A stretch of 63,908 nucleotides of DNA, the filler included, from Octopus bimaculoides (lineage: Eukaryota): the NCBI RefSeq assembly GCF_001194135.2. It is 6 parts of 5 records of this genome, joined end to end, with 100 filler letters (N's around TTAATTAATTAA, not from the genome) between each part and the next. Parts side by side here need not be neighbours in the genome. Positions count along the whole stretch, not along the records: positions 39,806 to 52,245 come from NC_069007.1; 5 more parts are not named here. The stretch is one strand, 5' to 3'. The position numbers were made by a program, and so were the translations under genes. Below, piece by piece: positions 1-63,908 of this stretch (positions are counted from its first letter, which is position 1; each line of letters begins with the position of its first letter). Below the pieces are notes generated by a model. That model was given only the letters and a program-made list of their open reading frames with translations. It did not search any database and was not told the DNA's origin.

Positions 1-35
<35 letters not shown>

Positions 36-45
36 TGTATGTATG

Positions 46-76
<31 letters not shown>

Positions 77-348
77 TTATGGATACATACACACTAATGT
101 AAACATTGAAACATATATATATGCAGAGTATATACAAAGGTTCATGTACCTATACATATGTACACGTACGCACACACACACACATTCGCACATAAACACA
201 AGCAAACACACACGTACACAAGCACACACGCACGCACACACATGCATACACCTGACTATTTATCCATATTCCAGCTTCAGTCTTTTGGTAAATTTACCTT
301 TCTACGCGTCCATTTGCAATCTCTCACTTCCCCCCTTTCCCTCTCTCG

Positions 349-392
<44 letters not shown>

Positions 393-1115
393 ATATATAG
401 ATATGTGGGTGTGTGTGTGTCTATGGGTGTCTGTGTGCGCGTGCACGCGTGTGTTTGTGTGTGTGCGCATGTGCATGTATGTATTTATATACTTATATGT
501 TAGTAAATATAGATATATGTGTGTGTGGGTCAAAAGTTCGATATACCTTTACCGCCACGTAGTGTGAAGATTGTGTGCGCACGCGCGCATTTCCTATGGG
601 TATATCAATGCGTTGTAAATGGGTGACTATATGTGTATATATGCGTATACACACATATATACATGGATTTATGTATGTGTGCGTGTGTGTATGTATATAT
701 ATATATATATATATGTACATGCACACACATATATAAACGAGAGAGAGAGAGAGACTATATACCGTGTGTGAATTTCAATGTAGGTGAACTGTACGAGTAT
801 AATTTGTAATGAATAAATGTAAAGAAATGCATAGGTATGTATGTGTGCGTGCGTGTGTGTGTGCATGCGTATCTGTGTGTATATACATACATACATACAT
901 ACATACATATATGTAGGTGGGATGTTTTACTCGCCTAAGGACAAACATTAAGACTTTTCCATTTTTTTTCTTTTCCTTCTTTCTCCCTTTTTAAGAAGCA
1001 CATTAAAAATGGCGGAGACGTTCTTTTCTGCCTAATGGATTAAATGTGTATGCGTGTGTGTGTGTGCGTACACGCGTATACTTTCAGACATGCATACATA
1101 CATACGTACATACAT

Positions 1116-1146
<31 letters not shown>

Positions 1147-1163
1147 ATATATATAATATATAT

Positions 1164-1214
<51 letters not shown>

Positions 1215-1360
1215 ATGTATGTATATATGTATATATGTATGTATGTATGTATGTAAGTATGTATGTATATGTATGTATGTATTATGTATGTATGTCTGTA
1301 TAACTGTATATGTGTGTATATGCATATATTTGTGTATGTGCGCGTGTGTGTGTGTGTGTA
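1..1360. repeat. Compound microsatellite field (TATG, TA, CA, CT, TG)
   Basis: Direct reading. Confidence 0.95.
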
Positions 1361-1620
1361 CACCTACGCGCGTTCGTCTGTGTGGGTGGGCATATAGACT
1401 AATGACTCTCGGATATTTTCCGTTTCAACAGAACTCTCTCTCTCTCCCTTGGACCTCTCTGTTTTTTACATATCACTTAGTTAATTATCAAACTAACCCC
1501 TGGTCCTTCTAATTCCATGAAGGAAATATCACTGCTACATGTGGCTCCTATCTTGCCCCTAATCCCATATCACCACTTCCCATATTTATCTATTTCGCAT
1601 TTATGGACAATTGTTTGCAG

Positions 1621-1739
1621 GTTTCCAGAAAGTCAATGACTGGATCACTGCATTCACGAAAGCAACAGTGGCAAGGGATTCCATGTGCAACTCGAGCGGA
1701 ACAAATATCACAAGGGTGATGTTTAGTATACAACTAACG
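1621..1739 (+). CDS. Candidate exon of an unidentified gene
   Basis: ttgtttgcag|GT acceptor, ACG|gttggt donor; open frame GFQKVNDWITAFTKATVARDSMCNSSGTNITRVMFSIQLT; unique sequence among microsatellites. Confidence 0.4.
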
Positions 1740-1987
1740 GTTGGTCGGTTTTTCTCGACGATGTATGCATTGTGCGATCGCACACTCATACCTCATACAC
1801 ATACGCACACACTCATATATATATGTGTGTGTGTGTGTGTGTGTCTGTGTGTGTGTGTGTCTGTGTGTGTGTGTGTGTGTAATATTTATATGTTTATATA
1901 TACACATATACATGATAGTTGTGCTTTTCTCGTCCACTCGCAAAGAACACAGTAATGCTACAGACAGGTTTATTCTCTGTCTCTCAG

Positions 1988-2053
1988 ACAATGTATAACA
2001 AGAAAAGACAAAAGCAAAAAGGAACCCTTTCTGCCAGCTCTGCTTCTATAGTG
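1988..2053 (+). CDS. Candidate exon of the same unidentified gene
   Basis: Strong sites tttattctctgtctctcag|ACA and GTG|gtaagt; 66 nt phase 0 to 0, TMYNKKRQKQKGTLSASSASIV; in phase with the 1621-1739 exon. Confidence 0.45.
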
Positions 2054-2228
2054 GTAAGTCGTTGGAAGATTCTAGAGAGTTCTACAACTTTCCATTCGAT
2101 TCTATTGGACTGATTCGCATGTCAACCATTTATATTGGACAGGTTTGGATGCTAGCAATCTCCACAACACCACCCCTCCGAAACTGATGCGACACCTGAG
2201 GCATCAACAGCAGCAAAGTCTCTCTCTC

Positions 2229-2291
<63 letters not shown>

Positions 2292-3773
2292 GCTTGGGTG
2301 TTCTCTTGGATCGTATACATATATTCACGTGCACACACAAATGCATATAGGGACATACACTCATACTCACATAGACCCGCATGGCCATATACGTTTCTCG
2401 ATAACTTGTTTAGACAACTGTCAATGTGTAGAAGTGGGCGTTGTATGTGGGTGTGTGTATATATATATGTTTGTGTGTGTATGTGTTAGTGAGTGAGTGC
2501 GTCCGTATGTCGATGTGTTATGTGAAAAAAATGCCAGTGCGTTAAAGCAATTCATAGGAGAACCTGACTTGCTACCTATGTCCATGCCTCGAGGCTACCC
2601 GGGGGATGTTACAGAGTGCTTCACACCAATCATGAAAAGAAAAGTTGGTCATTACAATAATACGAGTGCAGAGTTAATCCTCGCACTGCAGGTTCAAACT
2701 GCAGTGTAGGGAGTTGCTGAAATATGGCAAGCGTTCCGGGAGTTCGTCCAAAAAGTAAACAGACATCGGGGTATCATCCATAGGGAATTTGTTTGTTGAA
2801 CTGGGAGATCGGGTACATTTTTTTTACAGAAGATGCAGGAGACGTTTGAAGAATATAAACAGATGGCCATGGGTGTGTATGCATATGTATGAACACTACA
2901 ATATGCGTGTGTGCACGTGCGTGCGTAGTGCGTGCGTGTGTGTGCGCGCGCGAGTGTGTGTGCGTGTGTGTATGTGTGTGAGTGTGTGTGTGTGTGCGTG
3001 TCCCCGTCCGTGCATGTGTCCCACTTTCAATCTCAAGCAGTACTCATTTGAAATAGAATTCCTCACTTTCCTTTAATGGTCTATTTAGACAATTTGTGAT
3101 CTTTGTTCGTCATATCATTAAAAAATTTTCCTATCTCTAAGAATTATGTTTTTCTGTTGATTTGACATTTTCTCTGGAGCAAACTTATTGCATGATTGTC
3201 TTGCATGATTGTCATAAACTGTTGTAGCTTTATATCAATATCCTGCTTAGACAGACTGGCTGACCGCTTTTGTTCCAGGGTCTATTTCTGAATACCTTTT
3301 CAATTAGCTTTTTGGAAATTTAGGCTGGAAAGAAGTTGTGAGCTTCTAGTAGACTGCATATCTGCAGTTTTCTTTAAACCAGACATTGTTAGGCTCTACT
3401 ATGGTCAGAGAAAATCCTTGGTGGCACTTGAACATTATGGATGAAAGTCACATTATTTGTGAAGCAGAGGTTCAGGACATTTTAACTCTGAATTGGGTGG
3501 GGCACTTTTTGCTCCACGAATAACAAGTTTGTAAGGTTAAATATGGTCTCTGCTTGCATCTGCTCATGCAGTGATATACTTAAGAGAAGATGGACCTCAA
3601 GCCATCATACATATACATACATGCATACATATATATATGTATGCATGTATATATATGTATATATGTATGTGTGTGAGTGTGTCTGTGTGTTTATATACAC
3701 GTATATATGCATACATACGTACATACATACATACATACATACATACATACACACACATACATACATACATACA

Positions 3774-3804
<31 letters not shown>

Positions 3805-4016
3805 CATGTTAGTTATATAATTGTACGTGAGTTCAGTGAGAAAGTATTTCCGTGCAGAAGTGGGCGGCAGCGACGGCGGCGGTGGAGGCGGTGGAGGCGA
3901 TGGGGGTGGGTATCAGTGAGTGAGTGTATTGGTAACTCGGCGTGTTGGGATGTAGGTGTGTTTACGTAGAACGGTTAATGTGTTCAGGTGTATAACAGTG
4001 TGTATGTGTCAGTACA

Positions 4017-4055
<39 letters not shown>

Positions 4056-4865
4056 ATGTGTATGCGTCTGTCTCTTCTTTATATCAATTTATCTGGTAAG
4101 GTAAGGAAATGTACAGGTAGAAAAACAGGTAGACAGACAGGTAGATATACTCATTGATGGACTGATATACGTGAGTGCGTGTGTGTGTATGTATGTGTAT
4201 GAATAATATATANNNNNNNNNNNNNNNNNNNNNNNNNNNNNNNNNNNNNNNNNNNNNNNNNNNNNNNNNNNNNNNNNNNNNNNNNNNNNNNNNNNNNNNN
4301 NNNNNNNNNNNNNNNNNNNNNNNNNNNNNNNNNNNNNNNNNNNNNNNNNNNNNNNNNNNNNNNNNNNNNNNNNNNNNNNNNNNNNNNNNNNNNNNNNNNN
4401 NNNNNNNNNNNNNNNNNNNNNNNNNNNNNNNNNNNNNNNNNNNNNNNNNNNNNNNNNNNNNNNNNNNNNNNNNNNNNNNNNNNNNNNNNNNNNNNNNNNN
4501 NNNNNNNNNNNNNNNNNNNNNNNNNNNNNNNNNNNNNNNNNNNNNNNNNNNNNNNNNNNNNNNNNNNNNNNNNNNNNNNNNNNNNNNNNTATCTATGTAC
4601 GTATATGTACGTAAATATATGAATATACATATGTATATGTATAATGTACGAGATATGTGCATACTTATGCATATGGGTATGTATATATATATGTATATAC
4701 ATATATGTGTGTGAGCGTGTGTGTTAGTGTGTGTGTGTGTGCGCGCGCGCGCGTGGAAAGAAAAAGAGAGTTAAATAGCTTGAGAGAAGAGAAGAGAAAA
4801 AAAAATTGTCTCCTTAGTTATTCTGACGTCAATTCCTACGTTTTGTTGTGGGTGGAAATGTGCGG

Positions 4866-4916
4866 ATGATGATGACGATGATGATGATGATGGGGATGTT
4901 GCTACTGCTGTTGATA

Positions 4917-4952
<36 letters not shown>

Positions 4953-5211
4953 GCGATGACGACGATGATGATGATCGTCATCATCATGATAGTGACTTCT
5001 TTTTATTTGCCATGGGTGGCGGGGTGCCATATGAGGGGGCCACTACAATGACAAGCTGCCTTTTGTTAGGGTTCCGAACAAAATGGGATGAGGCTTTCAA
5101 GGGGATGCTATGTGCCGTATGAGAACCTCCGGCCTGGCCCGATCAAGGAACCTGAGCCAGACACGCGACCTCACCCAACGGTTCTTCTCCAAGTAGTAGT
5201 AGTAGTAGTAA

Positions 5212-5257
<46 letters not shown>
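4866..5257. repeat. (GAT)n and (TAG)n microsatellites
   Basis: (GAT)n ~4866-4985 and (TAG)n ~5192-5257. Confidence 0.95.
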
Positions 5258-5817
5258 TTCAAATTTCGACACAAGGCCAGCAATTCTGTGGGGAGGTGAA
5301 TCTTTTAAAACCCTTGAAATCGCAAATATTACGAAGTTTTAGCGAAATCGTAATTCTCAGTTTATATAAAATTTTGGTAATTATTCAAAATAAATAAAAT
5401 TATCACAAAAATATATTTGTTTCGTTGGGGTTTCAACTAAATCCAAACAACATTTATATTATGGAGGGAGCCAGGTGATGCGGAAATTTCGACGCCATTG
5501 CAATCCAGCTTTGAAACAATCGAAAGCTTTATGTCTCATCTACGCTGCCAATTCTGCTTGCTTATAAAATAGGAAATCTCTAGAAATTCCTAGTTTCAAT
5601 TCTACCTCGAGAGCCAAATTTAGTCTTATTCTATTGTTTTATTTGCTAAGAAACTTTTTGTTATCGAAATATTATCAGACACAACACTAAAAGTAGCATG
5701 GCTCGTTTTATTTGAAAATTCTCTTCAAACTGTTTTGTTTTGTCTTTATTTACAATACACTGCTTTGAACATCTCTCAAATATTTACATAAGCAGTCATA
5801 ATTACACGTTGTCGTAG

Positions 5818-6024
5818 TCTTTGAGAAAAGCAATGATGGAAAGTTCAAGAGGTCGAACGACTGGCACCACCAACACTTTAGAAACGGGAGAAGGTTCTGA
5901 TATTGAACTGACGACCAAAGCTATAAAAGAACTTTGTAAGGACTTTAGCGCCCCAGCTACAAAAGGTCCGCAGTTGGTCGACCAAGGTAAAAACTCCCGC
6001 GACCGTTCATGGAGTCTCGACTGA
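5818..6024 (+). CDS. Candidate terminal exon of an unidentified gene
   Basis: Protein-like open frame SLRKAMMESSRGRTTGTTNTLETGEGSDIELTTKAIKELCKDFSAPATKGPQLVDQGKNSRDRSWSLD*; weak acceptor gtcgtag|TCT. Confidence 0.3.
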   Translation, partial: SLRKAMMESSRGRTTGTTNTLETGEGSDIELTTKAIKELCKDFSAPATKGPQLVDQGKNSRDRSWSLD

Positions 6025-6143
6025 GTCTCGACAACTTTGTGTATTTTTATTCCGATGGTATTAACCAACGATGATCTTTTATGGTCGAAATATTAAAAAG
6101 TAATAATAAATTGCTTCATTTCAAATTGTTAATATTGTCACAC

Positions 6144-6253
6144 CAATATCTCCAAATAAGACTTTTCTCAAGTTCCACATGGAATTTTCTGTCTTTGTTG
6201 TTATCCAAATTCCAAAGATGGAAACCAGCGCGTTCTTCAGAGAAAGAATTTCA
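6144..6253 (-). CDS. Candidate exon, unidentified
   Basis: Pyrimidine-rich acceptor ...tttcccattttctaaaag|T; EILSLKNALVSIFGIWITTKTENSMWNLRKVLFGDI; donor G|gtgtga. Confidence 0.2.
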
Positions 6254-7419
6254 CTTTTAGAAAATGGGAAACCAGTAAGAACAAGCAAATACAAGCATAC
6301 ACAAAGGGATACATAGATCTGTGTGTGTGCGCGTGTGTTTGTGTGTGCACATACACACACACACATGCATATGCATATACACGCAGATATATGCAACTAT
6401 ACACACAGACACATTAGCATACATTAAGATGTATAAACAAATAGATATATACACAAAGATATATAAATACACAAACATACACCCTCGCAAAAAGACATGC
6501 ATAAACACACATACACAAATATACACATACAATAAATATATGCACACACACACATACGGAAATATATGCAAACGTATTGTGCAATTAATAAGAACGGCAT
6601 AAACACACTCATGTTTGTATAAACACACGCACATACATACATTCATACATACACACACATACACATTTATCTACGTGCACACACGCGCGCGCGCACGTAT
6701 ACACTATTTAACTGATTGATTTCGATGTATTGAAAGAGACGTAAACACAGATCGATCCCTGATCGCTTCATCTGTTTTTATCTCATTAAGCGGAGAAGGA
6801 GAATGAGGAGGAGTGTGGTGGTGATGACGATGGAGGTGGGGATGTTAGTGACGGCGGCGGTGGGGATGGCGATGATGTTCTTAGCAATAATATTTGTTTT
6901 TGATGGCAGCGGAGATGAGGCTGCTGTGTTTGTGTCATTAATGTCAGTGGGGGGGGGGTAGTAGTAGTAGCAGTAGTAGTAGTAGTAGTNNNNNNNNNNN
7001 NNNNNNNNNNNNNNNNNNNNNNNNNNNNNNNNNNNNNNNNNNNNNNNNNNNNNNNNNNNNNNNNNNNNNNNNNNNNNNNNNNNNNNNNNNNNNNNNNNNN
7101 NNNNNNNNNNNNNNNNNNNNNNNNNNNNNNNNNNNNNNNNNNNNNNNNNNNNNNNNNNNNNNNNNNNNNNNNNNNNNNNNNNNNNNNNNNNNNNNNNNNN
7201 NNNNNNNNNNNNNNNNNNNNNNNNNNNNNNNNNNNNNNNNNNNNNNNNNNNNNNNNNNNNNNNNNNNNNNNNNNNNNNNNNNNNNNNNNNNNNNNNNNNN
7301 NNNNNNNNNNNNNNNNNNNNNNNNNNNNNNNNNNNNNNNNNNNNNNNNNNNNNNNNNNNNNNNNNNNNNNNNNNNNNNNNNNNNNNNNNNNNNNNNNNGT
7401 GGTTTATTTTAACTTTCAA

Positions 7420-7496
7420 CCGGAAGTGATATCATAGAACTAAAATAAAACCACAGGTCATCTGACCTCCATCTGATTTCCGGTGTTTCCCGCCCC
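7420..7496. promoter_or_regulatory. Possible promoter-like motif cluster
   Basis: CCGGAAGTG (ETS-type) 7420-7428, TTCCGG 7478-7483, CCCGCCCC GC-box 7489-7496. Confidence 0.2.
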
Positions 7497-7961
7497 TTTC
7501 CACCATTGACTTTTAATTAATATTGCTAGATAATTAATAACGATTCCTTGAAGTGTGGCGAGGGAGGTGCCGAGGGATAGCGGGGGTGGCGAGGGATGGC
7601 GGGGAGTGGCGAGGGATGACGAGGGATGGCGGAGTGAAAGAAGGAGAGGTGGGGGTAGGGCGTGTACGGCGCCGGACAAAATGATTTTGTTCATACCTCA
7701 CTGTTGTTGTTGTTGTTGTTGTTTAGCATGCTCCCCCTCCATTCCCAGACTAGCTTTGGTCGACCAAACATAAGACCATTCCGACCATGACCATCACGTC
7801 TTTTTCCTAAACACTGGGGTTAAACAACAACGCAAACATATCCACACACATCTCTCCTCACACACACACACACACAACAGCATATCTTTTTTTTTTCCCG
7901 TCCCACTTAATTTACATTAAATACCTCCAATTAACTATTTCATTAATTAAGCTCTCTCTCT

Positions 7962-8061
7962 NNNNNNNNNNNNNNNNNNNNNNNNNNNNNNNNNNNNNNN
8001 NNNNNTTAATTAATTAANNNNNNNNNNNNNNNNNNNNNNNNNNNNNNNNNNNNNNNNNNNN
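7962..8061. other. Assembly join: 44 N + TTAATTAATTAA + 44 N
   Basis: The same 100-nt structure occurs at 26375-26474, 39706-39805, 52246-52345 and 62040-62139; the linker puts stops in all six frames. Confidence 0.95.
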
Positions 8062-9435
8062 ATATATATATATATATATATATACGGATAGATATATATC
8101 CAGACACGTACACACATTTCATATATGCGTATACGTATGCATATTGGAGTGTATATACATTTACTTACAAACACACCCCTATGCACGTGTATATATGCAT
8201 TTTTAAACATTATGTGGTGTAGCTCTGTGGAGGAAATTAAAATATAAACGAATTCTTATGTATTTAAAAAGCGAGGAAAACAAATAAGTGGTGAACCAGT
8301 TGATGTATCGGTTTACGGTTTGTTCAGCGCTCTTCAGGGAACTCGCAGCCGATATCCATCCCTAAACCTGAAGATGGTATATCTTGCTGTTATATAAAGC
8401 AGTTATAAATTAGGCTAGCATAGCAGTGGATAATTTTACATAAGTGTCCTTTCTTCCATTGAAATCGCTCGAGCAATCAATGCTAGAATAACCTCAAGAT
8501 ATTTTTGCAATTATTATGGCTATTCTTGTCGTTGGTCGTTGTTGTTGGTGTTGTTGCTGTTGTTACTATTGATCTTTGTGATATCATTACAGCGATGTTG
8601 ATGTTTATGCAGTTGAAACACGAATTATCCACCGAGGCGCACTATTCATTAGAAACGATTGAAATAACAGCCAAATCTTCCTCCAATTACTGTTTGTCAT
8701 CTTTTTTTATAAGAAAAAAAAGGCATGACTAATTAGAGGCTTCTCTACATATATAGACAGACGTGATGGTCAAGGATGGAAGTTAGTTAACTATACCTCT
8801 TCTTTATTTGTACCGTTTCAAGACGAAACAACTACAGCGAAAATTCAGGTATATTTCGAATCCAGCACAATTAGAGTTTTAACAGGAAAATATATTAAAA
8901 TAGGCGTTGACAAAATTCGACCTCACCAAAGAATCCATGACAATTGATCGCTAGGATTTCAAATCAGGTGTTATCAATATTTACAAAGAGATATGATAAA
9001 GCCCCGAGCAGTATACAAGTTGCAAGCGACTCGAGTGTCAGACAACTTTTTCCTCGATACCTAATTGTACAAGCCATCCAAAAATTTATACCTAGTTCCT
9101 CTAGGTACGTAGAAATTGATAGCTAGTACCACTATATATGCTAGTACCTATTACAAAATATGGATTTAAAAAATAAGCCAGTTCTACCTAGCTTACCTGA
9201 ACTAGACTCAAAGCTACGTTAAAGGAAAATCTTGTCTAAAGATTTGTTTTGTTATGAGTTCTTAGGTTTTAGAGAATAAAGACAAAGTTTTAGAAAAAGC
9301 ATTCGGGAGGAATAGAAATGATATTAACTAGAAATTGAAACTGGATCTCTACATCTGTGAAACAACGTCATCTTTTCTAACGCAGTCACCAAAATTAATG
9401 AATATTTTCGAACTAGTAACATTAATAGTTATATA

Positions 9436-10318
9436 CAGGTTGTCCAAAAAGTCACTGATGGATTTCAATTTTCAATAATTTCCATAACTTAACAAATAAA
9501 TGCATGAAATTTTGATACAATATAAAGGACAGAATGGCAATTAATATGCACAAGTTAAATTTTGCAACACCATTTCATCACATATGAAAAATGACATCGC
9601 TTAAATGGCAGCCATTTTCGGCTTCGCACGCCCGTGCTCTTTCCAGAACTTGCACCATAACACCCTCAAGAGTTCAGATCCCACTTGTGATTTCTCTATT
9701 GATGTTCTCTTTCAATTGTACCCGGGTCTCCGATTTGTTGACGCAAACCCTCTTTCAGGTATTCCCACAAGAAAAAATCCGGGTTAGTCAAGTTTGGGAC
9801 ACGTGAAGGCCATTCAAAGTAGACCTCATTCATGGTTCCAGCAAGATGGGAGAGCTGCTCACACCGCAAGAGAAGCAATATTGTTTCTACGGCAGTGCTT
9901 TGTCGAGAGAATAATCTCTCGCTACGATAATGTCAACTGGCCTTCACGTACCCCAGACTTGACAAGCCCAGATTTTCTTCTTTTGGGGATACCTAAAAGA
10001 GAGTTTACGTCAACAAAGCAGAGTCCCTGGTGCAACTGAAGAACATCAATAGAGAAATCAGTCAGAAAAGTAGGGTCCGAAATTCTTGAGGGTGTTATGG
10101 TGCAAGTTTTGGAAAGAATACAGGCGTGAGAATCCGAAAATAGCTGCCATTTAAGTGATGTCATTTTTCATATGTGATGTAGTAGTGTTGCAACGTTTGA
10201 CGTGTGGATATTAATTTCTATTGTGTCCTTTATATTGTATCAAAATATCATGCATTTATTTGTAAAGTTAAGGAAGTTATTAAAAATTAAAACCTATCAG
10301 TGAATTTTGGGACACCTG
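9436..10318. mobile_element. Non-autonomous Tc1/mariner foldback element
   Basis: TA|CAGGTTGTCCAAAAAGTCACTGAT... and ...ATCAGTGAATTTTGGGACACCTG|TA terminal inverted repeats with TA TSD; transposase remnants WFQQDGRAAHTA and WPSRTPDLTSPDF on +, and WPSRVPNLTNPDFFLWEYLK on -. Confidence 0.88.
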
Positions 10319-10510
10319 TATTAATAAACCATTCGAAGATCAATGGTTTTGGAACACATCAGTAGATAAATGTTTTTATCTCTAATTTCTGGAATTCATG
10401 CCACATACGGGTTCCATACGTTAATGCTGATGAGTGGAAAAAACGTTTTGTAAAATACTTAATCAGCGCACTTACCAAAAAGCTTTTCAATTTCCTCGGT
10501 TAAAATTTAG

Positions 10511-10575
<65 letters not shown>

Positions 10576-11367
10576 TGTGGGCACATTAAGTTGAAAGATA
10601 GAAAAAATAGTAAATAACTCTTATGTGTTAACAGTTTTGATTGGTTAAAGGAAACCAGAATTTTTTCTGTCTAAAAGCTGAAAATAATCAGAAGTGAAAA
10701 GATAGCCGTAGCTTAAAAAGGAAACCAAAATACAAATATGCCATTTTGTTTAATGTGTACACACGCACTCACTATATGTGTGTGTATGTGACCAAAGTAA
10801 AACTAAGTAGGTAGTCAGCTTCTATTGGTTGAAAATGTCAGGAAAAACCGTTAAACTCATTTGATTGGTTAATAAGAAAAGGAAGCAAAAAATGAGACCA
10901 GAAGAAAAGCATGAAAATAAAAGGGAAAATAAAAGAATAACTAATAGCACGATGTTATTCTTTAGGACTTGACAATTCGATTGAAGTTTAAAGTTTGAAG
11001 GTGATTCTAATAATAAATGGGTTACGAAAATATATTTAACCGTTCTTCAGGCTGTTGGTGCTTTCAGCTTAGATAAACCGAAATAACTTCAGTCCAAACA
11101 TGATGGTTTTTGTATGAATTGCTTTATATTTTCGTTTCTTTTCTACTCTAGCTGATTTCAATAGAGCAGATGATAGTCGCTACAGGAAAACAAATACATG
11201 AATATGGATGATTAAGACAACCAGAAGAGAGCTATAGGTTTCCAAGTCGATAGCAACTAGCACCCAATAGAGACGAGGTCATGAGTTCTTGTTTCCATTC
11301 GACCAGCGTGCATTTTCTATTGTCAAACATTTTTACCTTCCACTTCTGGCTTTCGGGGTAATTTTAC

Positions 11368-11478
11368 CAATGAATTCCTTGTTCCGACATGATTTCTTTT
11401 TTGTTTGGTTGATAAAGCGCCAGATAATTTCGAACCCATTCGATGCAAGGTGCCAAAAGAAGTGTCAATTCTAGTTGT
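11368..11478 (-). CDS. Candidate exon, unidentified
   Basis: Strong acceptor tttttgtttttctcctcag|A; 111 nt frame QLELTLLLAPCIEWVRNYLALYQPNKKEIMSEQGIH; donor TG|gtaaaa. Confidence 0.35.
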
Positions 11479-11697
11479 CTGAGGAGAAAAACAAAAAAAC
11501 GCCACCAGTAACTTAATAACACTATGCAGGTGCAACAACTACGAAACTAGTTCCTAACATATTATGTGAAAACAAAGAGTATTCGTATCTATAGACAACT
11601 AAATTTATTTTCTTAAATTATCTCCTTTTGTGAATTTCTAATAATTGCCGATAGGTTTTATTTCTTCGAGCCTTGAATATGAAGCGCACTTTATTTG

Positions 11698-11744
<47 letters not shown>

Positions 11745-12022
11745 TACATGCTGTATTACTTAATAAAATTGATCATTTCGACTCCCCGAGGAAATAAAAC
11801 TGAAGAAATTATGTAAGTTTATTAATTCTAGTCATTTTTTAAATGATTATATTAACTTGTAACAGTTTTTAATAAAACAATTAAGGGTTTGTCGATGAGT
11901 AACTAAAGAATGACGAATCTCTGGTGTATGTTCGTTTTCTACATTGAATAAGTATATATTTATCAAACATTTAACATCTGAATTTTTTGGACATGTTTAT
12001 TGAAAGCCATGTCATATGAGAA

Positions 12023-12056
<34 letters not shown>

Positions 12057-12644
12057 GTGTATGTGTGTGTGTGTGCGTGCGCGCGAGCATGTAGTTCGGT
12101 GTATGTATATATAATCAGCTTGAAAATGTCTTCTATCAATCCTTGAATATTCATATCAGACTGACAGCATCAATGTTTCCACAATGAAACCGTAATCAAC
12201 TTTTGAATAGCATTGAAGTGAAACATTAATAGAAATTAATTTAATTATTAGGCATTATCTAATTTCTACCTTCAGCTACCATTATTTCAATTTCTATCAG
12301 TTGGAGTTGGATTTAACTGGATATTCCACATCAGCAGTTAAGTTTATTCATAGAATATACGTTACCATGGCATTTATATCACACATCAAATCGACAGTTT
12401 CCCAAAAACTTGATAAATAACGTGTTTTTTTAAAATCCATACAAACCGATTCCATAGGATCAATGCACACAGACCCTAATTTCTAAACAAAGAATTAAGT
12501 AAGCATTGTCAGAAGGTGAGTAAATCCGGTCTAAAAGTATTTCAACCTCCAAACATGACATATATGACTACTTATCCTGAGTGTATGGGTATATATGAAA
12601 CGTACTTCTATGGATATACATATAACAATACATATATCAATTAT

Positions 12645-12707
<63 letters not shown>

Positions 12708-12774
12708 CGGTGCTCTAGTCGGATTCCTTTATAAGAAACATACGTACAATTTTTGTATTAAATATATTTAATAT

Positions 12775-12830
12775 ACAATAATCCCTTGTCTATCACGGTT
12801 GTTACATTCCTGCTAACTGGCAGGTTCTAC
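12775..12830 (+). mobile_element. Tigger/pogo-like TIR fragment
   Basis: TACAATAATCCCTTGTCTATCACGGTTGTTACATTCC resembles Tigger-type termini (TACAGTAATCCCTCG...). Confidence 0.4.
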
Positions 12831-12939
12831 ATGTACATACATGCTGAATGCTTAGCAAAAAGACCATAGCTATTCAAGCACTAGACTACAGAGTGGTAGA
12901 GTAGGACAACTGTACCACTCGACAGAGTAAATTTAGAGA

Positions 12940-13836
12940 ACTTTATTTTGGGACTGTCACGAGAAATGTTCATTCAATCGTTCCAGCCTTGATTTTTGGC
13001 GTAAAATACATTGTTACATTTTAACGCACGAGCGTAGTGGGGAACCGATGAAAATTTCTATGATAACTGCTGATCACGAGATCCTCCTTTATAGCATAGG
13101 TTCACGTTTTCCTTTGAGAAAAAAACTGAGACGGCATTGACTGCTAGAAATTGCCACTAGCCATGTTCACACAACTGTGTCACGTTTAAATATCTTTGTC
13201 ATATGACATTAAAGAACGGGCGCACAACTTACAAAAATGTCTAAAACCTAATCAGGTGATCATCCTCGATCAATCAAAACGTATCCAAAACAAATAATTT
13301 GAACCATTTTCTCCCTAAAAAACAAGACAATTTTTGAAATTCATTCAGAAACAAGGCAGTTACGGCATAGCTCCACGTCTTTCTGTCTCAACATTTGAAA
13401 AGCAGGGAAATCTGTGAAACCGGTTAAGTCTTGAAAAAAATTAAAAGAGAATCTAAACAAGTCCCAGCGCATTATCAACTTCTTTGTTCTAATCACACAC
13501 ACAAACACATATTTAAGATATTTGTATGTATATGTGTGTATACATGCTTATGCATATATTAGTGCGTGTGTATGTGTATACACACATGAACATGTATACA
13601 TATATGGCCACGTAAACATACAGTGGTAAGTCAAAAACTATACACGCTCTTATTTCTGAAATGTCTTAAACTAAAAGCAGGACTTGAACTTATTACATCA
13701 TTTTCGACATAGGCTGCTTTGTGCTTTTCGAAGTACTTCTTCCAATGGACCACAAGCTTGCTTGTTCCATCAGAGAATCTTTTCGGCAGTATACCTAATA
13801 TTANNNNNNNNNNAATATTAGGTATACTGCCGAAAA
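12940..13836. mobile_element. Decayed mariner transposase remnants
   Basis: N-terminal-like mariner sequence on + (~13060-13280). C-terminal-like GILPKRFSDGTSKLVVHWKKYFEKHKAAYVE on - resembles FY.GI..LP.RW.KC....G.YVE. Confidence 0.5.
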
Positions 13837-16157
13837 CATATATATTCTTACAAATGCACATGCATGTACACACGTAATGTTTGTAACTTTCAGGAAAGTT
13901 TTAACATGTTCAAGAGTTTTTGCATTGTGTTAGCTTTATAATAACCGTTTAGGATGATGTCTTACTGATAAAATCACATGCGTAGAACTGATATTTCACA
14001 AATGTGAAATAGCTGAAAAACAGAATTCGGTTTGTGGGACGAAGAAAAGCATTGAATATACAGATACATGAAAAAGAAAATATAGAAAAAGAAAATATAG
14101 AAAAAGAAAATATTCTTTTGTTATTTCGAATCTATTTTTCTCCTCCACTTCTAAAGTCGATTCAATTGTGTTTCTTCTAAATAAAATAGGAATTTGTGTT
14201 GAGTATTTTGTGATGAAATAGCAGTGGGATATGTTCCGATTCAGGCAATGAATATAAAAAATGAATAAGCAGAAGTTTCCCTTATATTGATGCAAACTAA
14301 TACAAAATTATTTCGTAGATTGCATCCATATCATCGATTGACGTGCTAGACGTAGTAGTCAAACCCTTCTCGAATCTCTTACCATCTTCCTACAAATGAA
14401 AGACATTATTTAAAGTTTATGCTACAAATCGCAGACCAGACGGTCCCGGCTGGACTGTTTTTGCTTTTGAGTTTTCCGATCAGAGTTCGCGCGAGTGAAA
14501 AATATGCTGAAACAAGTCTTCAATAAAATATATTTCCGTGACTAAAATAGTGACGATTCAACAGAAAGTAAACCAGAATGAAGGCCAATAAAGAACTGAA
14601 AAAAAAAAAAAAATTTTGGAAGGGTAACATTCCATGACTGAGAAACCGGTAAGTTGTATGGACATGTTCCAACAACTGAATAATGATAATGTGTACAAAG
14701 TTACATGGATATAACTGTCTAAACAAAAAAAAAATTGTAAAAGCTATGTTCAAATTTAATTTACCGAAGACAAATCTGTTGCGGTTGACATCTTGAGCTG
14801 ATCTGATTGGAACTTTGTCCGGAGATGATAGGGAAACAATCAAAGTAAAAGCAGATTGAAACTGAACTCAGTGGAATGGAAAACTACACATAAAAATGAA
14901 ATGGAAAAACATAATTCACAATGTTAGAGACATAAAAAAAAAGAGAGCCCTGGAAGACACAAACCAACTCGTATTAATCAATCTTATAAGTCATTAACGC
15001 AGATCATGATTACAATGATAACAATTTCTTTTACAAAAACCAGAAAATAAAATAGACTTCTCACATTCATCTCATTCCACACACTTGTCGCTCATTAAAA
15101 TAGCAGAAAATCACCAACAATGTTCTCATTTTCCACAGAGTTCATTAACAAACTGTAGAAAATAGAGAAGGCTCAAACAGTTCCTAACATATAAGACAAT
15201 CCTCTGAGGATGGAACTCTAAAAGAAAACGAGAAACAACAAAACAATCCGACTTTAAGGTAAAACTAATTTTTTTCTGACATGAAGATAGAACACGCTCG
15301 GAAAACTGCGCTTTGGCGACAGCAAAGATTTTGAGATAAGTAGTTATATGTTAAAATATCGTAGAAAGAGACCCTGCGAGACCCTTGGCAACAGGGTGTT
15401 GTCCGCTCTTATAGAATTAGCCAGAGCAGCAGTGAAATGGAAACTCTGAGAAGTGAAATGGTAAAAATACTATTAACAACAACAACGTGTGACATATGCA
15501 ATAACATTATTCTTAAGAAATATATTTCATAAAAAGCAAGAAGGTATAGAATTACGGGGAAATTTCATCGACAAACGGGATGGTATATATTCACGGTACA
15601 CATGCCCAGCCAATAAATCGTATAACCTAGTGACAGACTAAGAGAGAAATAAATATCAAGGAAAATACTTATTTGAATCATATCTTGTATATAAGTTGCA
15701 GCAACGTCTCATCAAATCGGTTTAATCGAAATCAGTATTGGTGATAGATTCATAGAAGAAAGAAAATATTGAGTTAAAAACCATAAATAAGATGTTGCTA
15801 CTTATTTCAGCATGAACATATACACACATTCGTGTGTATGTGTGTGTGTGTATAATGTGTGAATATACGTATATTTTCTCGCTTTCCGATCCCTTCTCTT
15901 TGGGTATATATGTTTTATACATGTGCGCGCACACACATTATATTTATATATACATATGTAAAAATTGTTGTTTTATGAGAGGCATAGGCTAGTAAAATTG
16001 CCAGACATCATAAAGAGTTGATATAGCAGTTGTAGAAGCTCCCCACCCCTTGTGACTGAGGCTGAGCTAGTAAACTAGATTCCAGCAATTTCATTAACGT
16101 CTTTATTTATATACATACATATTTACGTACATATATGCGTATACATACGTGTGTGTA

Positions 16158-16196
<39 letters not shown>

Positions 16197-16514
16197 NNNN
16201 NNNNNNNNNNNNNNNNNNNNNNNNNNNNNNNNNNNNNNNNNNNNNNNNNNNNNNNNNNNNNNNNNNNNNNNNNNNNNNNNNNNNNNNNNNNNNNNNNNNN
16301 NNNNNNNNNNNNNNNNNNNNNNNNNNNNNNNNNNNNNNNNNNNNNNNNNNNNNNNNNNNNNNNNNNNNNNNNNNNNNNNNNNNNNNNNNNNNNNNNNNNN
16401 NNNNNNNNNNNNNNNNNNNNNNNNNNNNNNNNNNNNNNNNNNNNNNNNNNNNNNNNNNNNNNNNNNNNNNNNNNNNNNNNNNNNNNNNNNNNNNNNNNNN
16501 NNNNNNNNNNNNNN

Positions 16515-16550
<36 letters not shown>

Positions 16551-17484
16551 TATGCATGTACATAAATACGTACACAGTGTGTATGTGTGTGTGTTTGAAA
16601 GTGTGAAAAGGAGAAACCAATTTATGTAATCATAAACGTGTTTTTTTTTCCTTCCTCGTATCTCATTTCGATTAATTTTCCAACATTAAATATATTTTCC
16701 GTTACGACCATTTACCATGACACAACCATTCGTAATTTTTTTTTTCACCCCCGACAAAACACTTTTTCCTCCATCTTGGATTCATTCCTTTCTTGTCATA
16801 ACCATTTTATAGACTTTCAGCTCTTCTTGCTATGTTGATGATAATTTGTGATTGGTCACAGTTGTTGGCACTTGAGACTATTATTTTTTGTGATATGTCT
16901 TAGAGACTTAACTATGTTATTGATTGGAGTGTCTGCAAGACAAAGATAACGAAATACATACACATCTAAATGCGCGCGAGCGAGTTGTGTGTCTATTTGT
17001 GTGTGTCTGTATGCGCGCGTGTGTGTATATATGTAAGTTCGTGCGCTTCTTTGTTTATTAACTAATAAACCGAACGTAAACTAGCCTTGCACATGTGACG
17101 AACATTTCGCCGAAACGGTAAAGAGAAGTAAGCATTTTTCTCTTTTTAGATAGAATTTAAACTGAAGAAAAAAATATCGGGGAAAATTAATCAATTTTCA
17201 GTATTCAAGCAGAACATCTAATGAGTAGAATGAGTGTATATGTTTTGTTACCTCTGCTTTTGAAATGTATTAATAGTTTCGTTATTGAAGCAATATTTTG
17301 AAAAAAAAAATTAAGATCATAAAAAGTTTTAGTTATTCATTCCGTTTTCATCACATCACTGTTATTGTAAATATGTAATTAGATTTAAATAAATAGATGA
17401 CAATCCCGTGACACTAATTCTCGCACCATATTTGTCAGTGACCTAGGTTCTATTCCCACTTGAGTCCTTTCACTTCTTTCCACT

Positions 17485-17570
17485 GGTACTCCGTCGGTTA
17501 CGAGGAGGGTTCCAGTTGATCCGATTAACTGAACAGTTTTCTTCAGGAATTAACGTGCAAGTGGCTGAAT
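17485..17570 (-). mobile_element. 3' fragment of SINE family B
   Basis: Reverse complement matches the tail of the 24278 and 51399 SINEs (cagccacttgcacgttaatt...gatcggatcaactggaaccctc...gacggagt). Confidence 0.7.
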
Positions 17571-17749
17571 GGTAGTCGTTTTAGCATTTTCGGGTTTATC
17601 CTCGATGTGTAATGAAACTCAGTTCTGTGCGTGTGTATATATATATATATATATATGAGGAAGAGAGAGAGACATTATCGCATCCAAATTCAAAGATTTT
17701 CCCCACAAACTGAGGATGTCAAAACCAAGTGGCGAAAGTTTTGTTCAGC

Positions 17750-18580
17750 GTTTTTGATGAGTTTTATGAAATGGATTATCCTGCGCAGCCGTTGTTGAAG
17801 TGACTTCATACACTCGGTGGGTGTAGGATCGATTGCTGATATTTGCAAATGCAATGATGCTACTCGACTCATCAGAAAGTGGTGTCCAGCAAAGTGCACT
17901 GAATGGGTTTTCTGTCGCTTGTTGGGCAACAAGAATGAAAATTATTATTGTGAACGCTGAGACATTGGTCTCGCCAAGAAAGTTTTCCTGATGAGCTCTG
18001 CTTATTAGTGGAACATCACTGAGGAAAATGAAGAAGTTTAAGTATCTGGAGGCTGTATTCACGGGTGATGGGGAGGAACAGGATATTGAATGGGATGCTA
18101 GAATTTGAGGTGCTCGTAGCTTCAGCATTTGATCCTCAAAAGAGAACTCGGTAAGAAAGCCAAATTCGCTATTTTATTTTATGTATCAATCCTCACCGAT
18201 AGTCATGAATGTAGGGTAATGACCGAAAATGTACAATCGTGAATACAAGCAGGGGTTATTCCGAAGGATCTCTGGAATAGCATTATTCGACAGGATGCGT
18301 TACTCAGGGATTGAGAATGCTCGCCAGATCGAGCTGTTACTTCTCCGCATTGGGAGGTCACAGCTCTAATACTACAAACATGTGATAGAATGTCACTGAC
18401 AAGAATCACAGGATCGATTCTTCAAGCCAAGATAACTGACAGAAAACCCAGGGTCTGACCAAGAACGAGATGGTTCAATAACATCCATCGTCACAGTTGG
18501 TCAGGCTTGGGAATCAAGCTGGGGGTGCCATGACGGCTGTTTCTGATAAAACTCTATGAAGGAGGCACCTGAGGACACCA
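17750..18580 (+). pseudogene. Decayed RTE-clade LINE, RT C-terminal half
   Basis: Frameshifted remnants: SSESGVQQSALNGFSVACWATRMKI, KKFKYLEAVFT, KRELGKKAKFAI, YVSILTDSHEC, RIGRSQL, KPRV.PRTRW. Confidence 0.75.
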
Positions 18581-19090
18581 ACTCTCCCGTCGAACCTCCA
18601 GGAATGGTGGGCAAAGAAGATAGATGGATGGATGTTTATTTTCACCTCGTAAATTTCGTCATACCTATTTAAATTCTAAAATTAGTGGAGATTTATTATG
18701 TCATTCCGTGCTAACAGAGCTTTCTCCGTTGAAATAATAATGCAATTGGAATATTTTCGAAAATATGTTTTCCAGTCGTTATTTGATAGTATTACCAAAT
18801 CGTTTCGTTCAAGTTTCATAAAGAAAAACCATTTAGAGAAAATTTTATTTCGTTCTCGTTTTCTTTCACACACACACACACACACAAATTTGTAAAATAA
18901 TTGCGTTGATTTTAGTAATGATGTCCTGTTAATGATGGTTGGGTTAATGGTAGTGATGATGGCGATGGCAGTGATGGTTTATGTGATTTTAGGAGCACTG
19001 TGTTAGTGGCGATGGTGCTGGGGTAGTAATGACGATGTTAATTGTGGAATGGTTGTTTTAATAGTGGATAATTTTTTTTTTCTATTTCAG

Positions 19091-19146
19091 ATGAATTGTA
19101 TGATATGATGGAAGATCAAAGCAAAATGCGTGGCGTTATTTTGTGA
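19091..19146 (+). CDS. Candidate terminal exon, unidentified
   Basis: Strong acceptor ttttttttctatttcag|AT; (D)ELYDMMEDQSKMRGVIL*. Confidence 0.25.
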
Positions 19147-19930
19147 ATACGGAAAGAAAATGAAACAAATTAAAAGTTATGCTATAGGTGAACATATTCA
19201 GGTATTTCATCATATTGCACCTGCTTACTTCTCGATTAAATATACTTGAACCCCAGTAATAGCTACCATAATTGTATAATGATTACAACTATCAGATGGC
19301 GGAGGAGCTGCCTGCTCTATTCAGAAAGACATTTCCATTCACTTCACAAGAACAATTTCTCGGGTCATATACAAGAATGCACACACTGCAAAATGAGCCT
19401 GTTCTTTTGAGAATTATATTTTTCACAGTTCTGTATATAACAACGGGAATGTTTATGTTGATTAAATACCGAGAGCTCGGAAATTTGCACAGACAACATT
19501 TTGTCTTTCTATCCGTGACAAGAAATAAATCTCAAAGGTTAAGCATACTCCTATAGGCACCTTATCTATTACACATATTTGCTATAGCTACAAGGATACA
19601 AATGAATCGATGTACGATGTTTGACTTGAAAGAAGACAAATAAAGCTAAGAATTAATAGACTGGACAAAACTCATTGCCAGAGGAAACTGAGGATGGGGG
19701 AGGTGTACTCGTCTTTCATCTACCATACAACACTCAAGAAATATGTTAAAATTTCATTGCAGTTTGTTCACCAAAAATCATTAGACATAAGTATCCATAG
19801 AAAAATCAATTATCATTCAAAAACTATAACAAGCGTTATCCAGGTTGTTGCATAATGTTTGCCAGATGTCGGATACAGCAGCCAAACCTCCCTTAAGTGA
19901 CACGTTATCGTATAAAAAGGACGCATAAAT

Positions 19931-19967
<37 letters not shown>

Positions 19968-20020
19968 GTGGGGTACAAGTGTTTAACTTAACCCCGGAGT
20001 CGGTAGACGGAAATTGAAAG

Positions 20021-20085
<65 letters not shown>

Positions 20086-20140
20086 TTTATCAATTTGTGT
20101 TGAAACAGATGTGAAATGTGTTGAAACAGATCTTGTTGCA

Positions 20141-20385
20141 TTTCGGGATGGTCATTTTTATTTTTTTGCCAAATAAACACACGCACTATATATTTGTTCT
20201 TCACTTGTTTATTACTGTTCTTTCTCTCTTACTTTATTTTAATTCATGTCCATTGTCCAGAGAATGGACATGAGTTAAAATTAAAAAAAAAAAGAGAACA
20301 GTAATAAACAAGTGAAGAACAAATATATAGTGCGTGTGTTTATTTGGCAAAAAGTAAAAAATATATACAAATGACCATCCCGAAA
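20141..20385. repeat. ~245 bp imperfect palindrome (hairpin)
   Basis: tttcgggatggtcattt...ttcatgtccatt-gtccagag-aatggacatgag...aaatgaccatcccgaaa; 8-nt loop at 20255-20262. Confidence 0.9.
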
Positions 20386-21066
20386 TAAAACTATATAAAA
20401 TGCACGAATAGAAACTGGTAGAATGGCCGCAGTTAAAACGCCGTTGACAGTTTGTTAACGACATCACAAACAGCAGCAGAAACATTTTTGTTCTAAAATA
20501 CGGGGTTTTTCAAAGGAATTCTAAATTTGTGTAAAGTATCATCACATTTTAAGTCTGTAAATATAAAGTAAGGCACTTACAACATTTTGATCTTTGCTAT
20601 CATATTTTATAGTTGCGCAAATATGTGTGCATATACACACACATTTATACACATATAAACATGTACGTGTATATATATACGCATGTACGTTTATATATAT
20701 ACACATGTACGTTTATATATATACACATGTACGTTTATATATATATATATATANNNNNNNNNNNNNNNNNNNNNNNNNNNNNNNNNNNNNNNNNNNNNNN
20801 NNNNNNNNNNNNNNNNNNNNNNNNNNNNNNNNNNNNNNNNNNNNNNNNNNNNNNNNNNNNNNNNNNNNNNNNNNNNNNNNNNNNNNNNNNNNNNNNNNNN
20901 NNNNNNNNNNNNNNNNNNNNNNNNNNNNNNNNNNNNNNNNNNNNNNNNNNNNNNNNNNNNNNNNNNNNNNNNNNNNNNNNNNNNNNNNNNNNNNNNNNNN
21001 NNNNNNNNNNNNNNNNNNNNNNNNNNNNNNNNNNNNNNNNNNNNNNNNNNNNNNNNNNNNNNNNNN

Positions 21067-21105
<39 letters not shown>

Positions 21106-21414
21106 TGTGTGTATATTTACACATATATATGTATATATACGCTTACATCTATTTGAGTATTCCTACAGACACAGGCGAACACGTACATGATTACAAGGGG
21201 TGTGTGTGTTATCTGTGTTATGAGTGCCTAATATATATATGTGTGCATCTAAGATTACTGAAGAAATGCTAAAACGGAGTTGGAAGCTAAAGCAGCCTTC
21301 AGCAATTCGTTTGCAATATTTTAACAAATCGTCTAAGTTTTACCTTTCTATTTTATATATTTATTTTATTACATTTTCGACTCAACGAAATATACATATA
21401 CTTCTCGCCAAAAC

Positions 21415-21466
<52 letters not shown>

Positions 21467-22848
21467 NNNNNNNNNNNNNNNNNNNNNNNNNNNNNNNNNN
21501 NNNNNNNNNNNNNNNNNNNNNNNNNNNNNNNNNNNNNNNNNNNNNNNNNNNNNNNNNNNNNNNNNNNNNNNNNNNNNNNNNNNNNNNNNNNNNNNNNNNN
21601 NNNNNNNNNNNNNNNNNNNNNNNNNNNNNNNNNNNNNNNNNNNNNNNNNNNNNNNNNNNNNNNNNNNNNNNNNNNNNNNNNNNNNNNNNNNNNNNNNNNN
21701 NNNNNNNNNNNNNNNNNNNNNNNNNNNNNNNNNNNNNNNNNNNNNNNNNNNNNNNNNNNNNNNNNNNNNNNNNNNNNNNNNNNNNNNNNNNNNNNNNNNN
21801 NNNNNNNNNNNNNNNNNNNNNNNNNNNNNNNNNNNNNNNNNNNNNNNNNNNNNNNNNNNNNNNNNNNNNNNNNNNNNNNNNNNNNNNNNNNNNNNNNNNN
21901 NNNNNNNNNNNNNNNNNTATAGATAGATAGTTAGATAAATTTGTGTTTGTGTGTGTGTGTGTGTCTGGATAATCCATTATTAATAACTATGTGTGTGTGT
22001 ATGTGGAGAGAAAGAGAGAGAAACAGACAAGACAGACACACAAAGAGAGAGAGAGAGAGAGAGAGAGAGATCTTAGATATGTTTTGGCCAAAGATTGGCC
22101 TAAGAGATGTCTTACCTAATAGCCCCACCCGATAGGACCTGTTAAGTCCAATATTGTGGTATTATGGCCCATTCCTGTAGGAAGTTGCTGACTGAGATGT
22201 ACCTAGGTACTGGTGGCAAAACTAGTATTCCTTCAACAAATTTAAATTTCGTTTAAAGGTGATAGGATCTTTTTCTTCCTTGATTTGTTTTGGGATAACG
22301 AAATGATATTGTATTGCAGTCAGTTTATGTGTTGTTAGCTTGATCTAAGTAGGGGTAGTGTAGCACGTGACCCAGCCTTGGATGAATTCTGAATGTAATG
22401 TTATAATCATTAGAACGATTCTGGTGGTATATCCTCCACATTTTGTAAATGAAATAGCTAGAAAGAATCCTAAATCCAGGAAAAGTTTACTTTATAAAAA
22501 AAGCGGCATTAAAATAATTAAGTTTACATCACTTAATAACAAGAAACTATCTTGAAATATTTCTAACGGGATTTTTAAAATTTATTTATTCAATAAAGTT
22601 AACTTTGTATGAGGTAGCCAGAGTAGTTCTCTGGAAATAGCATACGAAAACAAACAGGCCAAGAAGGACACATTTGTAAAATCATTTATCACCACCACCA
22701 TTACTACTACTATTACTACGTGCCAACTGTTTAACAGCTCTTTTCACTTTTGTTAAAATGAAAATTCAAATTTAATTCCAACAAAATACTAAACTACCAT
22801 GCACACACGTTTGTAAATATATGTGGGCGTGTAAAAAAAAATGAGCGC

Positions 22849-22917
<69 letters not shown>

Positions 22918-23551
22918 CACACACACAGAGGGGAGGGGAGAAATCGAGATAAAGGGAGAGGTGTAAATATATTTATGGTCATTCGTCAGCGATAATGAAA
23001 GAATATTCATATCACGAGATTAATTGTTTTCTCAGACAATCTTGAAATCCATTAATTATACAACGTTGTGTTGTTGTTGTTCTTATTGTGTACAACTGAA
23101 GCCTGCAGTGGTAGGATGGCATGAGTTGGGGGAGTAATAACATGACTAGTTTTTCAATTTCTTATATGTTGCAAATATTTGAAATAACAACGGTTGGAAG
23201 AAGAGAGAGGGGGGAGGGAGAGAGAGAGCGAGACAGACGGAATTAGAGGGAGACTGCTATATTTCAGTTGGGAAATTGAAATTTAGATACGCTGTGGGTC
23301 GCTGTGTATAACTACGGACGCACACACACACACACACACATATTGAATGAATGAAATTTACAGAAAAAACAAAAGACAAATGTATTAATTTGACGCTCGG
23401 AAAAGTGAGATAGTCTTTTACGTTTCGAACCTACGCTCTTCAACAGATAGGAATAAGAGAAAATAAACAGATAAACAGAGTGAATAAAAAAAAAAAAACT
23501 CGTAAATTTAGCGATCAAGCATGGTAACTGGTTGGGGAAAAAAGGTTGACA

Positions 23552-23592
<41 letters not shown>

Positions 23593-24277
23593 CATACATG
23601 AACACTTGCTCTTGTAAGTGATGAAATTACTGAACAGAGGCTGTCTTGACCTTGCCCTGTTATCAAAGAGTTAGCACTGAATATGAGCAATCACAAATAG
23701 TCACAAATCTTTGGACTTATTAGCTTCTCACAAATACGTTAGTAGGGAGAATTTTAATGTTTTCTTCAGCAAATACCCACGGCAAACCATTTATCTATTC
23801 TTGGCTGTCCGAATAAATGAAACTGAAGAATGGTGTCAATCCTCAGAGCTATACAAAATATCAGGTCTTCATTCGTCTGTAGAGGGAGCAATTCTCAAAT
23901 TCAGAAAATGCTTTCACAACTGAGTGTGACTAAAAGGTCATATCTAAAGCAGAACATAAGTCGCTTACATTAGTTCCTTGCCTTACGCATTTATATTAAT
24001 AGAAAGACACAAACAGGGGAGGTCAATGGAGATGGGCAGCAGGTAACAGTAAGGGCCAAGGCCATGTTTCCTTCCTGTATTTTGGTTATCTCCATAATCT
24101 ATGAATGAGGGTCGGGTTAACCCGTGAGAATCCATGTGGTCGCAAGAAACAGTCAAATCTTCCGAAGTGATATAACTAAGCAAACATACATTAGAAAGTG
24201 TCAACCCTGAAAAAAAGGGTCGATAGCCACGGATGGATGTTAAGGTTGCCAAATGTTATACGACTATTGGTAAGAGA

Positions 24278-24650
24278 GTGGAGGCGCAATGGTCCAGTGG
24301 TTTGGGCAGCGGACTCACGGTCGTAGAATCGCGGTTTCGATTTCCAGACCGAGCGTTGTGAGTGTTTATTGAGCGAATATACTTAATTCTCCACGAGGCT
24401 CCGGCAGGAGGTGGTGGCGAACCCTGCTGTACTCTTTCACAACTTACTCTCACTTTTTCTTCCTGTTCCTGTTGTACCTGTATTTCAAAGAGCCAGCCGT
24501 GTCACACTGTGTCACACTGAATTCCCCGAGAACTACGTTGAGGGTACATGTGTTTGTGGAGTGCTCAGCTGGGTGCCCATTGATTTTACGAGCAGGCCGT
24601 TCCGTTGATCGGATCAACTGGAACCCTCGTCGTCGTAACCGACGGAGTGT
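24278..24650 (+). mobile_element. tRNA-derived SINE (family B), full length
   Basis: A-box/B-box head GTGGAGGCGCAATGGTCCAGTGG...GGTTTCGATTTCCAGACC; body shared with copies at 44893, 48372 and 51399. Confidence 0.9.
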
Positions 24651-24719
24651 CGCGAGCGATTGGTAAGAGAGACAACAAGATGTCAGCACATTGTTAAGGA
24701 TCTTACCACAAGCTTAATC

Positions 24720-25010
24720 ACCAAAAGATCTCATGTGCTGTGTCGCTATGCACACAGAAATTGGTCGCTGTGGGTCCGATTCCCGGAGTGGGAGTTGTGT
24801 TCTTGACCAAAACACTTGCATTCACGTTATTCCTGTCCACTTAGCTGGAAAGGGGTAACCCTGTGAGGGACAAGACTTCTAATCAGGGGGAATGTTGGCC
24901 TTCTTCCCTAGCTAGCAGGGTGGCATCATTGGAAAGCTAAAATAATGCTAAGCGCATTGTGACCAGCCGTGTGTATCAACATCTGATAGTCTGGTCGATG
25001 TCGTGTAACC
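24720..25010 (+). mobile_element. Degenerate SINE (separate family)
   Basis: B-box-like GGTCCGATTCCCGG followed by gttgtgttcttgaccaaaacacttgcattcacgtt...tccacttagctgg, a typical SINE central domain. Confidence 0.5.
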
Positions 25011-26316
25011 GTGACATTATCTTTACATACAGGAACGATTGAGTCAACGAGACTATTCTCTCGAGACTGGATCCGACTGCAAGAATATCTAGCAGAACAT
25101 TTCCTATTATCTTTAAAACGATAAGCAAAATTTTATAATGTTGTTGAAGGTGGATTATAATTGAAATAAAAGCTCTGGCCCCAAACTGAGCATATCGGAT
25201 GATAGAATTGTTAGATCAAAGATAAATGGGACGTAACGGCAATGGAATAAACATCAGCAACGATCACAGCAGGACTCGCAGCAGGACTCGCAGCAGCAGC
25301 AGCAACAGCAAAACCAACCGTATTGTAATTCTACTGAATGGACAGATAAATGGGATATCTTTTTTATCAAATGTGTTTGTAAATCATTGAAATTGCATTT
25401 CAAACGATTTGAAGCTATTTCCCATCCAGTTTTGCTACAAACGAGATAGGAAGAGGCATTATCGCCACAGCATGTCTTCCTCATTTACCCCTTTTATTTC
25501 TGAGCTCAAGCAGAACGAGCAAGAAAAAAGGGTAACCAGTATTTCTCTTCATTTCACACACCTTTTGTTGTTGGAGGTTTGCAGGTTTGTTACTGCAGTT
25601 CCTTTTCGACATTGATGTTGTTGCAGTGACCGTAGTCGTCGTTATCGTTCGTGTTATTGTTCCACTGATTGCTGTTGTTGTTATGCAGAATTGTATTGAT
25701 GATGTTATTAGAAGCAAGATTTTTAAAGCAAAATTTCGCAACGTTTGTAACATTACAGATTTTGTTGAATAACGGAGACTTTTGAAGGAGATAAGATGTC
25801 TATATGTTAGGATGATGGGATATAACAGCATTCGTATGTGTGTATGCCTCTCTCTATATACAGATATATGTGCACGTGTGCGTATGTATATATATATATA
25901 ACATACACACACACATACAGATATATATAGATATGTAGCCAATTATTATTAGTGTTTTTATTACTGTTAATATTATTATTATTTAACTTCAAAGGCAAAC
26001 AAATTGAAAGGAAGAAAAAATAAAGGTTTATGTTAGTCTTTCTACCTTTCTATGCATGTATGTATGTATGTATGATCTTCTCGACGTGTGTATGCATTAG
26101 TGTGCCTCTGTGCTTGTATGTTTAAATATACATAAGGTAGACAGTGACGCACGACCATAACAGATGTGTACTGATGTTCCTGTACGTAACCACGTTTTAT
26201 ATGTTTATTCAACATATGTAAATAGTCATACACATTCACATATGCATAAAATTCTATCATAACAAATATGAACATACATGCCTTCATATATGTATAATAC
26301 TATATGCCTACATACA

Positions 26317-26374
<58 letters not shown>

Positions 26375-26474
26375 NNNNNNNNNNNNNNNNNNNNNNNNNN
26401 NNNNNNNNNNNNNNNNNNTTAATTAATTAANNNNNNNNNNNNNNNNNNNNNNNNNNNNNNNNNNNNNNNNNNNN

Positions 26475-26784
26475 AAATACAAAGACCTGGAAATAGAGGT
26501 AACTCGAATGTGGAATCTAAAATCAGAAACAATTCCTATCATAGTAGGTGCCTTAGGTATAATAAAAAAATATTCAGACAAATACATAAGAAAAACACCA
26601 GGACTTACAAATAAAAATAACATACAGAAAATTGCACTACTGGGCACTGCACACGTCCTACGCAAAACACTTTCAATACAGTAACCCTAAGAGCATCACA
26701 GCAAACCACAGCACATACCCAAGGCACACAGAGCTGCGCTCGGTAGTGAAGTGAAAGCAGATTATAAAAATAAAACTACTGAAC
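26475..26784 (+). mobile_element. R4/Dong-type RLE LINE 3' end (copy A)
   Basis: KYKDLEIEVTRMWNLKSETIPIIVGALG...LLGTAHVLRKTL; 3' UTR ends at an (AAT)n run; near-identical to copy C. Confidence 0.85.
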
Positions 26785-26822
<38 letters not shown>

Positions 26823-26833
26823 TAATAATAATA

Positions 26834-28694
<1,861 letters not shown>

Positions 28695-28712
28695 TAATAA
28701 TAATAATAATAA

Positions 28713-29393
28713 ATAACAAGTAACTGTAGAATGTGTGGAGATGGACAAGAAGCAATAAATCATATTATCTCTGGCTGCCCAGTCCTGGCTAAGAAGGAAT
28801 ATATTCACAGACACGACAGAGCTGGGACCTATATACACTGGAAGCTATGCCAACACTATGGAATAACAACAGAAAAAAGATGGTATAAACACACGCCAGA
28901 AAAGGTCAGAGAAAACGAGAAAGCAACCATACTCTGGGATATGCCAATACACACAGATAGAGAAATTAAGGCCAATAGACCAGATATAGTTGTCAAAGAT
29001 CATGAAGAAAAAAAATGCTTTCTAATTGATGTATCAATACCAACAGATAACAACGTTTCCCTAAAAGAAATGGAAAAACTTTCAAAATACAAAGACCTGG
29101 AAATAGAGGTAACTCGAATGTGGAACTAAAAAACAGAAACAATTCCTTTCATAGTGGGCGCATTAAGTATGATAAAAAATATTCAGACAAATGCAAAAGA
29201 AAAACACCAGGACTTACAAGTATATATAACATACAGAAAATTGCACTACTGGGCACTGCACACATCGTACGCAAAACACTTTCAATACAGTAACCATAAG
29301 AGCATCACAGCAAACCACAGCATATACCCAACGCACACAGAGCTGCGCTCGGTAGTGAAGTGAAAGCACGTTATAAAAATAAAACTACTGAAC
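28713..29393 (+). mobile_element. R4/Dong-type LINE, 5'-truncated young copy C
   Basis: ORF 28731-29129: CGDGQEAINHIISGCPVLAKKEYIHRHD (CCHC) and NRPDIVVKD...FLIDVSIP...EKLSKYKDL (PD-(D/E)xK); flanked by (AAT)n. Confidence 0.92.
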
Positions 29394-29447
<54 letters not shown>

Positions 29448-29448
<1 letters not shown>

Positions 29449-30436
29449 GAGCAGAAGAATACAACATAGCATGATATGTAAAAAATACCACAGAACCACT
29501 ATTATTGGAAGTAAGAAGGTCAGGCTTGTGTAGGATGGAAGGTTGCAAAGATAAAGCACTGTACAAGCACTTGAGAATGAATGAAACTGAAAATCGGTGG
29601 ATTAAGAAAAGAATGCATGGACAATTTCATAGGGATGTTGAAGATAAGACAGGCAGAGAAAAAAGATGGCTATGGATGACGAAAAGTGATTTAAAACTGG
29701 AAACGGAGGCACTAATCTGTGCTGCCCAAGAGCAAGCATTAAGTATTAATTACATCAAATACAGAATAGACAACACAGTAGAAAGTGATAAGTGCAGAAT
29801 TTGTGGACAAAACGGTGAAACCGTATTGCATATTACCAGTCAGTGTACGCCGCTAGCCCGGAAAGAATATGCGACATCATGACAATATAGCAAGGATTGT
29901 TCATTGGACACTTTTCAACAAGTATGGTCTTGACAGAGCAAAAATGTGGTACGAACATAAACCCGAAGGCAGCATCGAAAATGATAATGCAAAGATCCTA
30001 TGCGATTTTATGATTCAGTGCGACCATGAGATAGAGAATAGGAAATCAGACATAGTGTTAATTGAGAAAGAAAGCAAACGATACTGGATCATACATATAG
30101 CATGCCCAGCTGACAACAAGGTATGCGATAAGGAAGAAAGAAAAGTCGATAGATATAACAGGTTAGCTGGGAGAAGGGGTTGAAGAGGTCGCTGAAAAAG
30201 GTGGATGTAGTACCGATAATTGTCGGAGCCCTGGGAACAGTGAGTAAAAATTATGAGAAGTACATGGAACAAATAGGGGCTACAATAAGGGTGGAGCACT
30301 TGTAGAAATCAGCACTGCTTGGAACCGCTCGAATACTCCGGATGGTGCTCGAAAAATAAGAGGTGTTACTTTAGTTCATTGGTAATGAACAGCCGATACC
30401 GCAGTACATTTCCAGCGTTAAAAGCTGTGCAAAGAC
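29448..30436 (+). mobile_element. R4/Dong-type LINE, distinct subfamily (copy D)
   Basis: LKLETEALICAAQEQAL, CRICGQNGETVLHITSQCTPLARKEY, RHDNIARIVHW, KSDIVLIEK...IHIACPAD; flanked by (AAT)n. Confidence 0.9.
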
Positions 30437-30452
30437 AATAGTAATGATGATG

Positions 30453-30511
<59 letters not shown>

Positions 30512-30513
<2 letters not shown>

Positions 30514-32115
30514 CTCATTCTCTTATTCCACTAGCTGAATAGAACAAATTACGGTTACAAAATGTTTGACAAGATCATTTCACACTTGCTCTACATGGAT
30601 TATCTGAAATTATCTTCAAAAGATAGGAAGGATCTGAAAGGACTACTAGTAACTGTGAAAAAATTTTGTGACGACATCAATATGGAATTTGGCCTTGACA
30701 AGTGTGCAAAAGCTTCGTTCAAACGTGGTAAACTGACTGCTAATACCACGAACCAACTTGATCATGATATATCTATCAAGGACCTAGACCAAGTATAAGT
30801 ACCTTGGGATACACGAAGGGAAAGGGATTCAATACAGGTCAATGAAAGAGAAGATCAGGGAAGAGTATTATAGACATGTCAGAATGGTCCTGAAAACGAG
30901 CTGAACTCTCAGAATAGAATTGGAGCTATAAAATTCCTGGCGGTACCAGCTGTTCAGTATAGCCTTAATGTCATCCAATGGAATCTGAGTGATCTCCAGC
31001 GTATGGACATAAAGACTAGGAAACTGTCGATACTAAACAAGATGCACCATCCAAAATCAGACGTCCACAGGCTCTATTTCCTACGAAAGGAAGGCGGCAG
31101 ATGTTTAATCCATCTTGAAACGTCTTATAAAACGACCACGATAGTACTCTAAGTGTACATCCAAAGTAACATCGATTGGATGGTACAGCTGGTAAGGAAA
31201 CACGAACAGAGTAAGAAACTGTAGAGTAAGAAACTGTACTCAATCTCAAAGGAGGCATATAAATACAGACAAAAGCTTAACCTCCCTGATTATGATGATG
31301 ATGATAAGGAGGATACACCTCTCACTAAGGCAGCAAAAAGGTGTAAAACAAACGCTAAACACAAGAAAGCTTGTAGGAAATATCAAGACTGTGGCAAGAA
31401 AAACCAATGCATGGGCAATACCCAAACGAGTTGGAGAAGCTGACGTAGATACGAGAAGAAACCATCAGTGGCTGCAGAGTGTTGGCTTGAAAACCAAAAC
31501 AGAAGGATTTATTCTGCACAATATCAGTAGCCTCACCCGGAACTATCATGCTAATGTCACACACAATGTCACACACAATAAGATAGCATGATCGAGTTGG
31601 TCAATACTTGCACTAGAGCATATGCTATCACTGTAATATCTCATACCCTACGAACTGGTATGAACGCCATCTAGAGCCAGTCACTGAAGGAGAGATTGTT
31701 ACTATTCTATGGAATTATGAGATATAAACAGACAGGCAAATAAATGCTAACAAATCAGGCATCGTTATCAAAGCTGTTGATTGATATGACAGTGCTTACT
31801 GATAGAAGCATCTCAGTGAAGGAATTTGAAAAACTGTTGAAATATAAGGACCTTGAGACTGAGATATATAGAACATGGCAATTAAAACAAAAAAATATTC
31901 CTGTTGTTGTAGGTGCCCTGGGAATGCTGAAGAAAGGTACTAACAAATTTTTGACCAGATCCCTGAGAAACCAGCAAACTAGGTGACTCAAAAAATTGTG
32001 TTGACATCAACCACCCACACTCTTAAGAACTTTCTCTCCATCTAATATATATACGTGCCTTAGGTCTCTGGTTGAGATCCGGTCGGTAGATGAAATAAAA
32101 TGCAAATCAATCGGA
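30512..32115 (+). pseudogene. R4/Dong-type LINE, degenerate (copy E)
   Basis: ISHLLYMDYLKL (YMDD-type motif), NMEFGLDKCAK, GLKTKTEGFI, VSVKEFEKLLKYKDL, IPVVVGALG; followed by (TAC)n/(GAT)n. Confidence 0.85.
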
Positions 32116-32117
32116 TA

Positions 32118-32182
<65 letters not shown>

Positions 32183-32186
32183 GTAA

Positions 32187-32640
32187 TTATTATTGAGTGA
32201 GGGAGCAGCGTATGTCTTCAAAGTGACGCTGGGGTACAAATATATGAAGCCCAATATGCCCAACATGACTACCCGTCCGATAAGAGTGCATCAAGCACGT
32301 GCATTACAGCCATATGTGTGCGCCATGGTGACCACATATCAAGAGAAATAACACATGACCTTGCAGGTGGGGTCCAGTTACAATTTTCTTTAGCTCGAGT
32401 ATCTCATAACGCTTCAAAGATCTCTGAATGAGGGTTTTTTTAAGGATGATGAATGAAACACCCATGCTTTATTCAAACGCCAAAGAATTCCTCTCAATTC
32501 ATGTTTGTGATGCTCCCTCACCACATCTGCTCGTTATTAGAGATGCACTAATCGTCAGCCACTAAGGGACATGTCCAACTGATTAAGATCAAGCAAATCT
32601 GTGGTATTGAGCAGAATATTTGCTGTAGCCCATCTTTTTG
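32187..32640. repeat. Dispersed ~600-bp repeat of unclear class
   Basis: Starts ttattgagtgagggagcagcgtatgtcttcaaagtgacg. The same start recurs at 33310 (ttattgagtgagagagcagtgcatgccgtcaaagtgacg), and sequence after that gap (33898-33983) is probably its other end. Confidence 0.55.
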
Positions 32641-33260
32641 CACCAATTTTATACCCATACTCTGTTCTGTTAATTTCACTTGTAAGGGGCATTAGGGCTA
32701 TGCAAAAAATTAGCGGTGAAAGTGAGTCACCTTGGAAAATGTCACAGTTGACATCAATATTGTTTATATTCAATACTCCATTACAGTGATATAAATGGAG
32801 ATTAGTATTTCACACTGACATGTGCTTCAGGAAGTTTGAAATCACAGGAGAAATTTTGAAAATATCCAGTGATTTCAAGATCTATGAATTCAGTATGCTG
32901 TCAAAAGCCTTCTTATAATCAAACCATGTAGAACAGAGATTTCTGCGTTTGTTATGACAGTTCTCAAGGATCATGCGATTGATTAGAAGTTGATCTTTGA
33001 ATCCCTATGAGCCCCGTCGGTACTCTTTTTGTTCAGTGGGGAAAATACCATTCTGTTCCATAAACCCTAATGCGCCACAGACTAATGCACCACAGACCCT
33101 AATGCACCGAATATTACTAGTAAAACCCTTACAGTTTTTATATTCGAAATTATCATCTCAAATTTTAAAGGATTGTATTTTTTAAATTTTTCGTTTTCTT
33201 TCTTCACAGATCTGGAATCAATCGCACAATCTCGTAAGTAAATTCGTTCTTCTTTGTCTA
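32640..33260 (-). pseudogene. R4/Dong-type LINE fragments, minus strand
   Basis: CDIFQGDSLSPLIFCIALMPLTSEINRTEYGY (RT); KENEKFKKYNPLKFE...VIFGALGSV (RLE). Confidence 0.8.
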
Positions 33261-33272
33261 TTATTATTATTA

Positions 33273-33316
<44 letters not shown>

Positions 33317-33982
33317 GAGTGAGAGAGCAGTGCATGCCGTCAAAGTGACGTNNNNNNNNNNNNNNNNNNNNNNNNNNNNNNNNNNNNNNNNNNNNNNNNN
33401 NNNNNNNNNNNNNNNNNNNNNNNNNNNNNNNNNNNNNNNNNNNNNNNNNNNNNNNNNNNNNNNNNNNNNNNNNNNNNNNNNNNNNNNNNNNNNNNNNNNN
33501 NNNNNNNNNNNNNNNNNNNNNNNNNNNNNNNNNNNNNNNNNNNNNNNNNNNNNNNNNNNNNNNNNNNNNNNNNNNNNNNNNNNNNNNNNNNNNNNNNNNN
33601 NNNNNNNNNNNNNNNNNNNNNNNNNNNNNNNNNNNNNNNNNNNNNNNNNNNNNNNNNNNNNNNNNNNNNNNNNNNNNNNNNNNNNNNNNNNNNNNNNNNN
33701 NNNNNNNNNNNNNNNNNNNNNNNNNNNNNNNNNNNNNNNNNNNNNNNNNNNNNNNNNNNNNNNNNNNNNNNNNNNNNNNNNNNNNNNNNNNNNNNNNNNN
33801 NNNNNNNNNNNNNNNNNNNNNNNNNNNNNNNNNNNNNNNNNNNNNNNNNNNNNNNNNNNNNNNNNNNNNNNNNNNNNNNNNNNNNNNNNNNNNNNNNCAT
33901 GACAAAACAATGTACATGATAACACTTCCAATCAATTAAGATCAGAAGCCATGAGAGCCACTACTTGGTACTGCATCCGGGC

Positions 33983-34057
<75 letters not shown>

Positions 34058-34059
<2 letters not shown>

Positions 34060-35275
34060 GATTTGACTCAAGATCGGTCTAATACCTGGTAGAATTTATG
34101 TGGGTAACAAGTTACTACTTGTAACCTTAGGTATCCAAAGATTTCAATAATCTTTCAAGTGCTCAAAACCCTTCTGATAAACTTCCCTGTTACTAAAAGG
34201 CAAACTTTTTATAGAAGATCTGCACAATACTTAGTCTTGGCACTTTTTGACACCATTCCTTTCTCCTTCAACAATTTTCTATATTCTTAATCACAGACCC
34301 TAATGCACCGAATATTACAAGTACAACCCTTACAGTTTTCATATTCCAAATTATCACCTCAAATTTTGAGGGATTGTATTTTTTTTAATTTTTCGTTTTC
34401 TTTCTTCACAGATATGGAATCAATCGACCATCTTGGTAAGTAAATTCGTTCTTCTTTGTCTATTATTGTTGTATCTGGCTTATTATTTTTCTATTTTTTT
34501 ATCCGCTTGAATCGGAAAATCTCATAAAATCTAGCATTTTTTCCAACACAAGTACTCTTTCTACCCGATGATTATACCAAGTACTTCCAGCTTCAAACCA
34601 CCATTCTGACAAACCCTCCAGTGCAAAACTTACACAACTTTGTCATGCCTCAATTTCTTATATTCTCCCCGAGCTATCTGGCGGGCGGGGGGGCGTTATG
34701 CAACAGTACGTGGTATTGTTTCATTCAAAATTCCACATACTCTACCTTTTGTTGACACCTTCATACATATATTTTCACATGTTGTCTACAGCACTTGGTT
34801 TTGAACTGCTATAATAAGGCTCTCTGTTTCTTTTTCAATTGTCTTTTTCTAAACCTAGATTTTTGTTTCACATTATATCCCCAGTGGCTTTTCAACACCG
34901 ACGATGCAAAGGTTTCTCATCTTCTCAATCTGCATAACATGCTCTCTGTGAATTTCGGTCTTGTCCTTTTATCCTATTTCACACTTAATCACCTCTTCTT
35001 TACTCACTGTATTTAGTAATTTCTCTGTCCGTCTGTACACAGCATTTAGTAATGTCCGTCTGTACACCCTCTTCTACAACAATTAAAACTCTTCCACCCT
35101 GGTCTTTCTTCATGTACAACCGATTAATATCAGCTTTCATATGGTGGGCACCATACATTGTTAAGAGTTAAGTTTTTCTGTCAAGTTTCTGTATGTCGCT
35201 TTTTATCCAGTCTACGATTCCAACTCCATATCTTATTACCGGCACTGCTCTTGAATTTATCGCTTCAATAACATT
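34058..35275 (-). pseudogene. R4/Dong-type LINE fragment, minus strand
   Basis: Reverse complement contains LYMKKDQGGRVLI, CKFCT-type zinc knuckle remnant, and RLE similar to 33100-33260; 3' end abuts (ATT)n. Confidence 0.7.
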
Positions 35276-35322
35276 TTTTTGAATTCAGCTTTGACTATTT
35301 TCTCACTGTCCTTGTATATTAC

Positions 35323-35400
<78 letters not shown>

Positions 35401-35461
35401 CTTCTTCTTCTTCTTCTTCTTCTTCTTCTTCTTCTTCTTCTTCTTCTTCTTCTTCTTCTTC
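35323..35461. repeat. Compound (TAC)n(TTC)n microsatellite
   Basis: Direct reading; abuts the 3' end of the minus-strand LINE at 35462. Confidence 0.95.
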
Positions 35462-36620
35462 TATGTTTGACTTTGATTAGTATTTGTACAAGTTGACTCC
35501 AAGTCACATCCAGAGACCGCAAGAGACAACAAATTAGAAGTTCATGTTTGTGTCATGTCTAGCGTGTCATATATTTGGTCTTGCACATAGTATTGTTCTA
35601 GAGAATGTTTAAGGAAACATAAGAAAATTATGAGTTTGCTTTAAAATTTGAGATTACATAGACAGTATTTTACATAGGATATGGGCAGTTCCCATGAGCA
35701 CTATGCTTTGAATTTCTGCAATTTTGGGGTTTCCTGGTATCTGAGCTTGGCAGGAATCAGCCCGTTTTGCTGTCATTCCTAGGGCTTCTATGATAATAGG
35801 TATTGTTTTAGTCTTGAGGTTCCACATTTTGCCAATTGCTACTTCAAGATCTTTACACTTGCTCAGTTTTTGGTAGGTCTTGACAGATAAATTTATGTTT
35901 ATTGAGACAGCCATATAAATGAGGGAGTATGATTTTTATCTGAAGTCTTTCAATATAATGTCTGGCCTATTCTCATCTATCTTTCTGTCAGTTTGAACGA
36001 TGAAGTTCCAGAGGAGTGAGAAGTGATCATTTTAAAGCACTGGAGGTGGTTTGTGTTCCTACCAGTTTTTATCATGGGGCAGGTCCAGGTTTTCGAAAAT
36101 TACTGTACTGCTCTATTATGCCTGTTGAAATATTCTGTAGGTGCAGGAAGACTGCACATGGAGACAACATGATCAATGGTTTCATTTTGTTGTTTACATA
36201 CTCGACATGTTGGGTTACTGACGTTTTTTAATATGTTGGCCTGGTAGCTCCTTGTAGGTAGGCATTGATCTTGGGCTGCAATGATAAACCCTTCTGTTTC
36301 TGATTTTAAGCCAGAAGACACTAACTATTGATGGGTAAGGGCTTTGTCAATATCGGCTCTCTTTGGATATTTGCCATTGAGAAGGTTTTCTTGCCATTTA
36401 TCAGTAAGAATATCTAAGGCAGCAGTTTTAGCACGGGTTTTCATACGCTTAGCTTTTTCTGTGCTTGTTTCCAGTACGTCTAATTCAGGGATTTGTTGTA
36501 TTTGGAATTCACTTAGATATTCCCTGTTTTGTTACTGAGTATGATGCTTTCTTGCTTTCATGCTTTGAGTCAAGTTTTAACATCCAGTCGTAAGAGTTTT
36601 TCAGGTAGGTGTTTAGGCCA
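35462..36620 (-). mobile_element. R4/Dong-type LINE, 5'-truncated, minus strand
   Basis: GLKSETEGFIIAAQDQCLPTRSYQ, CRVCKQQNETIDHVVSMC, KLSKCKDLEVAIGKMWNLKTKTIPIIIEALG. Confidence 0.9.
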
Positions 36621-37302
36621 ATTATTATTATTATTATTATTGTTATTATTATTATTATTATTATTAAGTCAAAATTAAAAGAAGAGTGCCATTTGCTATC
36701 TTGTGAACAATATTTCGACATCTCGCGTGTCTTCCACTGGTTCAAAAAATAAATTTGTCAATCTACTTCATTTTGGTTAATATANNNNNNNNNNNNNNNN
36801 NNNNNNNNNNNNNNNNNNNNNNNNNNNNNNNNNNNNNNNNNNNNNNNNNNNNNNNNNNNNNNNNNNNNNNNNNNNNNNNNNNNNNNNNNNNNNNNNNNNN
36901 NNNNNNNNNNNNNNNNNNNNNNNNNNNNNNNNNNNNNNNNNNNNNNNNNNNNNNNNNNNNNNNNNNNNNNNNNNNNNNNNNNNNNNNNNNNNNNNNNNNN
37001 NNNNNNNNNNNNNNNNNNNNNNNNNNNNNNNNNNNNNNNNNNNNNNNNNNNNNNNNNNNNNNNNNNNNNNNNNNNNNNNNNNNNNNNNNNNNNNNNNNNN
37101 NNNNNNNNNNNNNNNNNNNNNNNNNNNNNNNNNNNNNNNNNNNNNNNNNNNNNNNNNNNNNNNNNNNNNNNNNNNNNNNNNNNNNNNNNNNNNNNNNNNN
37201 NNNNNNNNNNNNNNNNNNNNNNNNNNNNNNNNNNNNNNNNNNNNNNNNNNNNNNNNNNNNNNNNNNNNNNNNNNNNNNNNNNNNNNNNNNNNNNNNNNNN
37301 NN

Positions 37303-37346
<44 letters not shown>

Positions 37347-38753
37347 TTATGTTTGACTTTTGTTTTGCATTTGTACAAGTTGGATCCAAGTCTCACCCAG
37401 AGACCTCAAGAGACAACAAGTTAGAAGTTCATGCAGTTATTATGCCTAGGGTACCATATATTTGGATTTGTACATAGTGTTGTTATAGAGAATGTTTAAG
37501 AAATCACAAGAAAATTATGTGTTTGTTTTAAAATTCGAGATCACATAGACAGTATTTTACGTAGGATATGGGCAGTTCCCATGAGCACTATCTTTTGAAC
37601 TTCAGCCTTTTTGGGGTTTCCTNNNNNNNNNNNNNNNNNNNNNNNNNNNNNNNNNNNNNNNNNNNNNNNNNNNNNNNNNNNNNNNNNNNNNNNNNNNNNN
37701 NNNNNNNNNNNNNNNNNNNNNNNNNNNNNNNNNNNNNNNNNNNNNNNNNNNNNNNNNNNNNNNNNNNNNNNNNNNNNNNNNNNNNNNNNNNNNNNNNNNN
37801 NNNNNNNNNNNNNNNNNNNNNNNNNNNNNNNNNNNNNNNNNNNNNNNNNNNNNNNNNNNNNNNNNNNNNNNNNNNNNNNNNNNNNNNNNNNNNNNNNNNN
37901 NNNNNNNNNNNNNNNNNNNNNNNNNNNNNNNNNNNNNNNNNNNNNNNNNNNNNNNNNNNNNNNNNNNNNNNNNNNNNNNNNNNNNNNNNNNNNNNNNNNN
38001 NNNNNNNNNNNNNNNNNNNNNNNNNNNNNNNNNNNNNNNNNNNNNNNNNNNNNNNNNNNNNNNNNNNNNNNNNNNNNNNNNNNNNNNNNNNNNNNNNNNN
38101 NNNNNNNNNNNNNNNNNNNNNNNNNNNNNNNNNNNNNNNNNNNNNNNNNNNNNNNNNNNNNNNNNNNNNNNNNNNNNNNNNNNNNNNNNNNNNNNNNNNN
38201 NNNNNNNNNNNNNNNNNNNNNNNNNNNNNNNNNNNNNNNNNNNNNNNNNNNNNNNNNNNNNNNNNNNNNNNNNNNNNNNNNNNNNNNNNNNNNNNNNNNN
38301 NNNNNNNNNNNNNNNNNNNNNNNNNNNNNNNNNNNNNNNNNNNNNNNTCTTGAATTTGTTGCAATTGGAATTCACTTAGATATTCCTTTGCCTGTTTTGT
38401 TACTGAGTAAGATGCTTTCTTGCTTTCATGTTTTGAGACAAGTTTTAGCATCCAGTCTTCAGAGTTTTTCAGATAGGTGTCTAGGCCAATTGTTTCTACC
38501 TTCATTGTTAATGCCAGCTGTAGAAGTCCACGGCCTCCCTCTTTTCTTGGCAGATAAATACGTTCTATATCTGCCTTAGGGTGGTGCATTCTATGCATTG
38601 TCAACAGTTTTCGTATTTTTCTGTCAACATTACATATTTCAGTAATTGACCAGTTAACGATATTGAAACAATAAGTCACGACTGGTATGGCTAGAACATT
38701 GATCGCTTCGATCCTGTTTCTTGCGTTCAGCTCTGTCTTCAGTATTGCTCTCA
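37347..38753 (-). mobile_element. R4/Dong-type LINE, 5'-truncated, gap-interrupted
   Basis: RAILKTELNARNRIEAINVLAIPVVTY...HPKADIERIYLPRKEGGRGLLQL; 3' UTR matches the 35462 copy; (ATT)n both sides. Confidence 0.9.
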
Positions 38754-38766
38754 TTATTATTATTAC

Positions 38767-38824
<58 letters not shown>

Positions 38825-39067
38825 TCACAAGTTCTATTATTGTTTGAGGAGGATTTGTTATTTCCAGTAAAGTTCCTATTACTCTGTTAACTTTTCATAT
38901 TCGTAGTGTCCCTCTTATCTGTATTTCACATTACTATGCTTATTTATTTCCTTTTTTCCATCGTTCCTATCGTTTCTCACTATCCTGTATTCATTCTTCT
39001 TCCTATTATTATACGGTTCTGTAATGGCACTATCATAGTCCGCACTCACACCATTAATAAGTATATA

Positions 39068-39345
39068 CAATGGAACCTCGATTTACGAACACCTCGCATC
39101 ACGAACAAATCGGTTTACGAACAATTTTTCGAAAGTTAAAATGTCTCTGGTTGCAAACGGTATCTCGAATAACGGATATGCAAACCGGCAAGAACGGTTG
39201 GCGACAAGCTGGGAGTATCAGAGGTAAAGCTCAGTTACGTTTTAACTTTCGCTCAGTGTACATCCCTGCTCGAATTCGCCGTGCCTTTTCTTCAATTTCC
39301 AATGAGAAAAATAGTTTCGGTTTACGAACATTTCGGGTCCAAAGT
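39068..39345 (+). mobile_element. Tigger/pogo-like MITE remnant
   Basis: TA|CAATGGAACCTCGATTTACGAAC terminus with repeated TTTACGAACA subterminal motifs. Confidence 0.6.
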
Positions 39346-39883
39346 TTTTCTTCATAATCTATCAAAGTTTTCCATCAAGCTAGAATGGTACCAGATTTAG
39401 ATAAAGTGGAGTTCCTTGTGACAAATATCGCAGCCTTATTTAACAGCATGAATTTCATGCATAATTCTGAAGAGTCGATGTTCGATTGTATTAGTGTGAT
39501 ACCTCAGGAATGTATGGTTGAATTTATCATATAATAATATAGCAATACACATGAAATCGAATATGAATGAAGCAATAACGATTTGCTGCAACCATTCTCC
39601 TTGTGAATAATTACATACATACATACATATATACATACATACATATATACATACATACATACATACATACATCCATACATACATACATACATACATATAT
39701 ATATANNNNNNNNNNNNNNNNNNNNNNNNNNNNNNNNNNNNNNNNNNNNTTAATTAATTAANNNNNNNNNNNNNNNNNNNNNNNNNNNNNNNNNNNNNNN
39801 NNNNNGTTCGTGTATGTGTGAATGCGTGCGTTCATGTGCGTGTATGCGTGTTTGTGTTTGTATATATATATATATATATATAT

Positions 39884-40025
39884 ACGACGGGCTTCTTTCA
39901 GTTTCCGTCTACCTTGGTCGGCCCAAGGCTATAGTAGAAGACACTTACCCAAGGTGCCACGCAGTGGGACTGAACCCGGAACCATGTGGTTGGTAAGCAA
40001 GCTACTTACCACACAGCCACTCGTG
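39884..40025 (-). mobile_element. tRNA-derived SINE (family A)
   Basis: Reverse complement: gagtggctgtgtggtaagtagcttgcttaccaaccacatggttccgggttcagtcccactgcgtggcacc...gacggaaactgaaagaagcccgtcg(TA)n. Confidence 0.9.
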
Positions 40026-40592
40026 CGCCCATACTTAAACTTAACCATAAACTAACTTTTATAGAATAATGAGGTTTAGGGAGTGGCAATATATGTGAGC
40101 AGGTGCTTGCATGAGTGTGTTTTAATTGCGAGTATAAAAACCTGAAATTTACAGGTCATCGTAGGGTCAACCAAATTCTAGCCTTTTACCTTTATAAAGA
40201 TGGATAATTAAAAGTACTGAGTGTTTTGCAGAAAACTTTGGTTTTTGTTATTGTCCAACCCATGCTAGCATGGAAAGCGGACGTTAAACGATGATGATGA
40301 TGATATAGGTTGAAATGAGATGATAGTAGAAGGCACATGCCCAAGGGACTGCACAAAGGGACTGAATTGAAACCACAAAGTTGCAAAGCAAATTTCTTAA
40401 GCACACAGCCATGCATATATCTGTTAGCAACTCTCAAAAGATAATTTTAAAAAGGCATTTATTTCTCAAATTTGATTTACATACTTTTGGGAAAAATCTG
40501 ATTTTTGTAGATAAAAAAAGGGCAATTATTTATGTTACATTATTTACATTATTTACATTTGACGGATATTTGTCCTCATCTTGTTTGTTGTT

Positions 40593-40638
40593 AACACAAC
40601 GTTTCGGCTGATATACCCTCCAGCCTTCGTCAGGTGTC
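40593..40638 (-). ncRNA. Minimal type I hammerhead ribozyme-like motif
   Basis: Stem I GACAC/GUGUU, core CUGACGA, extra A, stem II GGCUG/CAGCC, GAAAC-GUU. Confidence 0.6.
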
Positions 40639-40711
40639 TTGGGGGAAATTTCGAACCTGGGTTCTCATTCCTAACGACGTTACTATTATTAAAAGCACCC
40701 ACTACACTCTC

Positions 40712-40870
40712 TGAGTGGTTGGCATTAGGAAGGGCATCCAGCTGTAGAAACTCTGCCAAATTAGATTGGAGCCTGGTGTTGCCATCCGGTTTCACCAGTC
40801 CTCAGTCAAATCGTCCAACCCATGCTAGCATGGAAAGCGGACGTTAAACGATGATGATGATGATGATGAT
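40712..40870 (+). mobile_element. SINE family C (ends ...ggaaagcggacgttaaacgatgatga)
   Basis: Same tail at 40250-40300 and on the minus strand at 49914-50060. Confidence 0.85.
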
Positions 40871-40995
40871 TATTAATCAGGTCGCTGCCGTGAATCGAAC
40901 TCGGAACCTTGGGGTTAGTAGCCCGCGCTCTTAACCACTACGCCATATGCCCGTGGGCAATTATGGGGTGAATTTTAAGGCTTATAAATCTATTA

Positions 40996-41150
40996 GAGAA
41001 CCCAGGTTCGAAATTTCCCCAAGACACCTGACGAAGGCTGGAGGGTATATCAGCCGAAACGTTGTGTTAACAACAAACAAGATGAGGACAAATATCCGTC
41101 AAATGTAAATAATGTAAATAATTCCTCATCTCTTAAATATAGAACTGAAT
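40996..41150 (+). mobile_element. Inverted tail copy of the hammerhead-bearing element
   Basis: Near-perfect reverse complement of 40540-40670. Confidence 0.9.
41023..41068 (+). ncRNA. Minimal type I hammerhead ribozyme-like motif
   Basis: GACAC CTGACGA A GGCTG gagggtatat CAGCC GAAAC GTT GTGTT. Confidence 0.6.
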
Positions 41151-41725
41151 TATTTATGTGTTCCAGTTTATTGGACCCCCATCAGTGTACTATAGTTGCT
41201 GCTTTTACTGTATTGTTTTCCTCATTGTATTTTCAATTAATGATATTAGATAATGGAATCCTAGATATACTGTGTTTCAAAGACAGGATGGTCATGGCTG
41301 AAAGGTCTTTGATCATGTCTATTTCATCAGGAGTGTCCTTGGACTAGAGAAATAAATCCACAAATTGCAAAGTCTTCTGAATATGCTGGATATATTGTTT
41401 TAGTAAATAAAGATTCTAATATTCAAAATAAATGGAAGTGGAGAGACAAGGTACTGAAGAGATTGCAAAAGTGCAATGAAATAATTTAACAAAAAACTAT
41501 ATAAATTAATAAAGGACTGAACCAGTGCGTGTGTTTATTACCGGCATAATGCCTCTCCCAAGGTTTAATAATATTGTTTGTGTTATTTAGAAAACTCAAT
41601 ATATTTAATATGCTTACTACAAAAGCTAAATTTGAAAATATATGTAAACAATTAAGAAGATTAATTGCTAGACATTAATGTAATTTCAAACTTAGATAAT
41701 CAAAGATACATGTTTGTGCTACTGC

Positions 41726-41757
<32 letters not shown>

Positions 41758-42093
41758 AAAGAAACTAAAAAAAAAAAAAAAAAAAATGGACAAACTTCAC
41801 CATAGAAAAACATTTTTGGCAAGGTAAGCAGACTCCTAACTGAAATCTGGTTGTAATAATCCCAATTGTACAGTTTATCAGAAAAATAGTAAATTGATAA
41901 ATTTTAATATAGGTTAAGATACAGTAACTGACAGCAAAGATTAGGTAAAGAACTGATCCAACTCACTTTAACTCTTGAAATATTGGAGAACAAATTAATC
42001 CTATTTCTTTCTCAAAACACACACAACAGCAGACTTCATTACTGTTTTTATACCAACATTTGGTAAATCAATTGATATATCCAATTCTTCTTA

Positions 42094-42099
42094 TTTATT
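42094..42099 (-). terminator. Candidate TERT polyadenylation signal (AATAAA)
   Basis: AATAAA on the minus strand about 290 nt past the TERT stop; AT-rich context makes chance occurrence likely. Confidence 0.25.
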
Positions 42100-42387
42100 A
42101 TTTCTGTAATTTAATTGTTACCATTCTTCTGTTTGATAATTTTGGATAAAATTTCATTTTTTACTTTGGTCAAAATTTCGTTTTTTACTTTGGTCATTTT
42201 CTTAAGATGGTAGTTCTTTTCAGCACATTTGGTCAAAATTCTATTTTCCCCTTTGGAAATATCAAATTTTCAACTCTTTTATTTGGTAACTGTGGTCAGT
42301 ATTTCAACATGTTCATTTGTCAAGTTTGCTTTTCTTAGTTCTCCAGGTTGGTACAATTATAGATATTCTGGAAAGTTCCTCAGTGTC

Positions 42388-42465
42388 TCAGTCTAAGATG
42401 TTCTTGAAATGATCTGAAACACCAGATTCCTTCACTTCCATAAACAGTTTGTATCTCTTCTTGCT
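42388..42465 (-). CDS. TERT: TERT terminal exon
   Basis: atatcag|AGC...GACTGA; SKKRYKLFMEVKESGVSDHFKNILD* resembles the conserved TERT end DFKTILD*. Confidence 0.93.
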   Translation of the reverse strand, partial: SKKRYKLFMEVKESGVSDHFKNILD

Positions 42466-45400
42466 CTGATATATGATAAAAATATTTTTAAAACAAAAAT
42501 AAATGAAAATAATTATTTAAATCATTTACACATACACCACACATACTACACACACACACACCACAGGTACACTATTGTGTACCTGTGGAAAATCCATAAG
42601 TAATACCTGTTCAGTTTTACTGTAATTAATTAAAGGGGTCACTTCAATAAAATATGTTTCTTTTTATTATTTAATAAATTAACAAAATGTCCCTATAAAT
42701 GTAAATACATAATGATATATAACTTATACATGGCCACTTTAGTCTCCACTGGTGACTTTATCATTTACTTGTTTCAGTTATTGGGCCATGGCCATGCTAG
42801 GGCACCACCTTGAAGAGTTTACTCAAACAAATCAGCCCCAATACATACTGGTCCCTTCTGACGAACCACTAAGTTACACAGGTGTAAACAAACCAACACT
42901 AGTAGTCAAGGGGTAGTGGTGGGGAACAAAAGAAACAAAGACATACACACACACAGTTTCCATCTATCAAATTCACTCAAAAGGCATTGGTTGGTCCCAG
43001 CTACAACAACAACAACAGCAACGACGACGACGAAAAATACCTTAAGAATGAGAACCCAGGTTTGAAATCTCCCCAAGACACCTGATGAAGGCTGGAGGGT
43101 ATATCAGCCGAAACGTTGTGTTAACAACAAAGAAGATGAGGACAAATATCCGTCAATTGTAAATAATGTGTTATTGTGTCATTTCATTGTTTTTAACATA
43201 GTAAAGTCTGATTCACAATACTACCGTGTTGGAACTTACCAGGAGGTGTTTTGTCTGAGTAAAATACATCTGCAGCAGGTTACGAAGTTTGTGATATTGA
43301 CTGCAATTGCAGGACAGTTTAAGATCAAATGCCATGAAACACAACCTACATCAGGATAGAAAGATGAAAATAAAGCGGATTGTAACCCATTTATAACCAT
43401 ATTTCAATTGAAATACACTGCACTTGTTTCAAATAATTTTGAAAATAATGAAGAATTTATTTAAGAAATGTCAGGCACAAGAGTGGATGAGTGGTAAGAA
43501 GCTTGATTCGCAACCACATGGTTCCAGGTTCAGTCCCGCTGTGTGGCATCTTGAGCAAGTGTCTTCTACTATATGAAATTTTTACAAATTGATATTAATA
43601 ACTATTAGTCATTAAATAATCTTATTCTTAACAAAGATTTTAGTTTTGCTATGAAAAATTCTAATTTTAATAAAAAAAATTGATATAAATTGATGGTGAA
43701 AAGAACATCATCCCTATAAAATCCATCTCTTACTTCAGAAAATTCTCTATGTACACAGTTAAGAATGTAAATGCCCCCTAAATCAGTTACTGGTGCAGGC
43801 TTGCTGGACCCCAAAATAATGTTGAAATTAGTGGATCTGTCAGTCCTAGCCCAGTACTTTCCACTGAATTCTGTTATGGAATGTACTAGACTAGGCTGAT
43901 AGACTTGATAATTTTGACATTACTGTAGGGTCAAGTAACTGATACAATGAGAAAGAGAAAATTTGCACATATGCATGTGTGTGTTGGGCAGGTGTATGCT
44001 AATGAAATTTCTACATACCATTTATTCTCTAGTTTGTTCAGTGGGTAGCAGATTGTGCCATTCATCTGTAAAATGATAACAACAGTATTAATAACAACCA
44101 GCAGTAGCCCCCCCCCCCACCTTGGAAATGTGTGCCCCTTGTGCATATACTGTAAACCATTATCACCTTCATCATTAGTTTTAGATTGGTAGAATCAACA
44201 GAGCGACAAACAAAATGCCAAGATGTACTTAGTCATATTCTTCACTTTCTGGAGTTCTAATATTGCCAAGGCCATCTTTTGCTTTCATGTTTCTGGGATT
44301 GGGGAAGGGGATGTGTATCTCTTAAAACCAGTACCAGTCATATATTGAATGCGAGTAAATCAGTTACATCTCTTTCCTACTTTGACAAGTCTTTAAGAAA
44401 TGACTGGTATTAATCATTAACACTATAGAGTATTTGAAAACTAGGTTTTGGGGCTGCTTTGAGAAAATTCATAGTAATGGCATTCTGCCGATTCCAACCA
44501 TTTTCAGACAACTCTGTCGATTTTTCCATAAGTATAAGAAGGGATTTTGTTTATATGTGTTTGACTTTCATATCTGAAGACAACATAGCAGGTGAGAGGT
44601 TCCAATTAATATCATTGGTGTTAACAAATCATTGTTGCTACTCAGGTGGAATGCTTTTCAGGTAAAAAATGAAGGCACATCTTTAGTTTACCAAAACATT
44701 CAATGAACTGATGAGGAAGCCTAAGTAACCTGCTAAAAATAGTAACCAAATCCCACTTAAACCACTGAAGTCTCTTAAAAGAATAGAACATATTCGACAA
44801 TGTAGTGCTAGATATGCTAAAAGAAATTTGGATGGTCACAGATGGAAAACCTTTTAGTCATAAATCTACTTGATCAGAACTGACCTATGGTTAAAAAAAC
44901 ACCTAAAGCTCCATGAGGCTCCGGCAGGGGATGGTGGCGAACCCTGCTGTACTCTTTCACCACGACTTTCTCTCACTCTTTCTTCCTGTTTCTGTTGTGC
45001 CTGTAATTCAAAGGGTCAGCCTTGTCACACTGAATATCCCCGAGAACTACGTTAAGGGTGCACGTGTCTGTGGAGTGCTCAGCCACTTGCACGTTAATTT
45101 CACGAGCAGGCTGTTCCGTTGATCAGAGCAACTGGAACCCTCGACGTCGTAAGCGACGGAGTGCCAACAATGAAGGCCTACATACTATTCATATCTTTTT
45201 TATTATTGTTCTAGTCATTTGTTCTTAATTTCATCATGTTTTTATCTAAAAGTCTGCCACAAAAGGGAATGAATGACAAGAAAAATCAGCATATCTTTGG
45301 CAGCCATTTGAGTAAAATCTGTATGTGATAGGACAAAAACTAAAAACAAGTAGACAATCATCATTTACTTCATTTAAAAATGCATGTAACCATTGGCCTA

Positions 45401-45566
45401 ACCCTCACCACTCATCTATTTCCTTATATTAATGTCTGAACATACTGACCTTTATCATATAATAATATATTTGTTGTTCGAAATAGTCAGCAATTTCTTC
45501 AATGCATTCTGGAAATATATTTGTATAACACAATAAAATAAGCACATACATACATACATATATAAA

Positions 45567-45603
<37 letters not shown>

Positions 45604-47650
45604 TCTTTTATTCTTTTACTTGTTTCAGTCATTTGACTGTGGCCATGCTGGAGCACCACTTTTAGTCGAACAAATTGACCCCCAGGACTTATTCTTTGTA
45701 AGCCTAGTACTTATTCTATCGGTCTCTTTTTTGCCAAACTGGGAAACATGTCTAGCCATGGGAAATATTACCCTACTTGGAAACAGGTGAGGGTTGGTGA
45801 CATAGTGGGTGTAGAAAATCCATTACAACAAGTTCTGTCTGGCTCAAGCAAGCATGGAAAAGGTGTCCTAACAGTGTAGCTAAGAAATTAATTTTGCATC
45901 ATATGGTTCCAGTTTCAATTCCACTGCATGGCACCTTGGCTATGTTTCTTCTATGATAGCTTTAGGTTGACCAATGCCTTGCAAATGGAATTTGGTAGAT
46001 GGAAACTATGCAGAAGCCTTTTCTATACAAATGTGTTGTGCATATACACAGATGTGTATTTATGTGTACTCAAGTTGTAACACTAGGATTGTTTTGAATT
46101 TTATCTCTTTATGTTTTAGGTATATCATAAACATGGTTGATATGATACTTAGATCAATATGATCAATTAAAATTTTGAAAGCAGTGCTCTAGTATGGCCA
46201 CACGCCAATGACAGAAATCATTATCAATAAAAAGAATAAATTTAAAAAAAGCCAATATAAAGCAATAAAGAGAAATTATTTTTGAAAAAGCTTACCGAAG
46301 AAGAAATTTAGATTTGCTGCCACACGTCTGTTAGAGGGTAATCTGCAGACATGAGTATGGAATCGGCAAGCAATCAGGTAGAAGATATCAAAGACATTGT
46401 TGATGATTGTTCCAAGAGTGTTGATCTAGAGTAAAGTGAAAATAAGTAAATAAAAATAAATAAAGAAGAAAAAAATAAAATGTATAAACATTTCTGTTAC
46501 AGCATGGCAGCTCTTTATTTACTGAGTCAGGAGGAAGGGGGCAGTATCCATAACATTTGCAATTTAAACCCAGGTCAACTTTGGGCTGGTAAATCTATTG
46601 TAATGATTCCAATGGGATTGCTCATTCCTAGGTAATGTGGTTAGCCAGGACCCAAACTCTACTTGAGTGCTCGTACAGTACTCGCTTGGATAATTTATCC
46701 CTATATACTCATCGTGTGCATATATATATATATATATAAAGGAAAATGAAAAATAAGGCAGAATGCTAAACTGGAAGTATATTTTAATAAAGATTTCTCT
46801 AACCGGCTCTCATTGCATAGCAAATTTTCAAGAAGAAGGAGAATGAAAATGTTTTTTTACAAAGAAGTACAAAATGAAGAAAATAATATATNNNNNNNNN
46901 NNNNNNNNNNNNNNNNNNNNNNNNNNNNNNNNNNNNNNNNNNNNNNNNNNNNNNNNNNNNNNNNNNNNNNNNNNNNNNNNNNNNNNNNNNNNNNNNNNNN
47001 NNNNNNNNNNNNNNNNNNNNNNNNNNNNNNNNNNNNNNNNNNNNNNNNNNNNNNNNNNNNNNNNNNNNNNNNNNNNNNNNNNNNNNNNNNNNNNNNNNNN
47101 NNNNNNNNNNNNNNNNNNNNNNNNNNNNNNNNNNNNNNNNNNNNNNNNNNNNNNNNNNNNNNNNNNNNNNNNNNNNNNNNNNNNNNNNNNNNNNNNNNNN
47201 NNNNNNNNNNNNNNNNNNNNNNNNNNNNNNNNNNNNNNNNNNNNNNNNNNNNNNNNNNNNNNNNNNNNNNNNNNNNNNNNNNNNNNNNNNNNNNNNNNNN
47301 NNNNNNNNNNNNNNNNNNNNNNNNNNNNNNNNNNNNNNNNNNNNNNNNNNNNNNNNNNNNNNNNNNNNNNNNNNNNNNNNNNNNNNNNNNNNNNNNNNNN
47401 NNNNNNNNNNNNNNNNNNNNNNNNNNNNNNNNNNNNNNNNNNNNNNNNNNNNNNNNNNNNNNNNNNNNNNNNNNNNNNNNNNNNNNNNNNNNNNNNNNNN
47501 NNNNNNNNNNNNNNNNNNNNNNNNNNNNNNNNNNNNNNNNNNNNNNNNNNNNNNNNNNNNNNNNNNNNNNNNNNNNNNNNNGTAAACACACCAGCATCAG
47601 TTGTCAAGCGATGTTGGGGGCGGGGGACAAACTCAGACACACAAACATAT

Positions 47651-47698
<48 letters not shown>

Positions 47699-49621
47699 GA
47701 CAGGCTTCTTTCAGTTTCCGTCTACCAAATCCACTCACAAGGCTTTGGTCGGCCCGAGGCTATAGTAAAAGACACTTGCCCAAGGTGTCACGCAGTGGGA
47801 CTAAACCCAGAACCATGTGGTTGGTAAGCAAGCTACTTACCACACAGCCACTCCTGCGCCTATGTTATGATGTTGATGATGATGATGATGCAACTATTTA
47901 CTGTGATGTAAACTAAATTGAAAAGCTTACCTCCTGATCCACAAATATAAGCTGACATTTTGGTTGCATGAACCTAAAATGAAAAGAACAAATATCCTTG
48001 AATGAAACAAATCTCTTATCACCTTTCAGACACAAAATACACAAATGTTCATGCAGAAATGCACATAGATATAGTCATAAACATTTAAACACACACACAC
48101 ACACAGAGTCCATTATCCCTCTAGTATATTGTTTAAAGTAAAGTGGATAAGTCTAGGAAACTGAACCTCCTCATTGGATCTATTTTCAACTAGGAGCATT
48201 TACTATTTTACTTGACGTTTGTAGAGGAACATTTGAAGGCTCTCAGAAATTAGTGAGATTGATATTATTGTTACATTTGAATTATTGGAAGTCAGCATTT
48301 GTAGGAAAGCCATGAGCAGGGAGGAGATTCTAGAGTGTCAATGTATAGTTAGTGGCTAGATTGAGTCTGGAGTGGAAGCACAATGGCCCAGTGGTTAGGG
48401 CAGCAGACTCGCGGTCATAGGTTCGCGGTTTCGATTCCCAGACCGGGCGTTGTGAGTGTTTATTGAGCGAAAACACCTAAAAGCTCCACGAGTCTCTGGC
48501 AGGGGATGTAGCAGCTGTATGATGTCTGACACATTGCAGGGTTCCTGTCACCTAACTACTCCACTCATACACCGTATCACTTACTCAGAAACTGAAAGAC
48601 TGGTTTACCTAAGTAAGCATTCTTGTAAATTAACTCCAGGATGATGTGAAAGGCCGGCGGAAACAGTGTCCGAAATAGCTGTAAATAAATAAATAATAGT
48701 AATAATAATAATTTCTTTTCTTTGCCACCAGGGTGAAGGATGAGAGGAACAATACAAAGACAGACATAAAGTGTGGGCATTTACATATAAGGAAAGGATT
48801 TAGAAAAATAAAGCATACAAGGTATACATTAAAAGAAGAGACGTATACATAGTATATGACAGTAAGAGAATTAAAAGAAAAAGGTGATAGTGATGGGGTC
48901 CTCCTCATACAGGAGGACATCTATGGATAATCAAGAAACTCCATTCAAGATCTCCCTTAATACCAAGGGCAAGTGCCCTCTCCAACCAGACTACCAGCGA
49001 CAAACACCAAACTTTTCACTAACACCTTGGCCAAAATCTTAAACTGTGTTCTGCAGAGTTACGGGCTGAAAATTCTCTAGCTTGTCCCCATTGTCAGTGT
49101 CCTTTCCGCAGCAGTGTCACCACACCCCAGCTAACAGCACTAGGAGTTCTGTTCTGCTGCCAGTTACTGTAGACGTATGCCAAGAAGATGCCAAACAAAT
49201 CTGGCATGAATACAGTATGAATACCGGCATGCATACAGTACGCCTGGTATGCATGAATATCAAATGTGAGTGTGGAGGAGAGTTTCATAACTCTCTGAGC
49301 ACCTCAGACAAGTCAAATTGATGGCAGCTCTGCTTTGTGGTAGACTTCCAAATTGGAAACACATAACCTTGCCCTAATAAGAGTGCAGTTGGGCTACAGA
49401 CTTTCCAAAGTTGTCTACAATCCCTAACTCGATCTGTAAGTCTCCCAAAAGAATATTGTTTAATTACAATCATGCTAAAAAGAATCATGTTATACTCACA
49501 GATTCCACAGTATCTGGAATAATCCTTCATAATCTCAAGAGATGTCATGTTAATCAGCAAACCACACCATGGTATCATATCTGAAATAATGTATAGAACA
49601 AAGAGTGATAGGTGGTGGTGG

Positions 49622-49653
<32 letters not shown>

Positions 49654-49771
49654 GGCAGTGGTAGTGACAATNNNNNNNNNNNNNNNNNNNNNNNNNNNNN
49701 NNNNNNNNNNNNNNNNNNNNNNNNNNNNNNNNNNNNNNNNNNNNNNNNNNNNNNNNNNNNNNNNNNNNNNN

Positions 49772-49802
<31 letters not shown>

Positions 49803-52099
49803 GGCAGTGGTAGTGACAATGATAGTGGCAGTGATGATGGTACAATGATAGCAGAAGTGGGAGAGATATTGAATGAAAGAGATATTGCTGCTAAGGTGCT
49901 GAATTGGTACAGTCATGCTAGCATGGGTTGGACGATTTGACTAAGGACTGGTGAAACCAGATGGCTACACCAGGCTCCAATCTGATTTGGCAGAGTTTCT
50001 ACAGCTGGATGCCCTTCCTAACGCCAACCACTCTGAGGGTGTAGTGGGTGCTTTTACGTGTCACCGGCACGAAGGCCAGTCGAGCGGTACTGGCAACGGC
50101 CACGCTCAAAATGGTGCATTTTACGTGCCACCCGCACAAGAGCCAGTCCAGGGGCACTGGCAACAACCTCGCTCGAATGACTTTTCACGTGCCACCGATC
50201 TTGGATATTCCATGGGGCCAAGAGTGACAATGTCTGCTTGAAATTGCATAGGTACTTACAACAATTAGTGCTGTACATACTATCATACTTACAAGTGACA
50301 GCTACAGCTTGTGTGTGTGTGCATGCGCACATACATGTGAATTTGTGCATCAAACAAATGAGATTATTGCAGTATTTAAATTTTTAGTTGTCTCTTTCTA
50401 CGAAAGGTGGACCAGCCATTCAGTAAATAATGACAGCTAAAACAAGCCCCAAGTTAAGTCCTTGTAGGTACAAACAAAGACTAAAACTCTTCAAGAATGT
50501 GTCTGCCTGAGTCGAAACACTGAAACAATCAGTAAAAGAAATATAAAGAAATAATTTTTAAGAAATGGTCAACTTACCTGTCTGTTTAAGACGCTGTAAC
50601 CAACCGTATTTCTGATGATTATAGTGGAAATTGATGAACAGTTTGTCATGTTGAATGTGACAATTATACTTGGAGACACCTGAAATAACACTGCTTTTAT
50701 CATTTTCAAGTTTAATTTTTCTGTGTTGAATGGGTTGGGCAAAATTACTCCAGGAAGGAGATCCATCACCAGATCCCTTTCTTGAAACCAACCCATTTTT
50801 AAAATTATTTTTCGAGTAATGTACTTTATTCCATGTCTTTTCCCACCTAATCACCAAGTTGCTGGACTTTTTCTTTATGTGCAACATAACATCCCATCTA
50901 GTAGCAACGAAAACATACCCACACACACACTTTCCTTCCAGGTACTGAAAACAGTCCCCTAACCATCTAGTCACTCTTCCTATCAAGTCCATAACTTTAG
51001 GCTACTACGATCAATGCTGACACAATGAAAAGTAGGTCTGTAGAGATTGCAAAAATGCTAGAGCAGAGGCATGTAAATGTTTTGCATGCAGGATGTATGA
51101 TGGAGATGGTAGGGGCCTCAACTAAACTCCTACTAGGCAAGGAACAAAGCTATAAATTCTTTTGGGTAGTGATGGTGTGGTTAGAGTAGGCATAGTATTT
51201 TTTTATTCAATTTTTTTAGTTCGTTATGATATGTGGTTTGCACCTGAAGAATATGTTTGAGTATTTCTCAACATATGAAACTATTAGTAGTGCTTAAATA
51301 TATATGCTGCACTCTTTAAATAAGTAAAATCTATCTTTCACCAGATGGAGAACTTTTTTTTTGTTGAATTTTCTATCATGGAACAGTACATTATATATGT
51401 GGAGGCGCAATGGCCGAGTGGTTAGGGAAGCGGACTCGCGGTCATAGGATCGCAGTTTCGATTCCCAGACCGAGCGTTGAGTGTTTATTGAGTGAAAACA
51501 CCTAAAGCTCCACGAGGCTCCGGCAGGGGATGGTGGCGAACCCTGCTGTACTCTTCCACCACAACTTTCTCTCACTCTTACTTCCTGTTGTGCCTGTAAT
51601 TCAAAGGGGCCAGCCTTGTCACACTGTGTCATGCTGAACATCCCCGAGAACTACGTTAAGGGTACACGTGTCTGTGGAGTGCTCAGCCACTTGTACGTTA
51701 AATTCACGAGCAGGCTGTTCCGTTGATCGGATCAACTGGAACCCTCGACGTCGTAAGCGACGGAGTGCCAACAACTCCTTCTATGCAACTATCCAAACAC
51801 ATATGTACTGCATTACACAATCTATCTTGTCATCATATGTCTACAAATTGAAGAATGAAAAAACAAAGAAATACAAGCAAAAAGCAATCACCGGTGAGGA
51901 ATGTCTCCAGGAAGTTCACTGCCCTTGACTCGTCTGGTGTGACAAATAAGTAGTCATCTACCAACCGCATCATCAGATCATCACTTTTCCCTTTCAGCAT
52001 GGTTTTTTCCATGTGGCCATAATAGAAACTACATAGCAGTGTTGACAGAACAGAGCCCTGGCTGATACCTATTTGCTGCAAGTAATATCTGGAATTAAT
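42388..52099 (-). CDS. TERT: Telomerase reverse transcriptase, 3' half (10 exons, 307 aa: RT motifs B'-E plus CTE)
   Basis: Spliced translation: INSRYYLQQIGISQGSVLSTLLCSFYYGHMEKTMLKGKSDDLMMRLVDDYLFVTPDESRAVNFLETFLTGVSKYNCHIQHDKLFINFHYNHQKYGWLQRLKQTDMIPWCGLLINMTSLEIMKDYSRYCGISISDTVSAGLSHHPGVNLQECLLRFMQPKCQLIFVDQEINTLGTIINNVFDIFYLIACRFHTHVCRLPSNRRVAANLNFFFECIEEIADYFEQQIYYYMIKMNGTICYPLNKLENKWLCFMAFDLKLSCNCSQYHKLRNLLQMYFTQTKHLLSKKRYKLFMEVKESGVSDHFKNILD*. It is collinear with human TERT landmarks (GIPQGSILSTLLC, LLRLVDDFLLVT, GVPEYGC, FPWCGLL, LKCHSLF, LQAYRFH, WLCHQAF, DFKTILD*). All introns are GT-AG with matching phases. Confidence 0.96.
42760..43010. mobile_element. Degenerate composite SINE
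   Basis: cttgtttcagt...ggccatgctagggcacc...aaccactaagttac...cagtttccatctatcaaattcactca matches motifs at 45620-45740, 47582-47760 and 56680-57060. Confidence 0.6.
43077..43122 (+). ncRNA. Minimal type I hammerhead ribozyme-like motif in a TERT intron (antisense to TERT)
   Basis: GACAC CTGATGA A GGCTG gagggtatat CAGCC GAAAC GTT GTGTT, within a third tail copy at 43030-43170. Confidence 0.6.
43240..43345 (-). CDS. TERT: TERT exon: CTE
   Basis: cctgatgtag|GTTG...CTG|gtaagt; WLCFMAFDLKLSCNCSQYHKL resembles [21 protein letters not shown]; 106 nt, phase 2 to 0. Confidence 0.94.
43474..43572 (+). mobile_element. SINE family A head, truncated
   Basis: gagtggatgagtggtaagaagcttgattcgcaaccacatggttccaggttcagtcccgctg. 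Confidence 0.8.
43600..43850 (-). pseudogene. Penelope-like element RT fragment
   Basis: NFNIILGSSKPAPVTDLGGIYILNCVHREFSEVRDGFYRDDVLF resembles PLE FDVTMGS.DGAE.CELVG.YIL...GLYRDDGL. Confidence 0.65.
44019..44065 (-). CDS. TERT: TERT exon: CTE
   Basis: cattttacag|ATG...AAATG|gtatgt; MNGTICYPLNKLENKW; 47 nt, phase 0 to 2. Confidence 0.85.
44893..45170 (+). mobile_element. SINE family B, 5'-truncated
   Basis: Matches the 24278 and 51399 copies from aaacacctaaagctcc to ggagtgccaacaa. Confidence 0.9.
45450..45508 (-). CDS. TERT: TERT exon: CTE
   Basis: tatttccag|AATGC...AAG|gtcagt; ECIEEIADYFEQQIYYYMIK; 59 nt, phase 1 to 0; fills the required phase gap. Confidence 0.82.
45620..46025. mobile_element. 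Adjacent SINE fragments
   Basis: cttgtttcagtcatttgactgtggccatgctggagcacc...(45620-45740); family A-like copy at 45870-46025. Confidence 0.7.
46296..46425 (-). CDS. TERT: TERT exon: CTE
   Basis: ttactctag|ATC...TTCG|gtaagc; INTLGTIINNVFDIFYLIACRFHTHVCRLP resembles [30 protein letters not shown]; 130 nt, phase 0 to 1. Confidence 0.94.
47582..47857 (-). mobile_element. SINE family A with composite tail
   Basis: Reverse complement has the family A head gagtggctgtgtggtaagtagcttgcttaccaaccacatgg. Confidence 0.88.
47931..47973 (-). CDS. TERT: TERT exon: CTE
   Basis: ttcattttag|GTTC...GAG|gtaagc; FMQPKCQLIFVDQE resembles LRLKCHSLFLDLQ; 43 nt, phase 2 to 0. Confidence 0.9.
48372..48512 (+). mobile_element. 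SINE family B head
   Basis: gtggaagcacaatggcccagtggttagggcagcagactcgcggtcataggttcgcggtttcgattcccagacc. Confidence 0.85.
48609..48678 (-). CDS. TERT: TERT exon: start of CTE
   Basis: ttatttacag|CTATT...CTTAG|gtaaac; SISDTVSAGLSHHPGVNLQECLLR; 70 nt, phase 1 to 2. Confidence 0.88.
48770..49460 (-). pseudogene. L1/Tx1-clade LINE RT fragment in a TERT intron
   Basis: FGRLTDRVRDCRQLWKV, MPDLFGIFLAYVYSNWQQ, SAVSWGVVTLLRKG, GDKLENFQPVTLQNT.FKILAKVL. Confidence 0.8.
49500..49580 (-). CDS. TERT: TERT exon: motif E
   Basis: ttatttcag|ATATG...ATCT|gtgagt; DMIPWCGLLINMTSLEIMKDYSRY; 81 nt, phase 1 to 1. Confidence 0.95.
49914..50190 (-). mobile_element. SINE family C with short internal tandem repeats
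   Basis: Reverse complement of the 40712-40870 tail, plus repeated acgtgccacc...ggcactggcaac units. Confidence 0.8.
50578..50679 (-). CDS. TERT: TERT exon: motif D
   Basis: ttatttcag|GTGTCTCC...ACAG|gtaagt; GVSKYNCHIQHDKLFINF resembles GVPEYGCVVNLRKTVVNF; 102 nt, phase 1 to 1. Confidence 0.92.
50995..51200 (+). pseudogene. RTE-type APE endonuclease N-terminal fragment in a TERT intron
   Basis: RATTINADTMKSRSVEIAKMLEQRHVNVL...GASTKLLLGKEQSYKFFWV. Confidence 0.65.
51399..51774 (+). mobile_element. tRNA-derived SINE family B, full length
   Basis: A/B-box head, body and tail as at 24278. Confidence 0.92.
51892..52099 (-). CDS. TERT: TERT exon: motifs B' and C
   Basis: Acceptor tttttctttccaacag|ATT; encodes GISQGSVLSTLLCSFYYGHME and LMMRLVDDYLFVTP; donor ACCG|gtgatt; 208 nt, phase 0 to 1. 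Confidence 0.95.
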
Positions 52100-52198
52100 C
52101 TGTTGGAAAGAAAAAACAATGGATGACAAACCCCTTCCAGCATCATAAGGGTAGCAAAAATTGAAGGAATAAATTATTAAAAAAATAATCTTTTTAAA

Positions 52199-52245
52199 GG
52201 GAGTGGCTGTGTGGTAAGTAGCTTGCTTACCAACCACATGGTTCT
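52199..52245 (+). mobile_element. SINE family A head running into a gap
   Basis: gggagtggctgtgtggtaagtagcttgcttaccaaccacatggttct. Confidence 0.85.
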
Positions 52246-52614
52246 NNNNNNNNNNNNNNNNNNNNNNNNNNNNNNNNNNNNNNNNNNNNTTAATTAATTA
52301 ANNNNNNNNNNNNNNNNNNNNNNNNNNNNNNNNNNNNNNNNNNNNTATATATATATATATATTTATATATATATAGTCGATTCAAATGAATTATTAAAAT
52401 TAGGAGACAATAGGAGGACGTGCACAAGGTATATATTAGCTTGACACTCGGTAAAAAGAAGGAGTTTGCTGTTCCTAGCATAGCTCTCCGTCGAGAGAGA
52501 GAGCTAGAAAGAGAGAAGGAGAGAGAGAGAGAGGGAGAGAGAGAGAGATGGAGAGAGGGAGAGAGAGAGTGAGAGGGAGAGAGAGAGTGAATGAACGAAA
52601 TAAAGTACCTCTCA

Positions 52615-52765
52615 ACACATTTTGTGGTAGTGTGTTTTGACGTCCCTGTATATTTAAGCTTTAGCAAAAGAGATCGATAAGAATAAGTACCGGGGCTTGC
52701 AAAAATAAAATAAGCACTAAGAGATGCTCCAGCATGGTCGCAGTATAATAACCGAAGCAAGTAAA
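52615..52765. mobile_element. SINE fragment
   Basis: gatcgataagaataagtacc...atgctccagcatggtcgcagt is the reverse complement of the 45620-45740 motif. Confidence 0.65.
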
Positions 52766-55536
52766 ACATAAAAGATATAAGTTTTCAAATGACTACCACC
52801 ACCCACTAATATGTCGTGATTTGTGAATCCTAGTATTTTCAGCTTACGAATCTTTTTCCTCCTGTCTCGCATAATATACTACCATATTTGAAGATATATA
52901 TTTTTTAAAAGTTTTAGATTTCTAACCAGCAATTGTTTCTCCACTCGACTTTAATTTTTCTTTTCAAATTCAGTTTCCAACAAGTTTATAAACTTTTTTT
53001 AGCTTATAGGTTGTCTATCTTATCTATTTCTATTTTATTATTTATTGGCTAACGAAATGCTTGCAGATTGTTTTCAAAGTAAGAATTTTGAAAACCATGA
53101 CTTCTGCAGATACTACTCAAAAATGCTGCAGATGTTTTCCTTCTTTCTTGTAGGTAAAGTGGGTGAATTTGTTAAAGACTTGTTTACCTGACTCTTTCTG
53201 TCTATTTGTAATGTTGAATGCCAACAGGAACATTCCATTGTTTCACCCGTTAAAAGATTCACCACTACTACACCTCACAGATAGTATTACATCACTTCGA
53301 TGGTCAAAACATACGCCCCGGCCTCAGTTATATAAGGTGATAAACAAGAAGCAAGCAACCAGAAAGGAGATGCTCCCCTTACCAACAGTGACACATCGTT
53401 ATCATGTGAGAAGCTGAGTGCATGGAGGAAGAAGAGTTGTGCAGTGCTCGAGAACACATTAACAGAAAAATTAACTCGAAGTTAGAAGGGAAACGGATCA
53501 AAACTGAAGGCAATTAAATAACTGAGTTGCATACCATCAAAATCCAATTGTATATTTCACACCACTTCACATAGAACAATAGTTTCAATGACGGACCTAA
53601 ATAATTACAGGAATGCGGAAACAAAATAGATGGTGGACTACTAATAGTTTAGTAAAAACTAAATGGATTAGACCAGACAAAATACGATGTCAGATTAATT
53701 GTTCATATATGTAGCATACTATATTAAAGCAATAACGATCGTTGGACTTTGAGTCGCATGGGATTAACGTCGCAGTACCATGACAGAAGGTATCAAAAGA
53801 GTGAAGATGATGAGAGAGTTGAGGTACTGTGACATCTCAATATAAGTGGATATATTTTTAATGTTAGTTATTTTATCTTTCTTTAGTTAATTTCTATTTT
53901 TCAAACAATCTTCCTATTCCATGTATTTTTATGCATGCATTTTAACCCCTCTATTGTATAAGTTTCTCTATACTCCTTTCTAACATGTGGAATATTTTTA
54001 TCCCCCTTCCGTTTACCCTGTTTAACGCTTAATGCTTTACGTACTTCTTCGTAAACTTGATTACTGGGAAAATTAGCATAATCATCATCATCAATGTCAT
54101 CATCATCATCACCATCATCGACGTCGTCGTCCGTGGCGTTGTTAGTGTCGCTGTCGTCGTCATCCTCATCATCATCATCATCATTCTTAGCAGCATTAAC
54201 TCTGTCACCTTTATCATCACTACCAATATTCTCTCCTTTAATTCTCAACAGAAACGTATTTTATTTTTTTATAATTTGATAAAATAAACGTATTAATTTT
54301 TTATATATATATATATACATATATAAATTTTAATATAATTTAGGAATGCCATAGGAAAGTCATGCAACAAATACATATGGATGATGTTATATCTAACAAA
54401 GAAAATTTATTCAAAATATTCGTTAAATTTAACCAATGAAAACATTGCAAATATGCCAGGAGCTGAGTAAGAATGAAATTACATAAAAATTTATCAATCC
54501 CAAATTTATTGATTATTTTCTGTCGTATATACATTTTCATTACGTATTTTTAAGTAGGTGGCATATAGAAATTTTAGAAATCATTTTTGTTTTATTCAGT
54601 TTAGGCCATTTTGAAATGTTTTATTTATAAACGTTTTCATATTACATCTAAATGTGATTTGTTTTCTGACAGATTTCTTTAATTTTTAATCGCTGAAGTT
54701 TTACTGATAAAAGTTACATTTTTACAGTATTAGGGGACTGACAATTAAAAAAGAAAAGAAAAGAAAAAAATCGATTAAAAGTCTGAAAACATATTATATG
54801 TAAGATGCAAAAATAGCATCTAAAATACATTTCCTCATCTGCGTCCATATATCGAAAATAACAGTTTTTGTTGTTATTGTATCTTTATCGAGTAGCAGGG
54901 ATCGAGCTGACAATAATCAGAACTTTTGTTCTGAAAAAAAAAAAAGAAAAAAAAAACGAAAGATCTAGCTAAAAGCATTTGGTGCATCAATCAATAGGTT
55001 TAGATTGATGTTCTTAAAGAACAAATTTACGTGTTATTGACTGATTTCTAGCTAAAAGGCTACAGTATATAAATTATACATGAGTCATCACACGCCGATA
55101 CACATATGTACCGACTTTATATATACGTATCATCATGATCATCAACCTTATCATCATCGTCATCATCAGCATTTCTATGGTGGTGTGGGGTGGGACGTTT
55201 TGTCCAAAACCGGCAAGCAGGAGAGTTNNNNNNNNNNNNNNNNNNNNNNNNNNNNNNNNNNNNNNNNNNNNNNNNNNNNNNNNNNNNNNNNNNNNNNNNN
55301 NNNNNNNNNNNNNNNNNNNNNNNNNNNNNNNNNNNNNNNNNNNNNNNNNNNNNNNNNNNNNNNNNNNNNNNNNNNNNNNNNNNNNNNNNNNNNNNNNNNN
55401 NNNNNNNNNNNNNNNNNNNNNNNNNNNNNNNNNNNNNNNNNNNNNNNNNNNNNNNNNNNNNNNNNNNNNNNNNNNNNNNNNNNNNNNNNNNNNNNNNNNN
55501 NNNNNNNNNNNNNNNNNNNNNNNNNNNNNNNNNNNN

Positions 55537-55567
<31 letters not shown>

Positions 55568-56220
55568 CATACATACATGTATATATATATAGGTACGAGT
55601 GTGTGTGTGCAAAACGAACTAGTAGAATATGTGCTAAGTGGTGTAATTGTCGATTAGCAATTCCAAATGTTTAACATTTCTGTGGGTAAGAAATTAAACT
55701 CACCCAAGAAAGGGAGCGACGGTTATTTAGAGCTCTAAATTTTGCTTGTCCACTATCCAGAGTGTACGATGTCTTCATGCATCACTCTTTTCTAAAGCGC
55801 TCTTACTTCCCAAACAGCAGCTGACCCTTTAGATTCCTTGACAACCCACCCCAAACTCACCAATAACATCGAAGAATTATTTCCTTTTAATGTGCAACTA
55901 TGATGGTTCTATTGTCGGTACCCTCGGAGAAGACCGCTTAAATCTTTCTATCTCGTGTGCATCAACCTTTACAAAGCACAAATTTGAGAATCTATTCACC
56001 TTAAGCTGCCTAAACACACCCTTTTGTATATGTTTGCTATCTCGAAACCAGCATGGCCAATATCCTTGATTCAGCCCATTAGAAAAATGTGAGCCCCAGA
56101 ACCAGCTGCAAGTACTCACCAACCCGCCAAACATATCAATTTCTACTTCTAAGTAGAGAAACACCAGACCATTTATATATGTGTGTGTGTTTGTGCCTCT
56201 ATGTGTGTGTGTGTGTGTCC

Positions 56221-56270
<50 letters not shown>

Positions 56271-56679
56271 GGGGACACACATATATATATATATAATTTT
56301 CCAGTAAATTTCGTAATCGCTACCAATATAGCATAAGACTTCACCCCAAAGGATCACTTATTAGATTCCTTAAGGGTCGTTCTCATTGTTTATATTTCCA
56401 AGGTTTCAAATTTGTATGTTTAAAAATGTAGAGACTCTCAACACGACCGATCTATATTCCATTTATTTAATTATTTACCATCCGATGTCAACATTTCTGT
56501 GCCCAACTCTATCCAGCGACTGATCCGTTGGATGTCTGACGTTTGGCACTTCCTCAGGAATGGCTTCCATCAGAACAAATTACGAAAAAACACAATTAAC
56601 GCAATTAACGATCATAACAGATTATTAAAAGTATATATATATACTTTTTTCTTTTAATTTTACTATTTCCAGTGCAGTC

Positions 56680-56875
56680 ATTAGACTGAAGTCATCCTGG
56701 AACACACCTTAATTCATTTTACTAGCACTTATCCCTTAGGTCTCATTTGCCGACATACTTGATAGGGGAATGTAAGCACACAAACACCGGTTGTCAAGCA
56801 TTGTTGAGGGCAAACACAAACACTAAGACGCACACACATGCAAACACAAAGACGCACACACACACACACACACAT

Positions 56876-56913
<38 letters not shown>

Positions 56914-56921
56914 ACACGTAT

Positions 56922-56988
<67 letters not shown>

Positions 56989-57148
56989 TGACGGGATTCT
57001 TTCAGTTTCCATGTACAAAACCCACTCATAAAGCTTTGATCGGCCCTTGGCTATAGTAGAAGATACTTGCCCAAGGTGCCCGGCAGTGGGATTGAACCCG
57101 GAAATTTATGGTTGGGAAGTAAACTTACTCTCAAATAGCCACGCCTAG
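56680..57148 (-). mobile_element. Composite family A SINE with internal microsatellites
   Basis: gacgggattctttcagtttcc...caaggtgcccggcagtgggattgaacccgg matches other family A copies. Confidence 0.75.
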
Positions 57149-58077
57149 TAATCAGGAAGTCAAACCAAATAGTGATATTTTTAAATTATCTAATGCGTAC
57201 GTTTCAGATTTGCGTAATATATAAGAGAAATAATAGTAAATTCGTACTTTACGTAAGACCTTCTTCAGTTAAAACATTTCGAAATACGGAGCATTTGATG
57301 GAAATACTTCAAAAGATATTGTCAGAGCAGTAATTCGGCTATTAGCTTTCGAAGATGAAAATGTATGGAGAAGATAATGAAAGGGGGAGGTAGAAAAAAA
57401 AGAAAGGTATAGAGAAAAAGGTAAAAAAGAACTGAAGAGAGATATGTAGATTAGGGTAGTGGATGAGGAAAAGACAAGGAAGATATTCGAGTGAAACGTA
57501 TTAAAAGGATATGGGATGATTGGGTCTCTATCTTTGCCACTCTCTCCCGAATTCACGACATTATCAATTCGCTACTCTTTGCATTTCCACGGATTTTGTA
57601 CCAAAAACATTTGTATGCAAATGTATTAACGTGCATAGGATATTTATTTGTGGATTTCTATATACATAAATACGTACATATACATATATATNNNNNNNNN
57701 NNNNNNNNNNNNNNNNNNNNNNNNNNNNNNNNNNNNNNNNNNNNNNNNNNNNNNNNNNNNNNNNNNNNNNNNNNNNNNNNNNNNNNNNNNNNNNNNNNNN
57801 NNNNNNNNNNNNNNNNNNNNNNNNNNNNNNNNNNNNNNNNNNNNNNNNNNNNNNNNNNNNNNNNNNNNNNNNNNNNNNNNNNNNNNNNNNNNNNNNNNNN
57901 NNNNNNNNNNNNNNNNNNNNNNNNNNNNNNNNNNNNNNNNNNNNNNNNNNNNNNNNNNNNNNNNNNNNNNNNNNNNNNNNNNNNNNNNNNNNNNNNNNNN
58001 NNNNNNNNNNNNNNNNNNNNNNNNNNNNNNNNNNNNNNNNNNNNNNNNNNNNNNNNNNNNNNNNNNNNNNNNNNNNN

Positions 58078-58118
<41 letters not shown>

Positions 58119-59879
58119 TATATATAAAACTCTGCCCTGTAACCAATTCATGTATATAACATTTCGTTATGCACTCAATGCCTTCAATCTCCAGTTTATT
58201 CCCTTAGGAGGCTTATAACTTTAAGGAAACAAGCAAAGATATTCTGATAAGAAGCTTAAAATTCTTTCGCTAGATGCCTCTTTTTATTTTTTTTGTTTTC
58301 ATCCATTTGTGTGAATGTTTTCGGAGGCAACATATTCTATGATGTATCTCGAAAAGAAGTTGTAATGACTTAATTGAGTCAAGTCTGATAGAATCGTTTT
58401 AGAGACAAATCTAAAATAGCTGCCACACGATCAACAGATTATCTGGATGATCTCATTTGCTCAACTAATACCAAAACATTAAAAGTTAATTCAAACATTT
58501 TAAGGCAAAGATCAAAAGCCGGATAAAGTATATTATGTCAGTGATGCATAGTATTGAATAACCAGCATTTCTTCTATATTTCTTCCAGATAGAAGATGTA
58601 TATTAACATTATGCAATATAATTATATTACGGCAACTAGTTGTAGTTAAGTCTATTTTTTCTTCTGTCATAAAACACTTTTACACTATTTAAATATTTAT
58701 ATTTCCATTTCTACTTGGCATCAATTCATGACAATTCTGCCATGAAATAAAAACTATATTAATGTGACTCAAAAAATACAAAGAGAGGCAACCATGTATC
58801 TCGGCACAAACATTAAGTAATGTGACACGTAGTTATTTACTAATATTTGTCTTATGAAAAACAGAAGAGAAACCAACCCAATTAGAAAAGTGAGCATTCC
58901 TTAGAAGGCAGATTTACATGATGGTGAATGTGCCGGAAATATAATGGTATTAATTTTACTTGACATTAATTTTATCTGGAACACGAGAGATCCTTAAAAA
59001 ATATATAATTTAGAATATTCTTCTCCCAGTGGACTTCAAATTTAAACAGGTTGGGCAACTAAGGTGATCGTAGCGAATCAGAGATTTGATACATTAAGAC
59101 TAAGGCTTAAGTCAAATCTCACGTTAAGCCAAATGGGAGATATTAAGAACAAGTCAAATAACATCACGCCTTTCCTCACAAACGTGATGTACGTGACACA
59201 ACGGATGCCGAGAATCCCGAAGAAAATTGATGTACTTACAAGAGATATGGGGCTCAAGAGTTATGGGGCTCTAAGAACTCCCATATTTCTTCTGTATATT
59301 AGGGATTGCGTAGCTGTCTCTTGTACTTGGATAGCAAATGCATTATCATCAAAGTGCAAGGTGATGAAGAGGTTCAAAATCTTAAAGTGACTGCACTTCA
59401 TATAGATAGAATTATCTTTTTCAAGTCTTCCCGAAATATCCCCATACATAGTCTCCTTTAAAATGCTGAGCACTTCACATCTAAGTATTCTTTGAATTAT
59501 GATACGCTAACTGATTTGGAGTTATATGGGAGGTTACCATGGGAGAGAGTGCTTTCTTAGATGTTCACAGCCGACACGAAGGATATTGCTAGGCTTGTGC
59601 GCCCTAAGTTTATTATTTAGTTAGCTCTTGTTGCTTTTTTTAACAGGTCCTGTTTAAGAACACTCGTCGAAGTTCCAAGTCTCTCTGACCTGATCTGAAG
59701 CCTCCAGCTACTTTATCTCTTCTCAGGTAGAGGATATCGATATCAGTGTGTCCATGTATGTGTGAATGTGTGATTGCATCTGTATGTGTGTGTGTAAGTA
59801 TGTACGCATGCATCTATGTATTTTTTAACTAGTTTCAGCTAGAGAACTGCGGCCATCCTGGTGGGATGACAGAGCAAAA

Positions 59880-62035
59880 AGGGAACAAGAGGCAGCTGAT
59901 AGAAATGATGCCAATGGTTTGTACTCTTATGTTAAGGAGGTATATGGCCCCAAATTACTTCAGCAGATCTAGTGAGAACAGCAAATGGAAGTTTGATTCA
60001 GACTGACACCGCTTCTATTCATAAGCGCTGGGTAGAACATTTTTCTACACTTTTGAATAGACCATTATCCACTGACATGAGGACGATAGAAAAAATCGAA
60101 CACCTTCCAGTTATAGAAGAGATGGCATTTGAACCAACTCTAAATGACATCTATTTAGCTGTGAATAAGCTGAAAAATAATAATTCTCCAAGGTCTGTCG
60201 AAATCTGTGCAGAAGTCTTGAAATAAGCGGGTGACAAAATGTTTGAACTCTTAAATATATTAATTTGTCACTGTTGGAGAACTGAGAAAGTGCCTCAAGA
60301 CTGGATTGATGTCATTTTAATCTCCTTGTATAAATTTGGGCCAAAGGATCTGTGTAGTAATTTTCGTGGGATTTCACTTTTGTCTGTGGCTGGAAAGGTA
60401 CTTACCCTCATTTTGTTAGAATGTTTAAATACCTTCATAGTTCCAAATATAGTGTCTGCGTCTCACTGTGGGTTTCATTCCTCGAAAGCCACAGCTGATT
60501 GTATTTTTATTATTAGACAATTACAAGAAAAGTGCATTGAACAGAATCGTGCTCTATAACATCGCCTTTTTGATTTGAGCAAAGCATTCGATAGACTAAA
60601 TCGAAATGCTCTGTGGCTAATTCTAAGGAAAATAGGTTGCCCAGAAAAATTTGTAAACATGATCAGGGCTTTGCATCAAGATATGAAAGCTAGAGTTAAC
60701 TTTCGTGGTAGGTTTCTCTTGATGCACCCACCCTCTTTGCAATATACTTTGCTGTTGTATTGTCACATGCTTTTCGAGACTCTGAGGAGGGTATTTACAT
60801 CAAATATCGAGCAACAGGGAATGTTTTTCATCTGATCAGACTCAAGTTCAAACCCACGGTTTTTACATCACTCATTAGCGCTTGCAATCTTGTGAGTCCT
60901 TCTGATACAGGTCTGCAATCTCTTATGTCTGCATTTGACTCAGTTTGTGATGATTTTGGCTTGACCATCAACTTGAAAAAATAAAAAAAAACAGTTGTAA
61001 TGCATCAACATGCGTGTGGTACTGTTTGTAACCCCGCTAAAATGTTTGTTAAGGTTAAGTTAGTTGAGGTTGTCGATTCGTTCATCTAACTTGCAAGCTC
61101 TGTACAACATGATGGAAATACATCTGCGAATTGAAAGTGCAGTAAAAGAATTTATTGGCCTGGAGTCGCGCGTTTGGTGCCAGCGATATATAAATAAGAA
61201 TACAAAGGTGTCTCTTTAAAATCATTTGTCTTACCAAAACTGTTGTACTCTTGTGAAACATGGACTTATTCTGATAGTCATTTTAAATTGTTAGAACAAT
61301 TCCACCAAAAATATCTTCATCGCAATTTAAACATAGGGTGGAGTTCTTTCACTCCAGACACAGATGTCCTTGTATCTGCAGGCATCACCTCAGTTAAAGC
61401 TATGATTTTGAGGAAGCAACTGAGATGGTGTGGCCATATGGTTCGAATGGCGGGTGAACGAAAGTCGAAACAGTTATTTCATGGTGGGCTTGCAGAGGGA
61501 GAACGTTATCGGCGTAAACCTTAAAAAAATCTAAGGAGGGCATAAGGACTACTATGAAGTCATTTGGGATGGATCCAGAAGACATACAAACCTTTGCTTC
61601 GGATCGAGTTGGATGGCCAACTAAAGTGTGGAGAGGAGTGAAAGCATTTGGTTAGGCGAAAACAACGCATGTAAGACGCAAAAGAGATCTAAGGGAGAAG
61701 GATGAGATCGAGAAGGTTAATGACAATGACCTTTTTGTGTGTACAGTTTGTAACAGACCATGCCTTTCTTTTGTTTGGCTGAAATCTTATTTGCGAACTC
61801 ATGGAAAACGAACCTTCAGCAACTATTCTGCGTACATGCCTGAGCACACCTTTGCATTCAATGTATGCCATAAGGTTTGAAAGTCTAACGGAGGCCTCAA
61901 AAGACATTTTAAGATGCACAAAGATCAGAACTTATCTGCTGCTGTTGGTGGCCCAAATCGGATATGCAAGATATATGGGTGTCTTTTCAGAACAATAGTT
62001 TAAAAAGCCACATACATGCCATGATGGGGCTAATG
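59880..62035 (+). pseudogene. Decayed RTE-clade LINE (RT plus C-terminal C2H2 fingers)
   Basis: NFRGISLLSVAGKVL, IFIIRQLQEKCIEQN, DLSKAFDRLNRNALW, LLYSCETWT, QLRWCGHMVRM; stops, frameshifts and a partial motif B' deletion. Confidence 0.92.
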
Positions 62036-62610
62036 TGTANNNNNNNNNNNNNNNNNNNNNNNNNNNNNNNNNNNNNNNNNNNNTTAATTAATTAANNNNN
62101 NNNNNNNNNNNNNNNNNNNNNNNNNNNNNNNNNNNNNNNAAAAAAAAACACAAAAAAGAATACGAAATATAACAACAGCTGAGAAGACTAACAAACAGCA
62201 GCAACGAAAGAAAATAGAAAATGGTGTAAACGAAGAAAAAAAAGAAGAAAAATAAAAAGACAAAAACAAAAAACAAACCAAAACTCTGTCTTTTATCAGT
62301 CTCAATAGTGTTGATAGATTTATCAGTTTATGATTTATGAAAAAAAAAGAAGAAAGAAATCACTAATTTAAAGTGATTTATGAAGACATCCGTTATTAAA
62401 TTCTTTAATAATTTTTACATGTTGTTGTTGGTTCACATTATCTAACATTCACTTTGTGGTTCCTGCACTAAGAAGAGTTAAACATGCCGATGTTTATAGA
62501 CTTGTAGTAGTATACGCATGCGCATATGTACGTGCAACGCAGATACACCGATATTTACAAGATAGCCATGCGCAGTACTCATCCACAGATAAATACACGC
62601 ACGCATCTGG

Positions 62611-62612
<2 letters not shown>

Positions 62613-62668
<56 letters not shown>

Positions 62669-62775
62669 NNNNNNNNNNNNNNNNNNNNNNNNNNNNNNNN
62701 NNNNNNNNNNNNNNNNNNNNNNNNNNNNNNNNNNNNNNNNNNNNNNNNNNNNNNNNNNNNNNNNNNNTGTCTCTG

Positions 62776-62812
<37 letters not shown>

Positions 62813-62832
62813 CTATCTGTCTGTCTGTTTGC

Positions 62833-62892
<60 letters not shown>

Positions 62893-62939
62893 TGCCTGTT
62901 CTCTCTCTTTGTCTATCTGTCTGTCTCTGTCTGCCTGCC

Positions 62940-62970
<31 letters not shown>

Positions 62971-63279
62971 GCCTGCCTGTCTGTTTTTTTATCTATTTAT
63001 CTATCTGTCTATCTATCTGTCTATCTATCTGTCTATCTATCTGTCTATCTATCTATCTATTGCTTATTCTTTCTCTTTGTCTGTCTGTCGCTGTCCGTCT
63101 GTCTATCGCTGTCCGTCTGTCTGTCGCTGTCCGTCTGTCAACCTGTCAATCTCTGTCTGTCTGTCTGTCTGTCTCTCTGTCCACATGTCTTTTTTTCTTT
63201 TCCTTCTCTTCCCAAAAAGAAAAGCTCTACTTTGTATTTTGTCTCCTCTGTGTTCAGCCCTGTGAGGCCAATAAAGAAA

Positions 63280-63340
<61 letters not shown>

Positions 63341-63487
63341 NNNNNNNNNNNNNNNNNNNNNNNNNNNNNNNNNNNNNNNNNNNNNNNNNNNNNNNNNNNN
63401 NNNNNNNNNNNNNNNNNNNNNNNNNNNNNNNNNNNNNNNNNNNNNNNNNNNNNNNNNNNNNNNNNNNNNNNNNNNNNNNNNNNNNNN

Positions 63488-63552
<65 letters not shown>

Positions 63553-63555
63553 CCT
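62613..63555. repeat. (CT)n, (TCTA)n and (TCTG)n field with gaps
   Basis: Direct reading. Confidence 0.95.
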
Positions 63556-63908
63556 TGTAATTTCATAAATCGTTGCTTTAAAATAAAAACCGTTCCAGTT
63601 ATTTAAAAATAAATATTCCCTTCTTGAGGTGTTACTCTAAAACCAAATTTCTCACAACACACAGCTTCAACTAGAAACTCGTTATATTCGATAAAAATTG
63701 AAAAAGAAGAAAAAAAGCTGAACATCGACGTAAAAGCAGACGTCATACACTGCAGCTGACGTAAACGATATTCAACTTCAGACATCAGGTATTGGCACGC
63801 ATTCAAACACCACGGGGCACTGTGGAGAACAGCGAAGAATCGATGTGAATAAATTGTTTGTATATATGAATTTCACCCGTGTTTTTCAATAGTTAAAACA
63901 AAAATTTT

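Follow-up and report, generated by a model that had tools for sequence, protein, structure and literature searches.

The window analysed here is a stretch of 63,908 nucleotides of Octopus bimaculoides DNA (assembly GCF_001194135.2), in which the piece derived from NC_069007.1 occupies positions 39,806 to 52,245. On the minus strand of this piece, from 52099 to 42388, lie the last ten exons of an ordinary octopus telomerase reverse transcriptase (TERT) gene, an assignment confirmed by the analyses described below. Spliced in phase, the exons give 924 nt, corresponding to 307 amino acids and a TGA stop codon (42390-42388), with AG at every acceptor, GT at nine of nine donors and a C-terminus that translates as ...DHFKNILD. 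The junctions were placed from orthologue proteins and genomes, and the ten exons together span 9.7 kb. A first-pass annotation, made from the sequence alone, had proposed such a chain of ten in-phase exons free of stops and frameshifts, and this was borne out, with the count of 307 residues and both outer coordinates exact. The same annotation spoke of the 3' half of the gene, but the piece actually reaches only the last ~31% of the protein (residues ~668-973 of the 973 in Sepia TERT), the upstream two thirds of the gene lying beyond it, past 52245, where the exons for the TEN domain, the TRBD with its T, CP and QFP motifs, reverse transcriptase motifs 1, 2 and A and the IFD insertion belong.

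The first three exons carry the reverse transcriptase motifs. E1 (51892-52099, minus strand like all that follow; 208 nt, phase 0 to 1, INSRYY...ETFLT(G)) contains motif B' (QQIGISQGSVLSTLLCS) at 52078-52028 as well as motif C (LMMRLVDDYLFVTP), whose catalytic VDD was read by direct translation at 51961-51953. On its own this exon matches human TERT with E=3e-14; its acceptor (...ccaacag/ATTAAT) and length are identical in Octopus vulgaris, and its boundary and phase are identical in oyster. E2 (50578-50679, 102 nt, phase 1 to 1), encoding (G)VSKYNCHIQHDKLFINFHYNHQKYGWLQRLKQT, bears motif D with its conserved lysine and has an orthologue of 81% nucleotide identity at positions 8618-8719 of the O. 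vulgaris locus OX597840.1 (L002). E3 (49500-49580, 81 nt, phase 1 to 1), encoding (D)MIPWCGLLINMTSLEIMKDYSRYCGI, holds motif E, whose PWCG is translated directly from 49572-49561, and is 94% identical to O. vulgaris at the nucleotide level.

The thumb, or C-terminal extension (CTE), begins with E4 (48609-48678, 70 nt, phase 1 to 2), encoding (S)ISDTVSAGLSHHPGVNLQECLL(R), which was found through the O. vulgaris protein CAI9741689.1 and was also among the outputs of exon enumeration; it shares 93% nucleotide identity, length and splice sites with O. vulgaris, and the oyster exon also measures 70 nt. It is followed by E5 (47931-47973, 43 nt, phase 2 to 0), encoding (R)FMQPKCQLIFVDQE, which has strong splice sites, aligns with LRLKCHSLFLDLQ of human TERT and is 43 nt long in O. 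vulgaris and oyster as well, and by E6 (46296-46425, 130 nt, phase 0 to 1), encoding INTLGTIINNVFDIFYLIACRFHTHVCRLPSNRRVAANLNFFF, which supplies the core of the Pfam TERT_C domain and keeps its 130 nt in both relatives. E7 (45450-45508, 59 nt, phase 1 to 0), encoding (E)CIEEIADYFEQQIYYYMIK, was again located through CAI9741689.1, with length and splice sites identical in O. vulgaris and phases identical in oyster. E8 (44019-44065, 47 nt, phase 0 to 2), encoding MNGTICYPLNKLENK(W), also has 47 nt in O. vulgaris and oyster, and its inclusion raises the TERT_C score and carries the match to profile position 127 of 130. E9 (43240-43345, 106 nt, phase 2 to 0), encoding (W)LCFMAFDLKLSCNCSQYHKLRNLLQMYFTQTKHLL, is 92.5% identical to O. 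vulgaris in nucleotide sequence. The coding part of E10 (42388-42465, 78 nt) encodes SKKRYKLFMEVKESGVSDHFKNILD followed by the stop, and its terminal FK.ILD is conserved with the human ...DFKTILD. The first AATAAA past the stop, at 42278-42283 on the same strand and 104 nt downstream, may serve as a polyadenylation signal.

A different chain, with 49243-49168 as E4 and 44816-44692 as E7, would produce 331 amino acids; it is likewise in phase, flanked by GT-AG and free of stops, and it aligns with human TERT at E=1.7e-40. Its two distinctive exons, however, lack counterparts in the O. vulgaris protein, which matches 48678-48609 and 45508-45450 instead, and the latter two agree with O. vulgaris in length and with oyster in phase. 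Moreover, the 307-residue chain aligns with human TERT as far as the C-terminus and with a better E value (1.1e-46), and it lifts the TERT_C score from 62 bits to 72, leaving the longer chain hardly any probability. Given that two wrong exons could still be in phase, bounded by GT-AG and open, frame consistency alone must be regarded as weak evidence for short exons. The discarded 44816-44692 segment resembled the human sequence LCYSILKAK. Three further candidates were set aside while building the ten-exon chain: an open reading frame at 49302-49240 (KLSSTLTFD, similar to human SIRASLTFN) that has neither an in-phase donor nor an orthologue counterpart; a chain skipping E8 by joining 44747 to 43345, which stays in phase but lowers the TERT_C score and ends the profile match at position 80; and LYQFFLLKL at 43685-43662, considered as the HQAFLLKL helix and dropped in favour of E9.

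Two assembly gaps interrupt the introns, and the coding sequence is intact across both, with the frame unaffected. The first, of 100 N (49672-49771), falls in intron 2 (50577-49581) within a (TGG/TGT)n microsatellite. The 49-mers on its two sides are identical (49623-49671 and 49772-49820), which suggests that the gap probably marks a contig-end overlap and not a loss of sequence. The second, of 690 N (46892-47581), lies in intron 5 (47930-46426), between E5 and E6, which are both complete and in phase (0/0). The E2/E3 junction is gapless against Sepia and human TERT, that of E5/E6 is gapless against Octopus, Sepia and human proteins, and the exons bordering both gaps have O. vulgaris counterparts of equal length. 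In the surrounding sequence, interspersed repeats are abundant; no tRNA was found with ARAGORN, and Rfam returned only sub-threshold miRNA-family matches, located on (TG)n/(TA)n microsatellites.

The spliced product was compared with TERT families, as the first-pass annotation had recommended, and TERT matched best. Human TERT (PDB 7qxa, residues 822-1131) aligns in a single stretch with residues 3-306 of the product (E=1.1e-46, well outside chance expectation), and the human thumb domain 5ugw aligns with residues 143-307 (E=1.6e-13). The product encoded by E8-E10 alone gives a non-significant PDB match (E=0.86), the alignment being gapless up to both C-termini. Pfam TERT_C (PF21399), with a curated cut-off of 27 bits, is matched at 72 bits over profile positions 2-127 of 130, while RVT_1 reaches 29.7 bits on the full product (cut-off 29.6). 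As had been claimed, motifs B', C (with the VDD aspartates), D and E are all present, in canonical order, together with the whole TERT-specific CTE up to the conserved stop. QQIGISQGS, LVDDYLFVTP, NCHIQHDKLFINF and IPWCGLL match human TERT 822-935 column by column, and the four motifs align in the same way with mollusc TERTs.

The possibility that the exons derive from a retroelement reverse transcriptase, such as a Penelope-like element or a LINE, could appeal to the richness of the piece in interspersed repeats and to E1, which alone gives a sub-threshold match to the generic RVT_1 profile (21.5 bits). Against this, all 15 PDB matches at E<=0.001 are TERT, the sole reverse transcriptase of another kind being AbiK at E=0.13; the TERT-specific PF21399 domain is present; oyster TERT has the same introns; and the locus is orthologous to that of O. 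vulgaris TERT. A retroelement origin is thus already refuted and its probability practically nil. The TERT assignment also agrees with the protein-library search (HMMER), which returned 1459 matches at E<=0.001; among the top matches whose names were checked, all were TERT or unnamed proteins, the named ones including the TERTs of O. vulgaris, Sepia pharaonis, Tegillarca and Saccostrea. This unindexed search supplied the homologues that fixed the exon model, whereas a search with E1 only, in a word-indexed collection, recovered three exon-sized fragments. No protein more than 83% identical to the product was found in a collection of 15 billion proteins.

The closest relative is a TERT fragment of O. 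vulgaris (CAI9741689.1, UniRef100_A0AA36BX92), 83% identical over 202 amino acids without gaps. Sepia and Argonauta TERTs are 47-49% identical to the product and bivalve TERTs 36-40%, a gradient indicating a cephalopod, and specifically an octopod, TERT; the earlier proposal of a cephalopod origin is thereby upheld and narrowed. The O. vulgaris locus is colinear with the window and holds every one of the ten exons, unchanged in length and in GT-AG sites, its coding sequence being 88% identical; the 18 internal splice sites, canonical without exception, lie at the same positions in the two. Alignments to the Octopus and Sepia proteins run without gaps over the nine junctions, the Octopus fragment beginning within E3, and even ~690 nt of the 3' flank can be aligned, at 82% identity, with the O. 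vulgaris sequence. O. vulgaris is nevertheless a different species, with dS of about 0.26, and differs in having longer introns (the ten exons occupy about 14 kb, against 9.7 kb in the window) and PYCG in motif E instead of the usual PWCG found in the window. In the O. vulgaris annotation, TERT is divided between two models, one N-terminal of 634 aa and one C-terminal of 202 aa; the latter starts at a methionine within E3, and E2, the motif D exon, belongs to neither. The adjacent upstream gene model bears PF11474 (TEN_TERT) and PF12009 (Telomerase_RBD). Among decapodiforms, the full-length TERT of Sepia (Acanthosepion) pharaonis (CAE1228151.1, 973 aa) is 47% identical, with 307 of 307 residues aligned without gaps to ~668-973, and has the GISQGS variant of motif B' in common with the window. 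Human TERT (PDB 7qxa, 7trd, 7bg9 and 5ugw) is about 35-40% identical, has GIPQGS in place of GISQGS and shares both the FK.ILD end and the colinear arrangement of motifs B', C, D, E and CTE over residues 822-1131.

Human TERT uses 8 exons for the stretch covered by 10 in the window. Just one intron, that between E5 and E6, would fall exactly at the site of a human one, which we take to be intron 12, at codon 990/991 and in phase 0; the E7/E8 intron presumably lies at most one codon from human intron 14. The first-pass annotation had described the structure as highly fragmented. The oyster Saccostrea echinata, however, whose TERT (XP_061163693.1; locus L003) is only 36% identical to the product, has the same ten-exon arrangement in its 3' third. 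Intron positions agree in this bivalve comparison, which the first-pass annotation had suggested, and phases are identical in ten of ten cases (0, 1, 1, 1, 2, 0, 1, 0, 2, 0); exon lengths are equal in six (208, 81, 70, 43, 130 and 47 nt), and the other four, exons 2, 7, 9 and 10, depart from the window lengths by 3-9 nt. By this comparison, the nine internal intron positions and the one upstream of E1 have kept their phases since bivalves and cephalopods split. The fragmented structure is therefore ancestral for molluscs and not special. Intron-rich TERTs have in fact been published, with 27 introns in the Pacific oyster and 29 in a sponge (Lai et al. 2017, PMC5405514).

The comparison with O. 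vulgaris also bears on the state of the gene. The dN/dS ratio is 0.37, which indicates moderate purifying selection on the TERT exons, and the differences are distributed 41/21/47 over the three codon positions, with a deficit at the second. In neutral simulations the open frame was kept in 1.7% of cases and the observed amino acid identity was reached in 0.02%. Constraint is taken to be moderate because the exons (88% nucleotide identity) are no more conserved than the alignable intron flanks (89-92%). This lack of contrast between exons and introns, the absence of strong constraint in the dN/dS value and the fact that only one third of the gene is visible are what could be expected of an intact-looking part of a decaying or non-functional copy. 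Such a pseudogene is nonetheless highly improbable, since it would have had to retain 924 nt without a stop or frameshift, 18 of 18 canonical splice sites at the O. vulgaris positions, and the catalytic motifs; the second-position deficit also counts against it, as does the rarity with which neutral simulations kept the open frame or the amino acid identity; and the introns and the colinearity with the O. vulgaris locus speak against a processed copy. The view that the gene appears functional can accordingly be kept for the part present in the window, on account of its open frame, conserved splice sites and dN/dS, and does not extend further.

It has also been considered that octopod TERT might be under unusually relaxed constraint, a reading that draws on the 88% versus 89-92% identities, on the dN/dS of 0.37 and on the change from PWCG to PYCG in O. 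vulgaris. The tryptophan lost there from the motif E primer grip is otherwise invariant. If true, relaxed constraint could mean that octopuses, being short-lived and semelparous, depend less on telomerase or depend on it in another way. It seems distinctly unlikely, and ordinary fast evolution of TERT fits the same data equally well.

Taken as the last part of a TERT gene, the region very probably covers the 3'-most ~31% of the coding sequence in a single-copy octopod gene on the minus strand. Exon structure, frame, family, orthology to O. vulgaris TERT and the intron positions and phases conserved in oyster are established by the analysis; the motif roles and enzymatic activity are proposed by analogy with the human, Tetrahymena and Tribolium enzymes. 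The product would comprise the second half of the reverse transcriptase palm and the complete thumb domain. In such a protein, motif B' would participate in nucleotide and template handling, the two catalytic aspartates of motif C would bind metal ions, motif D would contribute its conserved lysine and motif E would act as the primer grip, while the thumb would hold the DNA-RNA duplex and support repeat-addition processivity. Together with the upstream exons for the TEN, TRBD and motif 1/2/A regions and with the telomerase RNA, it would then extend chromosome ends with telomere repeats, presumably of the mollusc sequence TTAGGG.

The gene is not unusual, nor is its large number of short exons. 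The finding carries little biological weight, because any cephalopod genome should contain a TERT and the intron-rich structure agrees with that published for oysters. Its value is practical and lies in annotation: since the protein collection holds nothing closer than 83% identity and the O. vulgaris TERT is split, with the motif D exon left out, the ten-exon 3' model could help to repair octopod TERT annotations and to design primers for work on cephalopod telomerase and ageing.

In six-frame translation, the signal of telomerase reverse transcriptase (TERT) lies on the minus strand of the part taken from NC_069007.1 (39,806-52,245), where a 134-aa ORF at 51833-52237 (minus) holds QQIGISQGSVLSTLLCS...LMMRLVDDYLFVTP. 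This peptide alone matched human TERT with E=3e-14 in a PDB search, all of its 16 matches there being TERT except the two weakest (AbiK, E=0.13). Downstream of the ORF, and in the order expected for TERT, come fragments of motif D (GVSKYNC...KLFINF), of motif E (IPWCGLL), of the core of the C-terminal extension (CTE; INTLGTI...ACRFHTHVCRLP) and of the C-terminus (...DHFKNILD and stop).

An initial gene model was obtained by enumerating stop-free AG...GT intervals, tracking their phases and chaining them by hand, giving ten exons and 331 aa (human TERT, E=1.7e-40; Pfam TERT_C, 62 bits). Two of its members, 49243-49168 as fourth exon and 44816-44692 as seventh (both minus strand), aligned poorly and were replaced, guided by the Octopus vulgaris protein, by 48678-48609 (SISDTVSAGLSHHPGVNLQECLLR) and 45508-45450 (ECIEEIADYFEQQIYYYMIK), respectively. 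Both decoys are bounded by AG and GT, open and phase-matched, yet unused in orthologues, meaning that in-phase reading without stops is by itself a weak criterion for exons of 40-130 nt. They are a caution for hand-built gene models. The first-pass annotation had relied on this same reasoning in proposing ten in-phase exons encoding 307 aa between 42388 and 52099; weak as the criterion is alone, the resulting model was right, with the same residue count and outer coordinates as the final one.

The final model, on the minus strand and numbered in transcription order, comprises E1 (52099-51892), E2 (50679-50578), E3 (49580-49500), E5 (47973-47931), E6 (46425-46296), E8 (44065-44019), E9 (43345-43240) and E10 (42465-42388), together with the two replacements as E4 and E7. 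Splicing yields 924 nt, that is, 307 aa plus TGA; every acceptor is AG with a pyrimidine tract, every donor GT, and introns span 635-1505 nt. A single uninterrupted match joins positions 3-306 of the product to human TERT 822-1131, the human protein having 1132 residues (E=1.1e-46). The product scores 72 bits against TERT_C (PF21399; cut-off 27; profile positions 2-127 of 130) and 29.7 bits against RVT_1 (cut-off 29.6). Direct re-translation recovered the VDD catalytic triplet of motif C at 51961-51953, the PWCG primer grip of motif E at 49572-49561 and the terminal exon.

While a word-indexed protein search returned exon-sized fragments only, HMMER, run unindexed over 1.84 billion representatives, gave 1459 matches at E<=0.001. 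The best was a 202-aa O. vulgaris protein named telomerase reverse transcriptase by UniRef, followed by Sepia pharaonis TERT, an Argonauta protein and bivalve TERTs. The product shares 83% of its residues with O. vulgaris CAI9741689.1, 49% with the Argonauta protein, 47% with Sepia TERT and 36-40% with the TERTs of bivalves; no protein in the collection searched exceeds 83%. All ten exons occur in the O. vulgaris locus (OX597840.1) with the same lengths, the same GT-AG boundaries and 81-94% nucleotide identity, and the two loci are colinear except for repeat insertions, which bears out the cephalopod origin suggested at first. Orthology and colinearity, combined with a dS of about 0.26, indicate an octopod distinct from O. 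vulgaris.

In O. vulgaris, TERT is annotated as two gene models within this locus (1-7337 and 10001-21111), one of 634 aa carrying TEN and TRBD and another of 202 aa carrying TERT_C, whose first residue is a Met within E3. Neither includes the exon for motif D (8618-8719). The O. vulgaris E3 (9996-10076) reads PYCG, whereas the window, Argonauta, Sepia, bivalves and human have PWCG, a substitution at a residue otherwise kept in all the TERTs compared.

Two assembly gaps interrupt the gene, one of 100 N in intron 2 (49672-49771) and another in intron 5 (46892-47581). The flanking exons are complete and exactly equal in length to their O. vulgaris orthologues; E2/E3 and E5/E6 are contiguous in the Sepia and human TERT alignments, and E5/E6 also against O. 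vulgaris. No coding sequence is missing, and frame continuity is independent of the gaps. The 49 nt on either side of the 100-N gap (49623-49671 and 49772-49820) are identical and lie in a (TGG/TGT)n microsatellite; this gap is probably a scaffolding artefact of unmerged overlapping contig ends, in which case the true intron 2 would be about 149 nt shorter than drawn.

The TERT introns and 3' flank are rich in interspersed repeats and microsatellites. Since each of the families at 47582-47868, 39861-40033, 43473-43573, 52200-52245 and 45606-45741 (both orientations, some after (TA)n) occurs, with 77-94% identity, in at least eight places across the 31 kb of the O. vulgaris locus, they are repeats abundant in octopus and are probably SINE-like. 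Introns 1, 4 and 6 carry plus-strand copies (51399-51774, 48372-48457 and 44896-45170) of a repeat some 380 nt long; on visual inspection its head (GGCCCAGTGGTTAGGG...GGTTCGCGGTTTCGATTCCC) resembles a tRNA and has motifs like an A box and a B box, and it received no call from ARAGORN, which found no tRNA, or from Rfam. Rfam returned nothing but sub-threshold matches to miRNA families; those to mir-297, mir-3149 and mir-1277 (39806-39876, 45528-45613 and 47629-47705) were dismissed as chance, being far below gathering scores (29-38 bits versus 81-100) and all on (TG)n/(TA)n microsatellites. The first AATAAA comes 104 nt past the stop. There is no sign of a second gene over the 2.6 kb downstream of TERT; what follows TERT in O. 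vulgaris is a DUF1295 gene in the opposite orientation, starting about 7 kb past the stop.

The coding sequences of the window and O. vulgaris differ at 109 of 921 nt (41/21/47 at codon positions 1/2/3), without indels in any exon and with conserved splice sites (dN=0.099, dS=0.264, dN/dS=0.37). When neutral evolution was simulated 5000 times under the observed transition bias, the frame stayed open in only 1.7% of runs and the observed amino-acid identity of 80.5% was attained in 0.02%. For the 3' third of the gene, this comparison favours an active gene under purifying selection. The earlier view that the gene appears functional thus holds for that third, by its open frame, splice sites and dN/dS; the upstream two thirds lie outside the part, and in O. 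vulgaris the upstream neighbouring gene model has TEN and TRBD domains. Constraint on the exons is no more than moderate, as their nucleotide identity to O. vulgaris (88%) is not above that of alignable intron flanks (89-92%, e.g., 51002-50574 and 44373-43689). Synonymous divergence (0.26) exceeds apparent intron divergence. By analogy with known TERT structures, the motif C aspartates would carry out catalysis, motif E would act as primer grip and the CTE thumb would hold the duplex.

The exon structure, initially singled out as highly fragmented, is not unusual. When Saccostrea echinata TERT (XP_061163693.1) was mapped onto its own locus (26680-31634) and set against 52099-42388, its 3' third showed the same ten exons with the same intron phases (0,1,1,1,2,0,1,0,2,0; shared at all ten intron positions), six of the exons being equal in length (208, 81, 70, 43, 130 and 47 nt). 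Judged by human exon sizes, human intron 12 (codon 990/991, phase 0) would be the only exact coincidence, with the E5/E6 intron, and intron 14 would fall within one codon of the E7/E8 junction. Published intron counts for TERT are 27 for the Pacific oyster, 29 for a sponge and 15 for human; from taxa that excluded cephalopods, the same study inferred an intron-rich metazoan ancestor (Lai et al. 2017, PMC5405514). Together with the oyster match, these intron-rich genes indicate that the octopus has retained the ancestral mollusc structure.

In summary, the observation is confirmed and its interpretation supported, the sole new contribution being a correct model of a gene for which octopus annotation has so far been fragmentary. 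As an orthologue of TERT the gene is ordinary, and its exon structure is the ancestral one of molluscs, conserved across Mollusca.
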